The notes under the pieces were generated by a model. That model did no database searches. It saw nothing but the letters and a program-made list of their open reading frames with translations, and was not told where the DNA came from. Of a DNA stretch of 64,000 nucleotides, positions 1-64,000 are shown piece after piece; within the stretch, counting starts at the first letter, position 1; every line of letters begins with the position of its first letter. The position numbers were made by a program, and so were the translations under genes. Source of the DNA: Dendrobates tinctorius (lineage: Eukaryota); NCBI RefSeq assembly GCF_039654945.1, contig NW_027361869.1, positions 7,130,001-7,194,000 on the forward strand, given 5' to 3'.

Positions 1-1519
1 TTCTTTTCTTCCTGGAACTAAGAATGTCAAGGCAGACGCCCTCTCTAGGAGCTTCTTTGCTGATTCTTCTGTGGTGACCAAGCCTGCTACCATCTTAGGC
101 GAAGGGGTAGTTCTTTCTGCCATCTTGCCCGATTTGAGACGTGCTCTGGAAGAGTTCCAGGAGGACAAACCTGAGCGTTGTCCCAGTGGAAAGTTGTATG
201 TTCCTGACCAGTGGAAGAAGAGAGTGATGTCTGAAGTTCATTGCTCTGCTTTGGCTGGTCATCCAGGTATTTTTTTTACTAGAGATCTGGTGAGTCGATC
301 TTTTTGGTGGCCCTCCTTGTCTCGTGATGTCAGGAATTTTGTGCAGTCCTGTGGGACGTGCTCCCGGTCTAAATCGTGTTCTCGCTCTAGTGGGTTGTTG
401 ATGCCTTTGCCTGTCCCCAAGAGGCCATGGACCCATATTTCAATGGATTTCATCTCTGATATGCCTGTCTCTCAAAGGATGACTGTTATTTGGGTGATTT
501 GTGATAGGTTCTCTAAGATGGTTCATCTTGTACCACTCCCTAAGTTGCCGTCTTCCTCTGAGTTGGTGCCCCTGTTTTTGCAACAGGTGGTTCGCTTGCA
601 AGGGATTCCTGAGAACATTGTATCTGACAGAGGAGTTCAGTTTGTGTCTAGATTTTGGAGAACTTTCTGTTCCAAGCTGGGAATTCAGTTGTCCTTCTCC
701 ACTGCTTTTCACCATCAGACCAATGGGCAGACAGAGAGAACAAACCAGACCTTTGAGTCATATTTGAGATGTTTTATTTCTGCTGATCAGGATGATTGGG
801 TTTCATTTTTGCCCTTGGCCAAATTTGCTTTAAATAATGGAGCTAGTTCTGCCACTTTGATGTCACCTTTTTTTGTAACTTTGGGTTTCATCCTCGATTT
901 TCTTCAGGGCAGGTGGAGCCCTCTGCCTGCCCAGGTGTTGACACTGTGGTGGAGAGAATGCACCAGATCTGGGACCAAGTGGTGGATAAGTTATCTCTCT
1001 CCCAGGAAAAGGCCCAGCGGTTTTCCAACCGACATAGGACCATTGGTCCCCAGTTTAAGGTTGGTGATATGGTGTGGCTATCATCAAAAAATATTGCTAT
1101 GAAGGTGGCTCCTCCTAAGTTTAAGCCTAGATTTATTGGACCTTACAAGATTTTGGAGATTATTAATCCGGTCTCTTTTCGTTTGGCTCTTCCTGTCACA
1201 TTTAAAATCCATAATGTGTTCCATAAATCTTTGTTGAAGAGGTTTGTTGAACCTGTTGTTCCGGGGGTGGCACCTCCAGACCCTGTATTGGTTGAAGGTA
1301 ACATGGAATATGAGGTAGAAAAATACTGGATTCCCGTCTGGCTAGACGGAGACTCCAGTATTTGGTTAAGTGGAAGGGTTATGGTCAGGAGGATAATTCC
1401 TGGGTCTCTGCCTCTGATATTCATGCCAAAAGATTGGTGCGTGCCTTTCATCGGTCTCACCCGGATCGCCCTGGTGGCATGGATGAGGGTTCGGTGACCC
1501 CTCCTCAAGGGGGAGGTAC
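1..1519 (+). mobile_element. Ty3/Gypsy chromovirus pol 3' end (integrase, GPY/F motif, chromodomain), frameshifted
   Basis: Three overlapping ORFs (71-1102, 913-1497, 1362-1658): HHCC zinc motif (H..AGHPG..CGTC), DDE core (ISMDF, IVSDRG, QTER), FIGPYKI, and chromodomain YEVEK / [14 protein letters not shown]. Polypurine tract at about 1507-1516. Confidence 0.93.
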
Positions 1520-2313
1520 TGTTGTGAGTTCATTTTCCCCTTCACTACTGAGGCCCGATGAACTCCCTCTTCTGGTAAAGAAAGGTAGTGAGCCGGATTA
1601 TCAAGCACCTGAGCCTAATGATGATGACTGGCTGAGTGGAGTTACTGACTGGATATAAGGCCGCCGACGCCCTTCTGCCCTGCGGGTGAATTCTCTGTGG
1701 GATCCTTGGAGACCAGTCTGAATTCCTGCTCTTCTAAAGCTAAGTTTTCTGCTCGGCTTTTTGCATTTGTGCTTTGACTTTGTTTTGCTTTGTTTTTCTG
1801 GATTTCTGCCATTCCCTGCTGGGGTGAGCTGAATTCCTTTAGCTCTGTCTTCTGAAAATACCTGAGTGCTGATTTAGTTTTTGAAGCCTAGCTGCTTCAG
1901 GGTCTTTTTCCATATCAGCTTGTTGGCTTATGTCTTTGATAGGGTTTTGGCAGATTGCAGACAGCAACCTTTCTTTCCTGTTCTGTTTAGTTAGCTTGGG
2001 CCCCATCGTTTGCTCAGCCTATATTTCTATCTGTGTGAGTGTTTTTTCATCTTGCTTCAGCGTCATTATATGTTGGGGGCTGCCTTTTACTTTGGGGTCT
2101 GCTCTGGGGCAGTTTAGATTTCCTTTTCTGTCTTTAGCCTAATTAGCTCTCTGGCTGTGATCGAGGGGTCTAGGGCACCGTAGGAACCCCCCACGGCTAC
2201 TGCTAGTTGTGTTGATAGGTTCAGGGGTCTTCAATCTGATAGTTGCCAACTTCTCTTTTTTTCTGGACGTAGCTTCTATTTTTGTGTCTGCCTCCTACGG
2301 TGACTCAATCACA
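1520..2313 (+). mobile_element. Gypsy 3' LTR
   Basis: Begins TGTTGTGAG right after the PPT, has a TATA-like GATATAAG near 1652, and ends ...ATCACA where the satellite starts. The right end is approximate. Confidence 0.75.
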
Positions 2314-5300
2314 CCAGTTGGCACTGATCATACAGCTCAGCAGGGAGTAGGTGGTGGCACTGATCATACAGCTCTGCGGGGACAAAGTGGTGGCACTTAT
2401 GTTACAGCTTTGCGGGGACAAGGTGGTGGCACTGATCATACAGCTCTGCAGGGAGGAGTTGGTGGCACTGAACATACAGCTCAGCGTGGACAAAGTGGTG
2501 GCACTGATCTTAAAGCTCTACAAGGATGAGGTGGTGGTACTAATCATACAGCTCTGCAGGGAGGAGGTGGTGGCACTGATCATACAGCTCTGCGGGGACA
2601 AGATGGAGGCACTGATGATAAGGCTCTGCAGGGATGATGTGGTGGCACTGATCGTACAGGTCTGCAGGGATGAGGTGGTAGCACTCATCATACAGCTTTG
2701 CGTGGACAAGGTGGTGGCACTGATCATATAGCTCTGAGGGGATGACGTGGTGGCACTGATCAAATAGCTCTGCAGGGATTAGGTGGTGGCACTGATCATA
2801 CAGCTCTGCAAGGAGTAGGCGGTGGCACTGATTCAACAGCTGTGCGAGGAGTAGGTAGTGGTACTGATCATACAGCTCTGTGCTGACCAACTGGTGGCAC
2901 TGTTCATGCGGTGACAAGGTGGTAGCACTGATTATACAGTTCTGCGGCGACAAGGTGGGGGCACTGATCATACATGTCTGCAGGGAAAAGGTGGTGGCAC
3001 TGAACATACAGATCAGCGCGGACAAGGTGGTGGCACTGATCAGACAGCTCTACAGGGAGGAGGTTGTGGCACTAAACTGGTTTGCAGGGATGAGGTAGTG
3101 GCACTGATTATACAGCTCTGCAGTGAGAGGTGGTGGCACTGAAGATACAGCTGTGCAGGGATGAGGTGGTTGCACTGATCATACAGCTCTGCAGGGAGTA
3201 GGCGGTGGCACTGATCATACAGCTCTGCGGGGACTTGGTGGTGGTACTGATCATACAGCTCTGTGCTGACCAACTGGTGGCACTGATCATACAACTTTGT
3301 GGTGACAAGGTGGTGGCACTGATTATACAGTTCTGCAGTGACAAGGTGGTGACACTGATCATACACCTCTGCGGCGATAAGGTGGTGGTACTGATCATAC
3401 AGCTCTTCAAGGACCAGGTGGTGGCACTGATCATACAGCTTTGCGGGGACAATGTGTTTGCACTGATTATACATCTCTTAAGGTATAAGTTGGAGGCACT
3501 GATCATGCGGTTCTTCAGGGATGAGGTTGTGGCACTGATCATACAGCTCTGCAGGGATGAGGTAGTGGCACAGATCATACAGCTCTTCAGGAATGAGGTA
3601 GTGGCACAGATCATACAGCTCTGCAGAGAGGAGGTGGTGGCACTGATTAAACAGCTTTGCAGGGATGAGGTAGTGGCACAGATCCTACAGACCTGCAGGG
3701 ACAAGGTGGTGGCACTGATCATACAGCTCTGCAGGGACAAGGTGGTGACACTGATCATACACCTCTGCGGCAATAAGGTGGTGGTACTGATCATACAGCT
3801 CTGCAAGGACCAGGTGGTGGCACTAATCAAACAGCTCTGCAGAGACGAGGTGGTGGCACTGATTATACAGCTCTGCAGGGAGGAGATGGTGGCACTGATC
3901 ATACAGCTCTGCAGGAAGTAGGAGGTGGCACTGATTATACAGCTCTGTGTGGATAAGATGGTGGCACTGATCATACAGCTCTGCAGGGAGGAGTTGGTGG
4001 CACAGATCACACAGCTCTGCAGGGATGAGGAGGTGGCACTGATCATGCAGCTCTATAGGTAAGAGGTGATGTCACTGATCATACTGCTCTGCAGGGAAGA
4101 GGTGGTGACACTGATCAAACAGCTTTGCGGGGACAAAGTGGTTGCACTGATTATACATCTCTTAAGGTATAAGTTGGAGGCACTGATCATGCGGTTCCTC
4201 AGGGATGAGGTTGTGGCACTGATCATACAGCTCTTTAGGGATGAGGTAGTGGCACAGATCATACAGCTCTGCAGAGAGGAGGTGGTGGCACTGATTATAC
4301 AGCTTTGCAGGTAGGAGATGGTGGCACTGATCATAAAGCTCTGCAGGGAGTAGGTGGAGGCACTGATCATACAGCTCTGCGGGGAGAATTTGATTGCACT
4401 GATCGTACAGCTCTGCTCGGACAAAGTGGTGGCACTTATGATACAGCTTTGTGGGGACAAGGTTGTGGCACTGATCATACAGCTCTTTAGGGATGAGGTA
4501 GTGGCACAGATCATACAGCTCTTCAGAGAGGAGGTGGTGGCACTGATTATACAGCTTTGCAGGTAGGAGATGGTGGCACTGATCATAAAGCTCTGCAGGG
4601 AGTAGGTGGAGGCACTGATCATACAGCTCTGCGGGGAGAATTTGATTGCACTGATCATACAGCTCTGCGGGGAGAATTTGATTGCACTGATCGTACAGCT
4701 CTGCTCGGACAAAGTGGTGGCACTTATGATACAGCTTTGTGGGGACAAGGTGGTGGCACTGATCATACAGCTCTGCAGTGACTAGGTTGTGGCACTGATC
4801 ATGCAGTTCTGCAGGGATGAGGTGGTGGCACTGATCATACAGCTCTGCAGGGAAAATTTGGTGACACTGATCATACACCTCTGCGTCGACAAGGTGGTGG
4901 TACTGATCATACAGCTGTGCAAGGACCAGGTGGTGGCACTGATCATAAAGCTCTGCAGAGAGGAGGTGGTGGCACTGATTATACAGCTTTGCAGGGAGGA
5001 GATGGTGGCACTGATCATACAGCTCTGTGGGGACAATTTGATGGCACTGATCAAACAGCTCTGCTCAGATAAAGTGGTGGCACTTATGATACAGCTTTGC
5101 GGGGACAAGGTGGTGGCACTGAACATATAGCTCAGCGTGGACAAGGTGGTGGCTCTGATCTTAAAGCTCCACAAGGATGAGGTGTAGGTACTAATCATAC
5201 TGCTCTGCAGGGAGGAGATGGTGGCACTGATCATACAGCTCTGCGGGGACAAGATGGTGGCACTGATCATGAAGATCTGCAGGGATGATGTGGTGGCACT

Positions 5301-8300
5301 GATGATACAGGTCTGCAGAGATGAGGTGGTAGCACTCCTCATACAGCTTTGCAGGGACGAGGTGGTGGCACTGATCATACAGCTTTTCATGGACAAGGTG
5401 GTGGCACTGATCAAACAGCTCTGCAAGGACGAGGTGTTGGCACTGATCATACAGCTTTGCGGGGACAATGTGGTTGCACTGTTTCTACATCTCTTTAGGT
5501 ATAAGTTGGATGCACTGATCAGGGATGATGTTGTGGCACAGATCATACAGCTCTGCAGAGAGGAGGTGGTGGCACTGATTACACAGCTTTGCAAGGAGGA
5601 GATGGTGGCACTGATCATACAGCTCTGCTCGGACAAAGTGGTGGCACTTATGATACAGCTTTGTGGGGACAAGGTGGTGGCACTGATCATACAGCTCTGA
5701 AGTGACGAGGTTGTGGCACTGATCATGCAGTTCTGCAGGGATGAGGTAGTGGCAGCGATCATACAGCTCTGCAGGGATGATTCAGTAGCACAGATCATAC
5801 AGCCCCGCAGGGATGAGGTGGTGGCACTGATCATACAGCTCTGCAGTGAAAAGTTGGTGACACTGATCATACACCTCTGCGGCGACAAGGTGTTGGTACT
5901 GATCATACAGCTCTGCAAGGACCAGGTGGTGGCATTGATCATAAAGCTCTGCAGAGAGGAGGTGGTGGCACTAATTATTCAGCTTTGCAGGGAGCAGATG
6001 GTGGCACTGATCATACAGTTCTGTGGGGACAATTTGATGGCACTGATCATACAGCTATGCTCGGACAAAGTGGTGGCACTTATGATACAGCTTTGCGGGG
6101 ACAAGGTGGTGGCACTGAACATATAGCTCAGCGTGGACAAGGTGGTGGCTCTGATCTTAAAGCTCTACAAGGATGAGGTGGAGGTACTAATCGTACAGCT
6201 CTGCAAGGAGGAGGTTGTGGCACTGAGCAAACAGCTCTGCATGGAAAGGTGGTGGCACTGAACATACAGCTCAGCGTGTACAAGGTGGTGGCACTGAACA
6301 TACAGCTCAGCGTGTACAAGGTGGTGGCACTGATCAGACAGCTCTACAGGGAGGAGGTAGTGGCACTGATCATACAGCTCTGCCGGTATGAGGTGATGGC
6401 ACTGAAGATACAGCTCTGCAGGGATGAGGTGGTTGAACTGATCTTGCAGCTCTGCAGGGAGTAGGTGGTGGCACTGATCTTAAAGCTCTGCGGGGACAAT
6501 TTGATGGCACTGATCATACAGCTCTGCTCACACAAAGTGGTGGCACTTATCATACAGCTTTGTGGGGACAAGGTGGTGGCACTGATCATGCACTTCTGCA
6601 GGGATGAGGTAGCGGCACCGATCATACAGCTCTGCAGGGATGATTCAGTAGCACAGATCATACAGCCTGCAGGGATGAGGTGGTGGCGTGTCACTGATCA
6701 TACAGCTCTGCAGGGAAAAGTTGGTGACACTGATCATACACCTCTGCGGCGACAAGGTGGTGGTACTGATCATACAGCTCTGAAGGGAATAGGTGGTGGC
6801 ACAGATCCTACAGACCTGCAGGGACAAGGTGGTGACACTGATCATACACCTCTGCGGCGACAAGGTGGTGGTACTGATCATACAGCTCTGCAAGGACCAG
6901 GTGGTGGCACTAATCATACAGCACTGCAGAGACGAGGTGGTGGCACTGATTATACAGCTCTGCAGGGATTAGATGGTGGCACTGATCATACAGCTCTGCA
7001 GGCAGTAGGAGGTGGCACTGATTATACAGCTCTGTGTGGATAAGGTGGTGGCACTGATCATACAGCTCTGCAGGGAGGAGTTGGTGGCACTGATCATACA
7101 GCTCTGCAGGTAAGAGGTGGTGTCACTGATCATACAGCTCTGCAGGGACAATGTGGTTGCACTGATTATACATCTCTTTAGGTATAAGTTGGAGGCACTG
7201 ATCATGTGGTTCTGCAGGGATGAGGTTGTGGCACTGATCATACAGCTCTGCTCGGACAAAGTGGTGGCACTGATCATACAACTTTGCGGTGACAAGGTGG
7301 TGGCACTGATTTACAGTTCTGTGGCGACACGGTGGTGGCACTGATCATACAGGTCTGCAGGGAGGAGGTTGTCGCACTGAACATACTGGTTTTCAGGGAT
7401 GAGGTGGTGGCACAGATCATACAGCTCTGCAGAGAGGAGGTGGTGGCACTGATTATACAGCTTTGCAGGGAGGAGATGGTGGCACTGATCATACAGCTCT
7501 GCAGAGAGTAGGTGGTGGCAATGATCATACAGCTCTGCGGGGACAATTTGATGGCACTGATCATACAGCTCTGCTCGGACAAAGTGGTGGCACTTATGAT
7601 ACAGCTTTGTGGGGACAAGATGGTGGCACTGATCATACAGCTCTGCAGTGACGAGGTTGTGGCACTGATCATGCAGTTCTGCTGGGATGAGGTAGTGGCA
7701 CCGATCATACAGCTCTGCAGGGATGTTTCAGTAGCACAGATCATACAGCCCTGCAGGGATGAGGTGGTGGCACTGATCATACAGCTCTGCGGCGACAAGG
7801 TGGTGGTACTGATCATACAGCTCTGCAAGGACCAGGTGGTGGCACTGATCTTAAAGCTCTGCAGGGATGAGGTGGTGGCACTGATCATACAGCTCTGCAG
7901 AGAGGAGGTGGTGGCACTGATCATACACCTCTGCGGGGACAAGGTGGTGACACTGATTATACACGTCTGTGGCGACAAGGTGCTGGTACTGATCATACAG
8001 CTCTGCAGGGAGGAGGTGGTGGCACTGATCATACACCTCTGCAGCAACAATGTGGTGGTACTGATCATACAGCTCTGCAAGGACCAGGTGGTGGCACTGA
8101 TCTTAAAGCTCTGCAGGGATGAGGTGGTGGCACTGATCATACAGCTCTGCAGAGAGGAGGTGGTGGCACTGATTATACAGCTTTGCAGGGAGGATATGGT
8201 AGCATTGATCATTCAGCTCTGTGTGGATAAGATGGTGGCACTGATCATACAGCTCTGCAGGGACAATGTGGTTGCACTGATTATACATCTCTTTAGGGAT

Positions 8301-11166
8301 AAGTTGGAGCCACTGATCATGCAGCTCTGCAGGGATGAGGTTGTGGCACTGATCATACAGCTCTGCAGGGATGATTTAGTGGCTCAGATCATACAGCTCT
8401 GCAGGGATGAGGTAGTGGCACAGATCACACAGCTCTGCAGGGACGAGGAGGTGGCACTGATCATACAGCTCTGTGGTGAGGAGGCGGTGGCACTGATCTT
8501 ACAGCTCTGCAGGGAGTAGGTGGTGGCATTGATCATTCAGCTCTGTGTGGATAAGATGGTGGCACTAATCATGCAGCTCTGCAGGTATGAGGTGGTGTCA
8601 CTGATTATACAGCTCTGCAGGGAAGAGGTGGTGACACTGATCATACAGCTCTGCAAGGACGAGGTGTTGGCACTGATCATACAGCTTTGTGGGGACAATG
8701 TAGTTGCACTGATTATACATCTCTTTAGGGATAAGTTGGAGCCACTGATCATACAGCTCTGCAGGGACGAGGAGGTGGCACTGATCATACAGCTCTGTGG
8801 AGACAAGGTGGTGGCACTGATAATACACCTCTGCGGTGACAAGGTGGTGGTACTGATCATACAGCTCTGCAGAGAGGAGGTGGTGACACTGATCATACAG
8901 CTCTGAAGGGAATAGGTGGTGGCACTGATCATACAGCTCTGTAGGGATGAGGTGGTTGCACTGATCATACAGCTCTGTAGGGATGAGGTGGTTGCACTGA
9001 TCATACAGCTCTATGGGGAGGAGGCGGTGGCACTGATCATAAGGCTCTGTAGGGACAAGGTTGTGTCACTGATCTTACAGCTCTGCAGGGGTGAGGTAGT
9101 GGCACAGATCACACAGCGCTGCAAGGACCAGGTGGTGGCACTGATCATACAGCTCTGCAGGTACGAGGAGGTGGCACTGATCATACAGCTCTGCAGGGAC
9201 AAGGTGGTGACACTGATAATACACCTCTGAGGCGACAAGGTGGTGGTACTGATCATACAGCTCTGCAGAGAGGAGGTGGTGGCACTGATCATACAGCTCT
9301 GAAGGGAATATGTGGTGGCACTGATCATAAAGTTCTGCAGTGACGAGGTGGTGGCACTAATCATACTGTTTTGCAGGGAGGAGGTGGTGGCACTGATCAT
9401 ACAGCTCAGCAGGGAGGAGGTGGTGGCACTGATTATACAGCTCAGCAGGGACAAGGTGGTGGCACTGATCATACAGCTTTGCGGGGATAATGTGGTTGCA
9501 CTGATTATACATCTCTTTAGGGATAAGTTGGAGGCACTGATCATGCAGTTCTGCAGGGATGAGATAGTGGCTCAGATCATACAGCTCTGCAGGGATGATT
9601 CAGTAGAACAGATCATACAGCCCTGTAGGGATGAGGTGATGGCACTGATCATACAGCTCTGCAGGGAAAAGTTGGTGACACTGATCATACAGCTCTGCTC
9701 GCACAAAGTGGTGGCACTTATGATACAGCTTTGTGGGGACAAGGTGGTGTCACTGATCATGCAGTTCTGCAGGGATGAGGTAGTGACACCGATCATACAG
9801 CTCTGCAGGTATGATTCAGTAGCACAGATCATACAGCCTGCAGGGATGAGGTGGTGGCACTGATCATACACCTCTGCGGCGACAAGGTGGTGTTAATGAT
9901 CATACAGCTCTGCAAGGACCAGGTGGTGGCACTAATCATACAGCTCTGCAGAGACAAGGTGGTGGCACTGATTATACAGCTCTGCAGGGAGGAGGTTGTC
10001 GCACTGAACATACTGGTTTGCAGGGATGTGGTGGTGGCACAGATCATACAGCTCTGCAGAGAGGAGGTGGTGGCACTGATTATACAGCTTTGCAGGGAGG
10101 AGATGGTGGCACTGATCATACAGCTCTGCAGGGACAATTTGATGGCACTGATCATACAGCTCTGCTCGGACAAAGTGGTGGCACTTATGATACAGCTTTG
10201 TGGGGACAAGATGTTGGCACTGATCATACAGCTCTGCAGTGACGAGGTCGTGGCACTGATCATGCAGTTCTGCAGGGATGAGGTAGTGGCACCGATCATA
10301 CAGCTCTGCAGGGATGTTTCATTAGCACAGATCATACAGCCCTGCAGGGATGAGGTGGTGGCACTGATCATACAGCTCTTCAGGGAAAAGTTGGTGACGC
10401 TGATCATACACCTCTGCGGCGACAAGGTGGTGGCACTGATTATACAGTTCTGCGGCGACAAGGTGGTGGCACTGATCACACAGGTCTGCAGGGAAAAGGT
10501 GGTGTTATTGAACATACAGCTCAGCGCGGACAAGGTGGTGGCACTGATCAGACAGCTCTACAGGGAGGAGGTTGTGGCACTAAACCTACTGGTTTGCAGG
10601 GATGAGGTTGTGGCACTGATCATACAGCTCTGCAGGGAATAGGTGGTGGCACTGATCGTGCAGCTCTGCTGGGACAAGATGGTGGTACTGATCATAAAGC
10701 TCTGCAGGGATGATGTAGTGGCACTGATCATACAGGTCTGCAGAGACGAGGTGGTGGCACTGATCATACAACTTTTCGTGGACAAGGTGGTGGCACTGAT
10801 CAGACAGCTTTGCGTGTACAAGGTGGTGGCACTAATCAGGTAGCCCTGAGGGGATGACGTGGTGGCACTGATCAAAAAGCTCTGCAGGGATTAGGTGGTG
10901 GCACTGATCATACAGCTCTGCAAGGAGTAGGCGGTGGCACTGATCATACAGCTTGCGTTGACAATGTGGTGGCACTGATTATACAGTTCTGCGGCGAAAA
11001 GGTGGTGGCACTGATCATACAGCTCTGCATGTAAAGGTGGTGGCACTGAACATACAGCTCTGCAGGGAAAAGGTGGTGGCACTGAACATACAGGTCAGCA
11101 GGGACGAGGTGGTGGCACTCATTATAGAACTCTGCAGGGGTGAAGTGGTGGCACTGATCATACAGG
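2314..11166. repeat. 30-bp satellite array A (about 295 units, divergent, mosaic higher-order blocks)
   Basis: Consensus GGTGGTGGCACTGATCATACAGCTCTGCAGGGA(T/C/G)GA-type 30-mer, uninterrupted for about 8.8 kb. Confidence 0.98.
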
Positions 11167-12164
11167 CCAAAAATGGGGGACGGGGTATGGAGTATGGCAT
11201 GCGGATGGAGAGCACATTGATGCTGGAACCAGCGCGTCGCCTATCACGCTCCCCCATCAGTACATAGGTTTTCATCTGTGCTTTTTTTTTTAGTAATTAC
11301 AGAAAAGCAGGAGGATTTGTGGTTTATTGGCTTAATTAATTTTCTTCTGTTACATAATATTTGTTCAGTGAACCTGCGGATAATTACACTACACTAATGT
11401 GGGGTTAACCCTCTGTGTAGCTCTAGGACTTTTCACCAATGATGGCAATTAGCTCGATCTGCACGTGCCGCAATCTCCTCAGTCACTTACAGTATTATCG
11501 GGACTCCCAGCTGTTTCTGCACTGATTACAGGGGGCTATAAGCAGCAGATGTTCTCGAGGAGCCCGATGTGAGATGAAGGTGGCGCATCTGTGAACACTC
11601 TGGTAAATAAGAGGGGATCAGCAGGAACAAGGCAAGTAAGAGGTTAAACAGAGGAGGAAAGGCGTCTATGTACATCGCTGAAGGCTGAGGGCGGCGCTTA
11701 ACCGAGGATTCCCGCTCATTGTCTGATCGCAGGATCCGTTTGGGGATTTGAACTTCCCGCTCTTCTTCCGCCGAGGATTATTAGCGGACATCACAATCCG
11801 GTCACACAGAGAACCGCGCAGAGTCCGGCCCTCCAGAGCCGCCATCACGGGATCGCCCTCCGGGAGGAGCAGCAGTCACTGATGTGGACAATCACCGGCC
11901 GCCATCCCCCGATACTCCGGGACGTGATAACCGCATGTAATCTCCACAGCGGAGTCAGGGGCCCGAGTATCAAGACATTCACTAATGAGGGACATTTCCT
12001 GTGACTATTCGAGGACTCCTCTCCCCACACAGGTCTGAGGCTTCATGTGATAACCCAGACATGGGCATCCTCAGTGTTTTGTGTTGAACCCCGGAATCAA
12101 GTGTGTATGGGCACCAACCTACAAACTGGTGGCGGCAGCCCGTGGTGTCTAACGTCAGTCCCAT

Positions 12165-15100
12165 TATTATTATTATTATTTTTATTATTTATTGTTATAG
12201 CGCCATTTATTCCATGGCGCTTTACATGTGAGGAGGGGTATACATAAAAACAAGTACAATAATCTTAAACAATACAAGTCATAACTGGTACAGGAGGAGA
12301 GAGGACCCTGCCCGCGAGGGCTCACAATCTTCAAGGGATGGGTGATAATACAGTAGGCGAGGGTAGAGCTGGTCGTGCAGCGGTTTGGTCGATCGGTGGT
12401 TACTGCAGGTTATAGGCTTGTCGGAAGAGGTGGGTCTTCAGGCTCTTTTTGAAGGTTTCGATGGTAGGTGAGAGTCTGATATGTTGTGGTAGAGAGTTCC
12501 AGAGTAGGGGTGATGCGCGAGAGAAATCTTGTATGCGATTGTGGGAAGAGGAGATAAGAGGGGAGTAAAGAAGGAGATCTTGTGAGGATCGGAGGTTGCG
12601 TGCAGGAAAGTACCGGGAGACGAGGTCACAGATGTATGGAGGAGACAGGTTGTGGACTGCTTTGTATGTCATGGTTAGGGTTTTGTAATGGAGTCTCTGG
12701 GCAATTGGGAGCCAGTGAAGGGATTGACAGAGGGGAGAAGCTGGGGAATAGCGGGGGGACAGGTGGATTAGTCGGGCAGCAGAGTTTAGAATAGATTGGA
12801 GGGGTGTGAGAGTGTTTGAGGGGAGGCCACAGAGCATGAGGTTGCAGTAGTCAAGGCGAGAGATGATGAGGGCATGGACTAGGGTTTTTGCAGATTCTTG
12901 GGTGAGGAATGAACGGATGCGTGAAATATTTTTGAGTTGAAGTCGGCAGGAAGTGGAAAGGGTTTGGATATGTGGTTTGAAGGAGAGATCAGCGTCAAGG
13001 ATTACTCCGAGGCAGCGAGCGTGTGGGACTGGGGAGAGTGGGCAGTCATTTACTGTAATTGATAGGTTCGTAGGGGGGGTCACGTGAGATGGGGGAAAGA
13101 TGATGAATTCTGTTTTGTCCATGTTGAGTTTCAGATATCTAGTGGAGAAGAAGGATGAAATAGTGGACAGACATTGAGGGATTCTGGTTAGTAGGGAGGT
13201 GATATCTGGTCCAGAGATGTAGATCTGTGTGTCATCAGCATAAAGATGATACTGAAAGCCATGAGATTCTATGAGCTGTCCCAGGCCAAAGGTGTAAATA
13301 GAGAACAGCAGGGGCCCTAGGACTGAACCTTGTGGGACTCCGACAGATAGGGGGCGAGGTGAGGAGGTGGTGTGTGAGTGGGAGACGCTGAATGTCCGGT
13401 CTGTTAGGTATGATGAGATCCAGGAGAGGGCCAAGTCTGTGATGCCGAGGGATGAGAGGGTCTGTAATAATAGGGAATGGTCCACTGTGTCAAAGGCAGC
13501 CGACAGGTCCAGGAGGAGGAGGACAGAGTAGTGTCGCTTGCTCTTGGCAGTTAAGAGGTCATTGGTGACCTTAGTAAGGGCAGTTTCAGTGGAGTGGTGT
13601 GACCGGAAGCCAGATTGTAAGCGGTCGAAGAGGGAGCAAGAAGAGAGATGGGAGGACAGTTCAAGGTAGACGTGTTGTTCCAGTAGCTTGGAGGCGTATG
13701 GGAGAAGTGATATAGGGCGATAGCTAGATACAGAGAATGGGTCAAGAGAGGGCTTTTTGAGGATAGGTGTGATGGAGGCATGTTTAAAGCTTGAGGGGAA
13801 AACACCAGTTGTTAGTGACAGGTTGAAGAGATGGGTTAGGGTTGGGATGAAGACTGTGGTGAGGTTTGGGATGAAGTGGGATGGGATCGGGTCGAGTGCA
13901 CAGGTGGTGAGATGTGATCTTGAGAGTAGAGTGGAGAGTCGATCTTCTGTAATGGTGGAGAAGTTGGTTTTGAAGGTGGAGGGCTGGGAAGTCGGGAGGA
14001 AGGGCTCTGGGGGTTGTTGACCAAAACTGTCCCTGATGTTATCAATTTTCTGCTTGAAAAATGAGGCAAAGTCTTCAGCTGAGATGAGTGGGGAGGGAGG
14101 AGGTGCTGGGGGGCGGAGGAGAGAATTGAAGGTGCTGAATAACTGTTTAGGGTTGTGAGACAGGGAGGATATGAGAGATGAGAAGTAGGTTTGTTTAGCT
14201 GTGGCGAGTGTGGTCTTGAAAGTAGTGAGGGACTGTTTGAATGCGATGAAGTGCTCGTTGGAGTGGGATCTTTTCCATCTGCGCTCAGCAGCCCTGGCAG
14301 CTCGCCTCAGCTCTTTGGTCAGGCTGGTGTGCCAGGGCTGTCTGTTGATTTTGCGAGTTTTGGTATGTGTAAGTGGGGCAGCGGATTCCAAAGCTACAGC
14401 TATTGTGGTGTTATATAGAGCGGCAGCGTCATCCGCATTGTGTAAGGAACTTATATCTGTAAGAGGGAGGAGGGATTCAGAGAATGAGTGTAGGTCAAGG
14501 TGTTTAAGATTCCTGCGAGGGTGTGAAAGTTTGTGGGGTGGGGATTGTAGACATGGAGTGAAGAGGGAAGAGAATGTGAGCAGGTTGTGGTCAGAGAGAG
14601 GAAGAGGTGAGTTAGAGAGGTTAGATAGGGAGCAGAGGCGGGTGAAGATGAGGTCCAGTGTGTGGCCATCTTTGTGGGTGGCTGTAGAAGACCATTGAGT
14701 GAGGCCGAAGGAGGAAGTGAGAGATAGAAGTTTAGTGGCAGCTGAGAGGGAAGTGTCGATGGGGATGTTGAAGTCGCCCATGATGATAGTAGGGATGTCC
14801 GCGGAAAGGAAATGAAGTAACCAGGTGGTGAAGTGGTCAAAGAAGGTGGTGGCTGGCCCTGGGGGGCGGTAGATGACAGCCAGTTGGAGGTTGGAGGGGG
14901 AGTAGATGCGCACAGAGTGCACCTCAAAGGAAGGGAGGGTAACAGAGGGTGGCAGTGGGATTGGGGCGAAGGAGCAGGTATCTGACAGGAGAAAACCAAC
15001 TCCTCCACCATGTTTGCTGCTGGGGCGGGGGGTGTGAGAAAGGTGGAAGCCGCCATACGAAAGTGCAGCAGGAGAGGCTGTGTCAGAAGGAGTGAGCCAG

Positions 15101-15371
15101 GTTTCGGTAATGGCGAGGAAGGAGAGTTTGGTAGTAACAAAAAGATCATGGATGTAGGAAAGCTTGTTGCAGACAGAGCGAGCGTTCCACAGAGCTCCTG
15201 TTAGTGGGACTGGGGAAGCGGGGGCTGGGTGAATGGGTATAAGGTTGGAGAGGTTACGGAAGGTTGTGATAGAGTGTGGATGGGAGGTAGAAATGACTGT
15301 GGGAATGTGGTGAGGAGGACCAGGATTTGGGGAGATATCGCCAGCAGTGAGAAGGAGCAGAGAAAGTGTCA
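12165..15371 (-). mobile_element. L2-clade LINE, 5'-truncated, young
   Basis: Uninterrupted EN-RT frame, 3' stem-loop (AGCGCCAT..ATGGCGCT) and (AAT)n tail. 9-bp TSD CAGTCCCAT at 12156-12164 and 15372-15380. Confidence 0.95.
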
Positions 15372-15372
15372 C
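12400..15372 (-). CDS. L2 ORF2 (2A-like peptide, APE endonuclease, reverse transcriptase); no ATG at the 5' end
   Basis: WNARS, ITETWL, MGDFN, TLDL, SDH endonuclease motifs; [25 protein letters not shown] motifs. Confidence 0.92.
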
Positions 15373-15430
15373 AGTCCCATGTGAGCACGCAGAGATCAGC
15401 GGCGTCAGCTCTTGTGGCGACGGTGTGGGT

Positions 15431-15446
15431 GGCTCTTAGAAGAGCC
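15431..15446 (-). terminator. H2A histone 3' stem-loop, with HDE CAAGAGCTG at about 15406-15414
   Basis: AAA-GGCTCT TCTA AGAGCC-ACCCA on the minus strand. Confidence 0.95.
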
Positions 15447-15479
15447 TTTGGTGTTGTGGACAGAGATCGGCGGCAGCGC

Positions 15480-16567
<1,088 letters not shown>

Positions 16568-16601
16568 TCTGCTCAGTCTGCTGCTCCGCCATCACCCCAA
16601 A

Positions 16602-16617
16602 GGCTCTTCTAAGAGCC
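16602..16617 (+). terminator. H2B stem-loop, with HDE CAGAGCTGT at about 16633-16641
   Basis: AAA-GGCTCT TCTA AGAGCC-ACCA. Confidence 0.95.
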
Positions 16618-17669
16618 ACCACCCCATCTCCATCAGAGCTGTGGCTGCTCCTGTGTCCTTTCCCGTCTCCCCGAGTTGTCTGCTCCACCGCCTGGGTCTC
16701 TGCGTCTAGTGACGGGAAGTGACAGGTGAAGGAAGTAGGGATGATGAATGCTACCAAGGAGATTGTGAGAACCGAGGACCTTCTAAATAATAACCTGGTC
16801 ACTTCTCCATAAGTTGCTCTGTGTTCAGGGACTACTCTTTAACCCCTTGCTCCACAGATCTTGATATTCTGGGGTCTCATTCATTTGGTATAACATGATT
16901 CGGTTTAGTTCATGATACACCATGATGACTAATAACACTTTCTAAGCCGGGATGCTTTGAGACTGAATTTTCTCCCCCATGCAGCACCAGACAGTGAGCT
17001 GACGATTTTCCTCTCTGCACTTAGTTCATGATTCTCGTGTTTTTCTCAAATAACAGGAGACATTTGTAGTCGGTGCAGTTTTATCTAGAGATTATGCTGG
17101 AGTCTTCACTGTAAAGGGAAGCGGTGACGACATTTTAGAAGCAGCGGGAAATTCAAACCCCCTAACCGTCCTGTGTTCAGCCAATCCGCAGAGGGAGGGG
17201 AGGAGCTAATGTTCCCAATGGTTGACACGTTTGCAGCTCCCGCTTTTTCTGTTCTTTGTCTCCATATAACGCGCGGTCCCAGGACGGAGCGATGTCGGGG
17301 AATCTGCAGGTGTTGAGAGGTCGCTGGTCGCTTACATCCCATACAGGAGTCTGCAGCTGTTCCTGGTTAGAGAATGAATCCGCGTTAGGCAGATGCTGTG
17401 ATGCCCCGTGTGTCTGACCTGCAGGCGATCACATCTCCCTTTCTCGTCATAATCAGTATTGTGGAGACAATATATTGGCTAGAGATGTATCCTACAAGAG
17501 ACATTTCAGGGGAGACCAATTCTGCTCTTCCAAGCAGATCCCACCTGCAGCTCCAGGCAGGAGGTCTGTGATGGGAAATGTGCGATCATGTAGAGAAGAT
17601 TGCCGAGAGCTCAGTGCACAATACATTACACTGTGATGTCAGGATCCTCTAGGTCAGACATGTCATGAC

Positions 17670-20600
17670 TAGTGTTGAGCATTCCGATACCGCAAGTATC
17701 GGGTATCGGCCGATACTTGCTGTATCGGAATTCCGATACCGACTTCCGATATTTTTTCAATATCGGAATTCGGCATCGGAATCGGAAGTTCAGTTGATTG
17801 ACGGCCTGACGTCATCATGATGCGCGGTGTGTGCGCATCATGATGCGCCGTCATTTCGGGCCTTCCGGGGGTCTCTGCCGGCCTGCCGGGGGGCTGTGTG
17901 GACTGCCCGGGGTCTCTGCCGGCCTGCCGGGGGGCTGTGCCGGCCTGCCGGGGGGCTGTGCACCCTGTGGGGGTCTGTACCGGCCTGCCGGGGGGCTGTG
18001 CCGGCCTGCCGGGGGGCTGTGCTGATGTCCGGGGGTCTGTGCAAGCATCGTCCGATGGGACTACAAGTCCCATCGGGCGATGCCTGCTACCATGACAGTG
18101 ATTGACACATTAGCCAATGATGGGACAGTAGTAGTCCCATCATCCGGCTAATGTGTTAAATGTTAAAAAAAAAATAAAAAAAAATACTACATACATACTA
18201 CATGCTACATACATACTACATATATACTACATACATACTACATACATGCTACATACATACTACATGCATGCTACATACATACTACATATATACTACATAC
18301 ATACTGCATGCTACATACATACTACATACATACTACATATATACTACATGCATGCTACATATATACTACATGCTACATACATACTACATACATACTACAT
18401 GCATGCTACATATATACTACATGCATGCTACATATATACTACATACATACTACATATATACTACATACATGCTACATACATACTACATACATACTACATA
18501 TATACTACATGCATGCTACATATATACTACATGCTACATACATACCACATACATACTACATACATGCTACATATATACTACATGCATGCTACATACATAC
18601 TACATATATACTACATGCATGCTACATACATACTACATGCTACATGCATGCTACATACATACTACATACATACTACATGCTACATACATACCACATATAT
18701 ACTACATACATACAATACATTCATACAATACATACATAGACATACAGTACATATAACATAGAGTAACATACTTACCAATACTTGTCACATTGTTCCCCGA
18801 AGCCATTGTCTTTCCGGAATAAATATTAACATAACAAACCACAAAAATACTCACCCACGATCCGAAGCAGTCCACGAGTGTGTCCCACGACGATCTTGGG
18901 TAGAGAACGGCAGCATCAGATGATGCTGCCGTTCTCTACGGGCTGCAGGAATCCAATGACGGAAGGTAGGTATCCTTCCGCACTGTATTCCTCCGCCACT
19001 TAAAAAAAAAAAAGTCCCTAGTCTCACTTTATGCCATTGCTGCGTGGGAAATTCCCACACAGCAATGGCATAAAGTGAGACTAGGGACTTTTTTTTTTTT
19101 TAAGTGGCGGAGGAATACAGTGCGGAAGGATACCTACCTTCCGTCATTGGATTCCTGCAGCCCGTAGAGAACGGCAGCATCAGCTGATGCTGCAGTTCTC
19201 TACCCAAGATCGTCGTGGGACACACTCGTGGACTGCTTCGGATCGTGGGTGAGTATTTTTGTGGTTTGTTATGTTAATATTTATTCCGTAGACGACAATG
19301 GCTTCGGGGAACAATGTGACAAGTATTGGTAAGTATGTTACTCTATGTTATATGTACTGTATGTCTATGTATGTATTGTATGAATGTATTGTATGTATGT
19401 AGTATATATGTGGTATGTATGTAGCATGTAGTATGTATGTAGTATGTATGTAGCATGCATGTAGCATGTAGTATGTATGTAGCATGCATGTAGTATATAT
19501 GTAGTATGTATGTAGCATGCATGTAGTATATATGTAGCATGTATGTAGTATGTATGTGGTATGTATGTAGCATGTAGTATATATGTAGCATGCATGTAGT
19601 ATATATGTAGTATGTATGTAGCATGTATGTAGTATATATGTAGTATGTATGTAGTATATATGTAGCATGCATGTAGTATATATGTAGTATGTATGTAGTA
19701 TATATGTAGCATGCATGTAGTATATATGTAGTATGTATGTAGTATATATGTAGCATGTATGTAGTATGTATGTAGCATGCATGTAGCATGTAGTATGTAT
19801 GTAGCATGCATGTAGTATATATGTAGTATGTATGTAGCATGCATGTAGTATATATGTAGCATGCATGTAGTATGTATGTGGTATGTATGTAGTATATATG
19901 TAGTATGTATGTGGTATGTATGTAGTATATATGTAGTATGTATGTAGTATATATGTAGTATGTATGTAGTATATATGTAGCATGTATGTAGTATGTATGT
20001 AGCATGCATGTAGCATGTAGTATGTATGTAGCATGCATGTAGTATATATGTAGTATGTATGTAGCATGCATGTAGTATATATGTAGTATGTATGTAGCAT
20101 GCATGTAGTATATATGTAGCATGCATGTAGTATATATGTAGTATGTATGTAGTATATATGTAGCATGTATGTAGTATGTATGTAGCATGCATGTAGCATG
20201 TAGTATGTATGTAGCATGCATGTAGTATATATGTGGTATGTATGTAGCATGCATGTAGTATATATGTAGCATGCATGTAGTATATATGTAGTATGTATGT
20301 AGCATGCATGTAGTATATATGTAGCATGCATGTAGTATATATGTAGCATGCATGTAGTATATATGTAGTATGTATGTAGTATATATGTAGCATGTATGTA
20401 GTATGTATGTAGCATGCATGTAGCATGTAGTATGTATGTAGCATGCATGTAGTATATATGTAGTATGTATGTAGCATGCATGTAGTATATATGTAGTATG
20501 TATGTAGTATATATGTAGTATGTATGTTGCATGTAGTATGAATGTAGCATGTATGTAGTATGTATGTAGCATGCATGTAGCATGTAGTATGTATGTAGCA

Positions 20601-21293
20601 TGCATGTAGTATATATGTAGTATGTATGTAGCATGCATGTAGTATATATGTAGCATGCATGTAGTATATATGTAGTATGTATGTTGCATGTAGTATGAAT
20701 GTAGCATGTATGTAGTATGTAGTATGAATGTAGCATGTAATTTTTTTTTTTTTTTTTTTTTTTACATTTAACACATTAGCCGGATGATGGGACTACTACT
20801 GTCCCATCATTGGCTAATGTGTCAATCACTGTCATGGTAGCAGGCATCGCCCGATGGGACTTGTAGTCCCATCGGACGATGCCTGCACAGACCCCCGGAG
20901 CCTGCACAGACCACCGGCAGGCCGGCACAGCCCCCCGGCAGGCCGGCACAGCCCCCCGGAGCCTGCACAGACCACCGGCAGGCCGGCACAGACCACCGGA
21001 GCCTGCACAGACCCCCTGGCAGGCCGGCACAGCCCCCCGGCAGGCCGGCACAGCCCCCCGGAGCCTGCACAGACCCCCTGGCAGGCCGGCACAGCCCCCC
21101 GAAAGGCCCGTACAGACCCCAGAGAGGCTGTACAAGGGCAGGAAAGGGTTTTTCTTATTCCGATACCGGAAGACCCATAGACTTGAATGGGACTTCCGGT
21201 ATCGGAATCGGCGATACCGATACTTTTTTTAAAGATCGGCCGATACCATCCGATACGATACTTTGAAGTATCGGATGGTATCGCTCAACTCTA
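17670..21293. mobile_element. Non-autonomous hAT foldback element (palindrome centred near 19050) with GC-rich minisatellite and TACA-type microsatellite in each arm
   Basis: TIRs TAG(T/A)GTTGAGC; 8-bp TSD GTCATGAC at 17662-17669 and 21294-21301; arms are reverse complements. Confidence 0.9.
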
Positions 21294-21951
21294 GTCATGA
21301 CATCATCTCCCATCACATCCTCCTCACAGATGTTTTTTAAATAATTACTGCAGGATATGGGGCGATATTGGCGGCTGGGATCAGTCAGGATCACTGCTGA
21401 GCTCTGATTTTCAGCCTTTTCTGTCATTATGTTAATAATTGTTTTTCCTAATTAATTGTAGCTGACAGCAGGTCCCTACTCTGCAGCAATGTGAGCTATG
21501 ATGTGGTGGAAAAAAGAATCATTGCCAGGGGAAGAAGAAAACACAAATATAAGGACAGTAGTGTCATAATTGCCCGAAGTAATGATGACTCCTATCATAG
21601 CACAAATGTCCCTAATGCGGGAATATAAGACCTGAATAAAGGCAGAGAGGGCTTAGCCCTGGGGTTAATATAAATGTAATATTCTCTGTGAAAACCGGAG
21701 ATCCTGTGATTACTGAGGACTGAGCCTTATATCAGGCAGTGTATCTACCGGTGTGAGATCCCCTGGGCGGCTGCCTGTAATATCTGTGGTTACAGTCTGT
21801 TCTGTCCTCCTGACATATACTGGGGCCGTGTCTGCTCCCCTCTATTTGTGCTGCCCATTTATCTATAGGCTGAATCTGGAATAATTCTCATCACAGGGGA
21901 AGAAGTGACATTATATTACAAGCTGGAAAGAAAAGGGAAACTGAACAATGA

Positions 21952-22453
<502 letters not shown>

Positions 22454-22483
22454 TTGTATTCTCTTCTGTGCTGACAACCCAAA

Positions 22484-22499
22484 GGCTCTTTTCAGAGCC
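22484..22499 (+). terminator. H4 stem-loop
   Basis: AAA-GGCTCT TTTC AGAGCC-ACCCA; HDE-like GAGAGGCT follows. Confidence 0.97.
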
Positions 22500-23818
22500 A
22501 CCCACATCTACCTGAGAGGCTACGATTTCCAATTCCTGCATTCTGGTGCCTGTAAGTATACTAGTTGTCACAGCCTGGCATGTGTCTTGCACTTTCCTCC
22601 TTCCATACTGGAGCTGGCACCGCGGACTTGGGGTGATGTGGTTTATTCTCCTTGATCTATAATATACAGCTGCCACGTTCTTGGGGCATACAGTATATCC
22701 GCACTGTGCAGCACAGACATCTCTGCACCACAGTACATACCTCGCTGTGATGTGGTCACTACAGAGCAGAAATCCAAGTTCTGCCGTGAGATGAACGTGA
22801 TTCTGCTACAGGTCTTCCTGATCAGATCAGTGTGTGTGTCAGGAGGCAGCGAATACTCCCGGGGATTGTCGCTGGATAGATGCGCCTCCCCCAAAGGCTC
22901 CTATCAGAGCCGCACACATGTGTTCTGGAGAAGCTACAATTCCTGATATTTGATGACTGCGGTGATGGAGTCTGGTCAGATCCTATTTCTCAGGATTGGT
23001 GTAAATCCAGTGAGGAGCGGTCACATCCTGTACCGGTAACTGCTCCCCCTTGTTAGTGGCGGCTCCCCGGTATGTCCAGCGCCTGCATCTCATCACTACC
23101 ACCCTCCTCATTTACCATCTACATGTGGCCACTGATTGTGACCTCCTGACTGCTCCTAATAACATGGACTGGAGCTACAGCCGGCAGCGGTCTCCTGTGC
23201 TCGGGCTGATGGATGAAGCCGCTCCCTCCCCGCAGCCGGACATTAGCGGCTCGTTCCCCTCATGACGGGGAGGTTTCTGGTGTCTTATCCTATTTATCAG
23301 TAGTCGGAGCCAGAAGAGAGAACAGAGTCCGCACCCCGAATGTACAGCGCCGTCATCCGAGCCCGGCGGACCATAGCGAGGACTGGAGATGAGGCGGCTC
23401 CGGAGCCTGTGTATTTCTGAGTGCGGAGAGCGCCATCCCTCCAGAGGAGAAAAAGTCTCGCATACAAGATAACTGCATAAATGTGGTTGGTGAGATAATG
23501 AGCAGCGGCCACCGTTCTGGGGATTGAGGGGTTAATACAATCTCACTTTACCACATGATCTGCAGGTATAATGGCCGCTTACTCCTGACAGTGATTGGGA
23601 AATGATGTCTCTTCCACAAGCAGAGAACAGTCACTGAAGGGTTAATGATCGAGGGCCGAGAGCACGACTGAGCGGGAGATTCAAATCATCAAACGGTTAT
23701 AAAGCTCCGCCCACAGGAACCGACCATAGAATCATAGAATCATAGAATCATAGAATCGTAGAGTTGGAAGGGACCTCCTGGGCCATCTGGTCCAACCCCC
23801 TGCTCAAAGCAGGATTTG

Positions 23819-26740
23819 CTAAATCATCCCAGTCAGATGTCTGTCCAGCCTCTGTTTGAAGACTTCCATTGAAGGAGAACTCACCACTTCTCGTGGCAGC
23901 CTGTTCCACTCATTGATCACTCTAACTGTCAAAAAGTTTTTTCTAATATCTAATCTGTGTCTCCTCCCATTCAGTTTCATCCCATTGCTTCTAGTCTTTC
24001 CTTGTGCAAATGAGAATAAAGTTGATCCTTCTACAATGTGACAGCCCTTTAGATATTTGTAGACAGCAATTAAGTCTCCTCTCAGTCTTCTCTTTTGCAA
24101 ACTAAACATTCCCAAATCCTGCAACCTTTCCTCATAAGACAGGGTTTGCAGACCGGTCACCATTCTGGTCGCTCTTTTCTGAACTTGCTCCAGTTTGTTG
24201 ATGTCTTTTTTAAAATGTGGTGCCCAAAACTGGACACAATATTCCAGATGAGGTCTGACCAAAGAGGAGTAGAGGGAAATAATGACTTCACGTGATCTAG
24301 ACTGTATGCTTCTGTTAATACATCCTAGAACTGCATTTGCCTTTTTTGCTGCTGCATCACACTGTTGACTCATATTCAGTCTGTGATCTATTAGTATACC
24401 CAAGTCTTTTTCACATGTGCTGTCACTTAGCCCTATTCCTCCCATTCTATATATGCTTTTTTCATTTTTATTGCCCAGATGTAGTACTTTGCATTTCTCC
24501 CTGTGAAAAACCATTCTGTTAGTTACTGCCCACTTCTCCAGTTTATTTAAATCTTTTTGAATCCTCTCTCTCTCTTCTCTAGTATTAGCTATCCCTCCTA
24601 GCTTTGTGTCATCAGCAAATTTAATCAGTTTACCCTCAATTCCTTCATCTAAATCATTGATAAAGATGTTGAACAATACAGGGCCCAGGACAGAGCCCTG
24701 TGGTACCCCACTTGAGACATTCTTCCAACTGGATGTGCAGCCATTTACGACCACTCTTTGGGTCCGATCACTAAGCCAGCTATGAATCCACCTAACAGTT
24801 GCCTTGTCCATTCCATACTTAGTCATTTTTTCAATAAGGATTGTATGAGAGACTTTGTCAAATGCTTTGCTGAAGTCAAGATATACTATATCTACAGCAT
24901 TTCCTTGATCCACCCAATCAGTGATACCGTCATAGAAGGAAATTAAGTTAGTCTGACATGACTTATTAGTTACAAACCCATGCTGACTCTGTTTGATCAC
25001 TTCATTCTTATCCAGGTATTGACTTACATGTTGTTTAATAATTTGTTCAAAGATCTTTCCTGGTATAGAAGTCAGACTCACCGGCCTATAGTTGCCTGGG
25101 TCCACCTTCTTCCCCTTTTTGAAGATAGGAACAACATTTGCTCTTCTCCAGTCTTCTGGCACTTCTCCTGTTCTCCAAGAATTTTCAAAGATTATGGAGA
25201 GTGGTTCAGAAATTTCTTCTGCTATCTCCTTCAGTACTCTGGGGTGTAATTCATCTGGACCTGGAGACTTGAATTCATTTAGGTTAGCTAAGTGTTTCCT
25301 CACTATCTTTCTGTTTATAGATATCCTGGATTCTTCTATTCCCTTAATAGGACAGTGAATAACAGTTGGTGTTACATTTCCTTTCTGAGAGAAAACAGAT
25401 GCAAAATAGGAATTTAAAAGTTCAGCCTTCTCAACATCCTGTCTTACCATTTCATCATTTTCATCCTGTAAAAATCCTATAGCATCTTTGACTTTTCTTT
25501 TACTTTTGACATATCCCCAAAATCCTTTATTATTGCTTTTGACATCTCTTGCAAGCCTCAATTCATTTTCAGCTTTAGCTAATCTGATTTGTGCCCTGCA
25601 GATTCTGCAGACAGCATTATATTCTTCTTTAGATATGCCTCCCTCTTTCCATTTTATAAACATTTTTTTCTTCCTTTTTAGCATGTGCTTAAGTTCTGTG
25701 TTCACCCATCCTGGTTTCCTTAAATGCTTCCTATTCTTCCCTCTTTTCGGAATTGTTAACAACTGTGCTTTGAGAATTTCATTTTTCAAGGTTTCCCATC
25801 CTTCCTGGACATTTTTGTCTTTAAGGATATCCAGCCATTGGATCCCTCCAATTATCTTTCTGAATCCCTTAAAATCTGCCTTTCTGAAATCTAACCTTGA
25901 CGTCTGAGTCTTCACAGGTCTTCCGCCTCTAGTTATCCAAAATTCTAAAATAGCATGGTCGCTACCTCCTAGGGTTCCAGCCACTTTTACCTCCTCAACC
26001 ATTTCCTCCCTGTTTATAAGGATTAGATCCAAGGTAGCAGTTCCCCTTGTTTTCTCCCCTACCTTTTGGAAGATAAAGTTGTCAGCAAGAGAGGATAAGA
26101 ATTTCCTTGACCTGTTAGTTTTGCCTGAGAGAGATTCCCAACAAATGTCTGGATAGTTGAAATCTCCCATGACAACTATGTCATATTTTTTGGAGAACTT
26201 GGCCATTTGATGCATAAAGAGTTCATCCATATCTTCAGCTTGCACAGGCGGCCTGTAGTAAATGCCTACAATGGTGTCCTTTCCATTGTTCTGTCCTTGT
26301 ATTCTTACCCAAACAGTTTCCACAGAACTCCCAGTCTCTGAAGCTTCAATCTCTGTGCAGATATACGCGTTTCTAACATACAATGCAACACCTCCTCCTC
26401 GTTTATCAAGTCTGTTTCTTGCAAATAAGTTGTATCCTTCTAGTCTTGTATTCCAATCATGTGTATCGTCCCACCAAGTTTCAGTGATTCCAATGACATC
26501 ATATTTCTTTTCCTGTGTTAGTAGTTCCAATTCTCCTTGTTTGTTGCCCATGCTTTGTGCATTAGTATAGAAACATTTTAGTTTGTGATTGGTTTCTCTT
26601 TCTCCAATATTTTTATTAATTAGATTCTTTCGTCTTTGTTCTTCCTTTCCACTTCTATTAGCAGAGTTCTCAATAGCATTTGTCAGGTGTATGGCTTTTT
26701 CTGGTCTTTTGCTTCCCTTCCCATGTTGTTCTAGTTTAAA
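23819..26740 (-). CDS. CR1-a ORF2 (endonuclease and RT); first ATG at 26551, frame open back past 26740
   Basis: ITETWW, MGDFN, SDH; [23 protein letters not shown]. Confidence 0.95.
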   Translation of the reverse strand, partial: FKLEQHGKGSKRPEKAIHLTNAIENSANRSGKEEQRRKNLINKNIGERETNHKLKCFYTNAQSMGNKQGELELLTQEKKYDVIGITETWWDDTHDWNTRLEGYNLFARNRLDKRGGGVALYVRNAYICTEIEASETGSSVETVWVRIQGQNNGKDTIVGIYYRPPVQAEDMDELFMHQMAKFSKKYDIVVMGDFNYPDICWESLSGKTNRSRKFLSSLADNFIFQKVGEKTRGTATLDLILINREEMVEEVKVAGTLGGSDHAILEFWITRGGRPVKTQTSRLDFRKADFKGFRKIIGGIQWLDILKDKNVQEGWETLKNEILKAQLLTIPKRGKNRKHLRKPGWVNTELKHMLKRKKKMFIKWKEGGISKEEYNAVCRICRAQIRLAKAENELRLARDVKSNNKGFWGYVKSKRKVKDAIGFLQDENDEMVRQDVEKAELLNSYFASVFSQKGNVTPTVIHCPIKGIEESRISINRKIVRKHLANLNEFKSPGPDELHPRVLKEIAEEISEPLSIIFENSWRTGEVPEDWRRANVVPIFKKGKKVDPGNYRPVSLTSIPGKIFEQIIKQHVSQYLDKNEVIKQSQHGFVTNKSCQTNLISFYDGITDWVDQGNAVDIVYLDFSKAFDKVSHTILIEKMTKYGMDKATVRWIHSWLSDRTQRVVVNGCTSSWKNVSSGVPQGSVLGPVLFNIFINDLDEGIEGKLIKFADDTKLGGIANTREERERIQKDLNKLEKWAVTNRMVFHREKCKVLHLGNKNEKSIYRMGGIGLSDSTCEKDLGILIDHRLNMSQQCDAAAKKANAVLGCINRSIQSRSREVIISLYSSLVRPHLEYCVQFWAPHFKKDINKLEQVQKRATRMVTGLQTLSYEERLQDLGMFSLQKRRLRGDLIAVYKYLKGCHIVEGSTLFSFAQGKTRSNGMKLNGRRHRLDIRKNFLTVRVINEWNRLPREVVSSPSMEVFKQRLDRHLTGMI

Positions 26741-27693
26741 GCTCTCCTTACAAGTGTAGCAAGGCGACTTCCAAATACATGCTTTCCAGTCTTCGTAAGG
26801 TGCACCCCATCTCTAGCAAGTAGTCCATCGTATAAGTAGTTCACTCCGTGATCCAGAAATCCAAATCGTTGCTGACGGCACCATCGACGTAGCCAGTTGT
26901 TCACCTGCAGAATCTTATTCCACCTCCTTGTTCCATGGCCATCCACTGGGAGGATGGAAGAGAAGACCACCTGCGCTCCCAGTTCTTTCACTTTCTTGCC
27001 TAAGTCTTCAAAGTCTCTGCAGATGGTTTCCAGGTCGTTTCTTGCGGTGTCATTTGTCCCCACATGTAGTAGCAGGAATGGGTAGTCATCTGAAGGTCTG
27101 AAGAGTCCTGATATCCTGTCAGACACATCTTTAATTTTTGCACCTGGAAGACAGCACATTTCTCTTGAAGTTATATCCGGTCTGCAGATAGCGGCCTCTG
27201 TTCCTCTCAACAGGGAATCCCCCATGACCACCACTCTCCGTTTCTTCTTCACAACATTTTTCTTTCTCCATCCAGGAGGACTCTGAAGGCGTACAAGGTT
27301 GCTGTTTGTTGGCAAAGTCTTATCCTGATGTATTTCTTCATCGTTTTCCTGCGTGAGAGCCTGGTACTGGTTTCTGAGCAGTATGGGTGCTGACTGCCTC
27401 CTGATCCTCCTGCTTCTCTGGGTCACATGTCTCCATTCCTCTGTTTCTTCAGGTGCACTTCGAATTTCTTCTCTTTCTGTAACATGAAGAGATAATTCTG
27501 CTCTGTCCAAGAACTCTTCACCTTCCTTAATGATCTTCAACGTAGCCAACCTCTCTTCGAGATTTTGCAACTTTTCCTCCAACAGGGACACAAGCTTGCA
27601 TTTGTGGCATGTGAAATTTGGCTTTTCCACTGGTAAGTCTGTGAACATGTAGCAAGAAATGCAGCTCACCAAATGGCTCCTGGCCTCTTCCAT
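26731..27693 (-). CDS. CR1-a ORF1 (Cys zinc finger/leucine zipper and SGNH esterase, 320 aa)
   Basis: CxxC..CxxC, GDSLLRG, HVGTND, DGVHL; ends RALN. Confidence 0.93.
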   Translation of the reverse strand: MEEARSHLVSCISCYMFTDLPVEKPNFTCHKCKLVSLLEEKLQNLEERLATLKIIKEGEEFLDRAELSLHVTEREEIRSAPEETEEWRHVTQRSRRIRRQSAPILLRNQYQALTQENDEEIHQDKTLPTNSNLVRLQSPPGWRKKNVVKKKRRVVVMGDSLLRGTEAAICRPDITSREMCCLPGAKIKDVSDRISGLFRPSDDYPFLLLHVGTNDTARNDLETICRDFEDLGKKVKELGAQVVFSSILPVDGHGTRRWNKILQVNNWLRRWCRQQRFGFLDHGVNYLYDGLLARDGVHLTKTGKHVFGSRLATLVRRALN

Positions 27694-27747
27694 CTTGAGA
27701 TTTCTTAAAAAGATGAGCCAAAATTCGCGCGCCGATAGGCGCCGATA

Positions 27748-28128
27748 GGTTTTCCGATTTCCTCTTTTCAGCTGCAACGGCCAAAACCCAGTGATCGTAG
27801 AGCTCGCGGAGACTCTTCACTTATCCCAGAAGGCACTGGGAATATGCAAATGATCTCCTCAAGACTCTTCCCCTGGTTTTCCGATTTCCTCTTTTCAGCT
27901 GCAACGGCCAAAACCCAGTGATCGTAGAGCTCGCGGAGACTCTTCACTTATCCCAGAAGGCACTGGGAATATGCAAATGATCTCCTCAAGACTCTTCCCC
28001 TGGTTTTCCGATTTCCTCTTTTCAGCTGCAACGGCCAAAACCCAGTGATCGTAGAGCTCGCGGAGACTCTTCACTTATCCCAGAAGGCACTGGGAATATG
28101 CAAATGATCTCCTCAAGACTCTTCCCCT
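27748..28128 (-). repeat. CR1 5'UTR tandem monomers, 3 x 127 bp
   Basis: Identical units starting at 27748, 27875 and 28002. Confidence 0.95.
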
Positions 28129-28559
28129 GGACCAATCGATAGACGTGCTTCCTCCTCCGTTTAACTCCTTATTGCCCTTCTACCTGCTGCTCCTCATGTA
28201 CACGTGTTCTCCCGGCAGCGCTCAGCACATCGGGCTCCTCCTGGTAGAACATGTGCGGATTGTATCATCCGATCTGTGCTAGATGCGGCCTCCTGTGATC
28301 AGTGCGGACCCCACACGGAGACGCCCAGATATAACGTTACCGGGTCTCCGTGTGGCGTCCGCTCCGATCACTGCTGGAAGTGGAGTTGAGACTGATCAGC
28401 CCTGGAGCTGCAGGCAATGTATACACACCCCGTACGGTGCTGCACATCCTCCATACCACCTACTGGGTGGTATACAGCACTACAAAGCCTACGTGTGCTG
28501 TATACTCCCCATCTAGTGCTGCAGACACAAATCCGAGAGCATCTGTTTTATATAAGCCT

Positions 28560-28750
28560 GAATCATGGAATGTTCCAGCTCAGTGCAAGATTCATTAAAT
28601 CCTCCCAGACGGATGTCTGTCCAGCCTCTGTTTGAAGACTTCCATAGAAGGAGAACTCACCACCTCCAGTGGCAGCCTGTTCCACTTATTGATCATCCTC
28701 ACTGTCAAAAAGTTCTCTTTAATATCTAATCCGTGTCTCCTCCCATTCAG
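28560..28750 (-). mobile_element. Older CR1 3' fragment
   Basis: Diverged copy of CR1-a 23815-23975. Confidence 0.8.
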
Positions 28751-29333
28751 AATCATCTACAGAATACCCCCATATAGTGCTGTAAACCCCAAATAGCTAT
28801 TGTATGTATAGGCTCACATAGTGCTGGTTACCCTCCATATAGTGACATGAGCATAAGGTAGTGCTGATACCTACATATTGCTGAATACTCTGCACAAAGT
28901 GCTGTGGGCCCTCCATATTGTTCTATATAACATCATATGTGGCTGTATACCCCCATATAGTGCTGTAAGCTGCCAAATACTGTTGTATACGGACACATTG
29001 TGCAGTATACCCTTCAAGTAGTATTATATACCTCCATATAGTGCTGATAATCCAACATATAGTATTTTATAGTTGAATATCCTGTATCCATACAGTGCTG
29101 TATACTCCCCATATATTCGTGCACACCCTCATGTATTGCTGTATACCCCCATAGAGTGACATGTATGCTCCTGAAAGGGCTGAATAATCCATATATCGGA
29201 TATTCTGGACTCCGAGCTCCTGATCTACAATCCCCACAACACTGCGCACCACAGAGATGAAGTTACTGCGGGATCTCGTCACTTCTCCTCACGTTTTCTG
29301 ACCTCATTATTGCGGGTCAGGATGATTTCGGAT

Positions 29334-30990
29334 TAGTGATGGGCGAGCACTAAAATGCTCGGGTGCTCGTTGTTAAGGTCAAGCAAATTAGAATACTCGG
29401 GTACTCGGTCAGGACAACGAGCCCCATGTAAGTCTATGGGAGACCTGAGCATTTTTGCAGCGATTCCCCCCGGGGGTCCATTTAAGGTCTAAAAACATCT
29501 GAAAATGAAGGAAACACTGCTCAAATGACACGGGGACATAATGCGGATCGCTTCTGGAACCATTCCTGACTCCTAGGTCACAGTTTCAAACAATGTTGTC
29601 AGTTTCCTGCCATTGTTACCAGTGCACCAAATAATATACCAAAACGGATTTTGCTGGGATAAATTTTAAGGTACATCCTTTCCAGGTTAAAGACTAGTAT
29701 ATAAGGCAAAATAAATAACCCCAAGTCAAAATGTTCCTCCACCACTTGGTCTATGTTCAGACGCAGCGTTTTTGAAGCGTTTTGCAACTTTAACATTGCT
29801 TTCAATCAAAACTAATGCATTCACTTGGAAATGTCATTGTAACATTTAACAACCCTAGCTGGCCATGCGGTGTGTGACACATAAGCAGACACATCTTGTT
29901 TTATTTATGAAGGAGGGACTCGGTCACAGAGCCTATTTTTACAGGGGCCTCAGGCGGCATTAATCTACTTAAAGGGCCATTATTAAACAGTGGGTCTCCT
30001 AAATGGTTATTGTCTATGCAGTGACTGGATGGGCTACCAAGAATTACAACACACCCAATACCCCTTTCACGAGATGTCCAGGAGGGCCTCCATAAAAAAT
30101 GTTGCATTGAATGCAAGGCCTGCCCTGCTACCAAGTCATGTGCACCCCAATAAGCCTTTGAACTCACATACTGGTTGGGCCCAGGACAATCCACTTCACA
30201 TAGAATCAAAGAACATTATTACTTTCGTACTCCCATTCTGTTTTCTTATGGATTCACGGCAAGGCCTGCCCTGCTACCAAGTCATATGCACCCCAATAAC
30301 TCCAATCCCCCCTTGGAATAAAATATAGAGGGCCTTTTAAAAAATGTCTCATTAAAAAAAGAACCGGATCTCCTAGACTTGTAATGCCCATACACTAAGT
30401 GTGTTGGCTGGCAAACATGTTGCCCTGTGGGTTACACCTCAACCTTTTCCATAACCAGTATTTTACGCCCAGCAAAACCACCCACCCTTGTTCGTGTGAT
30501 TCCAACCCACCCTGGGCGAGCTGACCTGGTAAGGACCACCCAGGGATACAGGAAGCATCAGAACGCCCTGGGAAATAAAGTACCATGACTGCTGGAACCA
30601 GGTGGCAGGCTGGAAGGAGGCACAAGAGACAGTGTTTAGCAGGATGAAGTGGTGGATGATATAGTAACTGACCCAAGCTAGCAGGACATGCAAAGTGAGG
30701 ACAGCAGCATAGGGGGAGGGAGGCATAGCGCCCCAACAGCCAGGAAGAAGCAGTGTGGTTGCCGCAGACAGAAGGCCGGCAACTATTAACAGTAACACCA
30801 ACATGATGGAAGTTGCCTGTCCATCTGTTAGGCCTTCTCAAGTCTAGTTGTTTAATACTCTGCCCATAACCCCAAAAAAGGTCATTTACACCACCTGCCA
30901 TGCCAGCATCAGCAGGGGTAGCAAAACTACCAGCCTCACCACCACGAGCATGATCAGGACCATGGTTGGTAGCAAAGCCAGCAGTATTAA
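29334..30990 (+). mobile_element. Degenerate hAT remnant (left end and BED-finger-like fragment), truncated beside the H3 3' end
   Basis: Starts TAGTGATGGGCGAG with GCTCG subterminal repeats; translation KKVIxTTCHASISRG..TTTSMIR resembles zf-BED. Confidence 0.6.
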
Positions 30991-31068
30991 AGGTCAGGAA
31001 TTCGCTCTTCTTGAGGGAGGATTGGGTGGCTCTGAAAAGTCAGTTGCAGTCAGGTGGGCAGGACAGAT

Positions 31069-31548
<480 letters not shown>

Positions 31549-31951
31549 CTATTCACGCTTCATGAGGACACGCCCCCTGCATTCCATTGGTTATTTTGTA
31601 GAATGTGAGCAGCGAATAGCGTTTGATGTCCGCGACCAATCACTGTACAGAGAAGGCTCAACCTGACTCACAGTTCAGCTATCACCCACTGCTCTGATAC
31701 ACAGGGTCACATCCAATCTCCAGGCGGCTTCTACAGCGGAAGCTCCGATTCTATATTCCCAGTACCCAGAGCGGTACAGCAGCTCCTCTATAATCAGTCA
31801 CTGACGCTCCAACTCTCACATCGGAGTTATAACCTCACACCACTCTTACTAAGATGCGGGTTACAGGTGGTGATAATTAGGATGATGGAAGTAACGTGAT
31901 TTCTGCTGCACATCGGCCCCTTCCCTCCATTACACAGAACTGTCACCTGAA

Positions 31952-33830
31952 GGCACCGATCATACAGCTCTGCGGGGAGGAGGTGGAGGCACTGATCATA
32001 CAGCTCTGCGGGGACAGGGTGGTGGCACTGATCATACAGCTCTGCGGGGAGGAGGTGGAGGCACTGATCATACAGCTCTGCGGGGACAGGGTGTTGGCAC
32101 TGATCATACAGCTCTGCGGGGAGGAGGTGGAGGCACTAATCATACAGCTCTGCGGGGAGGAGGTGGAGGCACTGATCATACAGCTCTGCGGGGAGGAGGT
32201 GGTGGCACTGATCATACAGCTCTGCGGGGAGGAGGTGGAGGCACTGATCATACAGCTCTGCGGGGACAGGGTGGTGGCACTGATCATACAGCTCTGCGGG
32301 GAGGAGGTGGAGGCACTGATCATACAGCTCTGCGGGGACAGGGTGGTGGCACTGATCATACAGCTCTGCGGGGAGGAGGTGGTGGCACTAATCATACAGC
32401 TCTGCGAGGGACAAGGTGGTGGCACTAATCATACAGCTCTGCGAGGACAGGGTGGTGGCACTGATCATACAGCTCTGCGGGGACAGGGTGGTGGCACTAA
32501 TCATACTGCTCTGCGGGGACAGGGTGGTGGCACTGATCATACAGCTCTACGAGGACAGGGTGGTGGCACTGATCATACAGCTCTGCGGGGACAGGGTGGT
32601 GGCTCAGATCATACAGCTCTGCGAGGACAGGGTGGTGGCACTGATCATACAGCTCTGCGGGGACAGGGTGGTGGCACTGATCATACAGCTCTACGAGGAC
32701 AGGGTGGTGGCACTGATCATACAGCTCTGCGGGGACAGGGTGGTGGCTCAGATCATACAGCTCTGCGGGGACAGGGTGGTGGCACTGATCATACAGCTCT
32801 ACGAGGACAGGGTGGTGGCACTGATCATACAGCTCTGCGGGGACAGGGTGGTGGCTCAGATCATACAGCTCTGCGAGGACAGGGTGCTGGCACTGATCAT
32901 ACAGCTCTGCGGGGACAGGGTGGTGGCTCAGATCATACAGCTCTGCGGGGACAGGGTGGTGGCACTGATCATACAGCTCTACGAGGACAGGGTGGTGGCA
33001 CTGATCATACAGCTCTGCGGGGACAGGGTGGTGGCACTGATCATACAGCTCTACGAGGACAGGGTGGTGGCACTGATCATACAGCTCTGCGGGGACAGGG
33101 TGGTGGCTCAGATCATACAGCTCTGAGGGGACAGGGTGGTGGCACTGATCATACAGCTCTACGAGGACAGGGTGGTGGCACTGATCATACAGCTCTGCGG
33201 GGACAGGGTGGTGGCACTGATCATACAGCTCTGCGGGGACAGGGTGGTGGCACTGATCATACAGCTCTGCGGGGACAGGGTGGTGGCTCAGATCATACAG
33301 CTCTACGAGGACAGGGTGGTGGCACTGATCATACAGCTCTGCGGGGACAGGGTGGTGGCACTGATCATACAGCTCTACGAGGACAGGGTGGTGGCACTGA
33401 TCATACAGCTCTGCGGGGACAGGGTGGTGGCACTGATCATACAGCTCTACGAGGACAGGGTGGTGGCACTGATCATACAGCTCTGCGGGGACAGGGTGGT
33501 GGCTCAGATCATACAGCTCTGAGGGGACAGGGTGGTGGCACTGATCATACAGCTCTACGAGGACAGGGTGGTGGCACTGATCATACAGCTCTGCGGGGAC
33601 AGGGTGGTGGCACTGATCATACAGCTCTGCGGGGACAGGGTGGTGGCACTGATCATACAGCTCTGCGGGGACAGGGTGGTGGCTCAGATCATACAGCTCT
33701 ACGAGGACAGGGTGGTGGCACTGATCATACAGCTCTGCGGGGACAGGGTGGTGGCACTGATCATACAGCTCTACGAGGACAGGGTGGTGGCACCGATCAT
33801 ACAGCTCTGCGGGGACAGGGTGGTGGCTCT
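31952..33830. repeat. 30-bp satellite array B (about 63 units, homogeneous), fused to the H1 stem-loop
   Basis: Unit GGTGGCACTGATCATACAGCTCTGCGGGGACAGGGT-type; the last unit runs into GGCTCTGAAAAGAGCC. Confidence 0.98.
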
Positions 33831-33840
33831 GAAAAGAGCC
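33825..33840 (-). terminator. H1 stem-loop; HDE AGAGCTGTA at 33800-33808 lies in the first satellite unit
   Basis: AAA-GGCTCT TTTC AGAGCC-ACCA on the minus strand. Confidence 0.96.
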
Positions 33841-33867
33841 TTTGTGTAAAATAACTGGGTCCGCAAC

Positions 33868-34485
33868 TTATTTCTTGGCCGCGGGCTTCTTGGCTTTCTT
33901 AGCCGGACTCTTGGCAGCTTTAGGTTTGGCCGCCTTTTTAGCCGGACTCTTCGTCGCCTTCTTAGGCTTGGGAGCGGCTTTCGACTTCTTGGGGCTCTTG
34001 GCTGCTTTCTTGGCAGCTGCAGGCTTCTTGGCCTTTTTCGGGCTCTTCTTGGCCGTGGTCAGAGCCTTCTTGGGCTTCTTCGGAGATTTGGCGGCTTTCT
34101 TAGCAGCAACGGGTTTCTTGGGCTTGGCTGCTGACTTCTTGGCCACTTTAGTCTCCTGCTTCTTGTTGAGTTTGAAGGACCCGGAGGCGCCGCTGCCCTT
34201 CACCTGGAGGAGGGTGCCCTTGGTGACCAGAGACCTGACGGCCAGCTTCAGGCGGCTGTTGTTCTTCTCTACATCGTACCCTCCGGCAGACAGCGCCTTC
34301 TTCAGGGCGGCCAGAGACACCCCACTGCGCTCCTTAGAGGCTGACACGGCTTTCACGATCAGCTCGGAGACGCCAGGACCAGAGGATTTCTTGCTGCTCT
34401 TGGCGGCGGATTTCTTTGGCTGCTTCTTGGCTTTGGCAGCCGGTTCTGCGGGAGGGGGAGCGGCGGCTGGCGCGGTCTCTGCCAT
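33868..34485 (-). CDS. H1: Somatic linker histone H1 (205 aa)
   Basis: MAETAPAA...[36 protein letters not shown], with a K/A/P-rich tail carrying SPKK motifs. Confidence 0.98.
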
Positions 34486-34549
34486 CCTTATGCTACGGAG
34501 CCAAAACACAAAAATCTCCCGATAGGAAAACACTAAGGCCGGAGCTGGA

Positions 34550-35110
34550 GGAGTCTGTTATATGTACAGGCTTACTGTGCACTGATTGGCTGCTGAGCTA
34601 CAGGCTTACTGTGCACTGATTGGCTGCTGAGCTACACCGTCCTGAGCATCTATTGGCTGACACTGCATACATGCCCCGCCTCTTCCCAGCTGAGAACGAG
34701 TGAAGCTCCGCTCTCCCCTTGTGCTTCCCTGCCCGGAATAAAAGCCCTTTACCGGCTGACACCGGACAGCAGAGCGCGCTTCCTCCGCCGCTTCTTCTTC
34801 GCCATCTTCTCCACCGACCGTCTGTAGCTGTCACTAGCAGAGACGCCGGGGAAGAGCGGAGAGGAGGTCCCGGGATCATCGCCGTCGTCCTCCAGATCTG
34901 CACATCGCTGTGTATCCGGGAAGATACATCTGCTGGGGGAACTCGTTCCTCCTGTTCCCGGCTCCTGTCACCATCACAGGGATCTTTACTACAATGTCTA
35001 TCGTACAGGACGCTGATTGTACGATGTGGGGACGACCTGGAGCTGCTGAGAGCCCAGAAGGGTAACACAGGCGATGGCTCCGCTGACTGCCGCCTCCCTG
35101 ACCTGTGACC
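34550..35110. promoter_or_regulatory. H1 promoter and adjoining CpG-rich island
   Basis: TATA-like element near 34558, three CCAAT boxes (minus strand), GC box 34673, CpG-dense to about 35110, YY1-like GCCATCTT at 34801. Confidence 0.7.
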
Positions 35111-35424
35111 TCCCTGTACCCCGTATGTGCGGAGTATTGGGGGTGACAGATGCTCCACATCAGGAGATGATCCACATCGGCGGCTGATTGCAATGACCTG
35201 CTAAAATCTGGTCTCACCCATTGTGGAGCTGTGACCGCTGAGGCCTGTAATGGTGGAAGAGAACTGATAAGGGGCAGCTTCATAATGCGACTCACTCCCC
35301 AACCAGACGCATCTCCGGGGAGAAAACTGTGAGATATTCCTGGATTTATGTGACCCAACTATTGTGCAAAAGGGGAATATTGGGAGAAAAGAGGAGACAC
35401 AAAATGCAATTTCTACACACAGAG

Positions 35425-36680
35425 CACAGCTGTATAGGGATGAGGTGGTGGCACTTATCATAAAGCTCTGCAGGGATGAAGTGGTGGCACTGATGATACA
35501 GGTGTGCAGGGACGAGGTGGTGGCACTGATCATACAGCTCTGCAGGGAGTAGGTGGTGGCACTGATCATACAGCTCTGTGTGGATAAGATGGTGGCACTG
35601 ATCATGCAGCTCTGCAGGGATGAGGTTGTGGCACTGATCATACAGCTCTGCAGGGATGAGGTAGTGGCACAGATCACACAGCTCTGCAAGGACCAGGTGG
35701 TGGCACTGATCATACAGCTCTGCGGCGACAAGGTGGTGGTACTGATCATACAGCTCTGCAGAGAGGAGGTGGTGGCACTGATCATAAAGTTCTGCAGTGA
35801 CGAGTTGGTAGCACTAATCATACTGCTTTTCAGGGAGGAGGTGGTGGCACTGATCATACAGCTCTGCAGGAATGAGGAGGTGGCACTGATCATACAGCTC
35901 TGCGGCGACAAGGTGGTGGCACTGATCATACAGCTCTGCGGGGACAAGGTGTTGGTACTGATCATACAGCTCTGCAAGGACCAGGTGGTGGCACTTATCA
36001 TACAGCTCTGCAGAGAGGAAGTGGTGGCACTGATCATACACCTCTGCGGCGACAAGGTGTTGGTACTGATCATACAGCTCTGCAAGGACCAGGTGGTGGC
36101 ACTTATCATACAGCTCTGCAGAGAGGAGGTGGTGGCACTGATCATGCAGCTCTGCTCGGACAAAGTGGTGGCACTTATGTTACAGCTTTGCAGGGACAAG
36201 GTGGTGGCAATGATAATACAGCTCTACAAGGATGAGGTGGTGGTACTAATCATACAGCTCTGCAGGGAGGAGGTGGTGGCACTGATCATACAGCTCTGCG
36301 GGGACAAGATGGTGGCACTGATCATAAAGCTCTGAGGGGATGACGTGGTGGCACTGATCAAATAGCTCTGCAGGGATTAGGTGGTGGCACTCATCGTACA
36401 GCTCTGCAAGGAGTAGGCGGTGGTACTGATCATACAACTTTGCGGCGACAAGGTGGTGGCACTGATCATACAGGTCTGCAGGTAAAAGGTGGTGGCACTG
36501 AACATACAGCTCAGCGCGGACAAGATGGTAGCACTGATCAGACAGCTCTACATGGAGGAGGTTGTGGCACTGAACATACTGGTTTGCAGGGATGAGGTAG
36601 TGGCACTGATCATACAGCTCTGCAGGTATGAGGAGGTGGCACTGAAGATACAGCTGTGCCTGGATGAGGTGGTTGCACCA
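35425..36680. repeat. 30-bp satellite array C (about 42 units, A-like variants)
   Basis: Same consensus and orientation as A and B. Confidence 0.97.
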
Positions 36681-36935
36681 TATATATTTTATATATATAT
36701 ATATAATTGTGTGTGTGTGAAACAAACTGGGGCGTTCATCAGGCCCCCCTGTCATAGCCCCCATCAGCACCATGGGATCAAAAGGGCAAGAAAACAAGCA
36801 ACTGGGAAAATACCCTTACCATAAATATTTGGCTGCGCTAAAGGAGAATTGGGCGCCTGCACCTGGCACCTACAGTGTATGGAGTGGGCTCAGCACCTGA
36901 GCCCGCTTCATACATCCACCCCCTCCTTAGTACGA

Positions 36936-39900
36936 CCAGGAGAAGAGTCTTGAGGAGATCATTTGCATAGAATCATAGAATCATAGAGTTGGAAGGGACC
37001 TCCTGGGCCATCTGGTCCAACCCCCTGCTCAAAGCAGGATTCGCTAAATCATCCCAGTTAGATGTCTGTCCAGCCTCTGTTTGAAGACTTCCATTGAAGG
37101 AGAACTCACCACTTCTCGTGGCAGCCTGTTCCACTCATTGATCACTCTAACTGTCAAAAAGTTTTTTCTAATATCTAATCTGTGTCTCCTCCCATTCAGC
37201 TTCATCCCATTGCTTCTAGTCTTTCCTTGTGCAAATGAGAATAAAGTTGATCCTTCTACATTGTGACAGCCCTTTAGATATTTGTAGACAGCTATTAAGT
37301 CTCCTCTCAGTCTTCTCTTTTGCAAACTAAACATTCCCAAATCCTGCAACCTTTCCTCATAAGACAGGGTTTGCAGACCGGTCACCATTCTGGTCGCTCT
37401 TTTCTGAACTTGCTCCAGTTTGTTGATGTCTTTTTTAAAATGTGGTGCCCAAAATTGGACACAATATTCCAGATGAGGTCTGACCAAAGAGGAGTAGAGG
37501 GAAATAATTACTTCACGTGATCTAGACTGTATGCTTCTGTTAATACATCCTAGAATTGCATTTGCCTTTTTTGCTGCTGCATCACACTGTTGACTCATAT
37601 TCAGTCTGTGATCTATTAGTATACCCAAGTCTTTTTCACATGTGCTGTCACTTAGCCCTATTCCTCCCATTCTATATATGCTTTTTTCATTTTTATTGCC
37701 CAGATGTAGTACTTTGCATTTCTCCCTGTTAAAAACTTATTATTATTTTTGGCTCATCTTTCATCGTTTTTAAGAGATCTCAACATGGAAGAGGCCAGGA
37801 GCCATTTGGTGAGCTGCATTTCTTGCTACATGTTCACAGACTTACCAGTGGAAAAGCCAAATTTCACATGCCACAAATGCAAGCTTGTATCCCTGTTGGA
37901 GGAAAAGTTTGGGAATTCCCATATTCCCAGTGCCTTCTGGGATAAGTGAAGAGTCTCCGCGAGCTCTACGATCACTGGGTTTTGGCCGTTGCAGCTGAAA
38001 AGAGGAAATCGGAAAACCAGTGGAAGAGTCTTGAGGAGATCATTTGCATATTCCCAGTGCCTTCTGGGATAAGTGAAGAGTCTCTACGATCACTGGGTTT
38101 TGGCCGTTGCAGCTGAAAAGAGGAAATCGGAAAACCAGGGGAAGAGTCTTGAGGAGATCATTTGCATATTCCCAGTGCCTTCTGGGATAAGTGAAGAGTC
38201 TCCGCGAGCTCTACGATCACTGGGTTTTGGCCGTTGCAGCTGAAAAGAGGAAATCGGAAAACCAGGGGAAGAGTCTTGAGGAGATCATTTGCATATTCCC
38301 AGTGCCTTCTGGGATAAGTGAAGAGTCTCCGCGAGCTCTACGATCACTGGGTTTTGGCCGTTGCAGCTGAAAAGAGGAAATCGGAAAACCAGGGGAAGAG
38401 TCTTGAGGAGATCATTTGCATATTCCCAGTGCCTTCTGGGATAAGTGAAGAGTCTCCGCGAGCTCTACGATCACTGGGTTTTGGCCGTTGCAGCTGAAAA
38501 GAGGAAATCGGAAAACCAGGGGAAGAGTCTTGAGGAGATCATTTGCATATTCCCAGTGCCTTCTGGGATAAGTGAAGAGTCTCCGCGAGCTCTACGATCA
38601 CTGGGTTTTGGCCGTTGCAGCTGAAAAGAGGAAATCGGAAAACCAGGGGAAGAGTCTTGAGGAGATCACTTGCATATTCCCAGTGCCTTCTGGGATAAGT
38701 GAAGAGTCTCCGCGAGCTCTACGATCACTGGGTTTTGGCCGTTGCAGCTGAAAAGAGGAAATCGGAAAAACCGCGCGCCTATCGGCGCGCAAATTTTGGC
38801 TCATCTTTCATCGTTTTTAAGAGATCTCAACATGGAAGAGGCCAGGAGCCATTTGGTGAGCTGCATTTCTTGCTACATGTTCACAGACTTACCAGTGGAA
38901 AAGCCAAATTTCACATGCCACAAATGCAAGCTTGTGTCCCTGTTGGAGGAAAAGTTGCAAAATCTCGAAGAGAGGTTGAAGATCATTAAGGAAGGTGAAG
39001 AGTTCTTGGACAGAGCAGAATTATCTCTTCATGTTACAGAAAGAGAAGAAATTCGAAGTGCACCTGAAGAAACCAGTACCAGGCTCTCACGCAGGAAAAC
39101 GATGAAGAAATACATCAGGATAAGACTTTGCCAACAAACAGCAACCTTGTACGCCCTCAGAGTCCTCCTGGATGGAGAAAGAAAAATGTTGTGAAGAAGA
39201 AACGGAGAGTGGTGGTCATGGGGGATTCCCTGCTGAGAGGAACAGAGGCCGCTATCTGCAGACCGGATATAACTACAAGAGAAATGTGCTGTCTTCCAGG
39301 TGCAAAAATTAAAGATGTGTCTGACAGGATATCAGGACTCTTCAGACCTACAGATGACTACCCATTCCTGCTACTACATGTGGGGACAAATGACACCGCA
39401 AGAAACGACCTGGAAACATCTGCAGAGACTTTGAAGACTTAGGCAAGAAAGTGAAAGAACTGGGAGCGCAGGTGGTCTTCTCTTCCATCCTCCCAGTGGA
39501 TGGCCATGGAACAAGGAGGTGGAATAAGATTCTGCAGGTGAACAACTGGCTACGTCGATGGTGCCGTCAGCAACGATTTGGATTTCTGGATCACGGAGTG
39601 AACTACTTATACGATGGACTACTTGCTAGAGATGGGGTGCACCTTACGAAGACTGGAAAGCATGTATTTGGAAGTCGCCTTGCTACACTTGTAAGGAGAG
39701 CTTTAAACTAGAACAACATGGGAAGGGAAGCAAAAGACCAGAAAAAGCCATACACCTGACAAATGCTATTGAGAACTCTGCTATTAGAAGTGGAAAGGAA
39801 GAACAAAGACGAAAGAATCTAATTAATAAAAATATTGGAGAAAGAGAAACCAATCACAAACTAAAATGTTTCTATACTAATGCACAAAGCATGGGCAACA

Positions 39901-42704
39901 AACAAGGAGAATTGGAACTACTAACACAGGAAAAGAAATATGATGTCATTGGAATCACTGAAACTTGGTGGGACGATACACATGATTGGAATACAAGACT
40001 AGAAGGATACAACTTATTTGCAAGAAACAGACTTGATAAACGAGGAGGAGGTGTTGCATTGTATGTTAGAAACGCGTATATCTGCACAGAGATTGAAGCT
40101 TCAGAGACTGGGAGATCTGTGGAAACTGTTTGGGTAAGAATACAAGGACAGAACAATGGAAAGGACACCATTGTAGGCATTTACTACAGGCCGCCTGTGC
40201 AAGCTGAAGATATGGATGAACTCTTTATGCATCAAATGGCCAAGTTCTCCAAAAAATATGACATAGTTGTCATGGGAGATTTCAACTATCCAGACATTTG
40301 TTGGGAATCTCTCTCAGGCAAAACTAACAGGTCAAGGAAATTCTTATCCTCTCTTGCTGACAACTTTATCTTCCAAAAGGTAGGGGAGAAAACAAGGGGA
40401 ACTGCTACCTTGGATCTAATCCTTATAAACAGGGAGGAAATGGTTGAGGAGGTAAAAGTGGCTGGAACCCTAGGAGGTAGCGACCATGCTATTTTAGAAT
40501 TTTGGATAACTAGAGGCGGAAGACCTGTGAAGACTCAGACGTCAAGGTTAGATTTCAGAAAGGCAGATTTTAAGGGATTCAGAAAGATAATTGGAGGGAT
40601 CCAATGGCTGGATATCCTTAAAGACAAAAATGTCCAGGAAGGATAGGAAATCTTGAAAAATGAAATTCTCAAAGCACAGTTGTTAACAATTCCGAAAAGA
40701 GGGAAGAATAGGAAGCATTTAAGGAAACCAGGATGGGTGAACACAGAACTAAAGCACATGCTAAAAAGGAAGAAAAAAATGTTTATAAAATGGAAAGAGG
40801 GAGGCATATCTAAAGAAGAATATAATGCTGTCTGCAGAATCTGCAGGGCACAAATCAGATTAGCTAAAGCTAAAAATGAATTGAGGCTTGCAAGAGATGT
40901 CAAAAGCAATAATAAAGGATTTTGGGGATATGTCAAAAGTAAAAGAAAAGTCAAAGATGCTATAGGATTTTTACAGGATGAAAATGATGAAATGGTAAGA
41001 CAGGATGTTGAGAAGGCTGAACTTTTAAATTCCTATTTTGCATCTGTTTTCTCTCAGAAAGGAAATGTAACACCAACTGTTATTCACTGTCCTATTAAGG
41101 GAATAGAAGAATCCAGGATATCTATAAACAGAAAGATAGTGAGGAAACACTTAGCTAACCTAAATGAATTCAAGTCTCCAGGTCCAGATGAATTACACCC
41201 CAGAGTACTGAAGGAGATAGCAGATGAAATTTCTGAACCACTCTCCATAATCTTTGAAAATTCTTGGAGAACAGGAGAAGTGCCAGAAGACTGGAGAAGA
41301 GCAAATGTTGTTCCTATCTTCAAAAAGGGGAAGAAGGTGGACCCAGGCAACTATAGGCCGGTGAGTCTGACTTCTATACCAGGAAAGATCTTTGAACAAA
41401 TTATTAAACAACATGTAAGTCAATACCTGGATAAGAATGAAGTGATCAAACAGAGTCAGCATGGGTTTGTAACTAATAAGTCATGTCAGACTAACTTAAT
41501 TTCCTTCTATGACGGTATCACTGATTGGGTGGATCAAGGAAATGCTGTAGATATAGTATATCTTGACTTCAGCAAAGCATTTGACAAAGTCTCTCATACA
41601 ATCCTTATTGAAAAAATGACTAAGTATGGAATGGACAAGGCAACTGTTAGGTGGATTCATAGCTGGCTTAGTGATCGGACCCAAAGAGTGGTCGTAAATG
41701 GCTGCACATCCAGTTGGAAGAATGTCTCAAGTGGGGTACCACAGGGCTCTGTCCTCTGCCCTGTATTGTTCAACATCTTTATCAACGATTTAGATGAAGG
41801 AATTGAGGGTAAACTGATTAAATTTGCTGATGACACAAAGCTAGGAGGGATAGCTAATACTAGAGAAGAGAGAGAGAGGATTCAAAAAGATTTAAATAAA
41901 CTGGAGAAGTGGGCAGTAACTAACAGAATGGTTTTTAACAGGGAGAAATGCAAAGTACTACATCTGGGCAATAAAAATGAAAAAAGCATATATAGAATGG
42001 GAGGAATAGGGCTAAGTGACAGCACATGTGAAAAAGACTTGGGTATACTAATAGATCACAGACTGAATATGAGTCAACAGTGTGATGCAGCAGCAAAAAA
42101 GGCAAATGCAGTTCTAGGATGTATTAACAGAAGCATACAGTCTAGATCACGTGAAGTCATTATTTCCCTCTACTCCTCTTTGGTCAGACCTCATCTGGAA
42201 TATTGTGTCCAGTTTTGGGCACCACATTTTAAAAAAGACATCAACAAACTGGAGCAAGTTCAGAAAAGAGCGACCAGAATGGTGACCGGTCTGCAAACCC
42301 TGTCTTATGAGGAAAGGTTGCAGGATTTGGGAATGTTTAGTTTGCAAAAGAGAAGACTGAGAGGAGACTTAATTGCTGTCTACAAATATCTAAAGGGCTG
42401 TCACATTGTAGAAGGATCAACTTTATTCTCATTTGCACAAGGAAAGACTAGAAGCAATGGGATGAAACTGAATGGGAGGAGACAAAGATTAGATATTAGA
42501 AAAAACTTTTTGACAGTTAGAGTGATCAATGAGTGGAACAGGCTGCCACGAGAAGTGGTGAGTTCTCCTTCAATGGAAGTCTTCAAACAGAGGCTGGACA
42601 GACATCTGACTGGGATGATTTAGCGAATCCTGCTTTGAGCAGGGGGTTGGACCAGATGGCCCAGGAGGTCCCTTCCAACTCTACGATTCTATGATTCTAT
42701 GATT
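36936..42704 (+). mobile_element. Full-length but defective CR1 (CR1-b) with about 7 monomers
   Basis: Monomers 36936-38769 (first interrupted); ORF1 from 38832 with deletions and frameshifts; ORF2 with TGG>TAG at 40644-40646; ATTCTATG tail. Confidence 0.93.
36966..37919 (-). mobile_element. 5'-inverted truncated CR1 nested in the first monomer of CR1-b
   Basis: Minus-strand 3' end with tail (36966-37736), filler, plus-strand ORF1-start piece (about 37746-37909); the monomer resumes at 37920. Confidence 0.85.
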
Positions 42705-42838
42705 GCATCACTCTATGATTTGTTACAAAGGGAAGCATTGATGTAACGAGCCATATATGTTGTATTGGTGAATATTTTTCTTTCTATTCACAGGGGTGAC
42801 AGCGGGACCCAGTATGTAACTGGTGGAACCAGTATGAG

Positions 42839-43322
42839 ATGATGAAGAGTGCCCAGGATTCAAGGATAAACCTAGAGGAGCAAATGCAGAGCTCGGTGTG
42901 GACCCAGATCCGGTCCCTATTCCCTTCTAACCTCGATGAGTTTCTGCATCAGCTGGGCCCGGAGGTGGACGGGGCCATTGTCATGTGTGTGAACGAGGCA
43001 GCAGCCTGCGTCTATACGTGTGATCTGGGCCGGTGTGGACACCTGGGGGAGATGATTATGGACTATAGCTGGGAGAAGCTGAATGGCCGTAACTGGAGGG
43101 ACATGTCCCGGGACTGGAGGATTGCGTATTCTTATGGCTGCCTGTTTAAAGTGGTCGGGCATTGTGGGGAGCCGGTATTCAGTAAGGACGAGGTTCTGCG
43201 GGTGTGTGACATGTCATTGCTCCTGGGAGCTGAGATCATGGACAATGTGATAAGTAAAATAATCCAAATATTGAGGGATTCGCTCTCCAAGGACTCTGTG
43301 CGGCCTCCAAAGTCCACAACAG
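42839..43322 (+). CDS. KDM8: KDM8/JMJD5 first coding exon (acceptor 42793/42794; donor AG|GTAATT, alternative at 43337)
   Basis: DYSWEKLN..W.D...DWR..Y..GCL.K and LRVCDM.LL.GA.I match the JMJD5 N-terminal domain. Confidence 0.9.
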
Positions 43323-44949
43323 GTAATTCATCCATGGGTAATGTGGAGTCAGTGGGAAGCACCTAGCTGCATGCCGTCACCTACTCAGATGGGAAGCCTT
43401 TGTAAAGAATTATCCCTAATAATTGAGGGTCCCGTCTCTGAAACCCTTTTCCGTTTGAAGAACATAAGTCCCAGAGCAGGCGCTCTTACCATGTGGATCC
43501 ATGGGGAGTGCGAACTCTTTACATAACAGTAGTCAATATGGATGACCACAGCTATGGCGGAGCCTTTGCAACTTGACTTATCAGCAGCCATGTAAGAGTT
43601 GGGGCCCCCAATTTTTTAGGTGGGATGTACTGTGCTGCCATGCCATGAACGCTAGTGATATGATTATTCTTTTCTAACCCCCCCCCCAGAGGCCACTTTC
43701 CAAGAGCCAAGTACATTTTTATTTAATTTTTTTAATTTCATGTAATTTTTTTTTATCCGTCAATACAAATATATGAGGGCATGATTTTTTTTGCAGGACA
43801 AATTGAAGTTTTAAATGACACCGGAAAAAAAGGAAAAAAAAAAGTGTAATGGTAGCGGAGAGGAAACAAAAAATCCACCATTGGTTTTATTTTTACAGCA
43901 TTCATTTTGCGGTGATATGATTCTCCGTGTGACTGTGGCGATACCATCCTTCTAAGTGGAATATATTATTTATTTTATTTCTTTTGAAATTTCTGACTTT
44001 GTAAGGTTGGATTGTGTCGCCATTTTCTGACCAGTAACTTTTGTTCCTATGGATGGAGCTGCAGGACAACTTGCTTTTTGCGTGACGAGCTGTAATTTTT
44101 ATGGGTGACATTTTAGGGTACATAAACCATTGTTATCTTTTTTGGGCAGGGACGAGTGCAGCGACTGGCGCTGATTCTGGGTTAAAAGCATTGTGTGATG
44201 GGCCGACGTGCGGCTGATCGGAAGCCCGCACACTGTTCAAACTGTTTTAAATGCCGTTGTTGGAAATTAGTAACGGCATTTAAGGGGTTAAACAGCAGCG
44301 AACGGAGCTAGTTTGTTCGCTGCTTTTAGCGGCTCGTGGGTGATTAAGGGGTTAAAGGAGCATGCCTATCTGATACATGAAGACCTATGACAACCAGTGG
44401 GACCCACAGCTCCGTCCTGAAAAATAAAAGGGCATACAGCTCTAAATAGGTACTATTGCCGCTCAACCGGTTTTCCCGCTGCAGTATTATGGCCACACAC
44501 TCTGCAGGGGAGCGGAAGCATAGCTTTATTCAAGGGGAAGGGGGCTGCAATTCTCTGCACGGCAAGTGCAGTAACTCCCCTTCATCCTCTTTTGGAGGGG
44601 ATCTCAGAGGTCCAGCCCCCTTCAATCATAAATAGATGGCATTTTCTGGTATGTCCACTATGACACCCCATGATTTCTAGTTACGTCCTTAGACAACCCT
44701 GGATGTAATTGGTCCCCATGGCCATAAACTTTTTTTTTTTTTGAAAAGTTAAATGGTACAGTTGAAAAAATACACGTTTATTAACAGCGTCGGACTGGTG
44801 CACCTTGGAACCCAAGAAGGATTTTCTATGGTGTGCCGACTATGTAGCTGCATAAAAATAAATACAAAACCACCAATTGTGCGGTAAAACACGCTAATAT
44901 CAGGGTATAATATAAGGTAGTACACATCTTAATGATATAGCAGCTGTTG

Positions 44950-45475
44950 GAGTAGCCCCCTCATAGAATATAATGCAGCCCTCATAAGGTATAATGTAGC
45001 CATCCCCATATAATATAATGCAGCCCCACTAATATAGTATAAAGCAGCCACCTCACAGGGTATAATGAAGTTTCTCCCCCCTAGAATATAATGTAGACCT
45101 CTCATACACTATAAAGCAGCGCCAGAGAATATAATGTAGCCCCCCTCTATAAAATGTAATGTAGCCCCTTCATATAGTATAATGCAGCCTCCCCATAGAT
45201 TATAATGTAGCCCCCTCATTGGGTATAATGCAGCCTCCCCATAGCATATAATGTAGCCCCCTCCATAGAATATAATGCAGCCTCCCCATAGAATATAATT
45301 GAATATAATGCAGCCCCCCACCATAGAATATAATATAGCCCCCTCATAGGGTATAACGCATCCCCCCCCTCCATAGAATGTAATGTAGCCCCCTCATAGA
45401 GTATAATGCAGCCTCCCCCTCCATAGAATATAATGCAGCCCCCCTTCTATAGAATATAATATAGCCCCCTGCACA
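44950..45475. repeat. About 22-bp minisatellite (CCATAGAATATAATGCAGCCCC) inside a probable MITE (about 44785-46030)
   Basis: Tandem units; flanking GTCGGACTGG / CCAGTCCGA inverted ends. Confidence 0.75.
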
Positions 45476-47140
45476 GTATTATGACCATCAGTACTCACTC
45501 ACTAGTTTATATAGCAAACAATAGGTTCAATACTCATCTCTCCTCCTCGTTCCCCCCGCTGATCCCGGTCTGTTTCCGTCTCAGCAGCTGTACTGTAGTC
45601 TGCCCGACACACAGCGGTTACACGATGAAGGGACGTGATCGCGCATCAGCTGTGTCAGAGGGGAATGATGGGAGAGGGGAGCGTTATCTGACGCGCTCTC
45701 CTCCATTATTGCTTTCAGTTGTATTGGCATCTGCCGATATAGTGGAATGCTGGGGAGCAGCAGCGGGTGGCAGGAGGCAGGCGCGTGAAAAGGAGAGAAT
45801 ATTCACTGCTCTTGAGCATCGGGCACAGGCTTTAGCCGCAGCAATCTGCCCCTGTCACCTTTTGCTCCAACGGCAGCGGGTTCTCCTGACTCGTGCCTTA
45901 TTGCAGCTGTGTAGTGTGCCGCTATTGGAGACAAGCCACTGACTGGGGCAGCGGGGGTCCTAGGCAGCTGCCGACCTTGTATGCCAGCAAATGTCAGTGC
46001 CTGGGCCCACCGGAGAATCCTCTTGTTCTCCGATGAGCCAGTCCGAACCTCTTTATTAATTTCAGTTGAGGGATGGGAAAGAAAAAAGGGAAGGGGTTAC
46101 GGTGCATAAATAAATGGGGTTATCCTGGACTTTCTATTTATTTTTTCTATTGTGAAGCTAAGATCTTGCAGGTAGTTGCTGATTACCTGCCTGTTCAGTC
46201 TGCTGGAAATCTTTGCCGTCTCAGAGTGGTCCGTTACCGCTATGAGCCGGCGCCGGGTAGAACAGGCCTGTTACTACTTACACTCATAGTACAAAAAAGA
46301 AATGAAACAGACTTTGATAACCCCTTTAATGCAGCATGGTCCAGGCAGAAGTGCCCCCTTGTGGTGTCTTATTTATTTACATCATATTTTCCTTCTCTTC
46401 TCAAGACTTAAATTATTTTAATCTTTCATCATAGTTAATATCCCCCATGCCTCTTATCAGTTTTGTGGCTCTTCTTTTTTTACCTTGGCTATTCTTTCTC
46501 TGAACTGGCGCTAAAGGCTATGCTCACACATTGTATTTTTTACAGGATTTTTTTTTTTTTTTAATGGAAATTAAGATCTTCACAGTACTAGCAAAAGCTA
46601 TGAAATCTCAGAAATCTTATGCACACACTTGCTTTTTTTTTTGCCCTGACTCAATTGGAAAACTGCCGCTTTAAAAAAAAAAAAAAATCTGTAGCGTGTC
46701 AATTCTTTTTACCATAGAAAGCAACAAGAGAGTGCAAAAAAGACACAACCGTGTGTTTTTGGTGAATAAAACTAACTTTATGAAACATGTACTGTAGACA
46801 AATGACAGCTGTAATGTGCAGCAAGAATGCATCAGAAACACACCAAATCCTGCCTTTTGTAAGAAGTGTCTTTGCTGCCAAGAGATCTTATTTTGCCTGC
46901 AGAAAGAAAACACAGCAAAAGCATGCGATCATAGTCTAAAACCTAGTAAACTTGTGATATCCTGTCCCTGTCTCGCGAGTCCATGCCCCCTTTAATACAT
47001 GACAATATAATGCTACTTGACATTGCAAGTTATATAGCCTGTGATCCACAAATAAATCCAGATCCTTCTCTTCCAGTGACTCTCCTAATTTTACTGTCCC
47101 ATACATTCAGATCCTTCTGTACCAGAGATTCTCCTAGTCT

Positions 47141-47793
47141 TAAGCTGGAGTCACACATAGCGACTTACCAGCGATCCCGACAACGATATCAACGTGTCAG
47201 GATCGCTGGTGAGTCGCTATGTGATCGCTGGTGATCTGTCAGACAGCTTCACCAGCGATTAGCACAGCGACGCCGAGCGCGCGGCATCACTGTGTTCGTT
47301 AGAGCTGATGAAATATTCATGTCAAAAATAAATTAAAATAAAAAAATATTGTTATTCTCACCTTCCGACGTCCCGCGCAGCCTTCCCGTCTCTCTCCACG
47401 CTCCGGTCCCAGTAATCCTTTGCGAGAATTATCGCGATGACGTCCGTTCTCGCTGGATGGCAAAGTCTCACGGTCATTCTTGCAAAGGATTACTGGGACC
47501 GGAGCGTGGAGAGAGGCGGGAAGACTGCGCGGGACGCCGGAAGGTGAGAATAACAATATTTTTTAATTTTTTTTCATTTCACCTGATCGCTGGTCTCCCG
47601 CCTGTCACACGCAGCGATGCGTGCTGGCCAGCAGGAGATCAGCGACGAAAAAAATGTCCAGAGGTTTCTTGCAGCGATCAGCGATACCGGCAGGGGGGCT
47701 GGTCGCTGATCGCTGTCACACACGGCGATCTCGCTGGTGAGATTGCTGTTGTGTCACAAAAGTTGTGACTAAGCTGTGTGTGACGGGGCCCTT
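47141..47793. mobile_element. Palindromic MITE, Harbinger-like, inserted in a roughly 47-bp tandem repeat
   Basis: Ends ..GTCACAC / GTGTGAC.. with TTA flanks; internal inverted repeat 47345-47560. Confidence 0.65.
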
Positions 47794-48235
47794 ACTCCCT
47801 CCTACACCCAAATCCTTCTCTACCAGTGACTCTCCTAATTTTTCTCTCCCCTACATCCAGATCCTTCCCTACCAGTAACTCTTCTAGTTTTACTCCCTTG
47901 CACATCCAGATTCTTGTCTACCAGTGACTCACCTAATTTTACCCCCCCCCCATATTGTTAGTGCCCAAGTTCAAAACTTTACATTTCTCCACATTGAATC
48001 TCATCTGACAATTGGATGCCCAAAAATCTAGTTTGTCCAAGCAGCTTATGAACATCTTGCATAGATGGCCCTATACCACATAGTGTGATTTGCAAAAATA
48101 AAAAGATGACTAATTCTGTCTTCAGGTAAAACTTTTTTTGTTATTTTATTTTCAAGTTTAACTTAAATCTGATCCATCTTGGTGAAACTTTTCATCTGTT
48201 TGTTCATTTGCTGATATTTCCTTCCTCTCTTTCAG

Positions 48236-48318
48236 TCCTGACCCACAGAAGACAGAAACGTCTGAGAGATACTCAAGGGCATCGGGTGGATGTGGAACCA
48301 AACGGCCAAATCCCAGAG
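48236..48318 (+). CDS. KDM8: Probable KDM8 linker exon (83 nt, VLTHRRQKRLRD...QIPE)
   Basis: Strong polypyrimidine acceptor and GAG|GT donor; phase 1 in and phase 0 out, which reconciles the two flanking exons. Confidence 0.65.
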
Positions 48319-49072
48319 GTAGTTTTTCTTAGGGTGGTCTCACACGTCCAGATAATTCCGGTACCGGAAAAAACGTTATCGGAGCTGGCCGTGTGTCCAT
48401 GTGGATATGTGGTACCTCCATGTGGCAACCGTGTGCCACATCAGGACCACACAGGAGGCCACCGGGGAAGAAGTGCTACAGTAAGCGCTGTTCCCCAGCG
48501 GCTGGTGCTGAACGCGGCTGTCATTGTTCTCTCCTGCTCTGCTGGCAACAGCGAGCAGGAGAGAAGAATGAATGAAAACCCTGACGTTGGGCCCCCCTCT
48601 GTTTGTAAACCAAGCCGGCAAAACTCACAGCGGGGGGCTGCTATTCTGAGGCTTGTAAGAGGCCATTGATCTTGGCCCCCCCAGCATAAAAACAGCAGCC
48701 CACAGCTGCCCAGAAAAGGCGCATTTATTAGATGCTCCTCTTCTGGAGCTTTGTCAGGTTCTTCCCACTTGCTCTGTAGTGGTGGCAAATGGGGTCATAA
48801 GGGGTTAATATCACCTTTCTATTGTAAGGTGACATTAAGCCCGGATTAGTAATGGAGAGGTGTCAATAAGACACCTCTCCATTACTAATCCTATTTGTAA
48901 GAAAAGGGTTAAATAAACACACACAATTAGAGCAAAGTATTTTAATGAAAAAATACACTACACACATTGTTTAAAGCTTTATTATACTCCTAATTCCATA
49001 TCGACGCCATCGTTCTGTAAAAAAGTGTAAAATAATAAACTAACAATATCCCATACCTGTCCCACAATTAGT

Positions 49073-50370
49073 CAACATGTATGTCAATACCTGGATAAGA
49101 ATGAAGTGATTAAACAGAGTCAGCATGGGTTTGTAACTAATAAGTCATGTCAGACTAACTTAATTTCCTTCTATGACGGTATCACTGATTGGGTGGATCA
49201 AGGAAATGCTGTAGATATAGTATATCTTGACTTCAGCAAAGCATTTGACAAAGTCTCTCATACAATCCTTATTGAAAAAATGATTAAGTATGGAATGGAC
49301 AAGGCAACTGTTAGGTGGATTCATAACTGGCTTAGTGATCGGACCCAAAGAGTGGTCGTAAATGGCTGCACATCCAGTTGGAAGAATGTCTCAAGTGGGG
49401 TACCACAGGGCTCTGTCCTGGGCCCTGTATTGTTCAACATCTTTATCAACGATTTAGATGAAGGAATTGAGGGTAAACTGATTAAATTTGCTGATGACAC
49501 AAAGCTAGGAGGGATAGCTAATACTAGAGAAGAGAGAGAGAGGATTCAAAAAGATTTAAATAAACTGGAGAAGTGGGCAGCAACTAACAGAATGGTTTTT
49601 AACAGGGAGAAATGCAAAGTACTACATCTGGGCAATAAAAATGGAAAAAACATATATAGAATGGGAGGAATAGGGCTAAGTGACAGCACATGTGAAAAAG
49701 ACTTGGGTATACTAATAGATCACAGACTGAATATGAGTCAACAGTGTGATGCAGCAGCAAAAAAGGCAAATGCAATTCTAGGATGTATTAACACAAGCAT
49801 ACAGTCTAGATCACGTGAAGTCATTATTTCCCTCTACTCCTCTTTGGTCAGACCTCATCTGGAATATTGTGTCCAGTTTTGGGCACCACATTTTAAAAAA
49901 GACATCAACAAACTGGAGCAAGTTCAGAAAAGAGCGACCAGAATGGTGACCGGTCTGCAAACCCTGTCTTATGAGGAAAGGTTGCAGGATTTGGGAATGT
50001 TTAGTTTGCAAAAGAGAAGACTGAGAGGAGACTTAATAGCTGTCTACAAATATCTAAAGGGCTGTCACATTGTAGAAGGATCAACTTTATTCTCATTTGC
50101 ACAAGGAAAGACTAGAAGCAATGGGATGAAACTGAATGGGAGGAGACACAGATTAGATATTAGAAAAAACTTTTTGACAGTTAGAGTGATCAATGAGTGG
50201 AACAGGCTGCCACGAGAAGTGGTGAGTTCTCCTTCAATGGAAGTCTTCAAACAGAGGCTGGACAGACATCTGACTGGGATGATTTAGCGAATCCTGCTTT
50301 GAGCAGGGGGTTGGACCAGATGGCCCAGGAGGTCCCTTCCAACTCTACGATTCTATGATTCTATGATTCT
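49073..50370 (+). mobile_element. 5'-truncated CR1 (CR1-c) in a KDM8 intron
   Basis: Near-identical to the CR1-a/b RT and tail. Confidence 0.95.
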
Positions 50371-50998
50371 AAGTCTCATGGCGTAAATCCATCTCAGGGG
50401 TTAATCAATTTACTGGCGGAGTGATGCTAATGCGACCGCTCGGACTGTAAACTACTGGGGAATGAATGGTAGCAGACGGCGCATGCTCATTAACTAGCAG
50501 TGACGTCAACGCTCATCACTGCGCCCGCTGCTTCCATTTACAGTGTGAACTGTTCTCCGTGTGCCGTGTTCAGCACGTTTTGCGGACTGTGCGCTCCCAC
50601 AAGCACTGACATGTCTCCATGTTTTACACACAGACCGTGCGTCCGTGAAAACACGCTGACATGTGCAGAGACATTTTCATGTTAATGTGTCTACGTGTGT
50701 CAGTGTCTCCGGTACGTGAGGAAACTGTCACTACACGGACCGGAGCCACTGACGTGTGAAACTGACCTTAGAGATTAGACATATTTGTTTGTGAGATGTT
50801 GTAGTTTGTTATAACTGTCTCTGTTCCTTCCAGCCAATCACAGATCAGCTTTGATTTTTCTAAATCTGTTTAAAAAAACAAAATGGAAGCTGATCTCTGG
50901 TTGCTATGGGAAACGGAGACCATTATAATAAATGAGTCCCAATGTGTGTTTTATAGAAGATGGTGGCGTAACAATCTTATGGTTATTTCTCTGTGCAG

Positions 50999-51159
50999 AA
51001 AATACCCCGTCCACTCTCCCCGGTCCTGTGTGCCGATACCACAATTCCTACAGTGCGCTGCCCCTCACTGGAACACTTCAGGCGCAATTACCTGATACCC
51101 CAGAAAGCTGTAATATTGGATGGGGTCATCGATCACTGGCCATGCATGAAGAAATGGAG
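50999..51159 (+). CDS. KDM8: KDM8 exon (KIPRPLSP..IPTVRCPSLEHFRRNYLIPQKAVILDGVIDHWPCMKKW)
   Basis: Matches JMJD5 PSL.HF....L.P...VIL.GV.DHWPCM.KWS; CAG acceptor and AG|GTAAGA donor. Not present in the ORF track frames. Confidence 0.93.
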
Positions 51160-51457
51160 GTAAGATGGTACATCGGGGTGTAAGGAGCAGGCCCAGCAGC
51201 GTAGAGTGCTATGTACATGGCGGGTGTCAATTAACTTGCTCTGAATGCTGCTGTTAACCATTTAGATGCACCTTTAATTTCTGAAAGACGAGTTTAAATC
51301 GTTACCATCTGTGTGAGTGGTAGTTCAGACTCTCATCCCCTCCATTCACCCTACCCGCAACCCTGAAAGCCTTTGTCACCGCCATCTTCGGCCTCGTGGG
51401 AAGCCCTGTCTGCGGTGGGGTTATAGGAGACCAGTAGTTTCCAAGTGTACTGAAAAG

Positions 51458-51732
51458 CAGGGCTGTGGAGTCGGTAAACCAAACCTGCGACTCCGACTCC
51501 TCAATTTCCCTTACACCGACTCTGACTCCGACTCCCACATATATTGCTTGTATTTAAGTGAAAAATTTATTGTAGTACAATGTGAACATCAGACATTTAA
51601 TCATTTTTATGATACAATGATCAAGATATTTAGATAGAACATAATATATATTTATTAGAATACAACTTTAGAACACAAAAAACGAATACATTGTAAATAT
51701 GCAATACACTATGTAATATCGATTTTATACAT

Positions 51733-51800
<68 letters not shown>

Positions 51801-52587
51801 GAATGCAGCAGCACATGTACGTGAATTCAGGCCATGTGAAAACACAGAAAAACATTATAACGATTCAATTTAGATAATCCTCAAAAATATTTTGTTCAAA
51901 AAAACATTTTTTTTACTTAAAGTAATATAAAAATGAAGGTTCTTAGTGCACAAATTGGCCAATTCATGTAAGCCCATCAACCACGGCAAGGTGACCTCCC
52001 CTGATGGGTCCCTGCTCTTCCGTACATAAGCCACTTCTGGGCCACCAGCCTACAATTTTGGACAAACATGTCACTACCGGGCTAAGCCTACAATTTATGG
52101 GCAGGTATAGCTGATTGCGGCCACCTGCAAGGCCAATGGGAGGGGTGCAAGATCAGGCTAGAGGCAGCTAGCATCCAGCAACTAAATAGAAAAAAAAAAA
52201 ACCTGACCAGCACCTCCTATTGTGAACATGTGCAAGCTGCAAAAACTGCACAATATAGAGAAAAAGGCTGGTGGCCCAGAAGTGGCTTATGTACGGTAGA
52301 GCAGGGACCCATCAGGGGAGGTCACCTTGCCGTGGTTGGTGGGCTTACATGAATTGACCAATTTGTGCACTAAGAACCTTCATTTTTATATTACTGTAAA
52401 TAAAAAAAAAAAAAAATGGTTTTTGAAAAAAATATTTTTGAGGATTATTATCTAAATTGAATGGTTATAATGTTTTTCAGTGTTTTCACATGGCCTAGAT
52501 TCATGTACATGTGCTGCTGTATTCTTTTTCTCTATATTGTGCAGTTTTTGCAGCTTGCACGTGTTCACACTAGGAGGTGCTGGTCAG

Positions 52588-52618
<31 letters not shown>

Positions 52619-55385
52619 GTATGTATAATATATATATATATTATACACACACAGTGGCATGCAAAAGTTTACGCACCCCTGGTCAAAATTACTGTTATTG
52701 TGAACAGTTAAGCAAGTTGAAGATAAAATGATCTCTAAAAGGCCTAAAGTTAAAGATGACACATTTGTTTTGTATTTTAGGCTAAAAAGTAATACACATT
52801 AGTAATTTTTAAAATGTGAAAAAATGACAAACGAAAAATGGTCCGATGCTAAAGTTTGGGCACCTTTGGAGATTTGTGTGCTCAGATAACTTTGACCAAG
52901 GTTTCTGACCTTAATTAGCCTGTAAGGGATATGGCTTGTTCACCCTCAATGTTAGGAAAGGCCAGCTGATGCAGATTCCACAGGTTTAGAAACACATAGC
53001 CTCCTCCAACCTTGTGCGAAAAAACAGCCACCATGGGTTCTTTTAAGCAGCTGCCTAGCACTCTGAAAATGAAAATGGTGGAGGCCCACAAAGCAGGAGA
53101 AGGCTATAAGAAGATAGCAAAGCGTTTTCAAAACAGTGGAGGTCAAGATAAGGTCTGGAAGGCCAAGCAAAATTTCAGAGAGAGCTGCTTGTAGGATTGC
53201 TAGAAAGGCATATCAGAACCCCCACTTCACTGCAAAAGACCTTCAGAAAGATTTAGCAGATTCTGGAGTTGTGGTAATTGTTCTACTGTTCAGAGGCACC
53301 TTATCAAATATGGCCTTCATGGAAGAGTCATCAGAAGAAAACCTCTCCTGCACCCTCACCATACAATTTAGCATCAGAAGTATGCAAAAGAACATCTAAA
53401 CAAGCCCAATGCATTTTAGAAACAAGTCCTGTGAATCGTTGAAGTTAAAATAAAACTCTTTGGTCGCAATGATCAAAGGTATGTGCAGAGAAAAAATTGC
53501 ATAGAATTTCAGGAAAAGAACATCTCTCCAACCATTAAGCATGGGGATGGATCAATCATGCTTTGGAGTTGTGTTGCAGACAATGGCACAGGGAGCATTT
53601 CACAGGTAGAGGGAAAAATGGCATCAATAACAAATTCTTGATGCAAACATAACACCATGTGTAAAAAAAAAAGCTGAATTTGAAAACAGGATGGCTTCTA
53701 CAAATGGATAATGATCACACACATCAAAATCCACAATAGACTACCTCAAAAGGCGATAGCTAGAGGTTTTTCTATGGCCCTCACAGTCCCCCGATTCGAT
53801 CATCATTGAAAATCTGTGGCTAGCCCTCAAAATAGCAGTGCATGCAAGACGACCCAGGAATCTCACAGAAATGGAAGAATTTTCCAAGGAAGAATGGATG
53901 AAAATCCATCAAACAAGAATTGAAAGACTCTTGGCTGGCTACTAAAAGCGTTTACAAGCTGTGATATTTTTAAAAGGGAGTGCTACTAGGTACTAACTAT
54001 GCAGGATGCCCAAACTTTTGCATTGGCCTATTTTCCTTATTGTAATTTTTAAAATGTAAAAAATGACAATATATAATTTTTTTGGCCTAAAATACAGAGA
54101 AAATGTGTCATCTTTAACTTTAGCCCTTTTAGAGATCATTCCATCTTCAACTTGCTTAACTGGTTACAATAACAGTAATTTTGACCAGGGATNNNNNNNN
54201 NNNNNNNNNNNNNNNNNNNNNNNNNNNNNNNNNNNNNNNNNNNNNNNNNNNNNNNNNNNNNNNNNNNNNNNNNNNNNNNNNNNNNNNNNNNNNNNNNNNN
54301 NNNNNNNNNNNNNNNNNNNNNNNNNNNNNNNNNNNNNNNNNNNNNNNNNNNNNNNNNNNNNNNNNNNNNNNNAAGTGGCAAAAAAACAGTTTTCAACAAA
54401 AACATACTAAATAACATTTGTGCAGTCTATTAATTTTTTCTAAGACATAGAATTGCCTCCATCAGATCCTCCTTCATAGATGACCTCAAATCTGACCTAA
54501 TAATTTTAAGGCTAGAGAACAACCTCTCTACAGTAACTTGGGTTGGAGGCAAAGCCGTAACCACATGGACAACATCTCTAACAATTTACGGGTATAAAGG
54601 AATTGCCTTATGCACAGTCAGTTTTGATGAAACATTTTGCTGAAATATGGTCAATCTGCTTGCTATAGGAGACGGAGTGAAATCTTTTTCCTTGCGGCAA
54701 CGCTTTGGCTGCTCCATGTCATCAAAATACATGCCAAAGTCAAACTCCTCATCTGATGAGAACATATGGCAGCAGTAGCACTCTCAGGACCCAAGTCCTC
54801 TTGCGCCTGGCAGTCCTCCTGTAGGCCACTCTTCCTAACTGCTACCTCAGTCAGAGCTTCTTTTCCTTTAGTAAGCTGTTGATCATCAAGCAATATACGA
54901 TAACTTGGGTCCACATAAACAGCTGCCAGAAAAAAATTATTTTCCAACAGCTGTGTCTGTCTCCATTTCATTGAAGCAGAAATGCCATCTGCGATTAAAC
55001 CTCCTCTTTGGGACAGGCAAAATAGCAAGTTCTTCCACTCCCTTATGAAAATGCCAGGAGTTAAATCCTCAGCTTGTAATTTTTTAGTCACGGTAAATAG
55101 GTGATTAAGCAATTCCTTCAATTCAGCCACCTGTGTCCATTGACCTTCATTTAGGGTTACCTGAGGGTTCGCCATATCTATAAGAAACGGTTTTAGTTCA
55201 AGCAATCGCTCAATCATTAAATAAGTGCTGCCGCACTGAGTGGCTTGATCGACAATTGCCCCTTTCCCAACACGTCTCCTCAAAATGGAATTTTCCAATC
55301 AGATTTCCAGCATGTCCCTCTTGCAGACTATCTCTTATTGCCAGCTGCAGCGTGTGCACAACTTTCTCACTTTCTCCAGCTCGGG
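51458..55385 (-). mobile_element. Degenerate hAT transposon with nested insertions; transposase remnant at about 54440-55385
   Basis: End CAGGGCTGTGGAGTCG with GACTCC repeats; STYLMIERLL and C-terminal PPTQVTVERLFS dimerisation-domain motif. Confidence 0.7.
52652..54192 (+). mobile_element. Tc1-like transposon with IR/DR ends and decayed transposase; right tip in an N gap (54193-54372)
   Basis: CAGTGGCATGCAAAAGTTT start, about 200-bp inverted repeats with inner direct repeats; GEGYKKIAKRF, RSGRPSKIS, KHGxGSIM, WPSQSPD motifs. Confidence 0.9.
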
Positions 55386-55977
55386 GCCCAGGAATCAGAT
55401 CCTGTGCAGGGCAGGCACCCCTCCTCTCTCTGGTGAAGACGGCAGAAGACAGGACAGAGGAGGGGAGATTGCCCCCTGCAGTCTGGAGCCGGTGCAGGAC
55501 GGGAGCACTGCAGCATACAAGTGAGTTTTGATAGGTTCCCCCCCGCCCCTCGATGGCTACGGCCATGATTCACACACAGCGTGTTTGCGGATCCGTTTTT
55601 TGCAGTAAAATGCAGTGACTGGGCATCCCAGCAAAGTCAATGGGTTTCAAGATATGACATTCAGACACATCGTTTTGTGAGGATCCGTTTTTGGGCTGAA
55701 TGAGCATGTCAGTTTGGGTGGCGTTTTTCTAATCTGCTTTTGCTATTGAAAAACATTATCTATGAGCTCAAAAACCTTTCAGGTGATAAGTTTTTTTTGA
55801 AAATCTGATCTGCTTTTGCAGCTGAAAAACGTATCCTCAAAAAACGCTGTGTGTGAATGTAGCCTTAGATCAGGAATAGAACAGCCATTCATAGGATATT
55901 TCATAACTTTCCCAAATTCCTATGAAAAAATATTCAGCACATTCTGCACTGAATTACTGTACCCAATTTATTATATA

Positions 55978-56545
55978 CTAGCTGAAGAGCCCGGCGTTGC
56001 CTGGGCATAGTAACTAACTGTGGTTAGTTATAGCAAATTATAATGATTATATTGCACATAAAAACATTTCACATCATATATTCAACACTACAGATTTGCA
56101 ACACAAATTAACTAAATGATTACCCAATTATTGACAGTATTTTTTTTCAACTCATTCAAGAGCCTTTTGATAAACGTGTATCTGTGTATCTAACCCTATC
56201 CTGTGTGATAATGTCTGCTGAGAGGTGTGTACCTAATCCTCTCCTGTGTGATACTTTCTGCTGAGCTGTGTATCTAATCCTATCATGTGTGTTACTGACT
56301 GCTCAGCCGTGTATCTAATCCTTTCCTGTGATACTGACTGCTGAGCCGTGTATCTAATCCTATCCTGTGTGATACCGTCTGCCGAGCCGTGTATCTAACC
56401 CTATCCTGTGTGATACTGACTGCAGAGCTGTGTATCTAATCCTGTCCTGTGTGATACTGACTGCTGAGCCATGTGTCTAATCCTCTCCTGTGTGATACTG
56501 ACTGCTGAGCTGTATATCTAATCCTATCCTGTGTGATACTAGGCT
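55978..56545 (-). mobile_element. Helitron-like 3' end with internal roughly 38-bp minisatellite (56170-56540)
   Basis: The minus strand ends with hairpin CCCAGGCAACGCCGGG, then CTAG followed by T. Confidence 0.65.
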
Positions 56546-56813
56546 CCCCCTGCAGTCTGTGTCAGAGGGTGGTCTGTGTTGGCACGGTAATAAATTGTGT
56601 TATTTCCAGCTTTACAGAAGGACGATAACACCATAGAAATGTTAAGAATAATAGGCAAAATTGTTTGGAGAATTGGAACGCGCTGGGTTAAAATTTCGCC
56701 TCACAACATAGCCTGTGACGCTCTCGGGGTCCAGACGTGTGACTGTGCCAAATTTTGCGGCTGTAGCTGCGACGGTGCGGATGCCAATCCCGGACATACA
56801 CACATACATACAC

Positions 56814-59800
56814 TTTTTTTTCTTTCCCCATGACAGCACCGCAGACATGAGAGATGGTATCTGCCCCCAGGAAACAGGAAACCTGTAGCAGAGACATAAG
56901 AAGGGGGCGGCACCTCTCTTCCTCAGTTTGGTTTCCTGTTTCCCGCAGGCGGATGCCGGTTGCAGAGTCCGTACCTCCGGAGGGATCCCCCTCTGATGTC
57001 GTCCGGTCAGGAGGCCGAATTCCGCGGGGAGAGGCAGCGAGGCGTGGTGGCGCGCGCCTGTCAGACCAGCTCGGTGGGCGCTGTGAGTGGTGTCCTCCTC
57101 GTGAGACTCCCTGGTGGCCGCTCCAGTGGGAGGCTGGGCTGGGGGAGGCGTGGCCACCATGACGCTGGCGCCGACTGAGTGGCGACGGCTTCTGGGGTCT
57201 CACCGGAAGTGACGTCACACGACGGGGGAGCGGTGTACTGGGCTCTTCCGGGCGGGAGCAGTCCCAGAAGCGCGCACCGCTCCTCCATAAAAAGGAGGCA
57301 AGGCAGGTGCCACTGGTCCCTGAGAGGCTGCACACAGGCTTCGGAGTTGTAGAGCCAGATCAGCAGCGGAGCGCAGATATGGATCCTGAAGGCGAGATGC
57401 GCGCGCAGGAGGAAGAGCCACCTGCTACCGGGGTACCCAGAGGGCCAGGTGAGTGCCTTTTGTAAGGCAGCACAATATATTAACAACTGCCCTATGTATG
57501 TATTCTGTAGGGAAAGGCCACATCAAAGCACAACAAGGAATCTGCATTATGCAAAACGGCACTAGCTAAATCTTATGAGAAGCGACTTTGTCGCTCGTGC
57601 ATTAAAAAAAACAGTGGCCGAAGAGTCACCATCCCTGCTCCAGAGCATTAAAACTATGATCCGGGATCAAGTAAAGTCGACGGTAAAAGATGAATTAAAG
57701 GAGCAGACTACACTTGGCTCCGATATAACTACTGCTTCACCCCCGCCCCCACCTCCTCCTCTCCCTCCCACAGAAATAACTACAGACATAGAGTCTGAGG
57801 AAGAACAAGGGGAGATAGGGCCCTCGGACTCGGACCTAGACTCCTCGGACGAGGAAAATGGTCGTCCATATTTCCTTTCTGAGGACATTGGGAAATTACT
57901 AAAGCTTGTAAGGTCCACAATGGGACTTCAAACACCAAAAGAGCCAAAGTCAACTCAAGATGCTATGTTTAGCAATCTTGACGGGACAATACAAAGGTTT
58001 TTTCCTTCCATGATAACCTGTTAAATTTGATCAAGAGGGAATGGAAGAAACCCAACAAAAAAATGTCCATACCGCAGGCGCTCAAACGTAAATACCCGTT
58101 TGATGAGGAGGTATGCGATAAATGGGAAAAAGCTCCCAGGCTAGATGCCGCCATTGCTAGTACATCCAGGGGAATAGCATTGCCATTTGAGGACATGGGC
58201 ACCTTAAAAGATCCCCTTGACAAGAAAGCAGACGCTTTTCTAAAATCTGCTTGGGAAGCATTGGCTTAGTCATTTAAGCCGGGGGGTGGCTGCCACTTGT
58301 ACAGCGCACGCTATGGTCAAGTGGTTAGACGAATTAAGTGACCAAATTAAGAATAAATGCCCTAGGGAGACACTACTGGAGGCAATACCTTCCCTACAGA
58401 AGGCAGCGGGATTCCTGGCTGATGCCGCAGTAGATTCTGTCCGAGGTGCCGCCCGTGCATGCGCCCTTTCAAATTCAGACCGCAGAGCACTTTGGTTAAA
58501 GAACTAGTCGGCAGACTTCCAGTCAAAGGTTAAACTCTGCGCCGTCCCTTGTGAGGGTCAATACCTGTTTGGGAAAGCATTGGACGAAATTTTAGAAAAA
58601 GTGTCAGATAAGAAAAAACGGTTTCCACTCCCCTTCCCTAGGCGTCGGTGGACTGAAGCTCGCTCGTCCTTTCGTGGAGCAGGGAACAGAGGGAGCCGAG
58701 GGCGGCCAGACGATAGAACCACGCGGGGCAGACCCTGGAGGGGAGAAGAGAAAGGATTCCCCTTTAGTAAAACCACACCGAGACCCGATACTAAGCAATG
58801 ACGCCAGGGCGGTTGGGGGAAGGCTTCGGTTCTTTGTCCATCAATGGGTAGCATTGCCCGCCTCAAAGTGGGTAACCGACCTGTTAGCCGAGGGCCTATG
58901 ACTAAGTTTTCTAAGCCTTCCACCTCAAAGAGTAAAAGTGACCCGGGTAGCCAAAAAGAATCAGGCCACGCTAGAAAAGGAGATTCAACTCCTCATGCAA
59001 AAGGAGGTACTAATAAAAGTACCGTGTTATCAAGTAGGGAGAGGATTGTACAGCACTCTGTTCCTCACGCCAAAACCAGATGGGTCACTAAGAACAATAT
59101 TCAATCTCAAAGCCCTGAATCAATACATCAGAACAGAGAAATTCAAAATGGAGACCATGGGGTCAGCAGTGAAGCTACTCGACCCGGGTTGCTACATGGC
59201 AGTAATAGATCTTACCGACGCCTATTACCATGTCCCAATATGGGGGGGAACACCAACAATATCTAAGATTGGTAGTAGAGATTGCTAAAGTCCCCACTCA
59301 TCTACAGTACCAGTGCCTACCCTTCAGGGTATCAGTGGCCCCTCGTATATTTACAAAAATCGTCGGGGAAGTAGCGTCCTTTATAAGAAGGGAAAATGTC
59401 CTGTTGGCACCCTATCTAGACAATTTCCTCGTCATAGCAAACGACAAGCAAAATTGCAAAAATGCAGTTAAAAAGGTCCTGGAAATATTAACCAGGTTAG
59501 GCTGGATGATCAATCTAAAAAAATCCAAATTAACTCCAGTGCAGTCACAAGAATTCCTTGGAATTCAATTGGACTCATTAAAACAGCAGTGCATTCTTCC
59601 AGAAAGGAAAGTTGGGGCTATCCAACAAAAAATACCAAGGATACAATCCGGTCGAGCCATATCAGTAAGAGAGGCAATGTCGGTCCTGGGCACGTTAACA
59701 GCAACAATCCCAGCGGTCCGGTGGGCACAAGCCCATACGAGAGAACTACAGTGGCAGATCCTATCCGAACAGGAGAAGGGTCCTTCCAATTTAAATCGGG

Positions 59801-61760
59801 AGATCATTCTCTCACCTCAAGTGCAGGAGTAATTAAAATGGTGGCTGAGCACTGAAAACTTAAACAGATCAGTGCCCTGGACTACTCAAAACTTGGTGGT
59901 ACTGACCACGGACGCAAGTCCGAGTGGTTGGGGGGCACACATAGAGAAACGAACCCTACAGGGCCAGTGGGAACCCAGAATGAGGGATGCATCCTCAAAT
60001 CTAAAAGAACTGGCGGCTGTGAGGCGAGCCCTTCCCCTAGTAAAGCGAGAAGTGCAAGGGAGACATGTCACCATATTATCCGACAACAACACGGTCATAG
60101 CATACATAAACAGACAAGGGGGTACAAGGTCGGCAACCCTTATGGCAGAGGCCAGGGAATTATTCACATGGGCTTATTGGGTACACATTTAAAGGGGGCA
60201 GACAATTATTTGGCCGACTATTTAAGCCGTCATGTACTACATCAGGGAGAATGGTCCCTAAGTCAAAAAATATTTGGGGAAATCTGCGCTGCCTGGGGCA
60301 CACCAGAAGTAGACCTGTCTGCTACCAGGGAAAATCGAAAAGTGGACAGGTTCTACTCCCTAAATCCAAGAGAGCAACCAGAGGGGGTGGATTCGCTACT
60401 ACACCGGTGGAAATTTCATCTGGCCTATGCATTCCCCCCCATTTCCATTGATTCCAGTAGTCTTGAAAAAGAACAGACAGGACAAAGCTCGAATAATCCT
60501 GGTTGCGCCCTTCTGGCCGAAAAGGGCATGTTCACATGGCTCAGATGCATGTCTATCTCGGACCAATGGATCCTCCCAGATACCCCGAATCTGCTATACC
60601 AGGGCCTAGTAGAACACCCCAGGGTTCACAGGCTGCACCTCACTGCGTGGAACTTGAGAGGGGACTCCTTCTAGCAAAAGGGTTCTCAGTCCCGTTAGTA
60701 ACCACCCTGCTCGCTAGCAGAAAGGAGGTAACTTCACGTAAATACCAAAAAATTTGGGAAAAATTCTTGCAGTTCACGGGCCGACAATGGACTGGGGCAG
60801 CCCAGAAAATACCAATAAAAGAGATCCTAGAGTTCCTCCAGAAAGGACTGGATAAAGGTCTATCCACAAGCACAAGTTTAGGTATCGGCCCTGGGTGCGT
60901 TGTTTGATCAAAAACTGGCTGATCACCCATGGATCTATAGATTCATTCGGGCCTCCTTTACATCCAGGCCCACAAAATTAACATCTAAGGTATCTCCCTG
61001 GGATCTAAATTTAGTATTAAGGGCACTGACAGCATCTCCATATGAGCCTATTGCTTCCATCTCAATAAAGGTGCTAACGCTAAAAACAGTACTCCTGGTG
61101 GCCCTAACCTCATCTCGTCGTGTCTGCGAGCTGCAGGCAATATCTGTAAATCCACCATATACCACCTTTTTGGATGATAGAGTGATCATAAAAACTGATC
61201 CAGCCTTCCTACCGAAGGTAAATTCCAAATTCCACAGGGAGCAGGAGATAATTTTGCCCTCGTTTTGTCCAAACCCCAAATCCCAGGGAGAGAAAACCTT
61301 CCATTGCTTAGATGTCAGACGTTGCCTGCTTCAATATATAGAAGCCTCAAAATCATGGCGACAGTCTTCAGCCCTTTTTGTCTCCTTTCAGGGGACAAAC
61401 AGGGGTAAGAAAGTTTCAAAATCAACAATTGCGCGATGGCTACGTATGGGTTTTGCACTGGCTTATTCTTCTTTAGATCAGACTCCCCCACTGGGTGTAA
61501 CAGCTCACTCTACAAGAGCCATAGCCACGTCCTGGGCTGAAAGGGCAAATGCTTCGGTTGAGCAAATCTGTAAAGCAGCAGTATGGTCCTCACCATCCAC
61601 TTTCTTCCGACACCTATAGACTAGACCTAGGGCCCTCAAATCTGGCCTTTGGGAGAAAAGTGTTGTCTGCTGTTTTCCCACCCTAGGAGTCTATTCTATC
61701 TTTCCTCTCATGTCTGCGGTGCTGTCATGGGGAAGGGAAAAAATGATGATTACTCACCGG
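56814..61760 (+). mobile_element. DIRS1-like tyrosine-recombinase retrotransposon (gag, RT-RNaseH-MT, YR), frameshifted
   Basis: Inverted terminal sequence 56821-56854 vs 61705-61743; IDLTDAYYHVPI, LPF...APRIFTK, YLDN; TTDASPSGWG; AYAFPP; TSSRRVCEL, AHSTR. Confidence 0.92.
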
Positions 61761-64000
61761 TAGAGTTGAGCGATACCGTCCGATACTTCAAAGTATCGTA
61801 TCGGATGGTATCGGCCGATCTTTAAAAAAAGTATCGGTATCGCCGATTCCGATACCGGAAGTCCCATTCAAGTCTATGGGACTTCCGGTATCGGAATAAG
61901 AAAAACCCTTTCCTGCCCTTGTACAGCCTCTCTGGGGTCTGTACGGGCCTTTCGGGGGGCTGTGCCGGCCTGCCAGGGGGTCTGTGCAGGCTCCGGTGGT
62001 CTGTGCCGGCCTGCCGGTGGTCTGTGCAGGCTCCGGGGGGCTGTGCCGGCCTGCCGGGGGGCTGTGCCGGCCTGCCGGGGGGCTGTGCCGGCCTGCCGGT
62101 GGTCTGTGCAGGCTCCGGGGGTCTGTGCAGGCATCGTCCGATGGGACTACAAGTCCCATCGGGCGATGCCTGCTACCATGACAGTGATTGACACATTAGC
62201 CAATGATGGGACAGTAGTAGTCCCATCATCCGGCTAATGTGTTAAATGTAAAAAAAAAAAAAAAAAAAATTACATGCTACATACATACAACATGCATACT
62301 ACATACATGCTACATTCATACTACATACTACATACATGCTACATTCATACTACATGCAACATACATACTACATATATACTACATGCATGCTACATACATA
62401 CTGCATGCTACATACATACCACATATATACTACATACATACTACATGCATGCTACATGCATGCTACATGCTACATACATAACACATATATACTACATGCA
62501 TGCTACATACATACTACATGCTACATACTACATATATACTACATGCATGCTACATACTACATGCTACATACATACTACATATATACTACATGCATGCTAC
62601 ATACATACTGCATGCTACATACATACTACATACATACTACATACATACTACATGCTACATACATACTACATATATACTACATACATACTACATACATACT
62701 ACATGCTACATACATACCACATATATACTACATACATACTACATGCATGCTACATGCATGCTACATGCTACATACATAACACATATATACTACATGCATG
62801 CTACATACATACTACATGCTACATACTACATATATACTACATGCATGCTACATACTACATGCTACATACATACTACATATATACTACATGCATGCTACAT
62901 ACATACTGCATGCTACATACATACTACATACATACTACATACATACTACATGCTACATACATACTACATATATACTACATGCATGCTACATACATACTGC
63001 ATGCTACATACATACCACATATATACTACATACATACTACATGCATGCTACATGCATGCTACATGCTACATACATAACACATATATACTACATACATACT
63101 ACATGCTACATACTACATATATACTACATGCATGCTACATACTACATGCTACATACATACTACATATATACTACATGCATGCTACATACATACTGCATGC
63201 TACATACATACTACATACATACTACATACATACTACATGCTACATACATACTACATATATACTACATACATACTACATACATACTACATGCATGCTACAT
63301 GCATGCTACATACATACCACATACATAACACATATATACTACATGCATGCTACATACATACTACATGCTACATACATACCATATACATACTACATGCATG
63401 CTACATACATACTACATGCATGCTACATATATACTACATGCATGCTACATACATACTACATGCTACATACATACTACATATATACTACATGCATGCTACA
63501 TACATACTACATGCTACATACATACTACATATATACTACATGCATGCTACATACATACTGCATGCTACATGCATGCTACATACATACTACATACATACTA
63601 CATGCTACATACATACCACATATATACTACATACATACAATACATTCATACAATACATACATAGACATACAGTACATATAACATAGAGTAACATACTTAC
63701 CAATACTTGTCACATTGTTCCCCGAAGCCATTGTCTTTCCGGAATAAATATTAACATAACAAACCACAAAAATACTCACCCACGATCCGAAGCAGTCCAC
63801 GAGTGTGTCCCACGACGATCTTGGGTAGAGAACTGCAGCATCAGATGATGCTGCCGTTCTCTACGGGCTGCAGGAATCCAATGACGGAAGGTAGGTATCC
63901 TTCCGCACTGTATTCCTCCGCCACTTAAAAAAAAAAAAAGTCCCTAGTCTCACTTTATGCCATTGCTGTGTGGGAAATTCCCACGCAGCAATGGCATAAA
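61761..64000. mobile_element. Second copy of the hAT foldback element, opposite orientation, centre near 63975, runs off the window
   Basis: Starts TAGAGTTGAGC; near-identical to the reverse complement of 19030-21293. Confidence 0.92.

Follow-up and report, generated by a model that had tools for sequence, protein, structure and literature searches.

How the second open reading frame (ORF2) of a LINE is translated is an old open question, with experimental answers for a few elements: termination and reinitiation in L1, UAAUG termination–reinitiation for the ORF2 of SART1 (PMC3708506) and 2A peptides, 2A-like sequences being found in some CR1, L2 and Rex1 elements (PMC5009743). The same question is posed by a young CR1 element of the frog Dendrobates tinctorius, where ORF1 ends in a slippery heptamer directly followed by a stop codon and the endonuclease-encoding frame lies in the −1 phase. 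Having compared this junction with those of CR1 elements from shark to bird, we consider it probable that ribosomes make the CR1 ORF2 protein (ORF2p) through a programmed −1 frameshift where ORF1 ends. No description of frameshifting in CR1 was found in the literature searched, and a mention in Haas 1997, Kajikawa 1997 or Kapitonov and Jurka 2003 is possible.

Two CR1 copies in the frog sequence

The window analysed here (64,000 nucleotides of D. tinctorius DNA) contains two copies, CR1-a and CR1-b, that are 99.4% identical over 3651 nt. CR1-a (23725–28130, minus strand) is a young full-length element with, in order, 5′ UTR tandem repeats, ORF1, linker, ORF2 and 3′ UTR; all coordinates given for its features below are likewise on the minus strand. 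CR1-b (about 37920–42717, plus strand) has a broken ORF1 and an in-frame stop in ORF2 at 40644–40646. Existing copies such as these were used in all comparisons, rather than consensus, ancestral or repaired elements.

ORF1 of CR1-a (26731–27693) comprises 320 amino acids plus a TAG stop, starts with the ATG at 27693 and ends in the peptide RRALN. Its product is 99% identical to a D. tinctorius protein (P0001) and has an N-terminal zinc-finger/coiled-coil region followed by an SGNH/GDSL esterase domain. The Pfam scores of ORF1 are weak and fall under the curated cut-offs (Lipase_GDSL_2, 31.4 bits against 32.9; OSK, 22.9 against 27), and its probable identity as an esterase comes chiefly from the PF13472 marks and SGNH esterase source names of its homologues. 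ORF2 comprises 910 amino acids plus a stop when counted from its first ATG (23819–26551), whilst a −1-frame reading that starts at the heptamer gives 973 amino acids, in which Pfam places Exo_endo_phos at residues 65–262 and RVT_1 at residues 543–759, both above cut-offs. CR1-a belongs to the CR1 LINEs with an esterase-type ORF1 and an ORF2 encoding AP-endonuclease and reverse transcriptase.

The ORF1–ORF2 junction

ORF1 of CR1-a ends GCT TTA AAC TAG. The slippery heptamer U_UUA_AAC (26734–26740) is set in the ORF1 zero frame as GCU UUA AAC, with the TAG stop (26731–26733) directly 3′ of it, and T_TTA_AAC has the X_XXY_YYZ phase relative to ORF1 that −1 frameshift signals require. U_UUA_AAC is among the heptamers most prone to slip on mammalian ribosomes (PMC5009743). 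The heptamer and TAG of CR1-b (39702–39711, plus strand) form an identical junction, and the 10-mer TTTAAACTAG occurs in the window only at these two junctions, against a chance expectation of 0.15. Both sites had been picked out in the original prediction, as had the open −1 frame that follows (TTT AAA CTA GAA...), and all three observations hold: the linker from the heptamer to the first ORF2 ATG at 26551 (26552–26740) is 63 codons long in the −1 frame and contains neither a stop nor an AUG.

Stops in the CR1-a linker number 0, 4 and 6 in the −1, 0 and +1 frames, respectively, and shuffling gives P = 0.027 for a stop-free −1 frame in this copy. The −1 frame is already open from 26812 (stop-to-stop ORF 23822–26812), the nearest upstream −1-frame stop, which bounds the shift window in CR1-a, being at 26813–26815. 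Because this is 24 codons before the heptamer, the overlap window in CR1-a comes to about 80 nt; it shrinks to 1–2 codons in other lineages. A zero-frame AUG 6 nt past the stop (26724–26722), opening a 13-codon mini-ORF, was considered as part of the signal and rejected, since a related frog species has GUG there.

Conservation of the shift site

The codons at the end of ORF1 were compared across ten ORF1 lineages sharing at most 66% protein identity. The last Leu codon is TTA in 10/10, the last Asn codon is AAC in 10/10 and the third base of the preceding codon is T in 10/10. At twelve other conserved Leu columns the codons are scrambled (codon identity 0.08–0.33), and TTA makes up 9.3% of the Leu codons in the same ORF1 genes. 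The shift site is conserved at synonymous sites, beyond what the protein would require.

An N_UUA_AAC heptamer with an adjoining stop is found in CR1 elements of a shark, a teleost, frogs, turtles, lizards, a snake, an alligator and four bird subfamilies; most of the bird copies were taken from one metagenome sample and share a common descent. The junction reads ACT TTA AAC TAG in the shark and TGT TTA AAC TAG in the teleost, whose ORF2 shares 41% identity with that of the frog CR1 and 27% with that of the L2 element in the window. The heptamer has the X_XXY_YYZ zero-frame phase throughout the 15 lineages, and in every lineage sampled it is directly followed by a stop (TAG, TGA or TAA); the two sequenced copies that depart from U_UUA_AAC (L001 and L091) carry G_UUA_AAC. 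Most of the ORF1 homologues listed terminate in LN. Those of coelacanth, ray and shark end x-L-N before the stop; A, T, F, L, S, C, Y, H and G all occur as x, and each of them has an NNU codon.

The phase of the downstream frame is conserved as well. Of 33 individual copies, 31 have the endonuclease in the −1 phase, and the linker, although variable in length (105–279 nt) and unconserved in sequence, has no −1-frame stop in any of the 15 lineages, against 1–8 in the other frames (3–8 if an alligator copy is excepted). In the shark, the teleost and the main bird family, an upstream −1-frame stop lies 1–2 codons ahead of UUU, which confines the change of frame to the last 3–4 codons of ORF1. The Leu and Asn codons and the phase of the ORFs were the two features of related CR1s on which the original prediction was to be judged, and it came through on both: TTA AAC is invariant in all lineages sampled, from shark to bird, and the phase is −1 in 14 of 15 lineages. 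One alligator copy has its endonuclease in the zero frame, following TAA, and G7 and C6 runs in its linker; the zero phase is likely to reflect a 1-nt indel in an old copy. A divergent ORF1 from Gopherus (L007) also has the heptamer, in an interrupted element with no ORF2 to phase.

The endonuclease fold begins upstream of the first AUG

The peptide LKCFYTNAQS (26552–26581), immediately 5′ of the first ATG of ORF2, had been put forward as the first motif of the endonuclease, and three kinds of evidence now bear this out. The Pfam Exo_endo_phos alignment begins on the first Met, and does so at profile position 13. An AlphaFold model has KLKCFYTN as strand 1, and in a fold search this model matched the L1 endonuclease over its full length (TM 0.73–0.76); a search of the PDB with the endonuclease sequence gave no match. 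The peptide is therefore the first beta strand of the AP-endonuclease fold, including its conserved Asn, and the fold begins some 11 residues ahead of the first Met. CR1 ORF2 annotations that start at the first AUG lose this strand and the conserved Asn.

The −1 linker contains no AUG in 10 of 15 lineages, and in turtle, snake and alligator the Met that follows the first strand is replaced by Leu. The downstream ORF has the properties expected at a canonical −1 signal, in that it lies in the −1 frame, is open, encodes a needed product and has no start codon of its own. The teleost lineage, in which an AUG just precedes UUU AAA in the −1 frame (AUG UUU AAA CUA G, 8 nt before the stop), could also initiate at that codon.

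A G-tract at a fixed distance downstream

A stable stem-loop or pseudoknot 5–9 nt 3′ of the heptamer, a further criterion for such signals, did not emerge from secondary-structure folding, which, as performed with ViennaRNA, is blind to pseudoknots and long-range pairs. In the frog, the 141 nt downstream do not fold significantly (MFE z +1.0 to +1.4), and among 14 lineages no significant or common stem-loop was seen in the 60 or 120 nt downstream relative to shuffles (MFE z −2.1 to +2.0), in keeping with the earlier remark that no pseudoknot was obvious there. A search of Rfam found no relevant family at the junction.

What is common to the lineages is a G-tract, a feature that the original prediction had missed. 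In CR1-a the tract GGGAAGGGAAG (26712–26722), a candidate frameshift stimulator, occupies +12 to +22 after the heptamer, and in an ungapped register of 15 lineages a tract of type GGGGGAAGGGGA is found at a fixed +11 to +22. Positions +12, +13 and +14 are G in 15, 14 and 15 lineages, respectively, and +18 and +19 are G in 93%, against a background of 0.28; from +11 to +22 the sequence is 87–100% purine across the 15 lineages. The tract starts at +11 or +12 in 10 of 15 lineages, includes +12 to +14 in all 15 and has GGGA-like cores at a constant distance from the stop. Spacers of 11–14 nt and linear motifs have been linked to trans-acting factors (reviewed in PMC5009743), and the G-tract has the spacing of a linear stimulator of this type.

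Two structural roles for the tract were considered and rejected as common features. RNAduplex searches for a pairing partner within 160 nt on either side gave a significant result in Chelydra only (z −4). A G-quadruplex is predicted in 9 of 16 lineages, the exceptions being both frogs, Chelydra, Gopherus, Zootoca, the snake and one bird family; it may act in some lineages.

A model for ORF2 translation

We propose that ribosomes on GCU UUA AAC would slip one base back at U_UUA_AAC, with the tRNA-Leu re-pairing with UUU and the tRNA-Asn with AAA. Slipped ribosomes would bypass the adjoining stop, read CUA GAA... and continue through the variable linker into the endonuclease domain, producing an ORF1p–linker–ORF2p fusion with the predicted frog junction ...RRALN-LEQHGK. 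The majority, which do not slip, would terminate and so keep ORF1p in excess of ORF2p, as a LINE requires. The stimulator would most likely be the conserved G-tract 11–22 nt downstream, perhaps in combination with the adjacent stop. Fusion of ORF1 and ORF2 by a −1 frameshift, as originally predicted, is supported by comparative sequence evidence, from which we infer slippage itself, its efficiency and its stimulator.

A more tentative proposal, possible rather than probable, is that CR1 carries a recoding signal of several parts, dating back more than 400 million years, in which the unpaired G-tract would serve as a stimulator other than a stem-loop. Its parts would be N_UUA_AAC, the obligatory adjacent stop, an 8-nt post-stop spacer and the G-tract. 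The tract may bind a trans-acting protein, either a host protein with affinity for G-tracts or the ORF1p of CR1, and binding by ORF1p would provide feedback control of ORF2p; alternatively, it may form a G-quadruplex in lineages with four G-runs.

If true, a frameshift of the Gag-Pol kind would account for the making of ORF2p without a start codon, set the ratio of ORF1p to ORF2p and, by physically joining ORF2p to ORF1p, offer a basis for cis preference. A G-tract stimulator would be a new, structure-less type of cellular frameshift stimulator. The composite signal would comprise the first natural G-tract or G-quadruplex to stimulate frameshifting and, with a protein binder, the first protein-stimulated −1 frameshift beyond RNA viruses, operating in the transposon family that dominates in birds, reptiles and many amphibians.

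Other explanations

ORF2p might instead be made as a separate protein, in the manner of SART1 or L1, by termination-coupled reinitiation or by non-AUG initiation. A 40S subunit held at the stop, for example by pairing of the G-tract with 18S rRNA in the manner of calicivirus TURBS, would restart at a nearby non-AUG codon in the −1 frame. The invariant position of the stop and the GGGA-like cores fixed relative to it would suit this, as would the −1-frame CUG overlapping the stop that lineages with a TGA stop gain and the teleost AUG 8 nt before the stop. Known TURBS elements, however, lie upstream of the restart site, whereas the G-tract is downstream. Neither an AUG nor a near-cognate codon is conserved near the stop: lineages with TAG read GGC UUU AAA CUA, and a restart AUG near the stop in the −1 frame is absent from 14 of 15 lineages, the teleost being the only exception. 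The precedent of stop–start coupling in SART1 does lend reinitiation some weight, in a field where LINE ORF2 translation has been termed 'not clear' (PMC3708506), but reinitiation does not account for the fixation of U_UUA_AAC, exactly in slippery phase, at synonymous sites, and we regard it as unlikely.

The heptamer could also be kept for some other reason, be it a C-terminal ALN combined with codon bias or a DNA or RNA motif unrelated to translation, with ORF2 starting at the first AUG or staying unexpressed from these copies. The C-terminal RRALN peptide is indeed strongly conserved, but the scrambled codons at other conserved residues of the same genes speak against codon bias, and before Leu it is the third base U that is kept while the residue varies amongst the nine listed above. 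Moreover, several lineages lack the first AUG, which is internal to the endonuclease fold, and in several the −1 frame opens right at the heptamer; we consider this explanation very improbable. Correction of the frame at the RNA level, through transcriptional slippage, editing or a small splice, has nothing positive in its favour, being raised only because ORF2 has no start codon, and seems the remotest of the three. No homopolymer of at least six is conserved in the overlap, the A5 run of the frog linker is likewise unconserved, and AG|GT-like sequences past the stop, present in turtle and bird, are absent from frog and lizard. Contigs of four runs span the junction without indels, bearing in mind that contigs lose rare variants and that the RNA origin of these is only guessed.

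Comparison with known systems

Programmed −1 frameshifting at the end of CR1 ORF1 would have its closest heptamer counterparts in the nidoviruses, whose ORF1a/1b sites include U_UUA_AAC in the coronavirus IBV and G_UUA_AAC in equine arteritis virus (PMC5009743). The heptamers are identical to those of CR1, including the G_UUA_AAC of two copies, and in both cases a polymerase ORF would be reached by slipping into the −1 frame shortly before the upstream ORF ends. Nidoviruses, in contrast, have an H-type pseudoknot a few nucleotides downstream, whereas CR1, a cellular LINE rather than an RNA virus, has no conserved structure there, a zero-frame stop abutting the heptamer and a G-tract 11 nt downstream.

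The proposed output of CR1 resembles that of retroviral and LTR-element Gag-Pol, in which the first, structural or RNA-binding protein is made in excess and reverse transcriptase is a minority fusion produced via a heptamer that ends the first ORF. In Rous sarcoma virus, the gag stop immediately follows the heptamer. In many animal LTR elements, pol is in the −1 frame and classical heptamers are present (PMC5009743). CR1 differs in being a non-LTR element without a protease to cleave the fusion, in having an esterase-type ORF1p rather than Gag and in having no detected stem-loop or pseudoknot at the junction.

SART1, human L1, with its unconventional reinitiation, and LINEs of the 2A type share with CR1 a second ORF on a single mRNA whose product is needed in small amounts. 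They make a separate ORF2p by means of an AUG or a 2A peptide, whereas CR1 has no conserved AUG, its ORFs overlap in the −1 phase and the slippery heptamer is conserved. With respect to the stimulator, the nearest parallels are the C-rich motif of arterivirus nsp2TF and the 2A-bound stem-loop of cardioviruses, given that the CR1 candidate begins 11–12 nt past the shift site and is apparently linear RNA. The arterivirus motif is C-rich and that of CR1 G-rich, and the resemblance is in spacing only.

CR1 elements in the window

Two young CR1 LINE copies, 99.4% identical across 3651 nt, are present in the window. CR1-a (~28130-23725, minus strand) is intact, and CR1-b (~37920-42717, plus strand) has a broken ORF1 and an ORF2 with an in-frame stop. 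CR1-a ORF1 (27693-26731, minus strand) encodes 320 amino acids, is 99% identical to a Dendrobates tinctorius protein and is of the esterase type: its homologues carry PF13472 and SGNH esterase names, although ORF1 itself scores slightly below cut-off against the GDSL lipase family of Pfam. The ORF ends GCT TTA AAC TAG, with the heptamer U_UUA_AAC at 26740-26734 (39702-39708 in CR1-b). ORF2, in the -1 frame, comprises 973 amino acids counted from the heptamer (endonuclease 65-262, reverse transcriptase 543-759), and its first ATG (26551, minus strand) lies 63 codons past it. Re-checking both copies confirmed the junction described in the original prediction, a heptamer and stop followed by ORF2 in the -1 frame, and all its coordinates and sequences were correct.

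The 5' region of both copies consists of tandem ~127 bp units (27748-28130, minus strand; 37920-38769, plus strand), more numerous in CR1-b than in CR1-a; 5' UTR repeat arrays are mentioned for some CR1-group elements in a 2026 survey (PMC13343379).

Conservation of the heptamer

Nearly all ORF1 homologues of frogs, turtles, lizards, snakes, crocodilians and birds have the C-terminus RRALN. In the distant homologues of coelacanth, a mormyrid fish, sharks and rays the last residues are x-L-N, where x is A, T, F, L, S, C, Y, H or G, all residues for which a U-ending codon exists. For comparison at the DNA level, we used CR1 copies from other species together with 80 mostly avian metagenome copies, retrieved with patterns far from the C-terminus. 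In ten ORF1 lineages no more than 66% identical in protein sequence, all ten use TTA for the terminal Leu and AAC for the Asn, and in all ten the codon before the Leu has T as its third base. TTA accounts for 9.3% of Leu codons in the compared lineages, and pairwise codon identity at twelve other conserved Leu columns of ORF1 is only 0.08-0.33, so that synonymous sites are saturated between these lineages. Judged from these alignments, the heptamer is fixed despite that saturation.

The heptamer is also found in both deep branches, the shark junction reading ACT TTA AAC TAG and the teleost junction (a CR1 lineage, not L2) TGT TTA AAC TAG, and no variation of the L and N codons was seen among these related elements. 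The end of ORF1 could be recognised in 68 copies, 60 of which keep TTTAAAC. When junctions were anchored on DGxHL, using neither the C-terminal peptide nor the heptamer, all LN-ending copies had TTTAAAC or GTTAAAC; the G_UUA_AAC variant, found in two copies (L001, L091), occurs naturally as the heptamer of equine arteritis virus (PMC5009743). The stop codon adjoins the heptamer in all lineages compared.

Phase and start of ORF2

The -1 phase of ORF2 also holds among related CR1s, the endonuclease motif being in this phase in 31/33 copies and 14/15 lineages. The linker between heptamer and endonuclease varies from 105 to 279 nt and is unconserved in sequence, yet its -1 frame is free of stops in 15/15 lineages, with 1-8 stops in the other two frames (3-8 in all except an alligator copy). 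Upstream, the -1 frame is closed by a stop 1-2 codons before UUU in shark, in teleost and in the main avian family; in alligator, Gopherus and others the nearest such stop is 5-8 codons away. If one site is common to all lineages, the frame change must fall within the final three or four codons of ORF1, that is, the heptamer.

The exception in phase is one Alligator mississippiensis copy (L006:3583-3800), with its endonuclease in the zero frame past the stop. This copy keeps GCT TTA AAC TAA and a -1 frame open for 54 codons, and its linker contains G7 and C6 runs that make a 1-nt indel plausible. Besides such an indel, the cause could be faulty assembly or a variant that uses readthrough. In a teleost copy (L089:3420-3440, Paramormyrops kingsleyae), a -1-frame AUG directly adjoins UUU AAA (AUG UUU AAA CUA G), so ORF2 could additionally be initiated at this AUG, which precedes the ORF1 stop by 8 nt. 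In the frog, a zero-frame ATG 6 nt past the ORF1 stop (26722-26724, minus strand) opens a 13-codon mini-ORF (MGREAKDQKKPYT), which is probably not functional since contigs of a related frog species have GTG at this position.

The first Met of ORF2 aligns at position 13 of the Pfam endonuclease profile, placing ~12 profile positions upstream of it. In an AlphaFold model (nine natural sequences, pLDDT 87.5) the first beta strand, KLKCFYTN, is entirely upstream of this Met, and the model superposes full-length on the human L1 endonuclease (TM 0.73-0.76; 1vyb, 2v0s, 8sp7). Turtle, snake and alligator elements have Leu in place of this Met, and hence no AUG at that position. With strand 1 placed as modelled, these observations together indicate that the first AUG cannot be where ORF2 begins.

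Sequences downstream of the heptamer

In line with the original prediction, which saw no obvious downstream pseudoknot, folding of the frog site and 14 lineages gave no stable or shared structure: the frog sequence folds worse than shuffles (z +1.0), and no shared hairpin was found 3' of the site in the 14 lineages (z -2.1 to +2.0 versus shuffles). Conservation is seen instead in a G-tract whose distance from the heptamer is fixed and which aligns without gaps. Counted from the heptamer, all 15 lineages have G at +12 and +14, and 14 have it at +13; G occupies +18 and +19 in 93%, and the purine share at +11 to +22 is 87-100% (background G 0.28). Positions +12 to +14 form a -1-frame Gly codon with an invariant third base, whereas that of the next -1-frame Gly codon (+18 to +20) is variable and conserved Gly codons within ORF1 vary freely, which points to constraint at the RNA level. 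No consistent pairing partner for the tract was found within 160 nt. A G-quadruplex is predicted here in 9/16 lineages; prediction was negative in frogs, the turtles Chelydra and Gopherus, the lizard Zootoca, snake and one bird family. Natural G-quadruplex frameshift stimulators were unknown as of 2016 (PMC5009743). If the ribosome were to slip while AAC occupies the P site and the stop codon the A site, the spacing between P site and G-tract would be the usual one.

Translation of ORF2

Comparative evidence strongly supports -1 programmed frameshifting producing an ORF1-ORF2 fusion, as originally predicted, and we consider this the likely mechanism given the heptamer fixed at synonymous sites, the -1 phase and the open linker. 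Termination-coupled reinitiation or non-AUG initiation of ORF2 would likewise make use of an open linker but is unlikely, as it leaves the fixed heptamer unexplained and no start-like codon near the stop is conserved; a -1-frame AUG is absent from the linker in 10/15 lineages. Conservation of ALN for protein reasons alone is contradicted by the codon data, TTA and AAC being fixed while other Leu columns are scrambled. Correction of the frame at the RNA level is very improbable: no homopolymer is conserved, and in four runs, which are only presumed to be RNA, the contigs spanning the junction contain no indels. The related frog species' contigs differ at 26724 and 26747 and leave the heptamer unchanged.

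In its heptamer-driven -1 shift the CR1 junction resembles Gag-Pol frameshifting; the invariant adjacent stop, the lack of a stem-loop and the conserved G-tract may set it beyond plain frameshifting of that kind. Low efficiency would suffice, because a LINE needs little ORF2p.

A full-text literature search, its coverage excluding the original chicken and turtle CR1 papers, found no mention of CR1 frameshifting, overlap or a slippery site. CR1 frameshifting is absent from a 2016 recoding review (PMC5009743), a Jockey-superfamily ORF1 survey (PMC4120745), an amniote CR1 paper (PMC4316615), the 2026 CR1-group survey (PMC13343379) and a paper on 2A in LINEs, which terms the mechanism of ORF2 translation in LINEs 'not clear' (PMC3708506).

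Related sequences

A third CR1 piece in the window (49031-50284, plus strand) corresponds to the 3' part of ORF2 and is 50-64% identical to teleost and turtle ORF2 over ~300 amino acids. An L2-type LINE ORF2 (12403-15435, minus strand) has a 1011-codon open frame and is 24-27% identical to CR1 ORF2s. The frog ORF1 shares 69% identity with a Salvator merianae (tegu lizard) protein and 67% with one from a metagenome (P0004, P0002), but only 64-70% with those of another dendrobatid frog and ~50% with turtle proteins; horizontal transfer or an ancient shared family could explain this pattern. In Gopherus flavomarginatus (L007:3424-5850), a divergent ORF1, 29% identical to that of the frog, ends TTT TTA AAC TAG and continues with a G6 run; the element is interrupted, with unrelated sequence after ORF1, in which the opposite strand carries an ORF of 608 aa (4024-5850) resembling, by eye, an LTR-retrotransposon polymerase. 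A protein filed as Klebsiella pneumoniae (P0039, 2.9-kb contig) is a CR1 ORF1 with the RRALN end, most likely vertebrate DNA contamination in a bacterial assembly.

Follow-up and report, generated by a model that had tools for sequence, protein, structure and literature searches.

The analyzed window, a 64-kb stretch of DNA, holds an amphibian histone cluster with H2A, H2B, H4, H3 and H1 genes (Table 1). Analysis of the whole window with Tandem Repeats Finder (TRF) detected one repeat family with a period of 36 bp, and not 30 bp as given in the original prediction, distributed in three arrays (A, B and C) of a single orientation, which is that of the H1, H3 and H2A genes. Array B occupies the gap between the 3' end of H1 and the H3 promoter, with 473 bp separating its far end from the H3 ATG, and typing of its units gave 52 copies where about 60 potential U7 sites had been anticipated behind H1. 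Array A is located 4.2 kb downstream of H2A, a distance that includes a 3-kb L2 insertion. The nearest relatives of the H1 protein encoded in the window were dendrobatid H1s. Assembly GCA_039654945.1 lists this H1 protein, and the spacing of H1 and H3 there agrees with that of the window; a preprint assigns the assembly to Dendrobates tinctorius, and a table in another paper, whose columns look displaced, gives the accession to a different species.

Table 1. Coordinates of histone genes, processing elements and repeat arrays in the window.
Feature	Position	Strand	Basis or remark
Array A, ~246 units	2314..11166	-	TRF (2319-11165), ~78% matches; without stem-loop
H2A stem-loop + HDE flank (ACCCACACCGTCGCCACAAGAGCTGA)	15397..15446	-	Second independent comparator; P 0.0002-0.014
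H2A gene	15483-15872	-	ORF list, Pfam
H2B gene, part masked	16100-16567	+	ORF list, Pfam
H2B stem-loop + HDE flank (ACCACCCCATCTCCATCAGAGCTGTG)	16602..16651	+	Independent comparator; scores 16-18 against the three array consensuses
H4 gene	22142-22453	+	ORF list, Pfam
H3 gene, next downstream of array B and co-oriented	31069..31479	-	ORF list; Pfam Histone 8e-49
Array B, 52 units of 36 bp	31952..33824 (TRF span 31952-33832)	-	TRF score 3151, 92% matches
H1 HDE AGAGCTGTA, within satellite unit 1	33800..33808	-	12 nt past ACCA; 9-nt U7 5'-end complement
ACCA cleavage region, first 4 nt of satellite unit 1	33821..33824	-	Placed as ACCA/ACCCA in H2B, H2A and H4 flanks
H1 mRNA 3' stem-loop GGCTCTTTTCAGAGCC	33825..33840	-	Exact pattern match; Rfam RF00032 (Histone3) 35.9 bits against gathering 34
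Histone H1 CDS, 205 aa, intact	33868..34485	-	ORF list; Pfam Linker_histone 1.4e-21
Array C, ~35 units	35436..36680	-	TRF (35436-36678, 34.5 copies), ~80% matches; upstream of the H1 promoter; without stem-loop

Several further features of the cluster were recorded. In the H1 promoter (34565-34636), an exact 34-bp tandem duplication doubles the CCAAT box (GCAGCCAATCAG, H1 sense); its second copy is absent from the contig of a related species, which has a loose end at 34599. The H2A (15428-15446, minus strand) and H2B (16602-16620, plus strand) hairpins carry the loop TCTA (GGCTCTTCTAAGAGCC), and their stems are intact, yet they score under the Rfam gathering threshold. The 3' hairpin of H3 (31026-31041, minus strand) is broken, reading CTGACTTTTCAGAGCC instead of GGCTCTTTTCAGAGCC with two of six stem pairs possible; no RF00032 match was found there in the Rfam search, and an HDE-like AAGAAGAGCG lies downstream, so that from its sequence this H3 copy may be processing-defective. 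In Ranitomeya imitator, one gene model joins H1 and a core histone across 1979 bp, and the spacer between H1 and the next histone gene measures ~950 bp, compared with 2389 bp here, which leaves space for a short array at most.

Other repeats were also present. Long arrays of an 11-bp TACATACTACA unit, associated with 21-bp GC-rich minisatellites, were found at 17859-21128 and 61934-63671; the minisatellites flank the arrays of the first site in inverted orientation, and a single one is present at the second, at the window edge. The two sites may represent copies of a single composite repeat or transposon. Tandem repeats of 127 bp (3 to 6.7 copies, 98-100% identical) occur at 27748-28130 and 37920-38769, at the 5' ends of CR1-like LINEs.

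The H1 processing site and the structure of the arrays

The hairpin downstream of the H1 stop codon spans 16 nt and consists of a 6-bp stem closed by a U-rich loop of 4 nt. Read in H1 sense past the stop codon, the sequence runs ...AAAGGCTCTTTTCAGAGCC / ACCA / CCCTGTCCCCGC / AGAGCTGTA / TGATCGGTGCC / ACCACCC..., and array B is in register from the first base past the stem, with 52 units plus one inserted base leading from 33824 down to 31952. The absence of any break between the H1 stem-loop and the array, as originally described, was thus borne out. The distance from ACCA to the HDE is 12 nt in H1, 13 nt in H2B (to AGAGCTGTG) and 12 nt in H2A (to AAGAGCTGA). By its sequence, the H1 site has the parts of a regular histone 3' processing signal, namely a hairpin, ACCA and a U7-complementary core 12 nt further on; at this predicted site, satellite unit 1 is itself the H1 HDE and sits at canonical spacing, in agreement with the identification made in the original prediction.

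The repeat unit can be written as TCAGtGCC + ACCA + CCCTGTCCCCGC + AGAGCTGTA + TGA or, starting from ACCA, as a pyrimidine spacer of 12 nt followed by the core of the HDE, AGAGCTGTA, and 11 nt that end in TCAGTGCC. The window contains 171 copies of the core where 0.76 would be expected, and the core is intact in 51 of the 52 units of array B, in 102 of the 246 units of array A (41%) and in 17 of the 35 units of array C (~49%). In the consensus of every array, ACCA lies 12 nt upstream of the HDE core, which is the natural ruler distance.

At the junction with H1, the 8 nt to the left (TCAGAGCC, the loop end and 3' arm of the hairpin) are identical at 7 of 8 positions to the last 8 nt of the unit (TCAGTGCC); by hand arithmetic, the chance of such a match at a fixed phase is 25/65536 (~4e-4). 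However, every interior and terminal copy carries TCAGTGCC and none carries the stem-arm version TCAGAGCC. The suggestion that the unit includes the 3' stem arm is thus ambiguous, as the 8-mer could just as well stem from the original sequence downstream, where it served as a direct repeat in the first slippage. Both array A and array B terminate exactly past ...GTGCC.

Unit typing of array B from the H1 end gave the pattern A/BCDCCCBECBC/BCDCCCBECBC/..., that is, an exact duplication of an 11-unit (396-bp) block at 32990-33788 (units 2-23), whose exactness indicates very recent unequal crossing-over. The distal units, on the H3 side, are of the older TCC/TCG type that resembles arrays A and C (TCCACCTCC..), and the proximal units are younger. 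No H1 remnants were detected by blastn or tblastn beside arrays A and C, and a dead H1 gene as their source is without support in the window. Two other readings of the array were considered and rejected. The long ORFs that cross it reflect a unit length of 12 codons, four of the six frames being stop-free, which is near chance (0.56 per frame), and, for a CTCF-like site, only GCCACCA fits, as judged by eye.

Resemblance to histone 3' flanks and possible origin of the family

The consensus of each array, taken as a dimer, was aligned to the segment from loop to HDE in each of the remaining histone genes, with 5000 random window segments and 5000 shuffles as null distributions. The H1 flank could not serve as a comparator, since it is the satellite itself. 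The H2B flank matched all three consensuses with scores that 0 of 5000 background segments and 0 of 5000 shuffles equaled; the H2A and H4 flanks also aligned (P 0.0008-0.013 for H4; H2A in Table 1), and the match of the H3 flank was weak. The alignments were colinear through AGnGCC, ACCAcc, the pyrimidine spacer and AGAGCTG. Because arrays A and C lack a stem-loop, their match to these flanks constitutes independent evidence of descent from a histone 3' flank. On the basis of these alignments, it is well supported that the repeat family descends from a histone 3'-processing flank, and the proposal of a satellite built from the processing signal was upheld by the colinearity with the satellite-free flanks of H2B, H2A and H4. 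Moreover, arrays A and C touch no stem-loop and are of greater age than B, implying that the family predates the array currently attached to H1. Logan H1 contigs from unrelated species showed ordinary single-copy flanks.

The array is probably a neutral minisatellite with 36-bp units that correspond to the sequence past the cleavage site of a replication-dependent histone gene, most simply H1 itself. The seed would have been an original flank of the form stem-loop(..TCAGAGCC)-ACCA-spacer-HDE-TGA-TCAGTGCC, and the array would have been born when two direct repeats of 8 nt at a distance of 36 nt, TCAGAGCC in the 3' arm and TCAGTGCC past the HDE, underwent slippage or unequal exchange; the data agree equally well with copying of the actual 3' stem arm, followed by an A-to-T mutation. 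With H1 as the donor, the array-free ancestral flank of this gene would have been a single-copy ACCACCC..AGAGCTGTATGATCAGTGCC. Subsequent growth proceeded by unequal crossing-over, visible as the 11-unit block duplication, and arrays A and C probably arose as the family was copied together with the histone cluster. The interior units would be by-products that retain a U7-complementary 9-mer and ACCA without a stem-loop and drift neutrally.

Part of the evidence would also fit a different donor, in which an H2A- or H2B-type flank, or a far older one, gave rise to the family, and the repeat later moved behind H1 through unequal recombination at the shared stem-loop/ACCA and replaced the HDE of this gene. 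Arrays A and C are both more diverged (78-80% against 92% matches) and unattached to H1, array A follows H2A in sense orientation, the units of array B farthest from H1 belong to the A/C type with younger ones next to H1, the interior copies have TCAGTGCC rather than the stem-arm sequence, and the array consensuses resemble the H2B flank. Yet the unit is much nearer to the H1 flank (scores of 30-36) than to those of H2B and H2A (11-18), although this comparison is circular, and the in-phase junction together with the canonical spacing of the HDE is most simply explained by an origin in place, which makes a foreign donor unlikely. The unit is admittedly short, its pyrimidine-rich spacer is of low complexity and minisatellites are abundant in the genome, so that a fortuitous likeness to the processing signal, or an array produced by the assembly, was also weighed; with none of 10000 controls reaching the colinear H2B-flank match, a junction match that is in phase, and satellite words recovered from independent DNA runs and from other species, either of these would be highly improbable.

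Variation within arrays, U7 pairing and transcription

Neutrality was evaluated from the variation within arrays. In array A, per-site identity averaged 0.902 in the HDE and 0.898 at the remaining non-CpG sites (Mann-Whitney p 0.93); the corresponding values for array C were 0.909 and 0.912. By parts of the unit, identity in array A ranged from 83 to 95% in the core and from 83 to 99% in the TCAGTGCCACCA block, and was lowest in the spacer. The expectation that AGAGCTGT would be the least variable part of the unit did not hold, as it ranked 15th of the 36 nine-mer windows in array A, behind the TCAGTGCCA block. No sign of purifying selection on the HDE was therefore detected in arrays A and C, based on per-site identity and, for A, on the nine-mer ranking. 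The fraction of intact 9-mers (0.41 in A and 0.50 in C) is the one obtained by multiplying the frequencies at the single sites, indicating that there was no selection on whole sites. The worst-kept positions of the unit were its two CpGs (16-17 and 22-23), with C/T and G/A mixtures as in methyl-CpG decay, and the CpG observed/expected ratio was 0.20-0.34. The uniform, near-perfect cores of array B are attributable to its youth and recent block duplication, not to constraint.

Regarding structure, no RF00032 match was found inside the array at E values up to 10, the H1 hairpin being the only one and the rest noise, and folding of the array RNA was not better than that of shuffled sequences (z = -1.38), with nothing beyond the same hairpin. 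Interior units are thus devoid of a stem-loop, keeping only the arm-like 8-mer TCAGTGCC, and offer no SLBP site. Overall, the sequence variation suggests that interior copies decay as an ordinary neutral minisatellite. Concerted evolution can blur the traces of selection within arrays, and a weak function exerted collectively, by many U7 sites of low affinity, could go without a mark at individual positions.

The purine core AGAGCUGUA is a 9-nt complement of the 5' end of human U7 (CAGUGUUACAGCUCUUUUAG), so the 9-nt match to vertebrate U7 that had been predicted holds for the human molecule; the 11-nt TACAGCTCTTT variants reported for array A, in turn, amounted to 2 of its 246 units. An anti-U7 oligonucleotide used in the field, AAAGAGCUGUAACACU, contains the HDE core (PMC12360213). 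The Rfam search revealed no U7 gene in the 64-kb window. The HDEs of H1, H2A and H2B share the core AGAGCTG, from which, together with vertebrate U7, the U7 of the host is inferred to carry a matching sequence; H3 and H4 have shorter versions that match more weakly. Predicted energies of the duplex with U7 averaged -14.8 kcal/mol for the units and ranged from -9.9 to -18.7 for the natural HDEs, but the antisense strand scored better (-15 to -17); since the measure does not discriminate between strands, it was excluded as support.

In published work, processing independent of SLBP required a strong U7 duplex of 15-16 bp, and no cleavage occurred on a substrate that lacked a stem-loop and paired with endogenous U7 over ~10 bp (PMC7026596). 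As the interior units provide 9 contiguous bp, efficient cleavage would be unlikely and binding weak at best; by analogy with those substrates, they are most likely inefficient U7 substrates.

Transcription was assessed on Logan contigs, not raw reads, from a small number of RNA datasets of unknown tissue. Satellite words from array B had a value of 0.00 in three RNA runs of the host species. In the host RNA run whose contigs were compared with the window, H1 was barely covered (depth 2.4) and no satellite was present. In an RNA run of a related species (X6), the satellite reached a depth of ~20 compared with 1000-20000 for the H1 coding region, and the 3' UTR of this species departs from the window straight after the stop codon. 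Satellite contigs were abundant in the run of another related species (X2), where a 93-nt contig spans 33803-33895 with the same stem-loop-to-flank sequence as the window as far as the HDE edge. In this run the H1 contig continues upstream of the ATG by over 300 nt, into the promoter, so that the library is likely to include DNA. The array B search also recovered satellite words from DNA runs filed under several species labels. Any read-through into the array is not abundant in the sampled tissues.

These results bear on whether the array could be functional, its stem-loop-less U7 sites serving, on read-through RNA from H1 (or H2A), for back-up cleavage or termination ahead of the H3 promoter, or for concentrating U7 snRNP at the histone locus body. 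Such a role would agree with the preservation of AGAGCUGUA in 51 of 52 units of array B with ACCA 12 nt upstream, with the common orientation of the arrays and the H1, H3 and H2A genes, with the placement of array B in precisely the interval from the 3' end of H1 to the H3 promoter, and with the persistence of the family under several species labels; read-through transcription into satellite DNA is, besides, documented on newt lampbrush chromosomes (PMC2114352). Nevertheless, the HDE shows no excess conservation in arrays A and C, where intact cores fall to 41% and 49%, block duplication accounts for the uniformity of array B, the 9 bp available fall short of what a stem-loop-less substrate needs for cleavage, the host RNA runs are empty of satellite words and the signal in the RNA run of a related species is small next to H1, and duplex energies are as good for the antisense as for the sense strand. 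We therefore consider a functional array distinctly unlikely. The fail-safe cleavage, U7 sponge and histone-locus-body scaffold put forward in the original prediction found no support, given the lack of HDE conservation, the CpG decay, the block turnover, the location of two of the three arrays away from any stem-loop and the absence of satellite words from host RNA. In a more speculative form, to which we give little credence, read-through of hundreds of co-oriented HDE units in dendrobatid histone clusters, for instance in oocytes, would recruit U7 snRNP to the histone locus body as a multivalent platform, or would make the H1-H3 interval a fail-safe zone for cleavage and termination; if true, this would be a satellite with a function drawn from an amplified RNA-processing signal. 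On the neutral reading, which the evidence suggests, arrays of a 'functional motif' can arise and persist without function.

Comparison with known systems

The family shows head-to-tail copies, higher-order blocks and several arrays, as satellites do. The literature search returned no paper with the unit sequence and none on a satellite built from an HDE, in line with the statement in the original prediction that no such satellite was known, and neither satellites nor the HDE come up in a 2026 review covering the organisation of histone genes across more than 250 species. A satellite derived from a histone 3'-processing flank, whose first unit would be the working HDE of H1, thus appears unreported. 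It may represent a clean and datable case of satellite birth, with the seed readable between two 8-nt direct repeats and the first unit still acting as the HDE of a gene. It also endows a histone locus with hundreds of natural sites that are complementary to U7 but have no stem-loop, offering a natural system in which to ask whether RNA multivalency concentrates U7 snRNP in histone locus bodies, and whether back-up sites are used when histone 3' processing fails.

With respect to the canonical histone 3' signal (RF00032, recognized by U7 snRNP and SLBP), the satellite units repeat the ACCA-spacer-HDE half at the same spacing, but interior units have no stem-loop or SLBP site, offer 9 contiguous bp to U7 and are repeated in tandem from 52 to 246 times. 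The closest precedent is that of newt histone clusters, which, according to Gall, Diaz and colleagues, are reportedly embedded in satellite DNA and read through on lampbrush loops. The newt (Notophthalmus) clusters are likewise amphibian and have tandem repeats directly downstream of histone genes, placed for read-through; their satellite units measure hundreds of bp and are not known to derive from the processing signal, whereas the unit described here is the processing flank itself.

Satellites derived from parts of multicopy genes offer a second parallel. The frog satellite PcP190 derives from 5S rDNA (PMC4201667), and in this case, as in tRNA- and snRNA-derived repeats, the unit traces back to part of a multicopy gene and has spread within or near the gene family. 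The present family differs in that the donor would be a short cis-acting RNA-processing element rather than a gene body, and in that the array is still joined to a working gene, to which it would supply the HDE. Finally, the family shares with GC-rich minisatellites a short unit, the asymmetry between a C-rich and a G-rich strand, block duplications, CpG decay and unequal array sizes, but, unlike them, it has an identifiable seed, which in unit 1 appears to be functional.
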